From: Macrostomum lignano
Taxonomy: Eukaryota
Assembly (NCBI GenBank): GCA_002269645.1
Contig: NIVC01002264.1
Span: forward strand, 1-64,000
Direction: 5' to 3'
DNA: 64,000 nt
A model generated the notes under the pieces. The model saw only the letters and a list, made by a program, of their open reading frames with translations, did no database searches and was not told the DNA's origin. Below are positions 1-64,000 of this stretch, one piece after another; the first letter of the stretch is position 1, and every line of letters begins with the position of its first letter. A program made the translations under genes and the position numbers.

Positions 1-445
1 CCAGCCGCGCCGCCGACCCACTCTGCCGTCGTCTGGCAGTTCGGACACGTCGAAGCGTTGCGCCATTTCCGCAACGTTGTCCTTCGGCCGCATTTCGTAT
101 CGCGCGAACTGGAGATTAATCTGCAGCGCCAGTTTTTGTTCTTCGGCTCGAGCACACTGACCGAGTGCCGCTTAACACGATGGCTGACATCGACGGCCAG
201 GTGTACATTGTTGGCCTGGCTGGCGAGATCGTGTTCACCATCAAGTCCGACCCGAACTGCTGCAAGAAGCCGGAGAATCAAGTAACGAGATTCGCCAAAG
301 TGCGCCCGGCCGGCTGCTGTCGTTACCGTCCAACTGCTACAACATCCTGGCTAGGCGGAACGGCACAGACTACGCCATGGCCTATGTGGGCTCGGTGGCC
401 ATGGCCCAGCACCCGTCTGCTGAGCGGGTGAAGCCGAAGAAGTGA
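1..445 (+). CDS. 3' end of an uncharacterised protein-coding gene, truncated by the window edge, with two apparent -1 frameshifts
   Basis: GC-rich coding-like sequence open from base 1 (PAAPPTHSAVVWQFGHVEALRHFRNVVLRPHFVSRELEINLQRQFLFFG). It continues in the 165..431 frame (PLNTMADIDGQVYIVGLAGEIVFTIKSDPNCCKK) and then a third frame (EIRQSAPGRLLSLPSNCYNILARRNGTDYAMAYVGSVAMAQHPSAERVKPKK*, stop 443-445). AT-rich sequence follows. No family recognised. Confidence 0.5.
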
Positions 446-632
446 ATGGACGGGTTGAATGCCGTTCTGAATTAACTCATTATATTTATAAAATACTGAT
501 TCGGTGGTCTATACAAAATAATGCTAGCCTGTTACTACTAGTCGCTACTCACTAGGCATCTAGCACACGAGGAGTTAGTCACGATACACATATCGTGATA
601 CTACGAGTATATAGGTAGATAAACAGCTAGCT

Positions 633-657
633 AGATAGATAGATATATAGATAGATG

Positions 658-703
<46 letters not shown>

Positions 704-716
704 CAGACAGATAGAT
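633..716. repeat. (GATA)n microsatellite
   Basis: Direct reading: tagatagataga... with a few GACA and GATG variants. Confidence 0.95.
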
Positions 717-1303
717 ACCTATCAAAATATGATTGTTTCATATATGCGTTACTAGAATTAATTTAGCTAGAGAAACAAATTACTAGGCAGAGAATTATTA
801 CCACCAAAACAGAGCGCTTACGAATTTATTCAATCACTACACGCTATTCCGCTATACCCGTTACAAAATACACTCGAAGCAAATCTATAGTTCGCTGTTA
901 GTTTGACAAGTCTATAAAAAATTCTTCAAACGAGAAGAGATAGATCTACTGTAACTCAAAGACGCGAGTTGAAATATGAAAATTGGATTTTTGTGTGTTT
1001 TTCAGTGAAGCCGTTTATTGAGTTCTATTGACGCAAACAGCGGTGGATGAGGGAGCGATGGAGGCGAGTTAAGAGTAGGCGACTGGCTGAGCACAGCTGG
1101 CTCACCTGCCGGCGCCAGCAGATTTTTTTCAAATGATGGAGCTAAGGGGGGGGGGCTTCCAGCTGCCCTTGCATAGGCAACCGGTGATTGAGTCGCCCAC
1201 TCGGAGCCGGCGTCCATCGAGTCCTGCTGTCTGGCGTAAACAGCCATTACGGTTGCTTTTGCCTGGGACACTCCCAACCGTAGGATGGGAATTTATAAGC
1301 TTC

Positions 1304-1426
<123 letters not shown>

Positions 1427-2167
1427 ATAGATTCAGATTCCTTCCTGTTTTTTCTTGACGGTGAGCTTCTTGTGTATGCAGATACAGACTCCTTTGCCCC
1501 ATCTGGACTCAAGACCGGACTCAACTAAACTCCAATTCGAGAAAAAATGATTTAAAAAAATTGTCGACAAATTTTCAGTCGCAGACTCGAAGCGCGAATC
1601 AAGTGGAAGCTTCAAAGCAAAAAAACAGAGCAATTTCGTCTGGCGCACCTGTGGCACAATTTATTTTTTGAGGGAGGAAAATTGGGACGTTTTTGTTTGT
1701 CTGTCTTATGGACCAATTCGGCTGCCCGCAGAGCGGCAGAGCCGTTTGAATATAATTGATCAATTGTTTCGAAAATTTGCTCAGCATGGACCAGGTAGTT
1801 AACTGCTGCGAAACAAAGTCAAAGCAAAATTTCCTGCAGCAAATTTTCAAAACAGCAAAGCTTTACTTATAATTGTTTTTCCAGCAATTTGCTAACAAAT
1901 TGTTGGAAATCGCTCTTGAATGGGAAATTGTTTAAAGCAATTTTTGATGGGAAATCTTTTTTTATTGCCGCGACTTGCCTTCCCAGCTGTCTTGGTCGGC
2001 TGTCCGAGTGTCCGATCCAAGTTATTTTCTGGGCTTGTGTGTACTGCTGGGGCGCTTTCATATCTCAGAAATTTCATATTTCCGAATCGTATTTCCGAAA
2101 TTTCATATCTCTGACGCTCCATATCTTTATATCATATCATATGAAGTCTGTTGCTAAGCTTGTCTGG

Positions 2168-3107
2168 GATGTGAAGTGTCGGAGATATGGAGTGTTGGAG
2201 ATGTGAAGTGTTGGAGATATGGAGTGTTGGAGATGTGAAGTGTCGGAGATATGGAGTGTTGGAGATGTGAAGTGTCGGAGATATGGAGTGTTGGAGATGT
2301 GAAGTGTTGGAGATGCGAAGTCGGAGATATGGAGTGTTGGAGATGTGAAGTGTCGGAGATGTGAAGTGTCGGAGATATGGAGTGTTGGAGATGCGAAGTC
2401 GGAGATATGGAGTGTTGGAGATGTGAAGTGTCGGAGATGTGAAGTCGGAGATATGGAGTGTTGGAGATGTGAAGTGTCGGAGATATGGAGTGTTGGAGAT
2501 GTGAAGTGTCGGAGATGTGAAGTGTCGGAGATATGAAGTGTCAAAGATATGAAGTGTCGGAGATATGAGATATCGGAGATATGAAGTGTCGGAGTTGGGA
2601 AGTGTTGGAGATGTGAAGTGTCGGAGATGTGAAGTGTCGGAGATATGAAGTGTCAAAGATATGAAGTGTCGGAGATATGAGATATCGGAGATATGAAGTG
2701 TCGGAGTTGGGAAGTGTTGGAGATGTGAAGTGTCGGAGATGTGAAGTGTCGGAGATATGGAGTGTTGGAGATGTAAAGTGTCGGAGATGTGAAGTCGGAG
2801 ATATGGAGTGTTGGAGATGTGAAGTGTCTGAGATATGAAGTGTCAGAGATATGAAGTGTCGGAGATATGGAGTGTTGGAGATGTAAAGTGTCGGAGATGT
2901 GAAGTCGGAGATATGGAGTGTTGGAGATATGAAGTGTCGGAGTTGGGAAGTGTTGGAGATGTGAAGTGTCGGATATATGAAGTGTCAGAGATATGAAGTG
3001 TCGGAGATATGGAGTGTTGGAGATATGAAGTGTCGGAGTTGGGAAGTGTTGGAGATGTGAAGTGTCGGAGATATGAAGTGTCGGAGATATGAAGTGTCGG
3101 AGATATG
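2168..3107. repeat. Minisatellite built from 16-bp variants (GAAGTGTCGGAGATAT / GGAGTGTTGGAGATGT) and 14-bp deletion variants
   Basis: Direct tandem reading; the overlapping ORFs are repeat translations. Confidence 0.95.
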
Positions 3108-3627
3108 ATTGCCGGATATGTGAAAGAAGCTGCTTTTCAAAGATATAAAAGTAGGGGAACTAATATGCAAGGATCCTATGTTCGCATAATCAAATACATC
3201 TGGATACGCTACAACAATGCTGTGTCTTCGTTCAGTGAAGTCACTTATTGAAATGCCAACTTCGGGCGGGCGACTCGCATAGCAATTATGTAGTACACCT
3301 TTTCACGTTCAATTTTGATCAAAGTCCAGTTCTAAAAAAACTAGCGGAAATTCAATTCAGACTGAGGATAATTTTGTCTATGGCTAAACCTTACTTCGGT
3401 TAGAATGTTTTGAACTGGGTCAGACTGGGCCCCAGTCTAAATTGTCTGAATTGAATTGCTAGAAAATTTAGAATACTAATTATTATTTAAGTTGAACTGG
3501 AAATTGATACCACATTGAAACCACAGGAATTTAAAACATATAACTGCAATACTACGAAAACAAATGTCGGCAAAACTTAGTAGTTTTTTCAGTTTGGGTA
3601 GCATTGACGATGTCAGGTTGCATCCTA

Positions 3628-4250
3628 GGGCTTGAAATTGAACGCGCAGTTCGCAAAAGTTCCATTGAAGTTAAGCGAAAACGCTGAACGGTTCCCTACT
3701 ACGTTGGTGGAATCCACGTCGATCACCTGATTCATAAGGTGCTGACTGGACGAAACAGGTCCGAGCTTGGTGACAGGCACGACCACTTTTGGGTCTACGT
3801 TGACCAAAAAAGTAAACGAGTACGAAGTACACCTCGTGCAGAAGTAGTTGGAGTTGACCGATCAAAATAGCTAGATAGCTTTTCCAGGTCTTCCTTGCAA
3901 ATTGCCTCAAAATGTTCGATCCTTCCGCCAGCTTTAAGAAAAAGTCTGCCAACGGCTTTTAACGCCAAATTAGCTTTGAGTAAAAGCGATATCCTCAATG
4001 ATATTCAGCCGGCGAACACGCAAAAAATAGCGACAGAGTCCGGCTCTAACACAGATCAGCGTAGTTGGTGCATAAAAGGTCTTGTCGAAGTGTAGCGTAA
4101 AAGTACTTTAACTTTTCAGCTAGATATTCAACGTCACAAGTATCGATGTCGCGACCTAGGCACGAGTCATCTCTCCATTGGTGCACGCTTGAAATATCTA
4201 TGATCTAAACTTGGTGTTGAGCGGCCTTAGTGGAATTACGAGCCGTATTT
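3628..4250 (-). mobile_element. Degraded Crypton-like (tyrosine recombinase, KCTD1/ZMYM/DUF3504-related) fragment with frameshifts and an internal deletion
   Basis: Minus-strand peptides across frames: VEYLAEKLKYFYATLRQ, YAPTTLICVRAGLCRYFLRVRRLNIIEDIAF, KANLALKAV, HFEAICKEDLEKLSSYFDRSTPTT, EVYFVLVYFFGQR and a C-terminal FNGTFANCAFNF. These resemble Crypton N-terminal and pre-catalytic motifs; the catalytic core is missing. Confidence 0.6.
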
Positions 4251-4618
4251 TCATTCTAGTATTGTCTTAATTTTAACGATCGTGTATACCAAAGCTCATA
4301 GTCGTGATCTACGACGCGGCATCGGGTGAACGAATTGGCCTACTACACATGTCAGAAGGAGACGTGGTCGCGGCACCTCCTCGGCTGAGATTGGCGAGAG
4401 TACGAGTATTCAGCGCGAGTCAACCATGCTCAGCATGTTCGACGATCTGGCTCAATTAGATGTGAACGAACCCGAGGAGATTTTACTCGGTCAGGATCTG
4501 GATCAGGATCGAGACCTGCTCAATGAGATGGATCTTATACAATTGGACGAAACGCTGAAGTCGTATTAAATAAAGTTTTTTGTTCGGTGTGGTTTGGCCA
4601 TAGACATTAGGCTCGATT

Positions 4619-5232
4619 GGTATACCCATAGATCTTATATTCCCTAGATAAGCCACTCACGACCACAAGCACACCCATAGAGCCTTCGTCTTTCTTGAAG
4701 ATTTTGCGACCACGGTATCAGGTCAGTAGCTTGTGCGCGTCTTAGGGTTTTTAAAGGTATATTTAGACGGCAGGCGCAAGCCATACTTGCAGTCCGTGTA
4801 GTCCTTGTTCCGGAAAAAGGCTATGCCTGACTCCTATGACTTAAAGGACGACTTAGGGCCGCTTAACGATTCAAGTCACTCCTAGGGAAGTTGTGCAGCG
4901 ACATGTTGACTCCATTACTTGTTGGTGGCGGCAATTTACGAGCTATGTGCGCTGCATCCCCGAACATGGCAGCCCTCGAATTCAGCGCTCTTCCGCCCAT
5001 TTGTTTGATAGCAAAGCGCAAGGACGCGAGGACCAGTGAACTTTGTGTCTGTTGTGAATATTTTTGTAACCACGAAAGAAATATGTCATGTCCCTTTAAG
5101 CTACTGACCTCAGACTTGTCTTAAACGCTGTCGGCTTAATTCAATCTTTCTTGCAATTTTCGTGGTCGGTCTTTTCCTAATGAATGCACTGAGAGTGGCC
5201 TATCTAGGGAATATAAGATCTATGGGTATACC
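4619..5232. mobile_element. Non-autonomous TIR element (MITE-like), 614 bp, 40-bp terminal inverted repeats
   Basis: 4619-4658 GGTATACCCATAGATCTTATATTCCCTAGATAAGCCACTC is the reverse complement of 5193-5232 at 39/40 positions. No coding capacity; no TSD seen. Confidence 0.75.
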
Positions 5233-6844
5233 TCTAAAAACACCTACAAAATGATACGATATATTTTTTCTTGATCTGTTAACAGCACTTCGGTTATTTG
5301 AGCAAGAGACTGAGAGGGGCAAAAAGGAATGCTCATAGACTATGATAGCAATATAATATTCACATACGCGCGTTTCGAAACATAAACTCCAACCCCTTGA
5401 CCAACGACAGGCACCAGAGCCGTTTCCTTGGCTTCGGGAGCCAGTCTGAAGCATCCACAGCCAGAGTCGCTTTCATTGGCGTCCGGAGCCACTAGGCTTC
5501 TAAGACTGACGGATTGTTGGACACAATTTCAACATCCGATGTTGTAGTCCTAGCAGCAGCTCTCTTCCAATGTCTTCATTTTTTATCATCTTGAAGCGTC
5601 GCACTCCTTCGTGCTTCTCTTCGTCGGAATAAAAAATTCCAAGGGGTCCAGAGGCGCAGTGTTTTCCATATAATATTGTCACTAACTTTTCCAAACTGGC
5701 AATACTTTAGACACAGACAAGTAACTTTAATCTTTGCGGCCATAGACAACTTTCGGGAGTTTCTGCAGGCTGTGCGATGCCTACATGTAAGATTAAATAT
5801 ACTCAGCAACAGTGTCCACCCTTTCCGCGGGAATCATTACGTCAACAGATGAATGGAATGTTCGAAAATAGACTATCTTGTCCATGGTTGTTCCCAGCAA
5901 GCAATCCCAACCACCGGTAGTCAAGAGAATCAAGAAAAAAGTCTTGAAGCCAACTTCATGGCCAAAGACAACGTTGTTTAAAGTACTTTGAATGTACTCG
6001 TAATCCACTTTGCCTGTGCGCCTCGTCTATTCCCCCAGTGTTAAATGAGCGGTGATAATCAGTAGCGTAACTCTGCTACCATAGACAAACCAACCAGATG
6101 GATAGACATGGATAGCGAGTCGCACATGCCGTGGATTATATACAAAGAATCTCCTCGTATCGGGCGATTATTGTTTATATTTTATAACTTAACAAGCGCT
6201 GTAACTGAGGCTGATCGTGTCACACTGCTCGACATTCTTTTTCGATCGTTTTTGGCACTATCTAGAGCAGCAATGCACTATCTATTCGCATGACGCAATG
6301 CATGATTACGCAAATGTTACCAAAAGAACATACGCCCGTGGTCATGGGTAGCTGTAAAGCTAGGGTTGAAAGTGCAACTCATTTTATAGCGGTAATCCAT
6401 TATACTAAAATAACTATACTAAACTTTCTATTAAGTCACAAGTTTAATTCTAATTTTTTTTGAATTCCTTCTTTCAGAGATTCGCTATTTCGTAATTCTC
6501 TCGTGATTTCCTTCAGAGTCCTTCGAACTGATTTTTGCATTCAGATACTTTTTTATCAACGATTCACAACGAAGTCACATGTAAGATGGGGCTCAAACTC
6601 TAATTCAAACAGTTTTGTACAATAATAAACAATTGCTTAAAATACTAGCAGAAAAATGGCAGGATTTCTGAGTAAGGGCCAGATAGGATTCCTTCTTTCT
6701 GCTTTCTTTCCGATCTCAGAAACGCCCCAAGTCAGACCGCGGCAGTCGAACCGCGTCTTTTTTGCACAGCCAATATGATCGAGCAGCCAATTGTCGCCTG
6801 TTTGCGTAGGGAAGCGGGTAGGCGGCAGATAAACGGGAAAAGTC

Positions 6845-6852
6845 TATAAATA
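6845..6852 (+). promoter_or_regulatory. TATA box of the secreted-peptide gene, with two CCAAT-like boxes upstream (about 6769 and 6787)
   Basis: TATAAATA lies about 90 bp upstream of the ATG at 6942; AGCCAAT occurs twice further upstream. Confidence 0.6.
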
Positions 6853-6941
6853 CAAATCTGCTTCCTCAGCCTCAGCAGCAAAACTTCAGAGCGCAGTTTG
6901 AACTTCTAAAAGTCTCTTTAACATTCAAACTAATAAGCAAA

Positions 6942-7373
6942 ATGTCCTACCTAAGCCTACTGACCTGCCTAGGCGTTTTGGCTACCGGCCTGGTTGTCGG
7001 CACCTCGGCCGCCTCCCTGAAGCTGCCGTATTTCGATGACGACGTCTTCCCTACGCAGTACCCGATCGACGCCGCCACCCAGCCGACACCGAAGCCAGGC
7101 ATCGGCGTCAACCGCCTGGAAATGGTTGGCGCCTGCGCCGACCCGGAGCACGGTCCTGCCATATTCAACAGCTGCCTGGTGTGCGCCTGGTACGAGTTCA
7201 TGTCGCACAGCCGATCGACAGAGACGCTGTTCGACCAGGACAAGTTCGCCGAGTGCTGCCAGCAGTCATCTAACGGCCACTACGCCTGCTTTGATAAGCC
7301 GGTCTATGCGAGCATCGGCCTGCGTCCCTCCGATCAGCAGGACTTTCCGATGCAGTCGATCGAGCAGTCCTAA
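6942..7373 (+). CDS. Single-exon secreted cysteine-rich protein (143 aa; signal peptide and C-x12-C-x2-C-x23-CC-x9-C)
   Basis: Hydrophobic N-terminus MSYLSLLTCLGVLATGLVVGTSAA, AAAATG start context, GC-rich codon usage, upstream TATA box and AATAAA at 7392-7397. Confidence 0.8.
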   Translation: MSYLSLLTCLGVLATGLVVGTSAASLKLPYFDDDVFPTQYPIDAATQPTPKPGIGVNRLEMVGACADPEHGPAIFNSCLVCAWYEFMSHSRSTETLFDQDKFAECCQQSSNGHYACFDKPVYASIGLRPSDQQDFPMQSIEQS

Positions 7374-7391
7374 ACTAAAGTCAACTGCGGC

Positions 7392-7397
7392 AATAAA
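7392..7397 (+). terminator. Polyadenylation signal AATAAA
   Basis: 18 nt after the stop codon of the 6942..7373 gene. Confidence 0.6.
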
Positions 7398-7740
7398 GCC
7401 TAATTGGCTATGAACGAGGCAGAATTGACTGAAATTTGACGCGCGCGCTTGCACTACTGTCCCCGTCAACCCCCTTCGCTCCCCCTGTGACAAGTCCCTC
7501 CCTACGAGCTGAAACCAAAGCACAAAAAGAGGAAAAATATAGCAATGCAGCGATCACGCTCGTGTAATAAAAAAAGTTCCAAGCGCCGCGACAGATTTGT
7601 CATCTAATTAAAGCAACTTTGCAAGCAAAATCTTTGAAAATTCAATATTAACGAGCGGGGCCCCATTTGCTTGTCCCACTCAGGCTGTTTTCATTGTCTT
7701 AGTTCTTTTAGTCCTTAAAAATGAAAGGGAAGAAGCTCGA

Positions 7741-7809
7741 CTGCAATTGGAATCGAGCCTGGGCCATGAGAGCACGAGAGAGCTGCGCTGGACCACTGGG
7801 CTACGGCCC
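7741..7809 (-). mobile_element. Isolated tRNA-like head of SINE family A
   Basis: GGAATCGAGCCTGGG...GCTGCGCT...CTGGGCTACGGCCC closely matches the head at about 57470-57530. Confidence 0.6.
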
Positions 7810-8004
7810 TGAATGCCTTATGGTGAAACCCCATATAGCGCTGTAAAAAACAGCGTTCTATTAGGCCTTTACTTCATCTAATTGGTTGCGTGGCCGTCAG
7901 CACAGATTTTCCATAGAAAAACCTTAGAAAACCATAGACAACAGAAATCAGTTCGGTTTTTTAAACTGTGAACAGTTTTGGCCAAAGCCGGAAGGCATGG
8001 CTAA

Positions 8005-8150
8005 ATTAAAGAAAATGCGCAGAGAGGACCATACGCTAAAATCAGTCCGGCGGACAAAGAAAGGATCGTGAATACTTTCGATAGGACCCGGTTATAGACA
8101 ATAGCCGGAATCGGTTTTAAGGACTGTTTGCTAGTCTACGTTAAGTACGA
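8005..8150 (+). mobile_element. Possible Tc1/IS630-type transposase N-terminal HTH remnant
   Basis: RGPYAKISPADKERIVNTFDR followed by a stop and frameshift; resembles transposase N-termini. Short and weak match. Confidence 0.3.
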
Positions 8151-8656
8151 GTTTGGACAATTTTAATACTGGATTCGTGTTATTCTAAATTATTTTGTTA
8201 TACTCGTATTTATTTTCAGATCGTTGCTCTTTACTATTTTGTTCGCACTCTAAAGCAATTAAAAACAGATTTTTTAGATACTTTTTCTTGCGTGATAAAA
8301 CAGCCTACTTGCGTTCAGTGATCTGGATACAAGCACTCGATATTGACTCAGAGAACGACTAGCTTGTACAGTGCTACTAGCTACACTCGTACTTAAAAGA
8401 AAAAAATCGAAACAAACTATAAATTGAATCATTTTAACTACCAAAAAGCAGCCATTGTAATGTCTGTACACATTGTACTTTTCCAGACCAACGATAGTGC
8501 ATAATGCATGACAAGATATAAAAATGCCGAGCAAATTCATTTCATACAATGGAACTGATTTAATACACGCGTGATAAAACTGGTATACACATACTACTGA
8601 CAACTCAGCATTAACGGACTGAAAAATGCTAGCGATTTCACTGCCAAGGGCCAGAC

Positions 8657-10751
8657 TTAGCCCCAAATTCCGCGTCCAACCCGCTTATCGTAGGGATGGC
8701 TGCGCTGCAGATAATACTCGGGCGGCGGTCTCACGCTGGGGTCCCGGCAGTAGCCGTGATGATCAATGCTACAGTAAACTGACTCGGTCTGTTCAGCCGC
8801 AGCAGCTGGCTCAGCAGCGGTGTTAAACGCAGCTGGCCGAGGAATTGGAGGCGCTCGTTCAAAACGGTAGTCCTGATCAGTCGATGGCGCCGCAGGTGGA
8901 GGCAGTGCAGCTTGCGTCGGCGGCGGCCCTGCCTGCCGATACGGCTGCTCCATATAGCCGCTACCGTCAAAGCTGCGATCACCAAAGTGTTCCGAATCTG
9001 CTGCAGGGTAGCCGCCGCCAGCGTCATGAAATTCTTCATCGTAGCCGCCATATCCGGGTCCGGGTCCCTCCATGCTGCCACCGCGAAACTCGCCAAGGCC
9101 AGTGTGACCACGATATTCGTCTTCAAATTCGTGAACATGACCGCCGCGGAGTTCTTCGTAGCCAGCGGGACCGGCACGTCCACGACTCGGGTCGCCAACG
9201 TTGAAGCCGTCAACATCTTGTGGCGGAAAATCACTCCGATAGTAGTCAAACCCGCCACTGGTGTCCCGGAACTCGTCGAAGCCACCGCCTCGACCGCCTC
9301 TACCTCTACGACCTCTGTGGCCGCGCGATCCGTCGCTTTCTTGATAGTCGCGGTAGCCTCCGTCTCCTCCGCCGCGGCCGCGCCCTCTGCCGTGAAATTC
9401 TCCTCCGTAGCCTTCTGGAAATTCACTGAAGCCCCGAATCCGCCTCTGCCACGCCCTCGTCCTCTGCCGCGGTAGCCGCCCCGGCTGCCAGGTACGTCGC
9501 CTTCAGTGTAATCAGCGTACTCAAAGCTGCCACCGTCCCCACCGCCGCGGCCGCGACCTCTGCCACGGAATTCTCCGCCGTAGCCGCCACCACGATTATC
9601 GCCTTCTGGAATGTAGCTGCCTGCACCGCGACCCCGACCGCCTCGACCGCGGAATTCTCCGCCGATGCCGCCGCGACTGACTGCCGCATCGTCGTCTTGA
9701 AACTCGTTATGACCGCCGCGGCCCCGACCTCTTCCACGAAAGTCGCCGCCGAAGCCTCCACGGCCGGCACTGGCATCGCCTTCTTGGAAATCGCTTCCAT
9801 CACCGCGGCCTCGACCTCTGCCGCGGAACTCTCCACCAAAGCCTCCGCGGCTGCTACCACCTTCGCCACCTTCCTGGAAGTCGCTTCCGCCACCGCCTGC
9901 ACCGCGGCCCCGACCTCCGCCGCGGAACTCTCCACCAAAGCCTCCGCGGCTGCTACCACCTTCGCCACTTTCCTGGAAGTCGCTTCCGCCTCCTGCGCTA
10001 CCGCCGCGGCCTCGACCTCTGCCGCGAAAGTCCGCGCTGAAGCCTCCGCGACCGCCACTAGCATCACCTTCCTGAAAATCGCTTCCATCGCCTCCTCCGC
10101 TACTGCCGCGGCCTCGACCTCTGCCGCGAAAGTCGCCGCCGAGGCCTCCACGGCCGGCGCTGGCATCGCCTTGGAATCGCTTCCATCGCCGCGGCCCCGA
10201 CCTCTGCCGCGAAACTCTCCACCGAAGCCTCCGCGGCCGCCTTCATTATATTCGTCAAAACCAACTGATTCTCCAATCCCGCCTGCGCCACCGCCTCGGC
10301 CCCGTCCTCTGCTGCGAAATTCGCTGCCAAAGCCTCCACCGCCGCGTCCAGCACCTTCACCTCGGCCACGGCCGCCGCCTCCTCGGAAGCCCCCAAAATC
10401 TGCTTCACTTGGGGGAAAGCCGGAGCCTTCGGCGCCGCCGCGACCTCCGCGGCCTCGACCAACTCCGCCGTCAAACTGCGGAGGACCGCCGCTACCTCTG
10501 CCGCCTCTGAATGCATCAAAGCCGCGCTCTTTTTTGTCCCTAGCCATGGACACATAGATGCGATTGTTGCCGACTTGCGCATCAGCCAGCCCTTCAATAG
10601 CTGCCCGACCAGCCGATTCGTCTTCCATCACCACAAATGCAAAATCTTTCACCAAATCCAACGAGACAACTCGGCCGAATTTGGCGAAAGCGGACTCTAA
10701 TTCGGCCGGATCAACGCGTGACGACAGGCCGCCAACGAATAACTTCACCAT
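8657..10751 (-). CDS. Intronless RNA-binding protein: RBM4/Lark-like RRM, long RGG/RG repeat region and an acidic/Pro-rich tail (about 698 aa once two 1-bp deletions are restored)
   Basis: MVKLFVGGL...KDFAFVVMED is an RRM (RNP2/RNP1) similar to RBM4 RRM1. The RGG frame shifts at about 10176, where the paralogous repeat reads TTGGAAATC versus TTGGAATC, and at about 9432 (C-run). It then joins ORF 8657..9073. 2095 nt plus 2 equals 699 codons. Confidence 0.8.
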
Positions 10752-11443
10752 GCTGCTGGCTGTCTACTACTGCTTAGCTGGGCTCTGCTAGTTGGCTGTC
10801 TTTGTTCTGGGCAGCGGGAAACGGGAAGAGAGCGTCCAAATTTAGTTTACTAGACTGGAAATATTGGAATTCAGTTTAATAGTTGGAAGCTTTAAGATAA
10901 AAATGATATCTTTAGATCTAATCGCCGTGCCCATTAATATAATCTGTCTCTAAGTTTTATCTACAACCTCAAATTTTCACAGCTTTTCATAAAAGCTGTG
11001 AGAGCCAAATACGTTTACGTCGGTCACATAGCAATTACTAAAGACAAATTCGAAAATGAAAATGTTAACGTTACTCAGCCGTGTAGAAACTAGTGAGTAT
11101 AAACTATATATATTTTGAACCGGAATGAAAAATGGATTACACATACAAAATGACAAGCCGAGTGTTAGACACTTGTAAGTAACTAAATCATATTCTCAAT
11201 TTTTAGTACGAAAACGAAACGACAATTTTAGATTGACAATTCTCGCTTTTCTACTGTAAGTAGAAAAAACGAATAACAGGATTGTCGGATGCTCGTACAT
11301 CTTAGATAATAAAGATTTAACAATTCCTGTTGACCGATTCCGCTTCTTTTGGTGGATGACATTCTGCTCCTTCCCAAAACAACAAGAAGAATCCGAAAAA
11401 TCAATAAATATATTCAATATGAATACTATTGGCCAATTAATAG

Positions 11444-12904
11444 TTAAATCAGTCGTGTATCCTCCAGCGACTCAATCGCTGCGTCGTACACAAACCGGTA
11501 CTGCCTAGGCGACGCTACTAGGCGCATTCGCTGACCGCGCAGTGCGCACAGCAGCGTTGGCAGGCTCAATGGCAGGTTGTGCTGCAGGCAGGCCCTGAAC
11601 ACCAGGGCGCACAGGGCCAGGCCGCAGTGGCTGGCGCCGTCACTGCAGTGCAGCATCAGCCGGACAGTTTGACGTCGCGTCGATACGTCGCCGTGTTCTT
11701 CCGCAACGTCGTTGTCAAACACTTTGCTCTGCACTCTGCCGCTACTCGTACTAGAAGCTGATTCGTCCAAGTTGCTGTCAGCCTGAAGCTGCAGTTGAAG
11801 CGCACGACGGAGTGCATCCAGTTCATCTAGGAAAGCTGCGGGTTGAGTTCCGTAGGACAATACGAAAAAGGGATACCCGTAAATGTAAGGAAATACATCT
11901 AACCAGTGCTGACTCCTGAGCACACACAAGTGCGCCAATACTGTACCCAGGCACGCACTCACACAAACGCTCACACAGGGTGTACAGCGGCCCTGACTTT
12001 CTAATCGTCAGGCATGTACACTCTCTGTGCTTTGGGGGGGGGTTCGGCCCTCATAGCTGTGAATTGCACAAACAAGCACCAAAGAATGAACGAATTCGGC
12101 CTTGCACGGGATCGAACCAAAGGGTCGTCGTGGCGCGAGACCCAGACGTGCTCTGCACCACAAGAGCACAAGACTTGAATAAACTGGTAGACGACTGCCT
12201 CTCTGACTCTTACTATATCGAATTAGTCTAGTTACTACTGCAGAACTCACTGAGGAAATCGCGCAAGCTGCTTGGCACGGAGCCATCGCTAGTCCAGCCG
12301 CCGGCGTAGCGAAGCAACCAAACGTCGCGACAATGTTTTCGTCGAATGCCGACTTCACGACCTACTCCGGCCTGGGTCAGACGAACCAGCCTAGGAACTG
12401 CGGAACCCCCGCTGCGACTACTAGGAACTAATTGAACTACTAAGCCGTCCTCGCAGACTAAACGATCCTCGTTGCCAAGGCAACAGTCTTCGGCGCTATC
12501 ATCAATCTGGGCAACCACCCTGGCGCCGCTGTGCCAAACTGAGCGCCAGAAATCCGACCGATTGTCACCAGGACTGACCGCGGCTACAAATGCGCTGGCC
12601 GCGTCCAGACAGGCTGTCACTGAAGTTGATTCGAGGGCGAGTCGCGCCGTTGCCGACTGAGCCTTCGATGGTTAGTTAATCGAAGACAGGCCACGTCAAT
12701 CATTGAAGCATTGTAATAGCCGCTAGGATTGGCAGGCGTTGGCGGCAGCGTCACTCGATTGAAATCGTAGGGAATAGCGGTGGAATCGTCTTGGGCAGTG
12801 GCATTAGCCGCCACTGTAGTCTTGCTAGACAATGACGCCAATGGAATTGAAGCGAATTCAGCTGTCAAATCAACCTCGGATCGGTGCAGCTCCAGCTGAT
12901 GGCG
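11444..12904 (-). CDS. PTPN14/PTPN21 (Pez)-like protein tyrosine phosphatase domain with degenerate catalytic motifs. Exons about 12904-12695, 12662-12251 and 11835-11444
   Basis: IPYDFNRVTLPPTPANPSGYYNAS, DFWRSVW, WTSDGSVPSSLRDFL, HCSDGASHCG, QRMRLV...QYRFVY and a C-terminal TRLI*. Donor A|GTGAGT at 12251/12250 and acceptor CGCAG| at 11836/11835 are phase-compatible. The 12695/12662 junction is either a 32-nt intron or a 1-bp deletion. The 5' end is uncertain (acceptor at 12905 or ATG at 12985). Confidence 0.75.
11900..12165 (-). mobile_element. Diverged tRNA-derived SINE (family A-related) inside the PTP intron
   Basis: B-box GGTTCGATCCC on the minus strand; body GTGTACAGCGGCCCT..CTTT..CAGGCATGTACA is shared with the copies at about 40.3 kb and 57.2 kb. 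Confidence 0.65.
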
Positions 12905-14588
12905 CTGCGGGGTGCAGGTGAACGATTGAATGAAAGTCACTCGAGAATAAACGTGCAAATTTTGAGCGTTTAGCAAAGACCTCATTGAATTTTAAGCCAT
13001 AGACAAAGGGACTGTCGACTTAAGCTCATACGAGCTAAAGTGGAGCCTGAGTAACCTACGTACACAAATGATACGTCATTCTGCTCACAGTGACACCAGG
13101 ATGCTGGGTCTGGCAAAAAGCGACAAAAATTGGACTTGGGATAGGGGATAACAACCAAGGGCATAATTAGGGACTCCACTTTATAAGATTAGGTTGATAT
13201 AATAGTTACTAATCATCCATGGCTTTGTCTATAACTTTTTATGGGTTGTCTATGGAAAATCTCTGACACGCTGCTACGTCAGACTGATGACGGCGACGCA
13301 ACAATTTGAATGAATAAAACCAAACAGGACGCAAAAGAGGTATATTACTTAGGCGTCACTTCTAAGTTCTAACCTCAAAGCCAGCCAAGAGTGAGCTTTC
13401 TGGGTCTGGATACGGTTTGGAGTAGGATCGGCCATAAACAAACCTCGATATGGAAGAAGTCTGCTGTGCTGTGCGCGTAGGGAATAGTGAATGAACTGAG
13501 TAATATACTCAATATCGAATATCCATTCAATTCGGCTTAGGACAAAACTCATAGTGCCCGAAAGTTAGAAAGTTGGATTTCTGCATCAACAGGAACTCAC
13601 AGATAGCAGAGGCCATCATCAATATTGACATAATAATAAGATTTACAACTAACTCAACAGACAGGTCGTCAGCTCTCCGTTTTGAAGAGAAATAATGTAG
13701 CTAAGAAGTGAGCTATCCGAGGATTATGGTATCTGTAAGCTTACCAATTCGTCTCGTGGTACGGAGCTAACAGTTGAGCATTCAGCAGTTTTCTCCAATA
13801 ACAAATTAGCCGTGCTAACAGTTAATGCTGTCTGCATTTTTTAATATTAGGGGCTCTATTTGAATTGATTTGCTGTGGTTTTACTAGACTTCAAGAAGCC
13901 AAATAAAACTCGCCACTTATTCCTTACAGTGTATTTAAAGCTGCATTTTTAGGGCTAAAAATAGCAATTCTTAGATTGGTTGCCAAAAAATCCACAGCAG
14001 CAGAAAGAGCTGAGAGAAGAGAAGAGAAATTACATGTACAGAAATTGCCAGTGACTCAGCAAGCCAAGGAAATATATTTTTCTAGCAAATTTTACCCACC
14101 CCCAGAAAAAATTGAATTACACTAACCTGCACAAGACTATGTAGCATAACTCATACCTTAGTAGCATTTTTCTAAATCTACACTAAGGAATGAAATGCTG
14201 CACAGGGGCCACAGTGAGTGGGTAAGCGATCGAGTGGGGCTTTGAGCCAAGAGCACACAGTATACGCTCTCACATGGCTTCCAACAAGAATGGAATTAGC
14301 AACACGGTGCAACTAACTGCCTTGTTTAACAGTTTAATACAGTCGAGCATGCAGCGTAGATTTATAGGGCTCACCTATAAATGCATATTGTGGCGGCAGT
14401 TGTCGCGAAAATTAATTAACTTAACTAGTAGCTGAAATTAGAATGGCGGTATAACAAGAACGGTGCGGAAACTAAAACTAATTCTGTGTTCTGTTTTTTT
14501 ACATGAAGATCCTATAGAGAAATTTGCGTTTTGGCGTAGCATCGCAATGCGTTTTCGTAGAGTTGATTAAAAGGCTCAATTGCTGCCT

Positions 14589-14690
14589 ACTCACAAACTG
14601 GACACTTCACAAACTGGATAACTCACAAACTGGAAAATTCACAAACTGGACAATTTACAAACTGGATACATTAAAAACTAGATAATTTAC
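14589..14690. repeat. Short tandem repeat, about 16-17 bp unit (TCACAAACTGGA..)
   Basis: About 5-6 degenerate copies read directly. Confidence 0.8.
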
Positions 14691-15019
14691 TGACGATAAC
14701 AAACGAGAAATCCTAAGGAAAAATAATTTTATAGCTCATAGTCTAAAAGACATTCCTACCTTTAATAAACGGAGCGCTTAATAAGCACCCATAAAGCAGG
14801 GATCTGAATTTGCTCTCTTGACCCGATAATAAACGTTTGTAAATTTTCATTCTCATATCACACCGTAGGCGTCTGAAAGAAAAAAAACAGATATAAATTT
14901 GAAGCCTATACGCGTGTATTTCTCGTAGATAACAATTATGCTATTGCTTTAAGCTACATCAATAGACTGGAAGAAACATTAGACTGAGAAGCTGAGTCAA
15001 TAATGGAAACGAAGAAACA

Positions 15020-16670
15020 AGGATATGAAGGGAAGGGATGCTGTAGATATGAAGGGAAGGGATGCTGTAGATATGAAGGGAAGGGATGCTGTAGATATGA
15101 AGGGAAGGGATGCTGTAGATATGAAGGGAAGGAATGCTGTAGATATGAAGGGAAGGAATGCTGTAGATATGAAGGGAAGGGATGCTTTAGATATGAAGGG
15201 AAGAGATGCTGTAGATATGAAGGGAAGGAATGCTGTAGATATGAAGGGAAGGAATGCTGTAGATATGAAGGGAAGGGATGCTGTAGATATGAAGGGAAGG
15301 GATGCTGTAGATATGAAGGGAAGGGATGCTGTAGATATGAAGGGAAGAGATGCTGTAGATATGAAGGGAAGGAATGCTGTAGATATGAAGGGAAGGAATG
15401 CTGTAGATATGAAGGGAAGGGATGCTGTAGATATGAAGGGAAGGGATGCTGTAGATATGAAGGGAAGAGATGCTGTAGATATGAAGGGAAGAGATGCTGT
15501 AGATATGAAGGGAAGGAATGCTGTAGATATGAAGGGAAGGGATGCTGTAGATATGAAGGGAAGGAATGCTGTAGATATGAAGGGAAGGAATGCTGTAGAT
15601 ATGAAGGGAAGGGATGCTGTAGATATGAAGGGAAGGGATGCTGTAGATATGAAGGGAAGGAATGCTGTAGATATGAAGGGAAGGAATGCTGTAGATATGA
15701 AGGGAAGGAATGCTGTAGATATGAAGGGAAGAGATGCTGTAGATATGAAGGGAAGGAATGCTGTAGATATGAAGGGAAGGAATGCTGTAGATATGAAGGG
15801 AAGGGATGCTGTAGATATGAAGGGAAGGGATGCTGTAGATATGAAGGGAAGGGATGCTGTAGATATGAAGGGAAGGAATGCTGTAGATATGAAGGGAAGG
15901 GATGCTGTAGATATGAAGGGAAGGAATGCTGTAGATATGAAGGGAAGGAATGCTGTAGATATGAAGGGAAGGGATGCTGTAGATATGAAGGGAAGGAATG
16001 CTGTAGATATGAAGGGAAGGAATGCTGTAGATATGAAGGGAAGGGATGCTGTAGATATGAAGGGAAGGAATGCTGTAGATATGAAGGGAAGGGATGCTGT
16101 AGATATGAAGGGAAGGGATGCTGTAGATATAAAGGGAAGGAATGCTGTAGATATGAAGGGAAGGGATGCTGTAGATATGAAGGGAAGGAATGCTGTAGAT
16201 ATGAAGGGAAGGGATGCTGTAGATATGAAGGGAAGGGATGCTGTAGATATGAAGGGAAGGAATGCTGTAGATATGAAGGGAAGGGATGCTGTAGATATGA
16301 AGGGAAGGGATGCTGTAGATATGAAGGGAAGGGATGCTGTAGATATGAAGGGAAGGAATGCTGTAGATATGAAGGGAAGGAATGCTGTAGATATAACGGG
16401 AAGAGATGCTGTAGTGCTGTAGATATAACGGGAAGGGATGCTGTAGTGCTGTAGATATAACGGGAAGGGATGCTGTAGTGCTGTAGATATGAAGGGAAGG
16501 GATGCTGTAGTGCTGTAGATATAACGGGAAGGGATGCTGTAGTGCTGTAGATATGACGGGAAGAGATGCTGTAGTGCTGTAGATATAACGGGAAGGGATG
16601 CTGTAGTGCTGTAGATATAACGGGAAGAGATGCTGTAGTGCTGTAGATATGAAGGGAAGGGATGCTGTAG
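15020..16670. repeat. Highly homogeneous 24-bp satellite (GATATGAAGGGAAGGGATGCTGTA) changing to a 32-bp unit at the right end
   Basis: About 57 copies of the 24-bp unit, then units with an extra GTGCTGTA from about 16395. Confidence 0.97.
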
Positions 16671-17229
16671 ACATAATGGAATAATTCTGTGTTAGTAGAG
16701 AACAATAAAGCAGCATAGCAGATTTTATTTTAAAATTTGTCAACAATTTTCGCATTTTTCCGCTATTTTATAATATATATTTTAGATACTCAGCGCAATT
16801 TCTCACAGACGCATATTAAACATCGCAATTTGTCATATTTGCGTAGACTACAGCTACAGATGATTACAATATTACTGTTTAGCAGAAAAACACAAATGCA
16901 AAAAATGATTGCAAAGAATATATTAGTTAATTTTATGAAGGGTCAATTTTTTATAGAAATCAAGCTTTCAAGTCAAAGAGCGGGAGGGCTGCGAGACTGA
17001 CTAAAAGCACGCTAATATTTAAACTATCTGTCTGTAGAACTAAAGTACGAGTAGAATTCAAATTTTGCACGTAGACTTAATTTTTTATAAACTCCAGCGG
17101 AAGCAAAATCTAGCAGAAGCAATTAAGATGCAATAAAGCTCAATTTTACAATTTGACTTTTGAGATTAACAAGCAATAACAGTTAGACAATTGTATGAGA
17201 AAAATAGAGAATTCGATAAGAAAGATTAG

Positions 17230-18020
17230 AAATGAGAATAGGATGAGATAGATGAGAATTCGATGAGAAAGATGAGAAGTAAGAGCTGGATGAGATGGAT
17301 GAGAATTCAACGAGATAGATGAGAAGTGAGAACTGGATGAGAAAGATGAGAAGTGAGAATTGGATGAGAACGATGAGAAGTGAGAGCTGGATGAGAAAGA
17401 TGAGCAGTGAGAATTGAATGAGAAAGATGAGCAGTGAGAATTGAATGAGAAAGATGAGCAGTGAGAACTGGATGAGAAAGATGAGAAGTGAGAATTGGAT
17501 GATAAATATGAGAAGTGAGAACTGGATGAGAAAGATGAGCAGTGAGAATTGAATGAAAAAGATGAGAAGTGAGAATTGAATGAGAAAGATGAGCAGTGAG
17601 AATTGAATGAGAAAGATGAGCAGTGAGAATTGAATGAGAAAGATGAGAAGTGAGAATTGAATGAGAAAGATGAGCAGTGAGAATTGAATGAGAAAGATGA
17701 GCAGTGAGAATTGAATGAGAAAGATGAGCAGTGAGAATTGAATGAGAAAGATGAGCAGTGAGAACTGGATGAGAAAGATGAGAAGTGAGAATTGGATGAT
17801 AAAGATGAGAAGTGAGAACTGGATGAGTTAGATGAGCAGTGAGAATTGAATGAGAAAGATGAGCAGTGAGAATTGAATGAGAAAGATGAGCAGTGAGAAT
17901 TGGATGAGAAAGATGAGAAGTGAGAATTGAATGAGAAAGATGAGCAGTGAGAACTGGATGAGAAAGATGAGAAGTGAGAATTGGATGATAAAGATGAGAA
18001 GTGAGAACTGGGTGAGAAGT
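17230..18020. repeat. 27-bp minisatellite (GATGAGAAGTGAGAATTGAATGAGAAA) directly downstream of the MEMO1 stop codon
   Basis: Direct tandem reading. Confidence 0.95.
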
Positions 18021-18049
18021 AGATAGAGTTCACAAACAGATAGAGTTCC

Positions 18050-20035
18050 TTATCGACTGAACAGCGCCCCAGCAGCGTAACTAACAGAAGAATCTTCTTC
18101 ACTGAAACACTTGGACGACTGGGCGTAACGAAGGAAGCGCATTGTCCATCGGTTGCCGCCGCCGGCCGCTGCCAAGGTGGACAACAGCAGAGCTATGGGC
18201 TTTCTGCCGCAGATTGTATTGCCGAAATTGTCCAAATAGTCGGCGAACTGGCCCGCTTCCAGGGACTCGATGGCGCGCATGCCCAGCCGGTCCAGACGCT
18301 CGATGCCTTGCCAGATCGGCTCTCCGGCTCTGCAAGCAATAAAATGTTCGCAGATGACTACTGACAGTAAAAATATTTGCTTTAGTACCAATATTCTAGA
18401 TAAATTCAAACACATTAATTATGGATTCTAAAATCAGAGGATTGTGAAGATTTCGGATTGTGAAGATTGGGGATAGTGAATACCGGGGATTGTGAATATT
18501 TAGGGATTGTGAATATTGGGAATTGTGAAGAATGGGATTGTGAATACTAGGGATTGTGAATATTGGGGATTGCAAGGAATAGGAGTGTGAATAATTGGGA
18601 TTGTGAAGATTAGGGATTTGTGAAGAATGGGATTGTGAATACTAGGGATTGTGAATATTGGGGATTGCAAAGAATAGGAGTGTGAATAATTGGGATTGTG
18701 AAGATTAGGGATTTGTGAAGAATGGGATTGTGAATACTGGGGATTGTGAATATTGGGGATTGTAAAGAATAGGAGTGTGAATAATTGGGGTTGTGAATAG
18801 TAGGGATTGTGAATATTTTTAGGGATTGTGAAGATTAGGGATTGTGAATACTGGGGATTGTGAAGATTAAGGATTATAACTACTTGGGGATCTAAGAATA
18901 GTGAATGAATTCTGCAGTCTATGGCCCAACCTTTGCGGATCTGGATCGCGCCAAGTGTAGCGAAACCGGCGACCCCAGTGGCAGAAGTCGCTGGACACAA
19001 CAAACAACGAGGCCGGGTCCAGCAAGTGAGGAGCCAGCAGGTCGGCGTAGAAAGCAGTCTGGGCAGGGCTGCACTGCCCCACCTAGAGAGCAAGTTTTAG
19101 GTTCGGTTCGGTTGCGCTTTAATACGCTTTATTAGTTAACAATGTGAGGTTTGAAGGAAGTCAGTCAGGTGTAAAATCTACTTCAATAATCAATGCAATT
19201 TCATAACCTAAATGAGTTATAATCCTGTCACAGGTAGACAGAGATAAGCTGTGAGAAATAGACAGAGATAAGCTGTGAGAAATAGACAGATATAAGCCGT
19301 GAGAAATAGACAGATATAAGCCGTGAGAAATAGACAGATATAAGCTGTGAGAAATAGACAGATATAAGCCGTGAGAAATAGACAGATATAAGCTGTGAGA
19401 CATAGACAAGCAGATACAACCCGGTGAGAACATGAACAATCAAAGACGGTAGTAAAACAAACCAAAATTGGCACAACTCCAGCAAATCGTCCGCTAGCCC
19501 GCAGTTTAGCCGTTGCCATAGCAACATAGGGCAATTGCATCTCAACGCTATGCTCAGCTTCGTCGCAATTTCGCGATAATATTTCAAATTTGCCAGCAGA
19601 GTTCAGCGCCGATACGGTGGCCAAATCAACGGCCAAGTCGCCAAGTGGAGTGGCCAGACAGTCGGCAGAGCTGAGGGCGCAGCCGTTCAATCGATAGTGA
19701 TGACTAGGCGCCAGAATGAAAACTCGGACAGGGGCATTGCTACTCAAACTGTCAATAGCCTGAGCCAATAGTCGATAAGAGTAAGCCGCCACAGAGCCGC
19801 TATACCTGTAGCCAGCGTGCGGCGATATGATTGCTTTCAGACTGCCGCAGTTTCTCATATCAACAACTGGATTCGAGGCTCCATCATTATTGTCCTCATT
19901 TGACCCCGATGATTTAGAAGCATTGGCCAGCCAATCGGTTAGTTGCTTCTCTAAAGCAGAGGCATTGTCAGTGTACCAGCTGCCGGCGTGGCTGGCTCTG
20001 CGCTTCCAACTGGAGGCAGCGGCGGTGGCTGACAT
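18050..20035 (-). CDS. MEMO1: Protein MEMO1 (334 aa); exons 20035-19463, 19082-18931 and 18329-18050
   Basis: Motifs [75 protein letters not shown] and [14 protein letters not shown]. All introns are GT-AG and phase-compatible (573+152+280 = 1005 nt). Confidence 0.95.
18435..18868. repeat. Degenerate minisatellite of about 15-16 bp (GGGATTGTGAATATT) filling MEMO1 intron 2
   Basis: Direct reading. Confidence 0.9.
19232..19400. repeat. 24-bp minisatellite (GTGAGAAATAGACAGATATAAGCC) in MEMO1 intron 1
   Basis: About 7 copies. Confidence 0.9.
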
Positions 20036-20388
20036 TTCTCTAGTGAGGCTGCAGTTCAAGATAAAAAATACAAAAATGTATATCCTTGAGGTAGAGCCAC
20101 GGATTGGAGACGGTTTAAGTCTGCAATCTGTCGAAGGTAAGGCTAAACAACAATTTTGGTATTAAATCACGATCGAGTTAGGTAAGATGACAAGATTGCT
20201 TGATTAACCACACCCCTTAAATGTGCAAGAGTTGCTTTACTGTTGCTAACAGTTCATTATTAACTCACAAGAAGTGTGGATCAACTACGTAGCAAACTAA
20301 AGGGCATTTCCAACAATGTCAGTCACCGATGTAGCTGCACTTCATCAATGAACCAATCCCCAAGTTTCCAATTTAAACCCTAGCTGAC

Positions 20389-20965
20389 AATGATGGAATA
20401 TTCTGCGTTCAAGGAGGCCCTCACGGCTAAAAAAGAAGTCAACTTAGTAAGTGAAACAGTTGTTGCGCTCTGAATTTAACTTGCTTGCACCCTAGTAGCC
20501 TGATGTAAGCATTGAGTATGCATGTTTTTACTACATTACAGGTTGAGTCTCTAAAGATGGCTGGCAGGCTTAATTGCCATGACACCATCTGGCACATGAT
20601 TACCAGGCTGCTATCCCACACCCTGCAAATAAGGTATAATTTTTCTGGCACTAATAAGGACATTGCCTTCACTGAGGTCCTGGAACCAATTCTTAAGCAT
20701 AAGTCCCATTTTCTGTATTAAAACAACAAAACCCCAATATTACAGTCACATACTCGTAGTAACATCAAAGCTTTACTATTGCTTTCTCCGTGTTTCAGGT
20801 GCCATAATTGTTATGGATATTGGTGCTACTGACAGCAACATTGAGCACCAAGTCAAGTACTTTTTCCACAATACCAAGGATAGGAAAGGTAGGCAGGATG
20901 CCAGGCAAAAGTGTGTGCATGACAGCGCGGATGCAAGGATGTTGAAAAGTGACCACAAAGTATAA
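20389..20965 (+). pseudogene. DUF4806-like (transposon-associated) spliced gene remnant
   Basis: Exon-like pieces MMEYSAFKEALTAKKEVNL|gtaagt, ag|VESLKMAGRLNCHDTIWHMITRLLSHTLQIRYNFSGTNKDIAF and ag|AIIVMDIGATDSNIEHQVKYFFHNTKDRKGR. The pattern resembles DUF4806 (GG..RIM..L...YN..G..K..F ... W..A.DR.GGR). The second donor appears mutated (ATAAGT). Confidence 0.4.
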
Positions 20966-21509
20966 TGCCTTTGTAAAAGTACAAAGTAAATTATGATTAT
21001 GAGCAAATATTAAACCTAATTTCTAGTTCATTTTGGTATTTTGGTGACAGTTGTTTGTTGCAACTATGTATTCTATTGTTTGTGTTTTTTAATGTTAATA
21101 AATGCTCAACCAAATCTATACCACAACCCTATTAATCCAACCTTTGTTTTTAGCTATTATAGCTACTTTTTCTCTGTCTGTTTTTTTGCTTATAAGCTAA
21201 AAAGTTAATCTTCTATCATTATTAGCATTTGATAATACAGTAGTATGCTTATGGTGGATTTCTTGATGCAATGGTATTTTAATTCAATAAATTTAAAGCT
21301 CTTTGTTGTCTTAATTCACAATCATTTAATCTTAGACATAGGGCCTAATTGTTGGCTGCATATTTTTATAGAGCTAAGATTGATTGAGAACTGAGTCTGG
21401 TAGATATACATATCTAATTACAAAGGGAAATCAATTGAAAGTTATGCTAGGTTTACTATAACTAACTTGGCTCATATAAATTACCACTGCAATATACTAA
21501 CTTGCTAGG

Positions 21510-21634
21510 AATGATGGAGGACATGAGGTGTGGCAGACCACGGATGTCACTTTCCGAGGAATAAATTCAGCTGGTGGCCGACATGGTGATGGAGGACAGG
21601 CGAGTCACGGTTCGCGAGATCGCTGACTTCTCAG
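21510..21634 (+). mobile_element. Mariner-type transposase HTH fragment with an in-frame stop
   Basis: MEDMRCGRPRMSLSEE*IQLVADMVMEDRRVTVREIAD matches the mariner ED.PRSGRP...DRR.T.REIA pattern. Confidence 0.65.
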
Positions 21635-22391
21635 CGAAGACCGCCGTCATCTTCGTCGACGCAACTGCTGCATCCGAGGCCATCGCCGAGCAGCAGCAGC
21701 AGCATCATCGTCAACAACGGCGGAGGTGGCGGCGATGGGCCCGGCGCTGGGTTTATTCAGCCATCTGGCGGCGGTGCAGCAAAACCGGCATTGGTGAGAC
21801 AGCCGCGCTTTGGCCCGTATGGGATCGGCCCGGCTACTGCCAGTCGCCGTTTAGCTATGCAGCCGTCTGTCGCCGTTGCTGCGCGGCTGCGCTCGCCGAC
21901 AACGCCAACGCCATTCCGCGGGCTATTTGCAACCCAGAAGACGCCGCCGACGATGCGGATGTCGGCGCCAGCATCGCCAGCGACGATGAGGATGTCAGCG
22001 TCAGCTCAAGGGCATCCGCTGCTGAAGCGCGTAGCATCGTCGTCATCTGCTTCAGCAGCTGCTCAAGTGTCGTCGCCATATTATCCAGCAGGTACGTAGG
22101 TTGGTAGCGATGTCCAGCAATTAGATTTGTGTCATAGCTTGTGACGAATTTTTTCAATATATATATTTATCGCTGTTGCATGACCCAACTCCTCACCTGC
22201 ATGATCATACAGAGATGGAACGGCGATCGCTGGCTATGGGCTATGAAATGGCGGCCAGAGCAGCGGATGCTGCTGCCGATGGAGACACGGATGTAGCACT
22301 TTTCCATGAGGTTGGCGGCGGCGGCGGCTGTGACCAAAAATTTCATGGGATTTCTTCTCATTTTTTCATGAGAATGACATGGGATTTGTAA
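21635..22391 (+). CDS. Uncharacterised low-complexity (S/G/A/P-rich) protein; exons 21635-22091 and 22213-22391; no upstream ATG found
   Basis: Acceptor TTCTCAG| at 21634, donor G|GTACGT at 22091/22092 and acceptor CATACAG| at 22212. Phases are compatible (636 nt) and composition is GC-rich and coding-like. Confidence 0.5.
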
Positions 22392-25084
22392 ATTGATAGT
22401 TTCAATTTGTCTCATGTTGTTTTCCTATTCACTTTATCTATTTATATAATACCAAATTGTATAATACAAGTGCAGAGTGAAAATGGCACCTACATGTAGT
22501 CAATCTATAGGAAGCAATAAAAAGCTTTATAAAAGCTAAATAGAAAGTATAGTGCAAAGCTACTTGGCATTACCATGGTAAGCTGACCTTGGCCTGATGT
22601 CCTTGGCCTGAGCTAAAACTGCTACTAACTTGCCAAGCTGGGCTTACTCTAGGCAAGCCTAGGCTGAGCTTAGGCCAACCTTGGCTTTGCCTTTGGTATA
22701 TACCAAAATATATCTTAGACTTATTATATACACCAAAATTTTCTATGGCAAAGGTTAATTTCCTGATTGTGATAATGAGATTCCTAGATATTGTCCTCAT
22801 TTATTTATGGCAAAAAAATGAATAAGAGAAAAACAAGTAAAACAAATAAAAATTTTTTAACTTAAAAATGTTTTTTGTTACAACTGAATAAAATGTTTTT
22901 AAATACTTTTGTAATTAATACAATGTTAAACATTAAGGAAACAACATATAAAACAAAAGAAAATAGCAATGATATATAAATTATTGGCCTAGTTATAAAT
23001 TATGTTAAAAAAGAATAGGTACTTTAAATAAGTTTTTTTCACCATAAATATATTTGTAGAATCATAAATTTGTATAAAAATGGTAATCTTCTACTAATTC
23101 TAGTTTTGAAGTTGAATTTAAAGGCTTAATTATTTTACAATTTGAAAATATTTAAACTACAATTAGCATTATAATAACTATACAACTATAGGCCTATAGC
23201 TAAACCTGAATAAATACTATAAATATAAATAAAGTTAGAATATATAGGGGTTTAAAACAAGTTAAAGTTATGTTTTAAAACAAATATATTGAGTGGCTAA
23301 GAGTTGATAATAGTGGCAATAAGCTTGTGTTATAACCTAAAAAAGATTACCAAATGGTAAATATATTACGCCTAGTGGTCTTCTAGCTATTTTTTCAAAA
23401 GTAAAAATTGAAGTTATATATTTCTAGCAGCTAATAGGCTGCTGTCTTTAGCCTATAAGGCTATAAGCTTTTTAGCTAGAAACTAAATACCCAAAGGGCA
23501 ATTATTATCATATTTGATAGACTTTTATCCATAGACATGTTTTTGTGCTTTTAATATGTCACTAGCATAACTTGGAATGAAATTAAAAAAGAAAAATAAT
23601 TAAACATGCAAAACTAGAAGATTGCCAAGAATTTCACAAGGCCCCCCTATATTATTAAAAATGGTTTGTCTATATCTATTGATTATATGATCAATTTAAA
23701 AAACTCAATAGCTTATTAAAAAATTGACATTCACTATTTCCTACTTAAATAGTGAATTGAATATTCTGTTGAAAAAATACAAAAAGCTTTCTTTCCTAAA
23801 TATTATATGTCAATATATTTGCTTTTATATTTGATTAGGGCTTAGGTCTATAAATCTAAGTCTTGTTAGAACTATATCTATGGTACTTGAAATAGGCTAA
23901 GTCCACGCAGGACTTCATTGGCTCATCCAGTGACAATCCAATCAGCCTCTAATGCTTTGCAATGCAGTAACATCAAGACTAGTGAATCAGGTGCATAGAC
24001 ATTTCGTCTGCCACCTTTTTGTCTGCCAGCAGACAAAATGACTTTTTAAGAAGAAAAGATAAGGTATAACTTACATAGCTAGAAAAACTAATTTTTCAAA
24101 ATTAAATATTGCAAAGCATGCAAAAAGAGTTAAAGTAGGATATCAGTTTTTCTAAGCATGGGCCTAATTTTGTTTATCGCAATATTTCAAAGAAACATGA
24201 TAGGCCTATCAATTTTAAAAATGCATTGAAAAAATGAACTTATGGATGGATGAAGGATGGAAGCTGTAGTTATGAATATTGAAAGCAGAGACAGAGTTTT
24301 CTGTTGAATATGATCAGCCGGCTATTTTGAGAATTGCTATGACCCCATCCAATGATGATGCATTTTCATTATAAAAAAATATTCAGCCACCAAAATTCAT
24401 ATAACAAATATTATGTGTATACTACAGGTTGGTTGGATCCCTTAAGAAAATATTTTTAGATTGTACACTCTGAATGCTTCTAGCGTAGCCATAATTAGTT
24501 TGCTATTTTCAATAAAGTATTAATCGTTTTTTAAGATATATAGATATTTATTTTCAATAGGCCTATTATATGTATTGATGTTATACTTTGTCTTAATATT
24601 TTGTGGCAGACAAAACAACTGCATCATATTTTTGCAGATAAAAGAATAGCAGACAAACTGGCAGCAGACGAAACAACCGTCATTGTTTTCCAGTGCTTGT
24701 CTGCCAATCTCAATATGCTAATGTCGCCATGGTACTGCATGGACTAACAAGTGAAGTTGCTGCTAATGCTAATCAAAAGAGTGTTGAAGTACCTATAAAA
24801 CAAGTAAAACATCAATGTGGAATTGAGAATATGGAGATCAATGTTGAGATTGAGTAGGTTCTACTTTTTTTCAAATGAACTGCTAAATAAGCAGTAAACA
24901 AACTGTTCAGCTATGAATAGCTTAATAAACAATTTATATTGTGTTTGTTCCTTATTCCAGTTAGGCCTACTGTTTTTATTTTTTGCTTGGGAATTTGCTT
25001 GGGTTTCTTTGTGCCTGCAAATCAGTACCATTATATAGATAATGGGTTCGAAAACCCAGACCAATACTTAACTAGTCGGTTTGT

Positions 25085-25169
25085 ACCAAAGAGTATTGAG
25101 GTCGCCTTTCATCCTTTCAGATTTTCATCCTTATTGGCACTATACTAGGCGACCTCAATACTCTTTGGT
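25085..25169. repeat. Perfect 23-bp inverted repeat with a 39-nt loop
   Basis: ACCAAAGAGTATTGAGGTCGCCT (25085-25107) and AGGCGACCTCAATACTCTTTGGT (25147-25169). Confidence 0.9.
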
Positions 25170-26495
25170 TTGTAAGTAAACGGGAATAGCCATAGACGCC
25201 CCATTCCCTAAAAAAGCAGATCAATATACGAGATTTTTGGCGCATACTTTTACATTAGTTTACATTATCATAATTACTTTTGAGTTTTGACAATATTACT
25301 GATGGCCCAGGCCCATCACTGTATTAGGCCCTAGCCCCTAGGCTAGGCGTAGGCAGTAGGCTATCATTACATGAAACAACCGTCTGTTTTTTATATAGGC
25401 CTAGTATCTAGATTACTAGAAGTGATAAGCAAAGTAAAAAAGCAGTCACAACTCACAAAATACATAGCAGCTAATCTATCTTCTTAGCTTACTTTCTTTA
25501 GTTTAAGGGTGCGTACTGACAAGACAACTGACATCAACGCTCTGTTTTCCAAGAAATGCTAGGCCCTAGCTATTTTAAATACGGCCCAAAAGGCTCGTTC
25601 ACTCCGCCATTAATTGAGCCATCAAACACACTACTGATGTACAGAGTACAAGTCAGCAATGCGTAAGCTTTTAAACCTCTAAACCCAAAAATTTTGTATA
25701 TATTGCAATCGCTTAATATCTTATATAATCCTTCGCTGATTGCATTGTTATGGAACGATTGGCGGGGATACTGTCGACAGCTGTAGCGATGCAATCCAGA
25801 ATTTCTTACCAAAAACCAACTGTGAAGTCAAGTCTCTTATTTTGGAGTAAACTCAACTGAGACAATTAAACCATTCACGCAGTAGCGCAACCAGAAATTT
25901 GTCGAGGGGGCGGATTTGGATGGTAAGGACCCAAGGAGTGCGGAGGCCAGGGGGTGCGGTCAGTTATATTGTCCCCGTTAGTTTCACTAAGGTTCTTTTT
26001 TAATCCTCTCTGCTACTCAAAACTGTTCTGGAGGGTATGAACTAGTAGTTTGGTGAATGATTCCATTTCAACAGTTTCGGGCACGAAAAACATCGAATTC
26101 ACCTGGTGCTCATCACTATCAGTTAAAATAAATCTTGATAGATTTTACCTTTTCGATTTATAAAACAAAGTCTATAAAATCCCTAATTTTTCGGACTCAC
26201 CGAGTCCAAGTGGGGAAATAATGCGAAATAATATAATAGTGAATAGACTGAAATCATAAACCGCGCTACTACATTATTGTATTATACACTGCAGAATACG
26301 TAAAATGTAGAATAATCGAAAGAAGATAACAAAAATATCACACATACTTGTACCAACAACGACTTGATATAATTGTTATTATCGTCAACTTAAGTAGTTG
26401 AGGTTGTCCTTAATAAAAAATGTTGGACGAACTTAATAAGTGCAGGAATTCTAAATACGGCTACTATACAGTGCTCATACCTATACATGTACATA

Positions 26496-27322
26496 CAACA
26501 ACAACAACAACAACAACAGAATACGCAATTAGCGTCACGGGGCGCGCTTCAAGGCCAGGTCGCGAATGAACGCCACGCCGCCGGCCGAATCCGGGGCGCC
26601 GGCGTCAGCTAGCAGGCAATCGACGAAACGCCGAGTGCGTGCCTGCCCCCGCCGGTAGGGTGCCTGCAGCGTGAGCAGCAGCACCTCCTACACCGGCTCT
26701 GGGCAGTACGACTCGGCGCGGATGATGTGGCCTGCCAGCTGGAGTCGCCGACGGCGCAACAGGTCGCTTTGACGGACCAGACCGGCGCGGCGATACAAAG
26801 CCGCGTTGGTCACTCGCTCGTAGCCGATCTTGAAGGCGGCGCGCAGCAGGCCAGCGTGCGCCGCGTCAACTTGCTGCTCGAGCGACTCCGACGGCGTCCA
26901 TGTCTCGGCGTTGTACAGCAGGATGGTTTCGATCACCGCCTGGAACAACGCCGCCGCCTGGCGGTCAGGTAAGGCAGGCCTCGGACTGCAGGACTGCCCT
27001 CACAGAACAAAAGGCAGTCCAGGCAAGCCCGCGGCGACCTCGCGGACGCCGGGAACCTGACCGCCGAGGTAGACGAACTGCTGAAAACGCGGAAGCTCTG
27101 TCGCCTGATCCATCAGCGCCTCGGCACAAAATCGCAGCCTCGATGTCATCCGGCACACAGAGCACGACGGTCTTCTGCGTGTTGACCACCAGGCCGACAC
27201 TCGCCGCAACAGCAACTAGCTTGTCCAGTTGTCGCTGGGCGCCCTCGACAGTTAAAGACAGAAGGGCGAGGTCATCGGCGTAGCCAAGCACACTGAGCCG
27301 CCTCTCCGGTTGACGTCGTGAT
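26496..27322 (-). mobile_element. 5'-truncated non-LTR retrotransposon (RTE-like) with a (GTT)n tail
   Basis: LGYADDLAL (RT motif), LVVNTQKT, ETILLYNAETW, RRRRLQLAGHIIR and C-terminal RRGQARTRRFVDCLLADAG. It carries frameshifts and a premature TAG; the (CAA)n run at about 26496-26518 on the + strand is the 3' tail. Confidence 0.9.
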
Positions 27323-27864
27323 GGGGGAGACTTTTAAAAGTCAAACTTCACAGTGAATATCTCTCTTCTTTCACCCCGGTTCCATACCAACACAAACACA
27401 CCAACACACAAACCTAAATTAACCATATATCTTCTAAGTGAAACTTGGCACCACTTGAGCTACCATTGGCCTCCATATACTGGCACACAAGAGAGCCCTT
27501 CAAGTAAAGGAGGAGCCGGACCTAAAGCTCTGCTTTTCTTACCTGTGCAGTCCGTGTGACACAAGGCTGGCTGTGTACTCAGCATAGCTGCCGCTGATGG
27601 CCTAACCGAAGGTAAGGGCAAGCTTTAATTGAGAACTGCTGCACTCCAACTGTTTTAAAGCAGTCCCCTCGCCTTCCCAATCTAATCACTATTTTATTTA
27701 ACAAGACTTCTCAAGCCTATATTATACAAAAGGACAGTGCCGGGCTTATATAGCTAAGGCAATCAGGTGGATATATCAATCTTGGTGTGTGGGGTTCCAG
27801 AATCTCAATATAGTTAAAATAATTAGACATCCAACTTGCAACCGTTGGAAATAAAGCCAAGTAA

Positions 27865-28137
<273 letters not shown>

Positions 28138-30841
28138 TAACTTGGAGAGAGCGAAGCCTTTTATCGCATTTGATTTTTAGAGTGTATGAAATCACCTGTA
28201 GAGTGGATAGGTGTAGTGCAATATTTCAGGGGAGTTTCAAAAGTTTATAGTTATCTTCCTTCAAATAAATTAACTCGTCGATCCAAAGCTAGTCAGAGTT
28301 GATGTGGAATTTGTTGTTCATTCTCGGTGCTAAACCTCAAAAAAAGTTGACCACACTTGATCCTCACAGAGCAGAGTTTCTTACAAGTAAACTAAAGGAA
28401 ACAAGTAGACCGCGTGTTGCTTCGTACTCCTAATAAATAATGCAATGGAGCCCAAGGCTAATCCATCTCTCACTCAATGCTAACAGTGTTAGCTGCCTAC
28501 CGTTATTCATTTTTGTTCTTCAGGGTCAGAGAAAGCCGCGTGGCTGATGTGGTGCTCTGGCAATTCAACAAGTTTTTCTTCGCATAGATGCAGCTTGCTC
28601 ACGCGAGAGCAACAGGTTTTCTGGTTATGTGGAGAAAACTATAAATAACTAAGATTTCCTGTACATGTAGAATTTAAGCTACTACAAAAAACTTACAGAT
28701 AATGCTCTGATTATTTTCTAATCTATAAATCTTTCGCCAAACGTCGTAGCCATTATGACGAGAAACTGATTGAAAACTCTTGTCATTGATTAGACAGTTG
28801 GATGGACATCGCAAGACAACTGCAAGGAAATAGTGCAGCAAAAATTGCCTAAGAAACAGGATGCCGCTAGGGAATACAGAATCCCGAGTTTTTCCGGGTA
28901 GTCCAGTCCATCGACAAGGCTGCAAATCCTTATGTTGGGAAAGTTGACACGTGCACCTTCTACGGACTATAAGAGATTTGTGTAAAACTGAAGCAGCATT
29001 TCAGATCAATGGCAGATTCATTCCAGACAGATTGTCTTGAAGTAATCTTTGATTTTTCGTCGCTGGTACAAGCCAGATTGTGGGCCTCGATCATGGGATC
29101 GAACTTTAAGAGAAAAATTTTTCAACGTCGCCAGAAGTTCGACAGACCAGACAACGTTGTGACTCGACAGGCTGGGCTTGGGACTTCGTACTATGTCATG
29201 ATTATATTTCCAAATGAGCTAATGATGCATGTAGAGGTAATTTCATAGGGAATATATGACGCGAATGCGACGTGTTTAGGTAAGAAAACACCCGAATTTA
29301 GCTGACCTTTTTGGAAAGCGATGCAGTAGATCCCCGCATGTTCAAATTTCGTTGACACACTATTTACGATATCTCAATATCAATATGCTCGCTTCCATTT
29401 GCATCGTATCGAGACGAACTTCCCAGATTTTTCAGCTTCACCAAGCCACGCAAAAGAATTTGCAAAAAAAATTTGCATTTGTGTCTGCTCGATTGCCAAG
29501 TTTATTTTTATGATCGTATGTAAAACTGAATGTTGAATTGCTATAAACTTATCACGTGACGATGAAATGAGGAACATCTATGAAAACAGACGATTCACCA
29601 TCATCAAAAGCTAATCAAGTCACAGAAAAGTATCAATATATCGATAGAGATAGCGAGGGACCATTTACGAGTAGAAGCTTAGAGATAGAAGACCACACAC
29701 CCGGAAAGATTTGTAAAACGGCGAAAACAGAAAAGATTTATCAAGCAATCAATTATTGTTTTACAGGAAAATCCGTTGATCGAATTCATCGGGTTCAATT
29801 CCAGAAATCGGAAGGCTTTAGAGATCAAAACAACAAAGCATGAGGAACCTGGCAGGATGTAGCTAAAAGCTGTTTGTCCGATCAGCAAATATCCTTTGTG
29901 ATTCATATATCGAAACTAGTATCCTTGGTTACGAACCCGAGCACCATCAGCAGCATTTCGATCGGCCAACCGCATCCATCCCTTCCAGTTAGTAGCTCTC
30001 CGTCCAGCAAGCACCATCCCTCAAGGCTCTGGGCGGCGGGGGCTTTGTGTTATCCACCGGATTAGCGCGGCCACCGTAATGGATTTCTCCCATGACAGGC
30101 CAGCAAAGTGGGACGGAGGGTCAATCTGCGTCGCTTTTAACACCATCGACAGATAAGGAAGAGTATAACTCGGGACTCAGCTTTCCGAAGAGAAGATTTC
30201 GGCTCCTGGCAGGGTACTGGCATTGTGCCAGAAGCAACGAGCTGAGGCGGAACCCATCCCGATCTCGCAGCGTTGAATGATCCCTTGGGATCGATTTTTT
30301 GATCTGCCCCTAAAGTTTGGCAGTGCGCGGCCCGTTCAGAAAGGGGATTGGCTGCAAGTAACGTGAACTAGTCGAGGTGCGGCCGAACAGGATAGTGGCG
30401 AATGAGAAGCTTCAGAGGCACGGTGAGAAGGCTGGGGAGTCGCCGACACCCCAGGCCTGAACTGGACAAAAGTTCCAACCCTGGCCTATTTCCGCCGATG
30501 CGGTCTAGCGATCAGTCTTCAAAATCTCAGACAACTTTTACTTGTCTTCTTCCCAATATACTTCACTGTTTTGTTCGAATTCGTCTGATTCCTCTGGGGG
30601 TCGACAGGCTCCCGATCTGGTAGTTCCCCAAGCTAGGTTCTCCCTGTAGTCAGCCAAGAATACTCCAGCAGGCACAGCAGATAATTAATTAATTCGAATC
30701 GGTACCCTTCCGCTAGGCCGATTCGGTGTCTCCCATTCTCGCCAGCCTAATCTTGATTGACTCAGTCAGACTTGCGAATTAAAAATACAGGAGATTACCG
30801 AGAACTTGCTGTTAGATTGATCAAGCAGCAGGACGGATAGA

Positions 30842-32169
30842 ATGAAGCTCCTGCAAGCTGAATCAGTTGTCGGCTTGATCCTCATCATCGTCTCCATAGT
30901 GACGGGAAGCGCATCGAACTCATCCGGCTTCCTGATGGAGGAAAAAGTGACGGCGTTGATCACTCGTCTGTTGCAGAACTTTGGTTCCAACGGCCGCTAC
31001 GTTTACCCGGAGATAGGCAGCAACCGATCCCAGGTAAACATGAGCTTCCAAATACTGCACTTCTACGGCTTGGACCAGAATGAGATTCTTGAAATCGGCG
31101 TCTGGACGGCCTTTCTGTGGCGTGATCCCCGTCTGGAGTGGAACTCAACCGAGTATGGCGGCCTCAAAGTGATCAAGGTCCCTGCCGACAACATCTGGAT
31201 ACCGGACGTGGGCTTGAGCAACACTAAGAAGGAGAACCAATTCGACTTTCGCCTACTCAAAGCAGTAGAGGCTCTGGTGTATCCAATGGCACAGTCTATA
31301 TTTATTATCACCTGGTAACCACTGTAGCCTGCCCAATAGACGTCATGTTCTTCCCATTCGATTCGCAGAAGTGCGATTTTCAGTTCGGTCCTTGGACCAG
31401 CTACCGCGGTAGCTACCGCATCCACCTGCCCAAGAGCAACATCCGCATGGCCAACATATCCAAGTTCGTCAGCGAATGGGAGATAATAAGTTTCAGCATC
31501 GAGGAAAAAAACTTTTTCGACGATAACGTCAACCAAATGTGGGACTACTTCGAAGTGAAGATCGAAGTCAGACGTAAACCATACTACTACATATTTGTCA
31601 TTGTTGTGCCATTCTTCATGCTGTCCTTCATGGCCTGTCTCATGTTTTTGGCTGACGAAGCTGGCGACCGAGTGAGCATGTCGATCGCAATACTGCTCAC
31701 CATGACACTGTACGTGATGATCACGAGCTCAAGCGCGCCCAAGTCGATGCAGACGATTCCATTGTTGGGCATCTACATCATGATACAAATGGCTCTGCTC
31801 ATCATGTTCACTTTCTTGGCCATTCGCAGCAACCTCAGTGGGGCGGGCGGCGCCGGCCCAGTCATATACTACACCGAGGACGCCAACGGCCTGCTGACCA
31901 AAGTCAAAGAGAAGCGCGTTCGACGGCCGGCTCCTTTGGCGACGTCGACGCCAGGCGGCATGGAATTCGAGACGCCGGCTGGCGGCAGTGCGGCGAGCGG
32001 ACTCGAACTCGAGCACATCAATAGGAAGCCTCGCCGGCCGCCACAGTCGGCCAGACGACGAGAGCCGCAGAGACAAGACTGTTTCTTCATGGCCTTGTAC
32101 ATCGGGCTAACACTGACTAATGTCTGCGTCTGCATGGTTATCCTGCCGGCTGCAAAGTACAGAATGTGA
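30842..32169 (+). CDS. Intronless Cys-loop ligand-gated ion channel subunit (nAChR-like, non-alpha), about 442 aa, with one 1-bp deletion at about 31285
   Basis: Signal peptide, WRDPRLEW and IWIPD motifs. Restoring one A gives VYPNGTV...CPIDVMFFPFDSQKC (C-x13-C loop). Also present: FGPWT, RRKPYYY.....P (M1), GDRVS (M2), M3 and M4. Confidence 0.9.
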
Positions 32170-34109
32170 TCTGGAAAGGCTGTCAACCCCTGTTGATACT
32201 GCTTTGCCGATACTTTTGTTTAACCGAATACAAGGAGGTGTGCGTTTTTCTTTTGATTGTGACAACTTGTCCTCTAGTACGTGTTCCAATTACATTTTTA
32301 ACTCTGAAGTGACATGAGAACGGATTAGAACATTCGAGTCAATATAAGGTCTGCAACTGCTCAGAATCTGATACGCCTAATTCCACCGATTCACATAACC
32401 GCCAGTAGGTAAAGGATGCGAAACGTTCTTTAGCGTATGGTTTTCAGACGCTGTCAATTTTGTTTTGACATAGCCACCTAAATCTCTAATTTTAATGCTG
32501 AAAAGTTATAGGCTACTGCTACGTGAACACGCTTTTAAAGTGCAGGAAAAAACGATTAGGCAGTAACGTCAATTGAAATTGAAAAAAAAAACGCTGTCAA
32601 ATAGCTCAGGTAGCTCGATTCCATTAGGTTTCCTTGGAACAAAAACTCCGATAGATATAAAGTAGCTGATTTGACGTTTGAAACGCTTTCTCAACGAGAT
32701 ACTCGTAAAACTACTTGTCGACTCTCAAATGTTTAAAAGCCATTTTTTACTAAAGATGGAGAGCCACTATGGTAGCAGCTACAGCAATTGACAAACTGCA
32801 ATATTTAATTATTTTTTCTTCTCTAGCTGTCCAAGAGGACACAATTCATGATTAACTCACACTTCTTTGCGTCACTGAAAATGAACAGCTCTACTTTTGT
32901 AACTGTATTTAAAAAAACTAAATTTCCTTTTTCTTAACGGCACCCACCTTGCACAGCCCGATGTTGTACAGCAATTTAAAAATACCAGTTTCCAGTGACG
33001 TCCATCGACGTCGGGTTATGTCAGCATACGTCGGCGGATGTCGGAAAGTTGCACGGGAACAGCACGATTTTGCAATTATCCATTATCATCACTATCACAA
33101 CTCTTGCGAGGACCATTGATTACAACCAACTGTTATTGCACATTTTACCCACCAGAACTCACTGCTTTTAATCTTGACAAAAACTGAAAAATGTATGGTA
33201 AAAATGGAAATACACTGAATTGCAAGTGTCAGAACTGTGCGTGTCCTGGGGACGTGAATTGCTTTCTACATTGTATGAACAAGCGCCAGACTGGCGTATT
33301 TTAGCCATGAAACAACGTAGAAACAATATCGGGAAAAATATATGGCCCATTCCTACAAGGAAGGCAGCTCGAGATCCACTTGTCGTGGTTTTTTGTTGAG
33401 TCTTTATGGCTCAAATTCACGCGAGTAAGCTTGGGAGTCGTAATAAAAGCAAGTCAAGCAAGGGACTGCCGGCAGGAAGTGAAGAAACTTCTTTTCCAGC
33501 AACGTAACTTGAGCACAGAAGCAACTACAGCCGCGTTACTGTTCTCATGTTAATAGGTTTATATTTTAACATGTAAAAATCAAAATTAAACAGCTGTCGT
33601 TTTCACTTAGTACTGCAAGTTCTATAAAATCATGCGTCTTCGGAGCAATTGGCAGTTTGAATCGGCATTTTGGCTTACATTTTTCAGCATCATAGCAAGT
33701 CACCATGCATTATTCGGTATGTCTTTGATGTATGGAAAAGACATACTGAGCAATTACATTGTAGTAATAGCATTGAATAGAAAATACTATTTTTAACTGG
33801 CGTGAAGCAATGGCTGAATTGACATTGTTTAACGTAGATAGTCAAAATTTTCATTGCCTAACGGTACTAAAAATACGAGTAAAAGTACAGATTTATGCTG
33901 TGGATTTTCCACCGTATACAAAGTTTTCGAAACAGTCATAAAAGAGGAGTAATGCTCCTCTAGTCAACAACTTTTAAGCTGTACATTGAATACCAAAATA
34001 TGGCAATATTTCATTCAATAAATTGGAAGAACCTGCCGATGGAATGTCTCGACGGAGTGATTCAATCTGCATTTTTTTAGTTCACTCTCCGCCAATGACT
34101 GGAGTGCAG

Positions 34110-34460
34110 ACGAAGAGCTGCGAGAGACGAAGATCGACGCATTGACAAGCTTGGATGAAGGTATTATGTCTGGAGTCAATCTTCCTGACCTACCGGAGAC
34201 CAATGAGGTTGTTCTGGATCCCGTTGAAATATCGTCTCTTCCAAAGAGTACACGTGAGCAGATGTATAAGCATGGAGAAGCGTTTGTAGATTTTCTGAAG
34301 AAACGGTCCGCTGAAAACGCTGGCGATTTGCCTTCACCCATGCTGAACGAGTATCTGCAATTCCATTACTACACGCTCAAAAAGGACGATGGAGGCTACT
34401 ACGCCCCAGCAAGCTTGGTCTGCTGCAGGGCTGATATTCAACGCTACTTTTACTATTGTG
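34110..34460 (+). mobile_element. Second Crypton-like recombinase N-terminal fragment
   Basis: LPKSTREQ....GEAFVDFL...MLNEYLQFHYYTLKKDDGGYYAPASLVCCRADIQRYF. Shares the YAP..L.C.RA...RYF motif with the 3.6-4.2 kb fragment; truncated. Confidence 0.6.
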
Positions 34461-34825
34461 CTAGCGTTGGAGCTTCCAATTGTGAATCGAACGGAATCGA
34501 ACCAGGGGTCGTGGCGCAAGAGTCAGACGCGTTCACCGCTGAACTGCTCCGCCCCCTAATAGAACACTAGGAAGGCTTGCACTGGTTTTGAAGCATTTAC
34601 AAGTTGATTCGTAACAAGTTAAAAAAGAAAGGTGATGAATTTTGCCTGAAAAGATACAACTCTGACGAGCTGCTGCAACTGCCAACTGCAACGAGTGTCG
34701 GGCACTCACGCGGAACCACGCGAATCGAGGAACCGAAATTAAATTAAATGCCTCACTTTAATTATACGGCCTCACGCATTTACTTTTATTATCGTCTCTA
34801 AGTAATACAAGTCACTTATTATTGT

Positions 34826-36815
34826 ATGTCTACAGAAGATAGGCCAGAGACAAAAAGAAGGACAGAACGGAACGGCATCTCAATGGCAGCCAGCATCCAA
34901 ACTGACGAACGAGCATCTTCAAGGCAGCCCTTGTTGAGACATTTTAGTTGTGAATTATTAGGGTCAGACAGTCGCTCAGCAACCCTCCCGGAAGCTCCAG
35001 ACCACAAGCCAGCCATGCTGCGCCCAGAGCTGTTTGAGTCCGTGGACCTGAAGAACGCGGTCAGCCAGATCATGTGCTTGTCCCGCAAAAGCGACCTGGA
35101 ATATTACGAGACAGACCCGGAAGAGAAGGCGCAGGTGCCCGACATTGCGGCCCTGGACGGCTTGTTGATGAAGCGCCGCGGCATGTTCCAGCCGCCGCCG
35201 GCGCCGCCACCGCCGATGCCGCTGACACAGCAGTCGGGCCCGACCAGAGCTCGGCGAGGCTGCGACAGCGCGGACGGAGCCAAGCGAGGCGTCGGCAGCT
35301 CGCGCTACCTGCTGGTTAACGGCTGCAACGCGCTGGTGAGCAGCTTCAGCCACATATCGATGCGCGAGGACCAGCAGTCAAAGGGCAAATACGTCACCCT
35401 GACGTTCCACGTCCGCCAGCCGGGCTGGTTCGACCAGCTCAAGCAGGTCTACGTGAACGCCAAGAGCGAGCTGGACAAGCTGGTCGCCTTCATTCGTAGA
35501 ATGCGGCGAGCGGAGCTCAACGACGCTTCGAACTCGGACGAGATGGACATTCAGGCAAGGAGCTGGGAATGCTGCCTGTGCGTTGAAATTACTAGGAGAA
35601 CCATTTTTGCACGCTTAATTTGCTCGTGCTGGTAGCTATGGAAACTGCATTCTGTCCGTTCTACCGTCTCCCCTGACCTGAACAAGCAAAACGAAGCAAG
35701 CACGAGTCCCCAATGTCCTTGACCTTCTCATCGGCAAAATGCGCACTTCTTGTGTCCTGGCTCCTGAGGTCAGACAGGAGTAAAATCGGTTTGAGAAAGA
35801 GTCAGTAGCTACGAGTACTGCACTTCAGTCACAACGATAGACGACCTTCTCACCTCTTGAGTTGCATGCGCAGAACTACTTTGCTAAAATTTGGCAATAA
35901 ATTACAAGTTTTAGATTTCACATCTCCAACCACTTCAACCTTGAAGGATTTCATAAAGGCGGAGCGTGACCTCATCTACAGCGAGAAGAACCTCCGCCAG
36001 TGGTCCTACAAGTTCGACATCGAGCTGCGCCGCGACTCGCTGATGCGGCAGGCCATCGACGCGTTTCAGTGCCGGCTGGGCCTGAGCGGCTGCGACAATC
36101 TCGGCTACAGCTTCGGCCTGTTCCTCGACGAGTGCCTCTACGCCAACGAGCAGGCGCCGCGCCAGGTGGTCAGAGACGGCACGCCGGACAACTACAAGAT
36201 CACAGACAGGGCGGACATCTTCGTCACCAACTACTTCGCCATGGCAGCTAATCGCGCCTTCCGCGAGGAGATCGTGTCCGTTCTGTACGAGGTCTACGTG
36301 CGCGACTCCGCCCAGAAGCTGGGCCAGCAACAGCAGCAGCAGCAGCCTCAGCAGTTCCTCGGCAAGGTCTGGCTACAGAAGTGCTTCACCAGAAGCACAG
36401 CTGTAATATGGAATGAGGGTTATTAAATACATTGCATATACGCTCATATGTAATGATTGAGCTCAACTAAAAGCTGTCATGAATGAAGTCATTGTTTTAG
36501 TGTGTCTCATTTGTATTTATTTAACTAGTTTCACTTTATAAATATTTTTAAACAGACGCATCAGCCGCAACTTCCTCTGAGCTCGGAGTTCGCGCCGCCC
36601 AGCCAGGCCAACACGCTGACCCACTACGAGAAGCAGCCACTGCAGCAGCTGCAGCAGCAGCAGCCTTCAGCTCCGATAGTTCGAATTCAGGTGCCAAACA
36701 CTCGCCGAGCCGCCGAGGTGAGCGGCGACGAATCGGAGACGGACAACCTACTCAGCTGCCGCAGCGAAACCAGAGAGTCGTATGGTCGAGGCGATGCCTC
36801 AGCCATCAGACAGTA
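34826..36815 (+). CDS. Uncharacterised three-exon gene (about 34826-35553, 35959-36366 and 36557-36815), Gln-rich
   Basis: Long GC-rich ORFs of 269 and 189 aa plus a terminal exon after TTTTTAAACAG| (THQPQLP...SAIRQ*). Probable donors are CAG|GCAAGG and AAG|GTCTGG. Splice sites are tentative and no family was recognised. Confidence 0.6.
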
Positions 36816-37257
36816 ACTCTCAGGAAAAAAGACACGCACCAATTTCTCCATAGTTTGCTTTTTAACCTTTTAGTATCTTTGAACGGCGAAGACCTTTTTT
36901 TATTAGAAAACGCTCGTTTCCCAACCGATAATTTATGAATATCCTCACAGCCGCATCCTCTTTAGTCCCATAGCTTTCTGCCACTCTGTAGTGTACTTCT
37001 ATACTTAAGTGCCGAATGTTACTTTCTGATTTTATCAGCCAATAATGCTTTATAGATCGCAAAACCTGAAAAAGGTGTTTATTTTTTTGAAAGAAAACAA
37101 AATAATTTAAATATAGAATTCTTTCTGTGGGTGACATTTTTTTAGTTCGCGTAACTTTAAGATTCCTAAGTATCGTTAGTATTCAAAGAATCGGTTCATT
37201 GCTCATTTTTCCAAAGCCATCAATGATTCAAGAAGAGTTTTCGTTGAATTTGCTTTG

Positions 37258-37400
37258 GAAACCTACCTCTTCGACAACCAACCTCTTCGACAACCTACCA
37301 CTTCGACAACCTACCTCTTCGACAACCTACCTCTTCGACAACCTACCTCTCCAACAACCTCCCACTTCGACAACCTACCTCTTTTCGACAACCTGCCTCG
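37258..37400. repeat. 16-bp tandem repeat (CGACAACCTACCTCTT)
   Basis: About 8-9 copies. Confidence 0.9.
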
Positions 37401-38011
37401 TTAGCAATAAACGCATCTGACTATCGCGCCACCACAACCCCTCATTCGATTTGTTGTAAGGCCACATTCATTTGGGGCTTGTGTGCATCATTATGCATGA
37501 TAATTTCTAAGCGACATGTAAAACAGAAGCCAATCGTCTAATAAAGACAATCTTTCAGTTCCTTTTATGAAAAAATAATCGCAGTAATTTCTTGAAAAAC
37601 CTTCGCTCGTGTATTGTCACTGTCAAATACTCGTTTGGACATAAGTCGCACGACGTATCGATACAAAGAAGTAAAGAGCTGTCAATTCAACGAGAAAATA
37701 TAAATAGGAGTTACGCGTTTAGCGCGCCGATTAAAACATAAGTAGAGCATCATGTTCGGTAAATATTGAGTTAGTGGTAGTTATTTGAAAAACTTCAGCC
37801 GGTGGGTTTTGGTTCAAATTAGTCATTAGCCTGCACCTATGCCTAGATTCAACGTTTAACTACATGTACACCCACTATTGTTACTCCGCCAATGCCTCTT
37901 ATGTAAAATGGCTACAGATGCAGTTTAAATAACCGAAACGCCGTGTTTAGACGGACACGCTGCACTTTCATCAAACCGGCAAAAGCGGCGCACAGATCAG
38001 AGAAGGCCACC

Positions 38012-40054
38012 TCACCGAGGCACGTCGATGCTGCACCGAAAATGCGTTCCACCTGCAGCGGATCCGCGCGAGTCGCTCCCGGTGGACGACGGTGACGTGG
38101 ACTGCGTCCGCTCCGAGCCGCTGCACCAGCCGTCCTCCGACACCCTGAATGTGCGGGACCGCCGCACGGCTGGCTGCAGCGGCTGCTTTTTCTGCTGCTT
38201 CGGGCAGTTCCGGCGGTGGCGCCGATTCGGCCGCGCTCGGGCCGTTGAAACAGCGCTGCTGCCAGTTCGAGCGTCTTTGGAGTCGACGAACGCTCTGGCG
38301 AAGTACTTGGTCTCCACCGACTGCTGCGGCTTTTGTCGCTGCAGGGGCTGCGGCGTTGTCGATCTGCGAGTCTTTTGCGTCGGCCGACCTCCCTGCAACC
38401 GCCTTCCAGCACTGCTGCTGCCGTTCGCATTCAGGACAGGTGGCCGCTCCCACGAGCTGTCTTCCTGAAGCGCCTTCGAGGCCTGGCCCGCAAGGCGAGG
38501 GCTCCGCCAGTCGCCGGTGTCGCCGGTGTCGCCTCTGTTGTCGTCTTCCAACTCGTCTGCGGTGACCACCGCGGCCGCAGCGGCGTTGTTCCGGTTTACC
38601 GTGTGCTGCACGCCACTGTGCCGCGTCAGAGCTGCCTGCTGCAGACAGTCGAGCTGCTGCTGCTGCTGCTGGACAGTCTGCCGCGGCTGATCGCCAAAGG
38701 TGGGGCAGGGATCTGCTGGCTCCGGGCAGCGGCAGCCACAGCGGAGGTCCTGCGTGTTGCGATACACCATGGCAGCCATGTGCAGCACGAAGTCGATCTT
38801 GCAGGTCATGAAATTCGGCCGCCACGCACCGCCTGCCCGCTGCTGCATGCTGAGCAGAGTTGGGTCCGGCAGGGCGTTGCGCAGCTCCTTCACTGCGCTG
38901 GGGCTGGCGCCGCACATGCTCAACGTGTCGGCGTAGATCTTCTCAAATAGGCGCATCAGATTGCTGAGCAGGGCGTCCATGTTGGCCACGTACCAGCCGG
39001 CCATGGCCTGCCGGTTGTGACTGCCAGCTGAGGGGTAATTGTACGCCGGTCCTTCGCGAACCTTTGCGGCCTGCTGCCCTGCACCCTGCTGCTGCGCCTG
39101 CGGCCGTAGCGGCGTTGGCGGCTTGCATGGCTGGGGCACCAGGCCGCTGCAGACCGCAGCTCCGCGCTCAGGCACTGACGGCTGCCGAGGCTGCGGCTGG
39201 CAAAACTGCGGCTGCTGCGGCTGCTGGCACTGATGCTGCTGTTGATGCTGCTGCTGAGGCTGCCACTGCTGCTGCGGTGTCTGCCTTACATCGCTGGCTC
39301 TTGGCCACCGGCTGTTGTTGCCAGTAGTTCCACCGCAGCTGGCGCCGTTGCCACAGCAACCGAGTCCGCCTCCGTGCCGAGCAGTCGATCGCGGCGTCTG
39401 CCTGAGTCCCCTTTTGTGGTTGAGTCGGGAGAATGGGCGGCTCTTTGAAAAAAGATAGTACAAAAAGTGGGATTTCGAGTGGGAATTACAGATTTTAAAC
39501 TTCAAAAATATTTTGCTATGTCCTTGGAGCCATTACTAATGGCATTAGCTGTGCAAACTTTGATATCAGTGCGTTCACACTTGCGATAGTCTCTGACGAT
39601 ACTTTTGACTGCTCTCCACCCTCTCGCAGGCACTCCACAGGTGCGCACAGCGAACTCACTGCGAGTTGTTTGACTGGCCGTCCCAGCGCGCGTCGAAGTT
39701 CTCAACGCCGGCGTCGCCGCTCCGACTGGTGCCGCGACTTCGGCCAGGCGTCGCCGTCCGCGAAGACTCCGAGCTGGCGTACTTCGTCTCGCAGCTGCTG
39801 CCGACTGCGCCGTCGCCGAATCCGCCTTGGGCGCCGCTGGTGTCGCAGGCGAGCTCGCGCAGCCGGGCCGCATTGGCGCGGCTGAACAGCAGCTGGACGG
39901 CCCGGCGGATGAGGCGGTAGTGAAGGTCGGCAACGGCCTCGTCAAACAGCTGGCTGCACAGCCGCAGGCCGCCCTTCCACTTCAGCGCGTTGGCAAGGCC
40001 GGGGCGCCGGGCGATCTCCGTCTGCAGGAACTGCTCGAACAGCTTCAGCGACAT
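38012..40054 (-). CDS. Uncharacterised gene with at least two exons (about 40054-39662 and 39445-38012), with Gln-rich tracts and a predicted helical domain
   Basis: ORFs MSLKLFEQFLQTEIARR... and the 497-aa ORF containing YNYP...WYVANMDALLSNLMRLFEK...WRPNFMTCKIDFVLHM. A GTGAGT donor and TTTTCAAAG acceptor are present, but their phases do not reconcile without an indel. Confidence 0.55.
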
Positions 40055-40314
40055 GCCGCTGCGGGGCCGGCGGCCGCCCTCGCCTCCCTCAGCGCTGGGA
40101 GCCTCTGGCCATCAGTCGGGGATTGCCGGCCGGATGTGGCGCATGCTGGGAAGCTGGGGAAGGAAGTCTCTATAGGGGATGCGGATGGGCGGTTCCTCAG
40201 TGCGGAGGGTGTCTCGTCTAAAGTCCTCAGTTTGGGCCACAGACGAATAGCGACTGGCATGCGTGGACTGGCGATGACTTATTTGGTAACTTTTTGCTCT
40301 TTTTTAATCGTAGG

Positions 40315-40640
40315 TAGGAGCATGCTCTGATTCGCCAGAGTCCCAGGCTCGAATCCAAGTGCAGTTGCATTAATTTGGAGCTAAATTGGAATCTCGGCTT
40401 GGCTCTGCTCGCGCAATTAACGCCCTTGAAGGCCAACCTCCAAGGCACAGTGAAGTGTACATACCTGAGGTTAAATAAAGTTAGGGCCCCTGTACACTCC
40501 TGTGTGAGTGTGTGCCTGCGTACGTATCCGCGCGCTTGTGTGCCTGCTCAGGGGAGTCGGCGGAATGGGCAGTAATGCCTCTCGCCGGTTGTGTGCCTAT
40601 GTCGCTTAAAGTCGCTTAAAGCCCCTGCCTCTAATGAAAA
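40315..40640 (+). mobile_element. tRNA-derived SINE family A copy
   Basis: B-box-like GGCTCGAATCC; the body is the reverse complement of 57170-57470 at high identity; the 3' end reads CCCCTGCCTCTAATGAAAA. Confidence 0.85.
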
Positions 40641-41051
40641 ATTGGGTAGTTACTGACAATTTATTAATGTAATAATGCATTACCTGTATCAATAACGATA
40701 AAAGCAGGTAAGTTACCTGGTGAATAAATTTTATTGCTGAATAAATTATAGATTTTTGTGTCTGGCATACTAAAGGTGTTTAATTCTATTGTGCGTCTTT
40801 TCTTGCAGAGAAACCAAACAAAACTTCTGAAATATCGCTTTTTCGAGTTAAAATGGCATCAGCAGCAAAAACATAGCGAAAAAAACTGAGAAGTCGATGA
40901 GTTTAATATTTATCGGTGTTATTGGTGCACTCATTGCGAACCAGGAACTACTTCGATTAATACGCTCTGAGATGGGTTGAGTTCCAGATAGGCTCAGCAA
41001 TATTCTCTTGTTTGTTATTTAAGCGAAGCATCGAATCAGACTCTGGCGTGC

Positions 41052-44000
41052 TCACGCCTCATCTGAGACGTGCAACACAGCGGATTTGCACCTTCCCACA
41101 ATTTTATCCATTGTCGACGCAGCGGCCTGGCGACTTTGTCTGGACTCCGTCTCCGACGTTTTCAGCGAATCGCCCGTCGACCATGCCGTCGGTTTTGCTA
41201 GCGACGACGAGACAGCGGCAGTGGCGGCGGCGGCGGCGGTGACTGCAGCGGAGGCCGAGACGGCTGCTGAGTCGGCGTGCCCGCTGCACAGGTGAGCCTC
41301 GATGCGGTCCAGCCGCTGGCGCAACTCGCTTAGGGCTTCGAGCACGTCGCCGAATGCTGTCGCATTGACTGCACCGGCCCGATCGCCGCTGCCGCCTCGA
41401 CCGAGCTCTGCCTGACGACCCTTGAGCGCGAAGATTTGGTAAATAAAAAAGTACAAGCAGTTCTTTGGACTAGAGCGCGGCTGAACGCGCTGAACCAGGC
41501 AACGATTGCAACTGTTGAAGATTGTCTTGCAGAGCAGCAGAGGAATGTCCAGCACATTCAATGGGGGAGGAAACGGAGAGCGAGCCTTGAACTCGGCCAC
41601 CAGGTCGTAGCGCTCGAACTGCCAGAGGGCGCGGGATTTATTGTGGATTTCGTCCACTGTCTTGCTAAACAGGGCGATTAACAGGTTCAGCAGCAGCACA
41701 TTGGTGATGATGATGTACACGATGAGAAAGAAGTCCGGCACTACAACCTTTCCAATTTTGTGCGGAGCCGGGCAGTTCTCTTTACCGCAATGATTTTTGC
41801 CCATTATGTTCTCATTGGAGTACTCGCCCAGCATGGTGTAGAATGTGAACCGAAGCATGTTCTCCATAACCTGCAAGTTGAGTAGACAAACATCGTTATT
41901 ATATTTTATTGTTTTTGAAGTACGAGTTTAACAAAGCCTAGATCTTTTTTACTTACATCCATCGAACTAGCGGACTGGTGCGACGCGTCAGTCCCGTTGC
42001 TGGAGAAGGGTGGATACAGCAGGGCTTGAAACGTGACGCCGAAACCCGCCATAAACACCAGTACAATTGACAGGAAAGGAATCAGATCTTGCAGCACCAT
42101 TTTAGATATCATTTTCAGCTGCGGTCCGAGGCTCTCCAAAACAGACAGCACGTACAGCATCCGCATATAGAAAGCCAGCAGAGCAACACAGTACATGATT
42201 CGCGTGTAGTACAAGTTTGTGTGCACCATCTGGGTAACTTGAGTTGCGGAGCAGCTGCACAGATTGTGCTGATGATGATGGTCTGAGTCTGCTGATGAAT
42301 AGCCGAAGCAGCAATAAAGGTGGGTCACCCATCTGATGACCAGTCCAACTGTTGCCGAGCCCAGTGACGCCATGTCCAGCATATTCCACTTACTGGTGAA
42401 GTAGTGATGAAGACTTTTGCTGCGCAGGCTGATCAGAAATTCGCGAACCTCTTCCAGGAAGTAGCCGAAAAGAAAGATGTACAGAACGTACTCCCACAAC
42501 GAGCAGCGTTCCTCAACGTCGAACAGAACGATGCGACTAAGAAGAAGTAGGAAGGCAACGTTGAAGACTGTGTGATACCAGAACTTTGTCGATGGTATTC
42601 CGTAGAAGTCTCGGATCAAAGAAAAATAATACAAACAAGGATTCCGCACCTTGTTGGGAATGATTAGAGTTGCGAGATCATTGTTACAAGCATTGTCATC
42701 GGGATGATGGTCGACAGTCTTTGAGCCGATACCATCGCTGCTGACAGAAGCTGCCCCGACTCCGCTAGAGGCCGCACCTCCAGTGGCGGCAGCAGCAGCA
42801 TCAGCGTTTCGACCGCGAAATATGGATGTTTTGCCGGTACGCTTAAAACCGGACTCAAAAGTCCTTATGCTATAAGATTTGTTGCCGAGACTGCGTTTTC
42901 GAATATTTCGAGTATAGTTGAAGAAAAATGGCAGCGTAATAAAAAATGGCGTCATGCCAGCAAAGAACAACAGAAGTTTCTTGGATCGACGAAACTGGTA
43001 GGTTGAAAGGTACCAGTCGAGGTCCAGGGCCGTCTGACAAACAGGAAGCTGCATAAAGCGCTCTGACTCACCGATGGCCGCCAGATCAATGCAAGAAAAG
43101 CCACCATACCTAGGAAGACCTTCGCGGATGAAGCGCAGCGTTACGGCACTCCTTGGCGACGTGTCCATGTTGCTGCTGACGGTCAGAGCATCAATTACGA
43201 CGCTTTCACACCGGCTGGCGCACTGCAGGAACGGTTGCTCCTGCGTCACGTTAAGACGCGTGTTTTTCAACAATCCACGCAAGAGGACTACCGCAAACAG
43301 TCCCAGTGGAATGATATCCGTTGTTTCCATGCGGAGTAGCAGCTCTGTAAGCTGAAACTTCTCCATCAGAATGGACCAAACGACAAGCGAGCGCAGCGGA
43401 TCCTTCAGCAGCTGATATTTGTCCTTGCTTCCATGCGCTAGATTCACCATAGTTAACTCGCGCAACCAATTGTTCATTTTGTCGAACATTACTTGCCCAT
43501 CGTAGACAAACTGCTCCTTGATGAATGGTATGAAAGTTGTAGAGCATCGAGTTGGACACTGGATGTACAGCTCTGCAATGTTTTCTTCGATAAGCGCCAG
43601 CATCCTCTGCCAGATGCTGCCGCACTCAGTGACGCAATTAACAATGCCGAGATCGTCGCGGTAAAGACCGAACTTCACCACAGCGCCTGTTAGCTGTTGC
43701 AAGCCGGCCTCATCTGAGCGGTTGTGAAGGCGCCGATGGAACCGTAGCAAGCACTGTCTGAGATCGTCCGTATCCAAATTGACAGCGGTCAGAAGGGCAC
43801 GTAGAACTGCAGCTTCTGCTTCGTCGTCGAGCTGTTCCGGCTGCAGCTGCTGACCTCCGCAGCCTGTCATACAGTCCCAGGCCAGTTCACTTCTCTTGCA
43901 CAGGCTGTTAGACCGGCTAATTGTTTTAAGAACCAGCAGCAGCTCGTGATACTTGGGAATGAGCAGAGCGATAGGTCGGGAGTCCGATGAAACCTGTTTA

Positions 44001-45025
44001 GCAAAATAGAGACACAGTTCCCGCACCAATTGCTGGTTGTTGTTGAGCAACAGAAGGTCGATTGGTGTCACACCGGATTTGTCGCAGAGCTCCAACCTGG
44101 CGCCGCGGTCGACCATGTAGGTAAGCAGCTCCATGTTTCCATTGATAGCCAGGATGTGCAGACAGGTCCGACCGTTCGGATCGGATGCGTTGGCATTTGT
44201 GAACTGCAGAAGGCAGTCGATGAGCTCCCGGCGCTCCTCCATAGCGGCGCGGTGCAGCGGCAAGCAGCCGAGCCTGTCACGAGCGTCTGGCCGGGCTCGG
44301 TAGTACAGAAAGATGGTGAGAAATTTTGTGTCCTTGATGGAACAGCAGCGGTGCAAGCAGTAGTCACCATTTGGATAGGGAATGTTTGGATCTGCGCCCG
44401 ACTCCAGCAAGTTTACCACTAGCCGGATATCCTCATTGTTAAGCGCCAGATGCAGCGGAACCAGGCCGCGCTTATTCCGCAAGTTTAACTTTGCGCCTCG
44501 CTTTGCTAGAATCTTGAAAAAGTCTGAGTCGTGGCGCTCTACACTTAGATGGACGACAGTGTTGCCAGTGTTTGTATCTTGCAAATCCAAAGCGCACGAC
44601 CGCGCCATCAGAGCTTCTTGGTACCAGGATTCACCGTCGGTGTACACAGCGCTGATCAGCGGCACGCCGTCATTGTAGAACAGACAGCTGAGGCTGGCGC
44701 CGCGTTGGAGAAGCAAGCTGAACAGAGCCTTGTTGCGCAGCTTGTAGGCGAAAGCCAGCGGTTGCAAGTTGTTCGCCAGCTCTTCATTGAGCAGCTCGGG
44801 GTTCTCGTGAAGTATAGCCTTAACTTCGGAAAGATTGCCAGCAGCCAGTGCCGCTGTCAGACGGTCGCCGAACGGAGAAATCTTAAAGAAGCGCTCCTTG
44901 GTGCGAGACAAGGCAGAGCCAAGACGGCTCTCCCAGTTGCTGGTGCTGCCCTCTGTACCGGCTGTTGTGGTTGCCGGCTCTGCTACTGAAATGGCTGGGT
45001 TGCCACCGCTGTGATGACGAGCCAT
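41052..45025 (-). CDS. TRPM-type cation channel with N-terminal ankyrin repeats (about 1295 aa); exons 45025-41957 and 41870-41052
   Basis: About 8-9 ankyrin repeats (e.g. GNTVVHLSV, GLVPLHLAL, GCLPLHRAA, GRTCLHILA). TRPM-like linker: AAVLRALLT, DPLRSLVVWSIL, GGFSCIDLA. Channel region: FYGIPSTKFW, SKWNMLD, LGPQLKMISKM..DL..FL, GVTFQALLYP, NVLLLNLLIALFS and TRP box WQFERY...EF..R.PFPPP. 86-nt GTAAGT..TTGCAG phase-0 intron. Confidence 0.92.
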
Positions 45026-45644
45026 TTCGATGTTGAACGACGAATGCTTCGCTCAATAGGATCTTAGCTTGGGAATACTATTCGCAGCGCTTCGCTGAGT
45101 TTCGCTGAGCATACTCAATTTGATGACTGGCCTTATTTATCCGGCCGCTAATTGCAGGATGTTGGCAATTCCAGACTCTGCTTTATAAGCTTGGGAAAGT
45201 TTCCGGGATGCCTGCAACCAACCCTGTTTAGCTGGATGCGGCATGGAAACAATTATTTATTTGCGACACAATCATCGGTCAGTTTACTGCGAAATTGTTG
45301 AGGCCAGTTGAGACTGCCGCGTCAGCTGATGCAGATCCTCCCTGTTGAATCCAGTTTTCGTGAAAAAACAGGCTGCTGACAGAGGAAGCTCAGCAGCTGA
45401 GAATACTGAATTACTGGTTGGGAAAATATTTAGTGCGCGGATTTTTGCACCCAGACTGTGCCATTGTGTATGGGTTATCATTTAGAAACTTACAGTCATG
45501 CTATAACTTTGTAATACAAAAAATATACTGCATGTTTGAATATGAAGCAAAGTTTCGCTAGTAGTTCAAGTATTGACTCGTTTGATTAGCATTATATTTA
45601 TTATCAAACGACCTTCAAGATATTGCAATTGAGGTCTCATTTTT

Positions 45645-48600
45645 TCACTTCTGTTTGCCTTCCTTCGATTTTACGTCACGTTTTGTCGAGGACTTGTTTG
45701 GAGACCGAATTTTCGACTTGCGATCAGCTGCGGCTGAAGCCTGTGCTGCTTGTTGCGGCCCGTGGGCTGTGCCGTCCTCGCTGCCGCCATAGCGACCGCC
45801 GCTTGTTCGGACAGTTTCGTAGCTCCGCTTCGACCGGAACTGAGAGTCCAGCCCGCCCTCCCGACGGCAGCAGTCGTGCAGGCGCTGATCGCAGCTGCAC
45901 GAACGGGTCAACAGAACTTGTTCCAGCTGTTCGTTGCTGCGATCCAACTGGGCGGTCAGAGCCTCAACAGTCTCCTCCATGTCGCTGTTTCCAGCTGCCC
46001 CAGCACCTGCTGCAGATTGTTTCAGCTCGGCCAATTCAGCTTGCACTTTTGACAAATCGGCGCTGAGACGCGCACGCGCCGTCTGGCTCGCGTCCAGTTG
46101 GCGTCGAAAGCTGAGCAGCCGACGCCGCAGGTCGCGATTCTCCGCCTCGGCCGTCTCTCGCTGGCGCTGCGCTTCTTCTTGGACAGACTCTAGCTGGGCC
46201 GCCTGGGTCTCAAGACGAGCTGCCAGGGAATCGATCGTCTCCTGCAGCTCCTCCGCCAGGCGCCTCCAGTTAGTTGAAGTGTCGGGGCTTTCGGCCTGTG
46301 GGCCTGCCTTTGCATCGATGGATCTAAGAGGGGTAAGTTTTGCGATCACAGTTTTTTGCTATTCTTATGCTCATAGTTTGCCAGCAGTAAGTGATCTTTT
46401 TAGAGCCCGGTCATTATTCATTAAGCTGATGCAATCTCGTGGCTAGCCCCGATGTACATTTATTCAGCTGTCCAGCGGCACAAAGATTGAACAGTGCTAT
46501 TGGTGACCCAGCTACTGGTTGGTGATACTTTCCCACGTTGCTGAACTCTGTGCCGTCACGGATACTAAAATAACTAGATAGGCCACTCTGAACTGGCATA
46601 ACTTAGCAAAACAGCTTTCTACTTTCAGTTCAGTAGCAAAGAAGAATACAAAAGCGATTTTATAAAATAAAGGCAGCTGAAATGACTTTGATAAGTTTAG
46701 AAGCCCACGAGTGGAACTCCTCCTCTGGAGGAGAAAGGGGAAGAACTCCCATCACCGGAATTCTGAAGGGGAAGAACTCCCATCAGCTGAAATTCCATGA
46801 CTTGAATCCCATCTTCCAAATCATCTCCAAATCCTCTACAATGCATTTCAATTACCGGATATCTAGTTTTCCCTATTTGCAAAAACTCACTGGCATTGTC
46901 CAGACTCGGACTCTCATGTCTCTGCTCTCATTTCTCATATCTCATATCTTTCATATCACCCTCTCCTTTCTTATCTTCCATCTTTCTGCCCTCCTTACTA
47001 CCGTCTCTTGTCACCTCTCTTTTCTCTCCTCTCCATTCTTTCTTCTCCCCTTTCCTTTCTCCTCTCATCTTTTCCCCTCTCTTCTCAAATCTCTCTCTCT
47101 CTCTTTTCTCACTTATCTCTTTTCTATTTGCATCTCTCATCTCTCATCTCTCTCCTCTCATCTGTACTATCTTATTTATCTCTTCTCCCAGGTCTTTCAA
47201 ATTTACTCTCTCCTGTCTCCTCTCTCCCCTCGTCTCTCCTCTCTCATATCTCTTCTCTACTCACTTATCTATTCTCTCTACTCTGCTCCCCTTTTACACT
47301 TTCCTATATGCTCTCACTCTCACTCTCTCCTTTCTTATCTCCTGTTTTTACTTTCCTTTCTACCACCTGTCTCCTCTCGTTTCTCTCCTCTCTGCACTCT
47401 TATCTTTACCCTCTTCTTTTCCCTCACTACTTTCTTCTCTTAAATCTCTGATCTCCGATCTTTCATCTCTCTCCTCTCACCTCTCACCTCTCTCCTCTCT
47501 TTCCTCTCTTCTATTGCCTCTGTGCGCTCTTATCCCTCTTTTCTTCTCTGTCCTGTCTCCTCTCTGCTATCTCATATCTCCTCTCTCATATCCTCTTCCT
47601 TCATCTCCTCTCTCCTCTTCTCTTCTCTCTCCTTCGTTCCCGCCTTACTTCCCTCTTCTCTCCCATCTGTCATGTCTAATCTCTCCACTCATTTCTACTC
47701 TGTTTTCTATCATCTCATCTCTCTTCTCTTTTCATTCTTCTCTTTACTCTCTTCTCTGACTGATTGAAGATGCCAAATCCATCAAGATCCTCTCCGCGCG
47801 AAGCAGAAATCCTGTCCGTGCAACTGAAAACCATCGAAATCCTCTCCGTGAAACTGGACTCCTTCGAAATCCTCTCCTTGAAACTTAAATCCATCAAAAT
47901 CGTCTCCATAAAACAGAAATCAATCATAAATTATCTCTGCGAAACAGAAATCCTCTCCGTGAAGCTGAACATCATCGAAATCCTCTCCGTGAAACTGAAC
48001 ACCATCGAAATCCTCTCCACGAAACAGAAATCCTCTCCGTCAAAATTAAAACATTGAAATTGAAACTGGACTCAATCAAAATTTTTCCGTCAAACAACTC
48101 AACTCTCCGGATTCATTGGTTAGGGTTAGGGTTAGGGTTAGGGTTAGGGTTAGGGCACAGCTTCGTGTTAAAAGGCACTGATAAAAATATTGAACTAATT
48201 GAATCAATTCACTGCGCAACCGAATTCACAGTCAGTCAGTATCAGTCTCAGTTAAAGTTAACAAAAACATTGCGCAATCTAAATCAACCCTCCAATACAC
48301 AGCAGCAGTGAGAAGTTGAACCCTCCCCCAACTTTATCTATTCGTCTCGCAAAACTGAGTACAATTTTTGCAAAGTTAAAAGTATGCAAATAGTTTTTTA
48401 AATGCTGTGCTTTTTCTTTTCATATTTAAAGCAAACAACTTATATCCCGAACTCAGCGTTGCAAGATCTTTCCAGCAATATAAGTTTCTCCTCTCAAAGT
48501 TTAAAACTCGAGGAACAGTTAGCGTTTGAAATTTACCGATTTCCCGACTGCTTGCTAGAGAAGCTCGCAATTCATTGAATTTCACTGCCAAACTAATACA

Positions 48601-51600
48601 CAGGGCTGCCTATAGAAAAAAGGCGCCAATAATAAAACCAATTGAATCTCGACACAGTCTATCTGTTTACACTGTACAACTGCTATGTACACTCAGCCCA
48701 AGCCCAACCCCCCAGTCTGGGGGAATCATTAAATTGAACTTAACCCCCCAACACGCGGGGGGTTTTATTTGCATTGAACGCAGAACACGCGCACCCACCA
48801 CCCCTCAATACACAGCGGCCCGCGGGCGGAGGTTGGGGTGGCTATTTTTACAAACTGGCTGAAGCCCCAGGCAGAGTGACCAAAGAAGGTTATTGGGGGT
48901 TAAAAAAGCAGTTTTCTGCTTTTTTAGGGATGTTAAAATGTGAAAATTAAAAATTAAAATAGCCTAAAGCCTGCTCCGGAAAATTTGCAGTTTTCCCATA
49001 TAAGTTTCGACGTTGACTTGGCAGAATTGTAGGAGTTCACTTGCTACATACAGACAGACAGACATACAGACAGACAAACATCGCGTCGGTTTTAGTATTA
49101 GGAGGACGAGGCCAACTCCTCCTCTGGAGGAGAAAGGGGAAGAACTCCCATCACCGGAATTCCATTCCCTGAAATCCATCAGCTGAAATTCCATGACTTG
49201 AATCCCATCTTCCAAATCATCTCCAAATCCTCTGTAAAGCCTTTCAAATACCATATCTTGTTTTCCCTGTTCGCAAAAACTGACTGCCATTGTCCAGACT
49301 CAGATTCTTCTGTCTCCTCTCTTCTCTTTTCTCTCCTCTCACGTCTCTCATCTCTACCACCTTATTTATCTCTTCTCCCTCGTCTTTCGTCTTTCTCTCC
49401 TGTCTCCTTTATCCCCTGTTTTCTCCTCTCTCCTCTCTTCTCTCCTCTCTCATCTCTCATCCCTCATGCCTCATCTCACTATTTCTTTCTCCTCTACTCT
49501 CAGCTCCTCTCTTCTCTCTCCTCTCCTCTCTCCTGTCTCCCTCTGCTATCTCATATCTTCCCTCTCATCTCCTCTCTCCTCTTTTCTTCTCTCTCCATCT
49601 TCGTTCCCGCCTTACTCCCCTCTTCTCTCCCATCTGTCATGTCTAATCTGCCCTCTCTCATCTCTACTCTCTTTTCTATAATCTCTTCTCTCTTCTCTTT
49701 TCACTCTTCTCTTTACTCTCTTTACTGACTGACTGAAGATACCAAATCCATCAAAATCCCTCCATGAAACAGAAACCCTCTCCGTGAAACTGGACTCCTT
49801 TCGAAATCCAATCCGCCAAACAGAAATCCTCTCCGTGAAACTGGGCTCCATGGAAATCCTCTGAGTGAAACTGACATCCATCAAAATCGTCTCCGTAAAA
49901 CAGAAATACATCTAGATTCTCTCCACGAAAAAGAAATCCTCTCCGTGAAACCGAAAACCATCAGAATACTCCGTGAAACTGGACTCAATCGAAATTTTCT
50001 CTGTCAAAAAGAACTTAACTCTCAGAATTCATTGGTTAGGGTTAGGGTTAGAGCTGCACAGAGCTGCGTGTTGAATTAATTGAATCAATTAATTGCGCAA
50101 ACCATTTCTCAGTCAGACAGTATCAGTCTTATTTAAAGTTAAATAAACGGTTGCGCAATCTAAATCAACCCTCCAATACGCAGCGGCAGACCCCCTTCCA
50201 ATACGCCCAACTTTATCTATTACGTCTCGCAAAACTGAGTACAATTTTTGCAGAAAGTTAAAAGTATGGAAATAGTTTTTTAAATGCTGTGCTTTTTCTT
50301 TTCATATTTAAAGCATACAACTTATATCCCGAACTCAGCGTTGCAAGATCTTTCCAGCAATATAAGTCTCTCCTCTCAAAGTTTAAAACTCGAGGAACAG
50401 TTAGCGTTTGAAATTTACCAATTTCCCGACTGCTTGCTAGAGAAGCTCGCAAGTTTATTCATTGAATTTCACTGCCAAACTAATACACAGGGCTGCCAAT
50501 AATAAAACCAAATGAATCTCGACACAGTCTATCTATTTACACTGTACAACTGCTATGTACACTCAGCCCAAGCCCAACCCCCGTTCTGGGGGAAGCATTA
50601 AATTTAACTCGACCCCCCCAACACGCGGGGGTTTTATTTGCATTGAACGCAGAACACGCGCACCCACCACCCCTCAATACACAGCGGCCCGCGGGCGGAG
50701 GTTGGGGTGGCTATTTTTACAAACTGGCTGAAGCCCCAGGCAGAGTGACCAAAGAAGGTTATTGGGGTTAAAAAAGCAGTTTTCTGCTTTTTTAGGGATG
50801 TTAAAATGTGAAAATTAAAAATTAAAATAGCCTAAAGCCTGCTCCGGAAAATTTGCAGTTTTCCCATATAAGTTCCGACGTTGACTTGGCAGAATTGTAG
50901 GAGTTCACTTGCTACATACAGACAGACAGACATACAGACAGACAAACATCGCGTCGGTTTTAGTATAAGGACGAGGCCAACTCCTCCGCTGGAGGAGAAA
51001 GGGGAAGAACTCCCATCACCGGAATTCCATTCCCTGAAATCCACTAACTGAATCCCATCATCCAATTCCTCACCGCAAAACTGAACACCATCGAAATCCT
51101 CTCCGCGAAACAGAAATCCTCTCCGGGAAACTGAACTCCAAGGAAATCCTCTGCGTGAAACTAAAATCCATCAAAATTGTCTTCGTAAAACAGAAATACA
51201 TCAAAATTCTCTTCACGAAACAGAAATCCTCTCCGGGAAACTGAACTCCAAGGAAATCCTCTGCGTGAAACTAAAATCCATCAAAATTGTCTCCGTAAAA
51301 CAGAAATACATCAAAATTCTCTCCACGAAACAGAAATCCTCTCCGGGAAACTGAACTCCAAGGAAATCCTCTGCGTGAAACTAAAATCCATCAAAATTGT
51401 CTCCGTAAAACAGAAATACATCAAAATTCTCTCCACGAAACAGAAATCCTCTCCGGGAAACTGAACTCCAAGGAAATCCTCTGCGTGAAACTAAAATCCA
51501 TCAAAATTGTCTCCGTAAAACAGAAATACATCAAAATTCTCTCCACGAAACAGAAATCCTCTCCGTGAAACTGAAAACCATCGAAATCCTCTCCGCAAGA

Positions 51601-54600
51601 CAGAAATCATCTCCAAGAAACTGAAAACCCTTGAAATTCTCTCCGTGAAACTGGACTCAATCGAAATTTTCTCCGTCAAAGGGAATAAACTCCCAGGATT
51701 CAATGGTTAGGGTTAGGGTTAGGGTTAGGGTTAGAGCTACACACAGCAGCGTGTTGAAAGGCGCCGATAAAAAAATTGAACCAATTGAATCAGTTGAATG
51801 CGCAACCAATTTCATAGTCATTCAGTATCAGTCTCGGTAAAATTAGGAAAAAAAGTTGCGCAATCTAAATCAACCCTCCAATACACAGCGACCGACCCCT
51901 TCCAATACGCAGTGAAGGTTAGAAATTCAACCCCCCCCCCCTAACTGTTGGGGTGTCGGTCGAACCCCCATTGAACCCGTAAAATGAGTACAATCTTTGC
52001 AGAGAGTTAAAAGTATTGAAATATCGTCTTTGCTTTTGCTTTGCTTTTTGCTTTCATATTTAAAGCAAACAACTTATATCCTCGAAGTCAGCATTGAAAG
52101 ATCTTTCCAGCAATATAAGTCTCTTCTCTCAGAGTTCAAAACTCGAGGAACAGTTGGCGTTTGAAATATCCCAATTTAAAGCATTGAACTATCGAGTGTA
52201 CGCATACGTGCACTGCCTGCTAAAAAGGCTTGCAAGTTTATTCATTGAATTCCACTGCCGCCCCAGCACCCTCAACTTAGGGGGGTTTGGTTAAGTTCTC
52301 AGTGCACACAGTTGTGGCGCAATCGCTAAAATTGATGTCAACCGGCCCAGCTTACACCCCTTCAGTTGAAAGAATACACTGCACAGATAGGCCGGCTGTT
52401 GTGGCGCAATAATTGTAAATTACGCAAGATGTTCATATTCCCCTATTGTTTTTCTATTTCTGCTTTTTTAGGGATCTTAAGACGTGAAAATAAAAAATTG
52501 AAATAGCCCACTGCCATCCTCGGAAAATTTGCAGTTTTCCCATATAAGTTTCAACGCTGACTTGCAAGTCGTCTAGGAGGAGATGTGTATCACACAAACA
52601 GACAAACAACGCACCAACTTTAGTATTAAGAGTGGAACTCCTCCTTCGGAGGAGAAAGGGGAAGAACTCCCATCACCGGAATTCTATTCCCTGAAATATC
52701 CATCAACTGAAATTCCATGTCTTTAACCCTATCTTCCAAATCGTCTCCAAATTCTTTACAAAATCTTTCAAAGACCATAGCTCAAAGACTCTCAAGTCTC
52801 TCATATCTCCTCTCTCCTCTCTCTCATCTCATCTCTACCCCTGCTCCCTTATTTATCTCTTCTCCCTCGTCTTTCGTCTGTACCTTCTCCTGTCTTCTGT
52901 CTCCTCTCTTCACTCTTATCTCTCCCTCTTCTCTCCTCTCTCATATGTCATCTCTACTCACTTATCTATCGTCTCTCTTAACCCTCTCTCTCTCTTCTCT
53001 TTTCTCTTCTCTCTGCTCTCATTTCTCATATTTCATATACGCTCTGACACTACTTTCTTGTCTCCCATCTTTCTTCCTCCTTTTCACTATCCCCTGTCTC
53101 TTCTCTTCTCTCTTTTCTATTCTCTCCATTCTCTCTTTTCTCATTTCCTTGCTCCTTTCATCTCTCTCCTCTCTCCTCACTCTCTTCTCCTTTCGCTTCT
53201 CTCTCCTCTCTCTCTCATCTTTACTACCTTATTTATATCTTCTCCTTAGTCTTTCGTCTGTACTCTCTCCTGTCTCCTCTCTCCCCTGCTCTCTCATCCC
53301 TCATCTCCTCATCTCACTCTTTCTTTCTCCTCTACTCTCCCCTCTCTTATATTGCCTCTGTACGCTCTTATCCCTCATCTATTCTCTCTCCTATCATCTC
53401 CAATCTGTCATGTCTAATCTCTCCACTCAATTATACTCTGTTTTCTATCATCTCTTCTCTCTTCTCTTTTCAGTCTTCTCTTTACTCTCTTCTCTGACTG
53501 ATTGAAGATGCCAAATCCATCAAGATCCTCTCCGCGAAGCAAAAATCCTGTCTGTGCAACTAAAAACCATCGAAATCCTCTCAGTGAAACTGGACTCCTT
53601 CGAAATCCTCTCCTTGAAACTTAAATCCATCAAAATTGTTTCCATAAAACAGAAATCAATCATAAATTATCTCCGCGAAACAGAAAGCCTCTCCGTGAAG
53701 CTGAACATGATCGAAATCCTCTCCGTGAAACTGAACACCATGGAAATCCTTTCGTGAAACTGAACATCATCGAAATCCTCTCCACGAAACAGAAATCTTC
53801 TCCGTCAGAATTTAAACATTGAAATCGTCTCCGTTAAACTTGACTTAATCGAATTTTTTCCGTCAAACAACTTAACTCGCCAGATTCATTAGGGTTAGGG
53901 TTAGGGTTAGGGTTAGAACTACGCACAGCTTCGTGTTAAAAGGCACAGATAAAAATATTGAACTAATTGAATCAATTCATTGCGCAACCGATTTCACAGT
54001 CAGTATCAGTCTCAGTTAAATTTAACCAAAAGATTGCGCAATTTAAATCAACCCTCCAGTACACAGAGACCGACCCCTTTTCAATACGCTGTGGCAGTTA
54101 GAAATTGAACCCCCATCTGTTGGGGGCATTGAACCAAAAAATGAGTACAATCTTTGCATAAAGCTAAAAGTATGGAAATAGTTTTTTTGATGCTGCTCTT
54201 TTAGTCTTTATATTGAAAGCTAACAATTTATATCCTCGAACTCAGCGTTGCAAGATCTTTTCAGCAGTATAAGTCTCTTCTCTTAAAGTTTAGAACTCGA
54301 AGAGCAGTTAGCGTTTGAAAGTTTCCGTTTTAAAGCATTAAAATATCGAGTGTACGTTCACTGCCTGCCAAAGAGGCTCGCAAGTTGATTCATTCATTAC
54401 ACAGGCCGGCTATTACACAGGGCAGCGTATTGAAAGGCACAGATAATAAAACAAATTGATGGTGCAACCGATTTCACAGTCAGTCAGTATCAGTCTCAGT
54501 TAAAGTTAACAAAAACATTGCGCAATCTAAATCAACCCTCCAATACACAGCAGCAGTGAGAAGTTGAACCCTCCCCCCAACTTTATCTATTACGTCTCGC

Positions 54601-57600
54601 AAAACTGAGCACAATTTTTGCAGAAAGTTAAAAGCATGGAAATAGTTTTTTCAATGCTGTGCTTTTTCTTTTTATATTTAAAGCAAACAACTTATATCCC
54701 CGAACTCAGCGTTGCAAGATCTTTCCAGCAATATAAGTTTCTCCTCTGAAAGTTTAAAACTCGAGGAACAGTTAGCGTTTGAATTTACCAATTTCCCGAC
54801 TACTTGCTAGAGAAGCTCGCAAGTTTATTCATTGAATTTCACTGCCAAACTAATACACAGGGCCGATAATAAAAAATGAACCAATTGAACCAATTGATTG
54901 TGCAATATATTTCTGTGTTAGTCAGTATCAGTCTCAGTTAAAGTTAACAAACAGATTGCGCAATCTAAATCAACCCTCAAATACACACCGACCGACCTCC
55001 TAACTGTTGGGGGGTCGGTCGAACGCCATTGAAATCCTAAAATGAGTACAATCTTTGCAGAAAGTTTAAAGTATGGAAATAGTTTTTGCAATACAGAGCT
55101 TTTAGTTTTCATATTTAAAGCAAACAATTTATATCCCTGAAATCAGCTTTGCAAGTTCTTTCCAGCAATATAAATTTTTTCTCTCAAAGTTAAAAACTCG
55201 AGCAACAGTTTGCGTTTGAAACTTTCTGATTTAAAGCATTGAAATATCGATTGTACGTTCACTGCCTGCTAAAGAGGCCCGCAAGTTTATGCATTGAATT
55301 TCAAGGTTCAACAAAATCACAGGGCTGTCTATTGAAAATTAGAACACAAATCTTTGCGCAATTGTCTATACAGTCAGCCAGTGAGCCAGGGTCCGATTGT
55401 ACACATGCAGCCATTTAGAACGCCCCATCCCCCCACTGGAGAGAAAATACACTGCAGAGATAGGGAAAAGTTGTGGCGCAATCACTTGAAATTCATGCAA
55501 ATTTTCAGCTCCAAGCAGAAAGAGGGGACAATTAAGATTATCAAAGGTCAAGACCGCCGTTTTCTGCTTTTTTGAGGATCTTAGAAATTAAAATTTCAGA
55601 ATTAAAATAGCCTATAGCCGACCTCGGATAATTTCCAATCTTCCCATATAAGTTTCAACGCTGAGTTGGCACTATTCAAGGAGGAGTTGTCGAAATGACA
55701 CACAGACAGACAAACAACGCGTCAACTTTAGTATATATAGACGAGGCCAACTCCTCCGATGGAGGAGAAAGGGGAAGAACTCCCATCACCGGAATTCCAT
55801 TCCCTGAACTCCATCAGCTGAATCCCAAGACCCGAATCCCATTATCTAACTGTTCTCCAAATCCATCAAAATCCTCTCTGAGAAACTGAACACGATCGAA
55901 ATCCTCTCCGCGAAACAGAAATCCTCTCCGTGAAACTGGACTCAATCGAAAGTTTCTCCGTCAAACAACTAAACTCTCAGGATTCAGTGGTTAGGGTTAG
56001 GGTTAGGGTTGGAGCTGCACAGAGCTGCGTGTTGAAAAGGTCCGATAAAAAATGAGATAATTGAATCAAAAGATTGCGCAATTTACGCTCGTATTTCTAA
56101 GTCAGTCAGTATCAGTCTCAGTTAAAGTTAACAAAAATATTGCGCAATCTAAATCAACCCTCCATCCAATACACAGCGACCGACCCCTTCCAATACGCAG
56201 TGGCAATTAGAAATTGAACCCCCCCCCCCCAACTGTTGGGGGGTCAGTCGAACACCATTGAACTCCTAAAATGAGTACAATCTTTGCAATAAGTTAAAAG
56301 TATGGAAATAGTTTTTCCAATGCAGAGCATTTAGTTTTCATATTTAAAGCAAACAATTTATATCCCCGAACTCAGCGTTGCAAGTTCTTTCCAGCAATAT
56401 AAGTCTCTCCTCTCAAAGTTAAAAACTCCAGCAACAGTCTGAGTTTGAAATTTGCCGATTTATAGCATTGCAATATTGAGTGTACGTTCATACGTTCACT
56501 GCCTGCTAAAGAGGCCCGCAAGTTTATTCATTGAATTTCACTGTCTAACCAATGCACAGGGCAGTCAATTGAAAGGCGCTGATAATAAAACCAATTGAAT
56601 CTCAGCACAATAGCCATATAATTGCGCTTACTTACCCACCACCCCACGAAATACACACAGTTCAATTTTTCAGCCGGGGTCCGCTTGTACACACGCTGCC
56701 ACTGAGAACGCGACCAACCCCCACTGGCGAGAAAATACACTACAGAGATAGGAGAAAGTTGTGGCGCAATCGCTCAAAATCATGCAAATTTTCGGCTCCG
56801 AGCAGAAAAAGTGTCCAGAGAAGGTTAGGAAATCAGTTTTCTGCTTTTTTAGGGATCTTAAAATGTGAAAATAAAAAATTGAAATAGCCCACTGCAGTCC
56901 CCGGAAAATTTGCAGTTTCCCCATATAAGTTTCAACGCTGACTTGCAAGTATTCTAGGAGGAGTTATGCAACACACAAACAAACAGACAAACAAACAAAC
57001 AATCATCGCACCAACTTTAGTATTAGGAGAGAGAAGCTTGCAGGCGTAAACAACTTGCTAATTGGTTCACCAATAATGTAGATTGGCCAGTTCAATGAAA
57101 TGTACATGGCAGCTTTAGGCTGGAATTCCGAGAAAGGCAATAAAAATTGGGGTGGGGAGGGGGAGGGTTTTTTTATTTTATTAGAGGCAGGGGGTTGTGT
57201 GCACCCTGGCGCACTTTAGGCGACATAGGCACACAACCGGCGAGAGGCATTGCTGCCCATTCCGCCGACTCCCCTGAGCAGGCATACAAGCGCGCGGATA
57301 CGTACGCAGGCACACACTCACACAGGAGTGTACAGCGGCCCTAACTTTATCAATTGTTAGGCATGTACATTTCACTGCGCCTTGGGGGGTTGGCTCTCAA
57401 GGCCGTTAATTGCACAGGCGAGCCAAGCCGAAATTCCAATTCAGCCCCAAATTAATGTGGCTGCACTTGGAATCGAGCCTGGGTCGCTGGCACACCAGAG
57501 CAGCTGCGCTACCGCTGGGCTACGGCCCCCTATGGCGGGGGAGGGTTAGTGTGGAAAGGCGGTTGGAGGGTTTAAGCTGGGGGGAGGAGTCAATAAATGA

Positions 57601-58004
57601 GCATTGGCTTTAAAAATACATTAAAATGCTTCAGTTTAACTTACTACTGAACTGAAAGTAGCTTACACGCAAATGTGCTGAGTGGGCCATTTAGTTATTC
57701 TAGTTAGTGTATCTGTGGCTAGACAGAGAAAGTAACGGGAGTTTTTCACTTGGCCAAATGGAAAGTGACCGACAAACAGCACTTACGACGCTGCTTTTCC
57801 AGCCAGTTGGTGAATAATCTGATTAATTCCAGCTTCAATTCGATCCAACTTGGCATTAGCCGAGCTTTGAGGTTTCTTCTTGTTGCCGACAGAAGAAGCG
57901 GACGGCGATGCTTTGCTGTCGGAAATCTTCGAAGACTTTGCTGTAGCTGTCTCTGACGAACCGTCTGCCACGTGGCTGATTGAATCCGGACTACTCGTAG
58001 CCAT
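45645..58004 (-). CDS. Two-exon coiled-coil protein (298 aa); exons 58004-57787 and 46323-45645, separated by an intron of about 11.5 kb
   Basis: The phase-2 donor TC|GTAAGT at 57787 matches the phase-2 acceptor CTCTTAG|A at 46323 (218+679 = 897 nt). Heptad-rich region LAEELQETIDSLAARLE...LSKVQAELAELKQ. AATAAA on the minus strand at about 45597-45602. Confidence 0.65.
46708..57028 (-). mobile_element. Head-to-tail array of five non-autonomous Helitron-like units (46708-49106, 49107-50971, 50972-52631, 52632-55741, 55742-57028)
   Basis: On the minus strand each unit starts TC(C/T)..ATACTAAA followed by a (CTGT/TTGT)n tract. Each ends in the hairpin CTCCTCC-NNN-GGAGGAG plus about 5 nt and CTCG (one junction lacks part of this). 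Junctions read CTCG|TC. Shared internal modules are an AT-rich block, a TTAGGG tract, GAAATCCTCTCCGT subrepeats and, in three units, a CT-rich tract. No Rep/helicase ORF. Confidence 0.75.
48120..48155 (+). repeat. Interstitial (TTAGGG)6, with homologous shorter tracts at about 50035, 51707, 53889 and 55991
   Basis: Direct reading; one tract per Helitron-like unit, at the same internal position. Confidence 0.95.
57170..57530 (-). mobile_element. Apparently full-length tRNA-derived SINE family A copy
   Basis: The minus strand begins GGGGCCGTAGCCCAGCGG (A box) ... GGCTCGATTCC (B box) and ends CCCCTGCCTCTAATAAAATAAAAAA. Confidence 0.85.
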
Positions 58005-58797
58005 CTGAATCTAAGCTTGAAAGCAAATCATTTGGATATTGGATACTAAACTACAGAATAATGTACCAGAGTATTAGCCGGTCCGAGCCTCTTAAACCAA
58101 GCAGAGGAGAGATTAATCGTTTTTCCAACGCGAATACTGCTTAGCAGAATTACGCACTGCCCCGAACAGTTGATAGGAAAGAATCGTTTTTAACGCGCCA
58201 TAGCCCCCCCCCCACAGCGAGATGTAAGCGATATTAGGAAAGGAATTTTCAACACAGCCTCTAACCGCTTCGCAGCCTAACACCTGCGCAACCTTCAAAA
58301 AGTAAACAAAAATGACATGAACAACTTTAAGTCGCTTATATGCATCCAAGCGCCATAATAGGCACTAATAGAAATCCAGTACGTGCGTACGTGTATATTT
58401 AAAATCAAAATACGAGCTAATGAAAAATTTAAATGGAAATGGCTAAAATTATTTAATAAAATGAATTCAGGAAATTAGAGAAAAATTCCTGGTTTATCGG
58501 TTAAAATATTGGCACTGACAGATAAAAACAGATCGTTAAAAAGCTACCGGACATTTCACCTCTGCCTGTAAAGAACAAAGACCAAGAAAAAGGGGAACAC
58601 TAGCGGGAAATTAAGGAGGGGAAACGCTAGAGCGGAAATTCCGGGGGGGGAATTCCGGAGGGGAATTCCGGAGGGGAAACGTCAGAAAAAGAAATATCGG
58701 TAAGCCTGCCGAAACTATAGTAGACAAAAAAAGGAGCTATTCAAGACAATGATGTGCAAATTAAAACTCTAACAAAATCGTTTCGGACACTTGCAGC

Positions 58798-61253
58798 TCA
58801 AAGCTTGGCCGAAGTCACCCCGTGTTTGAATCGGCCGGCCGACATGAAGGCCAAATCTTCGCTGGGTGGCTGGCCGGTTGCCATCTCGGACAGCAGCTGG
58901 CCAATCACTGGGCCGAGCTTGAAGCCGTGGCCTGCGGTAATCAATATAAATAACTTAGATATTAGTACAGTAGGTACTATAGGGGGCTGTAGCCTAGTAG
59001 TTAGAGCATCAGACTAAGGACTCAAAGGTTGGGGGTTCGATTCCCCGATCCCACTGGAACAATTTGTGTCCTTGAGCAAGACGCTTAACTCTGCATTTGC
59101 TTCAGTTCACCCAGCTGTAAAATGGGTGCCAGCATTAGCTGGGGTAATTAAGGGTGTGTGTGGTGACCCCCCCCCCCCAGTCCTTGGACTGAACAACCGT
59201 ACGCAGCCTTCAGATGCGGTTCAGAACCTACCAGAGCAGCCGCAGACAAACAGGATGTTCCGATGCCTCGGGTGCCGATCGACAATGAGGCCGCGATCTG
59301 GCGTCAGCTGGTGTTAGTAAGTAAATAGAATGTAAATTATAATTATATTAATAAACATTTTAAACCTTTTTGATAAAAGTAAAAGTATAAACATCCCTTA
59401 ACAACAGCCAGGTCAATGACTCACCGTGTAAATACACTTCTCAGTGACGGCAGGCTCCGGCACCAGGTGAGGAAACCACCGCCTAACAAAGTCGGTCAGC
59501 TCTGGCAGGTAGTATGGCTCCCGCTGCTCCCGGGTCTCTCGGATGTCCGGGTCCAAGTCCGGCCCGTCGTGCATGCAGATCTGTTGAGTATTATTGCATT
59601 TAATTTTAGCATCCTTACTGCTCATCCATATCAGTCACTTTGTGTAGTCGACAAGAACAAAATCACACAGAAGTGCATCCAAACAAAAGTACAAAAACCC
59701 CTCAATGTGCAACTAAACTAAAGTGCGTGTGCACTAAATTACCACAAAATAAAAGTGCAACCGAACAAAATTGTATCAAAGGTGCCACTAACTAAAATTG
59801 CACCTACGTAAAAGTACAAAAGCACTAAAGCGCCACCAAAAAAGGTACCCAAACAAAAGTGCAAACACTTGCCTTGACCATACCGGGGTACTCGAGCTCC
59901 GGCAGTCCGTACACGTGAAAATCTTTATCCTGATAGTCAAATGTTGGAAATTTTTCCGGCCCAAAATCGCCAGTCTCGGCAGCACCCTCCCCTCGACGCA
60001 GTCGCCAGTACATGGCGGTGACGCCGATGGGCCGCAGCGGGAGCTCCAGGCCGAGGCCCGACAGCAGCTGGCCCGCCCACGCACCAGCCGCCAGAACCAC
60101 CGAGTCCGCCGTGAGCTCCTCTGCAGACGCCGCAGCCGCCGTCCCGCTGCCCGAAAGGCGAAGCCGGACGGAGCCGTCGGGCTGCGGCTCGATGGCCGTC
60201 ACGCGGACGCAATCGCGGAGGCGACCACCAAGCTGGGCAACTCGAGAGCGCAGCGCTTGCAAGCACCTGGAGTGATCGGGCCATAGACAGGTGAAAAAGT
60301 TTCAAACATTTCGGTAACTTATATTTGCGAACGCTATGAAGACTTAAGGGTTACCCCGCTTTTCCAATCACCCAGAAATTCAGCATACTCTGTACAGCAT
60401 TGAAACGGATAATTATCCGTAGCCGACTTTATCTTGAAAATGACACTGGTGAGAATGACACTGGTGAGAATGACACTGGTGAGAATGACACTGGTGAGAA
60501 TGACACTGACACCATGGTCACTGATCAATGCCACGGGTCATTCAGGACATTACAGGTCATCCAGGACATCGCAAGTCATTCAGGACATTACGGGTCATCC
60601 AGGACATTGCAAGTCATTCAGGACATTACGGGTCATCCAGGACATTGCAAGTCATTCAGGACATTACGGGTCATCCAGGACACCACGAGTCATTCAGGAC
60701 ACCGCAGGTCATTCAGGACACCGCAGGTCATTCGGAACATTACAGGTCATGAAGGAAACCCGGTAAGATTTCTCCGCATTGGCCTCCACGTGTCCCACCT
60801 GTCAGCCAGCAGAATCCCAGCACTGGGATCGAGAACGCAGTCGCGGAATCCCGCAAGCCGAGGAAACCGACTCGCCAGCGACTGTCCGGACAGCCGCTCG
60901 AGCGGCATCGAGTTCGACTCCAGCACCTCGCTGATGTTTCTCAAATACGCACCCGACCCCAAGGACGCCATGCCGCAGTTGATGAAGAGTCGCTGGCCGC
61001 TGAGGCTCTCAAGGCGGCTCCACAGCGGGAACGCCCGCCTCATCAGTCGCGCATACTCAGCCTCCTTGTAGGCGTAGCGGGTGATTCGGCTGTGCCCGTG
61101 GCTGCTGCCTCTGCTGTGCGGCACCGGGAACTGCTCAAGCAGAGTCACTCGGTGTCCTCGCTCCAGCAGCTGCCAGGCTGTGCAGAGGCCGTTCACCCCG
61201 CAGCCAACCACCGCCACGTGCTGCTGGCGCTGCTGCTGCTGCGCTGCGGCCGC
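58798..61253 (-). CDS. PIPOX: Peroxisomal sarcosine/L-pipecolate oxidase-like, copy 1; exons 61253-60799, 60266-59873, 59580-59425, 59307-59232 and 58931-58798
   Basis: FAD motif VAVVGCGVNG, then EQFPVPHSRGSSHGHSRITRYAY, VYGLPELEYPGMVK, EKCIYT, LTPD...VDRHP, SGHGFKLGPVIG and a C-terminal AKL (PTS1). Exon lengths sum to 1215 nt with matching phases. Intron 2 is GC-AG. There is no in-frame ATG upstream of the first exon. Confidence 0.92.
58982..59175 (+). mobile_element. tRNA-derived CORE-SINE-like element in PIPOX copy 1 intron 4
   Basis: A box TAGCCTAGTAG and B box GGTTCGATTCC, then GTGTCCTTGAGCAAGACGCTTAAC...CTTCAGTTCACCCAGCTGTAAAATGGG (59066-59126), collinear with the MIR/CORE consensus as recalled. 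Confidence 0.75.
60440..60750. repeat. Two adjacent minisatellites in PIPOX intron 1: 15-bp (GAGAATGACACTGGT) and 19-bp (GGTCATCCAGGACATTGCA and variants)
   Basis: Direct reading. Confidence 0.9.
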
Positions 61254-61312
61254 CTGAGGTGTTTCGCGTGCAATGTTGGAAACAGTACAAGCAGTACTAT
61301 ATCTGATAGTTA

Positions 61313-62061
61313 GGTGTCAGGTTCTGCAGTGATGTGTCAGGTTCTGCAGTAATATGACAGGTTCTGCAGTGATGTGTCAGGTTCTGCAGTGATGTGTCAG
61401 GTTCTGCAGTGATGTGTCAGGTTCTGTAGTGATGTGTCAGGTTCTGCAGTGATGTGTCAGGCTCTGCAGTGATGTGTCAGGTGCTGCAGTGATGTGTCAG
61501 GCTCTGCAGTGATGTGTCAGGTTCTGCAGTGATGTGTCAGGTTCTGCAGTGATGTGTCAGGTTCTGCAGTGATGTGTCAGGTTCTGTAGTGATGTGTCAG
61601 GTTCTGCAGTGATGTGTCAGGCTCTGCAGTGATGTATCAGGTTCTGCAGTGATGTGTCAGGCTCTGCAGAGATGTGTCAGGTTCTGCAGTGATGTGTCAG
61701 GTTCTGCAGTGATGTGTCAGGTTCTGCTGTGATGTGTCAGGCTCTGCAGTGATGTGTCAAGCTCTGCAGTGATGTGTCAGGTTCTGCTGTGATGTGTCAG
61801 GTTCTGCAGTGATGCGTCAGGTTCTGCAGTGATGTGTCACGTTCTGCTGTAATGTGTGTCAGGTTCTGCAGTGATGTGTCAGGTTCTGCAGTGATGTGTC
61901 AGGTTCTGCAGTGATATGTCAGGTTCTGCAGTGATATGTCAGGTTCTGCAGTGATGTGTCAGGTTCTGCAGTGATATGACAGGTGCTGCAGTGATATGTC
62001 AGGTTCTGCAGTGATGTGTCAGGCTCTGCAGTGATGTGTCAGGTTCTGCAGTGATGTGTCA
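61313..62061. repeat. 20-bp minisatellite (CAGGTTCTGCAGTGATGTGT) between the two PIPOX copies
   Basis: About 37 copies. Confidence 0.95.
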
Positions 62062-62407
62062 AAAGCCTATGAGTCTTAAAAAAACCTAGGTACTTAAACG
62101 CAGATGTTTAAGCAAAAAAGCTATGGTATTGGTAGTGAGGAGGGCTCTATTTCTTTAAAAATCAGGTAACCAAAAGTTAAGTCAACTCGCTAATAAGTAT
62201 CAGTCAAAGAAATATAAATTTGTATATTTGTTGATAACAGGAGAAATCAATGAAAAATCAAGTAAATAAATTGTATTGAAAACTAAATAAAAATCGATCT
62301 CAAACCATATAGCAGTTTAAATAGAAACACAATCAGAAATACCATAATTTTTATGCTAAAACATGCGAATTAAAACCATAAACAAAATCATTTCCGACAC
62401 TTGCAGA

Positions 62408-64000
62408 TCAAAGCTTGGCCGAAGTGACACCGTGTTTAAATCGGCCGGCCGACATGAAGGCCAAATCCTGGCTAGGTGGCTGGCCGGTTGCCATCTCGGA
62501 CAGCAGCTGGCCAATCGCAGGGCCGAGCTTGAAGCCGTGGCCTGAGAATTCGCGGGACAGAGTTTGGTCAACAGGTAATGCGCGACCAATCCGATGTACT
62601 AGTGTTGGGTAACCTTCATGTACTTTGAGGAAGTAGCGGTGACAGAAGCAACGGTGACAGAAGCAACGGTGACAGAAGTAACTGTGACAGAAGTAACGTT
62701 GACAGAAGTAACTGTGACAGAAGTAACTGTGACAGAAGTAACTGTGACAGAAGCAACGGTGACAGAAGTAACTGTGTCAGAAGTAACTGTGACAGAAGTA
62801 ACGGTGACAGAAGTAACGGTGACAGAAGTAACTGTGACAGAAGTAACGGTGACAGAAGTAACGTTGACAGAAGCAACGGTGACAGAAGCAAAGGTGACAG
62901 AAGCAACGGTGACAGAAGCAAAGGTGACAGAAGCAACGGTGACAGAAGCAACTGTGACAGAAGTAGCGGTGACAGAAGCAACGGTGACAGAAGCAACTGT
63001 GACAGAAGCAACGGTGACAGAAGCAACGGTGACAGAAGCAACGGTGACAGAAGCAACGGTGACAGAAGTAACTGTGACAGAAGCAACGGGACAGAAGCAA
63101 CTGTGACAGAAGTAACGGTGACAGAAGCAACGGTGACAGAAGTAACTGTGACAGAAGCAACGGTGACAGAAGCAACGGTGACAGAAGCAACTGTGACAGA
63201 AGTAGCGGTGACAGAAGCAACGGTGACAGAAGTAACTGTGACAGAAGCAACGGTGACAGAAGCAACGGTGACAGAAGTAGCGGTGACAGAAGCAACGGTG
63301 ACAGAAGCAACTGTGACAGAAGTAGCGGTGACAGAAGCAACGGTGACAGAAGCAACTGTGACAGAAGTAGCGGTGACAGAAGCAACGGTGACAGAAGCAA
63401 CGGTGACAGAAGTAAGGGTGACAGAAGCAACGGTGACAGAAGCAAAGGTGACAGAAGCAACTGTGACAGAAGCAACGGTGACAGAAGTAACTGTGACAGA
63501 AGCAACGGGACAGAAGCAACTGTGACAGAAGTAACGGTGACAGAAGCAACGGTGACAGAAGTAACTGTGACAGAAGCAACGGTGACAGAAGCAACGGTGA
63601 CAGAAGCAACTGTGACCGAAGCAACTGTGGCAGAAATAACTGTGACAGAAGTAAGGGTGACGGAAGCATTTTACAGTATGGTAACCTAGACTAAGCGTAT
63701 AGTTCAATACATGAATAAAATGTACATGCAGACACTAAACTAAATCATAGCTACATATAATATTATAGAGAAACTTGACCCAAATGAGCTCACCTGAGCA
63801 GCCGCACACAAATACAATGTTGCGATGGCTCGGGTGCCGGTCCACAATCAGGCCGCTATCGGGTGTGAGCTGGGTGAGGAGAACATTTACTAGTTATAAT
63901 TATTTGTTAGATAAAAATGGATTTTCTCTGCCTACAATATGAATGACTCACCGTGTAGATACACTTCTCAGTGACGGCAGGCTCCGGCACCAGGTCTGGA
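62408..64000 (-). CDS. PIPOX: PIPOX-like copy 2, 3' portion only (exons 64000-63952, 63869-63794 and 62541-62408); continues beyond the window
   Basis: The last two exons have the same lengths (76 and 134 nt) and intron phases as copy 1. Peptides PEPAVTEKCIYT, LTPDSGLIVDRHPSHRNIVFVCGCS and GHGFKLGPAIG...SAKL*. Confidence 0.9.
62636..63665. repeat. 15-bp minisatellite (GTGACAGAAGCAACG) filling the last intron of PIPOX copy 2
   Basis: About 68 copies; explains the EATVT and SVTVA pseudo-ORFs. Confidence 0.97.

Follow-up and report, generated by a model that had tools for sequence, protein, structure and literature searches.

Sm.TRPM_MCLZ (Smp_333650) of Schistosoma mansoni has been cloned and is a Ca2+-permeable target of meclonazepam; the channel carries ankyrin-like N-terminal repeats and gives Ca2+ signals and a linear I-V relation with reversal near 0 mV (PMC10788528). 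It was described as lacking the MHR1/2/SLOG region and having ankyrin repeats at its N-terminus (PMC10788528, PMC11731825), and because of these repeats its group was named 'TRPM-like' (Rohr et al. 2026, PMC12861061). The TRPM_MCLZ gene is split into three exons, the third of which holds the entire channel domain; a His in S1 (Sm H831) is invariant in 63 parasitic orthologues, and a variable site in S4 is Y in flukes and F in cestodes, with Tyr in Fasciola and S. japonicum (PMC12861061). Planarians also carry strong Smp_333650 homologues (supplement of PMC12058154). Strict TRPMs have no canonical ankyrin repeats (Himmel et al. 2020, PMC7306681), and TRPS (soromelastatin) proteins, which contain SLOG and usually Nudix, are also ankyrin-free (PMC7306681).

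In this study, we analysed a 64,000-nucleotide window of Macrostomum lignano DNA (contig NIVC01002264.1), and found that the minus strand at 41052-45025 is a two-exon gene with an intact ORF of 1295 aa plus stop. With a probability of roughly 0.85, the product of this locus belongs to the flatworm 'TRPM-like' clade, in which S. mansoni TRPM_MCLZ is the member that has been characterised. The features of the locus, all on the minus strand, are:

41052-45025, minus: whole coding region of the ankyrin-TRPM-like channel gene BOX15_Mlig007500g6 (ORFs, splice sites, identity to P0001)
41957-45025, minus: exon 1, codons 1-1023, with the N-terminus, ankyrin array, linker, MHR4-like region, S1-S5 and start of the pore loop (open frame, GTAAGT donor)
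43991-44866, minus: ankyrin-repeat array, aa 54-345, 8-9 repeats (Pfam, PDB matches, AlphaFold helix pairs)
43421-43990, minus: helical linker, aa 346-535, holding AAVLRALLT (family-specific by sequence; MHR3-like at most by fold)
42908-43420, minus: MHR4-like region, aa 536-706, with DPLRSLVVWSIL and GGFSCIDLA...CQ...W (PF25508, hhalign, BLASTP)
42656-42907, minus: pre-S1 linker, aa 707-790, low-complexity, Ala/Gly/Ser-rich, predicted disordered (pLDDT about 27-40)
41957-42595, minus: S1-S5, aa 811-1023 (nvTRPM2 and family alignments, model helices, residue mapping)
41871-41956, minus: 86-nt intron GTAAGT...TTGCAG in the S5-pore-helix loop (splice sites; stop at 41906 if unspliced)
41052-41870, minus: exon 2, codons 1024-1295 and stop, with the pore helix, selectivity filter, Cys pair, S6, TRP helix and C-terminal tail (ORF, splicing)
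41583-41870, minus: pore helix, filter FYTMLGEYS, C1051/C1056, S6 and TRP helix, aa 1024-1119 (Pfam Ion_trans, PDB TRPM matches, alignment)
41607-41624, minus: TRP box WQFERY, aa 1106-1111 (sequence, alignment)
41289-41354, minus: short C-terminal coiled-coil-like helix FGDVLEALSELRQRLDRIEAHL, aa 1196-1217 (sequence; aligns with DYTEAFEQLNQRLAQLEA of O. felineus)

Before splicing, a single minus-strand ORF (45025..41906, 1039 aa) reads through the intron. A GTAAGT donor directly follows codon 1023 (41957/41956), and the 86-nt intron closes with a TTGCAG acceptor whose last base is 41871. The spliced model (exon 1 45025-41957, exon 2 41870-41052; 1295 aa) proved 100% identical, from end to end, to M. 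lignano protein P0001 of the annotation (BOX15_Mlig007500g6). The organism is a flatworm, in line with a preliminary description of the sequence. The claim that the first 1023 codons are free of introns also held. The alignment with paralogues runs unbroken over the exon 1/exon 2 junction, and the model calls for no additional intron, since its C-terminal tail (FFIYQIFALKGRQ..., coil) can be aligned to the O. felineus orthologue. All conserved columns of the family are kept in the 1295-codon ORF.

The N-terminal region contains a canonical ankyrin array. Pfam identified Ank_2 (1.3e-23) and Ank (2.4e-18), and the PDB matches of the array were ankyrin, DARPins and NOMPC. In the AlphaFold model, six helix pairs follow one another with a regular 33-residue period (pLDDT about 85-92), and two or three weaker pairs precede them at the N-terminus, indicating 8-9 repeats at nt 44866-43991; the preliminary description had placed 8-9 repeats at about 44870-44000. 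It had also claimed that this array stands in the place of the MHR1/2 sensor and that NUDT9-H and kinase domains are absent, and our searches agree. No Pfam match to SLOG, NUDIX or kinase was found in the window protein, and LSDAT_euk PF18139 (SLOG/MHR1-2) gave none at E<=1. A phmmer search with three flatworm SLOG domains did not match it, and the same search matched most full-length canonical TRPMs in the set.

Between the array and the channel, the MHR3/4-like region of the preliminary description was recovered in part. The PF25508 TRPM2-like domain was found at aa 530-658 (29.9 bits vs cutoff 27; profile positions 133-255), and hhalign of aa 536-706 against canonical TRPMs gave a probability of 99.5% (E 2.6e-23), supporting the MHR4 part. 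BLASTP alignments to a TRPM_MCLZ orthologue and to a SLOG-TRPM both begin at this region. MHR3 could not be recognised by sequence: the linker at aa 346-535 had no significant hhalign profile match to canonical TRPM N-termini/MHR3, and it is colinear with that of the TRPM_MCLZ orthologues. In a fold search with the aa 340-711 model, every chain in the top 50 was a TRPM (TMq about 0.5, with about 300-370 aligned columns). By this model, the likeness of the linker to the TRPM helical region appears at the fold level only.

The channel body is of the TRPM type and not of the TRPC, TRPN or TRPA type, as first described. When the body was searched against the PDB without the ankyrin repeats, all 60 best sequence matches were TRPM chains (E 1.2e-34 to 2.9e-18), led by nvTRPM2 (1.2e-34). 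Foldseek with the whole model agreed, with TRPM2/3/4/7/8 plus NOMPC (rank 2, TM 0.27) in the top 50; NOMPC appears there because of the ankyrin repeats. A pore-loop Cys pair and a W-K/Q-F-x-R-Y TRP box are hallmarks of TRPMs. Every motif quoted in the preliminary description is present in the 1295-aa protein: AAVLRALLT at aa 405, DPLRSLVVWSIL at aa 542, GGFSCIDLA...W at aa 641-671, FYGIPSTKFW at aa 807, LGPQLKMISKMVLQD at aa 966, GVTFQALLYP at aa 996, the Cys pair C1051/C1056 in HCGKENCPAPH, and RSPFPPP at aa 1120. The alignment also contains the LGPxLxM motif, and C1051/C1056 fall in columns common to canonical TRPMs. The voltage-sensor-like domain carries H818, N822, Y855, E859, E862, N881, D884, R955 and Y958. 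The C-terminal FGDVLEALSELRQRLDRIEAHL looks coiled-coil-like from its sequence.

Canonical TRPMs (Nematostella TRPM2 PDB 6co7, TRPM3, TRPM4, TRPM7, TRPM8 and flatworm TRPM_PZQ) were the best sequence and fold matches throughout. They share with the window protein the MHR4-like region, pre-S1, a voltage-sensor-like domain with the E/N/D Ca2+-site positions, the LGPxLxM S4-S5 motif, the pore Cys pair, the TRP box W-x-F-x-R-Y and a proline-rich post-TRP segment. Unlike them, the window protein has no SLOG/MHR1-2, sequence-recognisable MHR3, NUDT9H or kinase, and it carries 8-9 canonical ankyrin repeats where they have SLOG/MHR1-2 and MHR3. Judged as a strict TRPM, it departs in lacking SLOG/MHR1-2 and in having ankyrin repeats, and it conforms in its S1-S6 and TRP helix, which are nearest TRPM, in its pore Cys pair and in its WQFERY TRP box.

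To place the protein among its relatives, we built a neighbour-joining tree of 125 sequences (291 columns, 200 replicates) that has no reliable outgroup and includes no TRPS sequence. TRPM_MCLZ orthologues were recognised in it by their names, the duplicated-exon Opisthorchis model and the exact published residue spacing, the Smp_333650 sequence itself not being among the 125. All ankyrin-only proteins formed one clade with no SLOG protein inside (191/200). Within this clade, an M. lignano-only subclade that includes the window gene adjoins a Neodermata subclade of TRPM_MCLZ orthologues from trematodes, cestodes and monogeneans. The N-terminal halves of the two subclades aligned with a probability of 100% (hhalign, E 1.6e-70, 680 colinear columns), indicating that the homology extends beyond the channel to the ankyrin array and linker. 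These orthologues exactly match the published Sm.TRPM_MCLZ spacing (H to Y +37, H to R +116), and their S4 site varies as published, with Y in flukes and F in cestodes (PMC12861061). In an exhaustive search, the top matches examined with Pfam all contained Ank, weak PF25508 and Ion_trans and no SLOG. Ankyrin-only proteins came from M. lignano, Opisthorchis, Dicrocoelium, Fasciolopsis, Schistocephalus and Protopolystoma, every named member is from a flatworm, and among the best 150 of 1797 matches no non-flatworm TRPM was of the ankyrin-only kind.

The preliminary description had suggested a potentially new TRP subfamily. This suggestion fails because the ankyrin-TRPM architecture is already a described clade (PMC10788528, PMC11731825, PMC12861061), and the window protein groups with its orthologues. 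What is new here is a large TRPM-like expansion in a free-living flatworm, comprising at least 11 paralogue groups, with the architecture at no fewer than 17 M. lignano loci. Also new are flatworm TRPMs with ankyrin repeats preceding SLOG, a possible intermediate.

We then compared the window protein with TRPM_MCLZ. Both have N-terminal ankyrin repeats, no SLOG/MHR1-2, no C-terminal enzyme domain, and TRPM-type S1-S6 followed by the TRP helix and C-terminal helices. Five of the six pocket residues of the voltage-sensor-like domain are kept (Sm H827, Y864, E868, R943 and Y1117 correspond to window H818, Y855, E859, R955 and Y1111), and Sm H831 is replaced by N822. At the variable S4 site the window protein has Tyr (Y958), as in Fasciola and S. 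japonicum. However, the gene is a co-orthologue from the M. lignano-specific expansion and not a one-to-one orthologue, and its product is only about 27% identical to a TRPM_MCLZ orthologue over aa 533-1147. It differs from the orthologues in S2 (E-x-x-E vs E-x-x-Q), in the filter (LGEYS, with Gly, vs FE-S/FD-G) and in a 21-residue S3-S4 insertion. The gene structures also differ, with two exons and an intron in the pore loop in the window gene vs three exons and the whole channel in exon 3 in TRPM_MCLZ.

From the conserved residues and the schistosome relative, we infer the ion selectivity, the Ca2+ dependence and the ankyrin role of the window channel. By analogy with Sm.TRPM_MCLZ, it would be a tetrameric, non-selective, Ca2+-permeable cation channel; the acidic filter LGE and the retained TRPM pore disulfide pair are consistent with this. 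Gating would proceed via the S1-S4/TRP cavity, which retains most TRPM_MCLZ pocket residues (H818, Y855, E859, R955, Y1111), with N822 substituting for the second S1 His and Y958 at the drug-sensitivity site. The cavity also retains the TRPM Ca2+-site positions E859, E862 (in place of Gln), N881 and D884. The absence of a SLOG domain indicates that the ADP-ribose/nucleotide site of MHR1/2 is not usable by this channel. The ankyrin array most likely acts as a scaffold in the cytoplasm through which subunits contact one another or a partner. As to the clade trait of activation by benzodiazepines (meclonazepam) through the voltage-sensor-like domain pocket, low sensitivity is predicted from the S4-site Tyr, by analogy with S. 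japonicum and Fasciola (PMC12861061).

Other identities for the protein were considered. Its layout of an ankyrin array, helical linker domains, S1-S6 and TRP helix is common with TRPC and TRPN (NOMPC), so the transmembrane part might be TRPM-like in look alone, and NOMPC did rank second in the whole-model Foldseek search. About 4 ankyrin repeats are typical of TRPC, which also has a TRP_2 region and the TRP box EWKFAR, and 29 of NOMPC. Unlike TRPC and TRPN, the window protein has transmembrane and linker sequences of the TRPM type, including the WQFERY TRP box, the pore Cys pair and LGPxLxM; none of the 60 chains that best match the body by sequence is a TRPC, TRPN, TRPA or TRPV, PF25508 is present, and the NOMPC match (TM 0.27) comes from the ankyrin repeats. 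TRPC was rejected on the lack of a TRPC Pfam domain, on WQFERY instead of EWKFAR and on the lack of a TRPC chain among the top PDB and Foldseek matches; TRPN (NOMPC) was rejected on 8-9 repeats vs about 29; and TRPS was rejected on the lack of SLOG and NUDIX in Pfam and the presence of ankyrin repeats. We regard a TRPC, TRPN or TRPA identity as virtually excluded. It is very improbable that the gene is a chimera produced by assembly or annotation, or a pseudogene copy in decay. The M. lignano genome is highly duplicated, several paralogue models in the database are obviously fused or truncated (P0005 with a fatty-acid hydroxylase domain, P0278 with an integrase), and the window protein has divergent features (N822, the S3-S4 insertion, the low-complexity pre-S1 linker). 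However, the ankyrin array and the channel through S5 lie in one open 1023-codon exon, the 1295-codon ORF is intact with its conserved columns, the same architecture recurs at the M. lignano loci (at least 17) and in trematodes, cestodes and a monogenean, and a schistosome relative was cloned and works (PMC10788528). The fusion is thus not a gene-model artefact, as had been claimed, because one exon contains it entirely and many paralogues and species share it. In this highly duplicated genome, the window gene may be expressed weakly or be a copy that is degenerating.

For the origin of the architecture, the preliminary description had proposed that an ankyrin array replaced MHR1/2, which is one possible direction of change. 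The existence of flatworm TRPMs with ankyrin repeats preceding SLOG offers an alternative route, in which SLOG was lost from an ancestral flatworm TRPM that already had both; we consider this possible but tentative. Ank_2 scores above the Pfam cutoff N-terminal to LSDAT_euk in M. lignano P0146 and P0307, Clonorchis/Opisthorchis P0185 and P0324 and Schistosoma mekongi P0323. Such ankyrin-SLOG TRPMs (M. lignano Mlig003066/Mlig025325; Clonorchis/Opisthorchis and Schistosoma proteins named 'TRPM2') share canonical N-terminal ankyrin repeats with the window protein; unlike it, they have a full SLOG and a full-length PF25508 between the repeats and the channel. They lie in the SLOG clade nearest the ankyrin-only clade in the tree, a weakly supported placement (76/200 for the sister relationship). 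Against this route, their ankyrins show no specific likeness to the arrays of the ankyrin-only clade and are outscored by generic ankyrins, and the linker at aa 346-535 has no sequence counterpart in SLOG-TRPMs. A deeper origin seems unlikely. Under it, the ankyrin-only proteins would form a separate TRP subfamily of ancient date, sister to TRPM plus TRPS, that kept the ancestral ankyrin repeats of group-1 TRPs while SLOG replaced the array in the TRPM/TRPS stem; the array would be primitive and not grafted. In favour of it, ankyrin loss before the TRPM-TRPS split was inferred by Himmel et al. 2020 (PMC7306681), the ankyrin-only clade is monophyletic without any SLOG protein (191/200), its grouping with flatworm SLOG-TRPMs is weak (76/200), and a TRPA-like outgroup joins it in 83/200 replicates. 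However, long-branch attraction would produce that placement, which is unstable (the outgroup sits elsewhere in 117/200), and the point tree sets the clade beside flatworm TRPMs; all named members are flatworm, with no ankyrin-only non-flatworm TRPM in the best 150 of the 1797 matches. Even if this reading were true, the clade is already in the literature.

Taken together, these data assign the window gene to the TRPM_MCLZ family, and the annotation of the locus can be upgraded from 'hypothetical protein' to 'TRPM_MCLZ-like channel'. The family predates parasitism, as it is found in Macrostomorpha and also in planarians (supplement of PMC12058154). The ankyrin-SLOG TRPMs bear on the published view of TRPM/TRPS as ankyrin-free. 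There is a slim chance that the ankyrin-only clade is no flatworm invention, but an early TRPM/TRPS branch with ancestral ankyrins or the product of stepwise change through ankyrin-SLOG TRPMs; if so, M. lignano would be a tractable free-living model for the exchange of TRP cytoplasmic sensor domains. An expansion of this size in a free-living worm is suggestive of sensory diversification. TRPM_MCLZ, a validated anthelmintic target, has so far been studied only in parasites, and natural variation at the drug-pocket positions is informative for pharmacology. M. lignano, a transgenic-capable laboratory flatworm, offers a free-living system for the stimulus of these channels and the role of their ankyrin array.

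The channel gene at 41052-45025 begins with a single ORF of 1039 codons in the translated window (minus strand, 45025-41906). Its splice and stop signals are as follows:

41957, minus strand: end of the exon at the intron donor GAT/GTAAGT, a consensus site after codon 1023
41870, minus strand: exon resumes at the intron acceptor TTGCAG/GTT, 86 bases past the donor
41052-41054, minus strand: stop codon, with the reading frame continuous from the acceptor

The spliced protein comprises 1295 aa and matches the M. lignano protein P0001 with 100% identity from end to end, which assigns the window to this free-living flatworm, and the two-exon model agrees with the public annotation. The alignment of paralogues is ungapped across the splice junction. 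We also found that the C-terminal tail can be aligned to a trematode relative, so a further intron is unnecessary, and an extra C-terminal intron was rejected. An assembly chimera was likewise rejected, as the ORF is open throughout 45025-41906. The ankyrin array and the channel through S5 share one exon, as the preliminary description had claimed, indicating that their fusion is not an artefact.

Pfam identified ankyrin repeats (Ank_2, 1.3e-23; Ank, 2.4e-18), Ion_trans and the TRPM2-like domain PF25508 (aa 530-658, 29.9 bits against a cutoff of 27). No SLOG (the MHR1/2 sensor), NUDIX or kinase domain was found in the protein by this search, in agreement with the reported lack of NUDT9-H and kinase domains, and all the sequence motifs cited earlier were located at their reported places. 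An AlphaFold model covering aa 40-1200, based on an alignment of 24 family sequences (mean pLDDT 71, pTM 0.64), contains six regular helix-pair repeats of 33 residues with high confidence, preceded by two to three weaker ones, giving a predicted count of 8-9 repeats. Since single-repeat phmmer was too insensitive for ankyrin repeats, multi-repeat queries and Pfam were used instead.

The remainder of the protein is of TRPM type. When it was compared without its ankyrin repeats to all PDB sequences, 60/60 of the best matches were TRPM channels, led by Nematostella TRPM2 (1.2e-34) and followed by TRPM3, 1, 8, 2, 4, 5 and 7. No TRPC, TRPN, TRPA or TRPV chain was among these best 60 matches, and membership of TRPC or TRPN was therefore rejected. 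Foldseek with the AlphaFold model matched TRPM2/3/4/7/8 over ~810-890 aligned columns, and NOMPC was matched solely via its ankyrin repeats (TM 0.27).

The proposal of MHR3/4 motifs between the array and the channel stood in part. When the N-terminal halves of the family were compared, profile to profile (hhalign), with the N-termini of 20 canonical SLOG-TRPMs, only aa 536-706 aligned, corresponding to MHR4 (99.5%, E 2.6e-23); aa 346-535 and the ankyrin repeats went undetected in this comparison. Modelled on its own, the segment aa 340-711 (pLDDT 74) matched only TRPM chains in the PDB (~300-370 aligned columns, TMq ~0.5). An MHR3-like fold of the linker (aa 346-535) is therefore plausible as a likeness of modelled fold, not of sequence.

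With the full-length protein as a homology query, generic ankyrin proteins dominated the matches. The ankyrin-less body, searched exhaustively with HMMER against 1.84 billion representatives, returned 1797 matches, of which the top-scoring ones form a set apart from ordinary TRPMs. By Pfam, these relatives share Ank, a weak PF25508 match and Ion_trans, and lack SLOG. In M. lignano, this ankyrin-only family accounts for at least 17 Mlig identifiers, which group into 11 clusters at 50% identity. Further members come from trematodes (Opisthorchis viverrini/felineus, Dicrocoelium dendriticum, Fasciolopsis buski), a cestode (Schistocephalus solidus) and a monogenean (Protopolystoma xenopodis). The public M. 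lignano family models are partly fused or truncated (P0005 with a fatty-acid hydroxylase domain, P0278 with an integrase), and P0289 is of double length.

This design has been described before. Park et al. (PMC10788528) cloned TRPM_MCLZ (Smp_333650) of Schistosoma mansoni, the target of the anthelmintic meclonazepam, which has N-terminal "multiple ankyrin-like repeats", gives Ca2+ signals and shows a linear I-V reversing near 0 mV. Sprague et al. (PMC11731825) reported that it has ankyrin-repeat modules in place of MHR1/2 or SLOG, and Rohr et al. 2026 (PMC12861061) described 63 parasitic-flatworm orthologues, named "TRPM-like" for their N-terminal ankyrin repeats. The same study found the channel exon of the Opisthorchis orthologue to be duplicated, which explains the two Ion_trans regions detected by Pfam in the related protein P0124. 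Strong planarian homologues of Smp_333650 are also on record (Schmidtea, 32% over 1101 aa, 1.4e-150; supplementary table, PMC12058154). Because the architecture belongs to a described clade (PMC10788528, PMC11731825, PMC12861061), the suggestion of a potentially new TRP subfamily was not sustained; a described clade of this kind is one of the refuting conditions named in the preliminary description itself.

The window gene was placed with a neighbour-joining tree computed from 125 channel domains (291 columns, Kimura distances, 200 bootstraps). Every ankyrin-only protein fell in one clade (191/200), and this clade includes no SLOG protein. The window protein falls in a subclade restricted to M. 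lignano, which adjoins a trematode/cestode/monogenean subclade (176/200). A complete 1072-aa ankyrin-only member, P0133, encoded on a Logan contig (L001, DRR639838_5415; 1298-4516), branches with the parasitic subclade. Residues were mapped onto Smp_333650 numbering through its orthologues and the published spacing. In the parasitic proteins, S2 Tyr lies at +37 and S4 Arg at +116 from the S1 His, exactly the published Sm.TRPM_MCLZ spacing, and the S4 drug-sensitivity site holds Tyr (fluke) or Phe (cestode), again as published; on these grounds of sequence we take these proteins to be orthologues of TRPM_MCLZ. Between the two subclades, the N-terminal halves are colinear from the ankyrin repeats through the linker to MHR4 (hhalign E 1.6e-70, 680 columns), which argues that the architecture arose once, before the Macrostomorpha/Neodermata split. 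M. lignano has many co-orthologues of TRPM_MCLZ, of which the window gene is one. In BLASTP alignments over aa ~530-1147, it is about equally distant from an Opisthorchis orthologue (27%, 2e-55) and an M. lignano SLOG-TRPM (28%, 7e-57).

The tree thus places the window channel domain in the ankyrin-only clade, but does not separate a position of that clade inside TRPM from one beside it. Its nearest neighbour is a flatworm SLOG-TRPM clade (itself 200/200), which includes TRPM_PZQ-sized proteins; the linking node is weak (76/200). Rooting with the TRPA-like P0098, the sole outgroup, was unstable: P0098 grouped with the ankyrin clade in 83/200 replicates, but fell elsewhere in 117/200. Rohr et al. 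place the TRPM-like clade "next to" other TRPMs (PMC12861061).

In several SLOG-type TRPMs of flatworms, canonical ankyrin repeats precede the SLOG domain at the N-terminus: P0146 and P0307 (M. lignano), P0185 (Clonorchis), P0324 (Opisthorchis) and P0323 (Schistosoma mekongi), with Ank_2 at 32.9-37.3 bits against the Pfam cutoff of 27.3. These contradict the published view of TRPMs as ankyrin-free, and are possibly an intermediate toward the ankyrin-only architecture. When their repeats were compared with the arrays of the ankyrin-only clade, higher scores went to generic ankyrins, and the scores therefore do not discriminate a specific kinship.

By analogy with Sm.TRPM_MCLZ, the window protein would be a tetrameric, non-selective, Ca2+-permeable cation channel. 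In the family alignment, an acidic residue follows Gly in the filter region FYTMLGEYS, and both cysteines of the pore pair, C1051/C1056, are retained. In the alignment to nvTRPM2, E859, E862, N881 and D884 occupy the Ca2+-binding positions of TRPM2/4/5/8; E862 is Gln in canonical TRPMs. Since SLOG is absent, there would be no MHR1/2 nucleotide site, and so the ankyrin array would probably act as a scaffold or tether. In the S1-S4/TRP cavity, H818, Y855, E859, R955 and Y1111 are conserved counterparts of H827, Y864, E868, R943 and Y1117 of Sm.TRPM_MCLZ. The window protein has N822 where H831 is invariant and Tyr at the H946 site, a substitution that goes with low meclonazepam sensitivity in schistosomes and Fasciola (PMC12861061).

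Outside the channel gene, we observed the following features:

9423-10751, minus strand: RRM-containing ORF (PF00076, 4.5e-11), an ordinary neighbouring gene
15022-16670, 17207-18018 and 18439-18891: large purine-rich minisatellites (24-bp unit, 58 copies at 96% identity; 27-bp unit, 31 copies; also 16/32/47/95-bp units)
19217-20059, minus strand: exon of a Memo-like protein (PF01875, 4.6e-33), an ordinary neighbouring gene
31345-32169, plus strand: ORF with Neur_chan_LBD (C-terminal part) and Neur_chan_memb, Cys-loop ligand-gated channel domains; probably a single exon from a gene for a neurotransmitter-gated channel
38012-39505, minus strand: Gln-rich ORF (64% GC) downstream of the channel gene, with no Pfam match
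45645-46349, minus strand: coiled-coil ORF immediately upstream of the channel gene, weakly similar to Golgin_A5/Filament
47866-48054, 51089-51592 and 53572-53840: ~110-bp tandem repeats with core GAAATCCTCTCCGTGAAAC, downstream of a CT-rich tract

The purine-rich minisatellites explain why the GC skew is extreme where they lie (0.4-0.6) and why both strands carry long spurious ORFs there. The CT-rich tract (46.7-47.8 kb) gives rise to long Ser/Leu/Phe-rich pseudo-ORFs.

Taken together, the observation in the preliminary description is confirmed, and its interpretation is partly supported: the TRPM body, the ankyrin array, the lack of SLOG and the reality of the fusion hold. What is new is modest: the ankyrin-only family is present, and strongly expanded, in a free-living flatworm, the window paralogue differs at pocket positions, and some flatworm TRPMs combine ankyrin repeats with SLOG.
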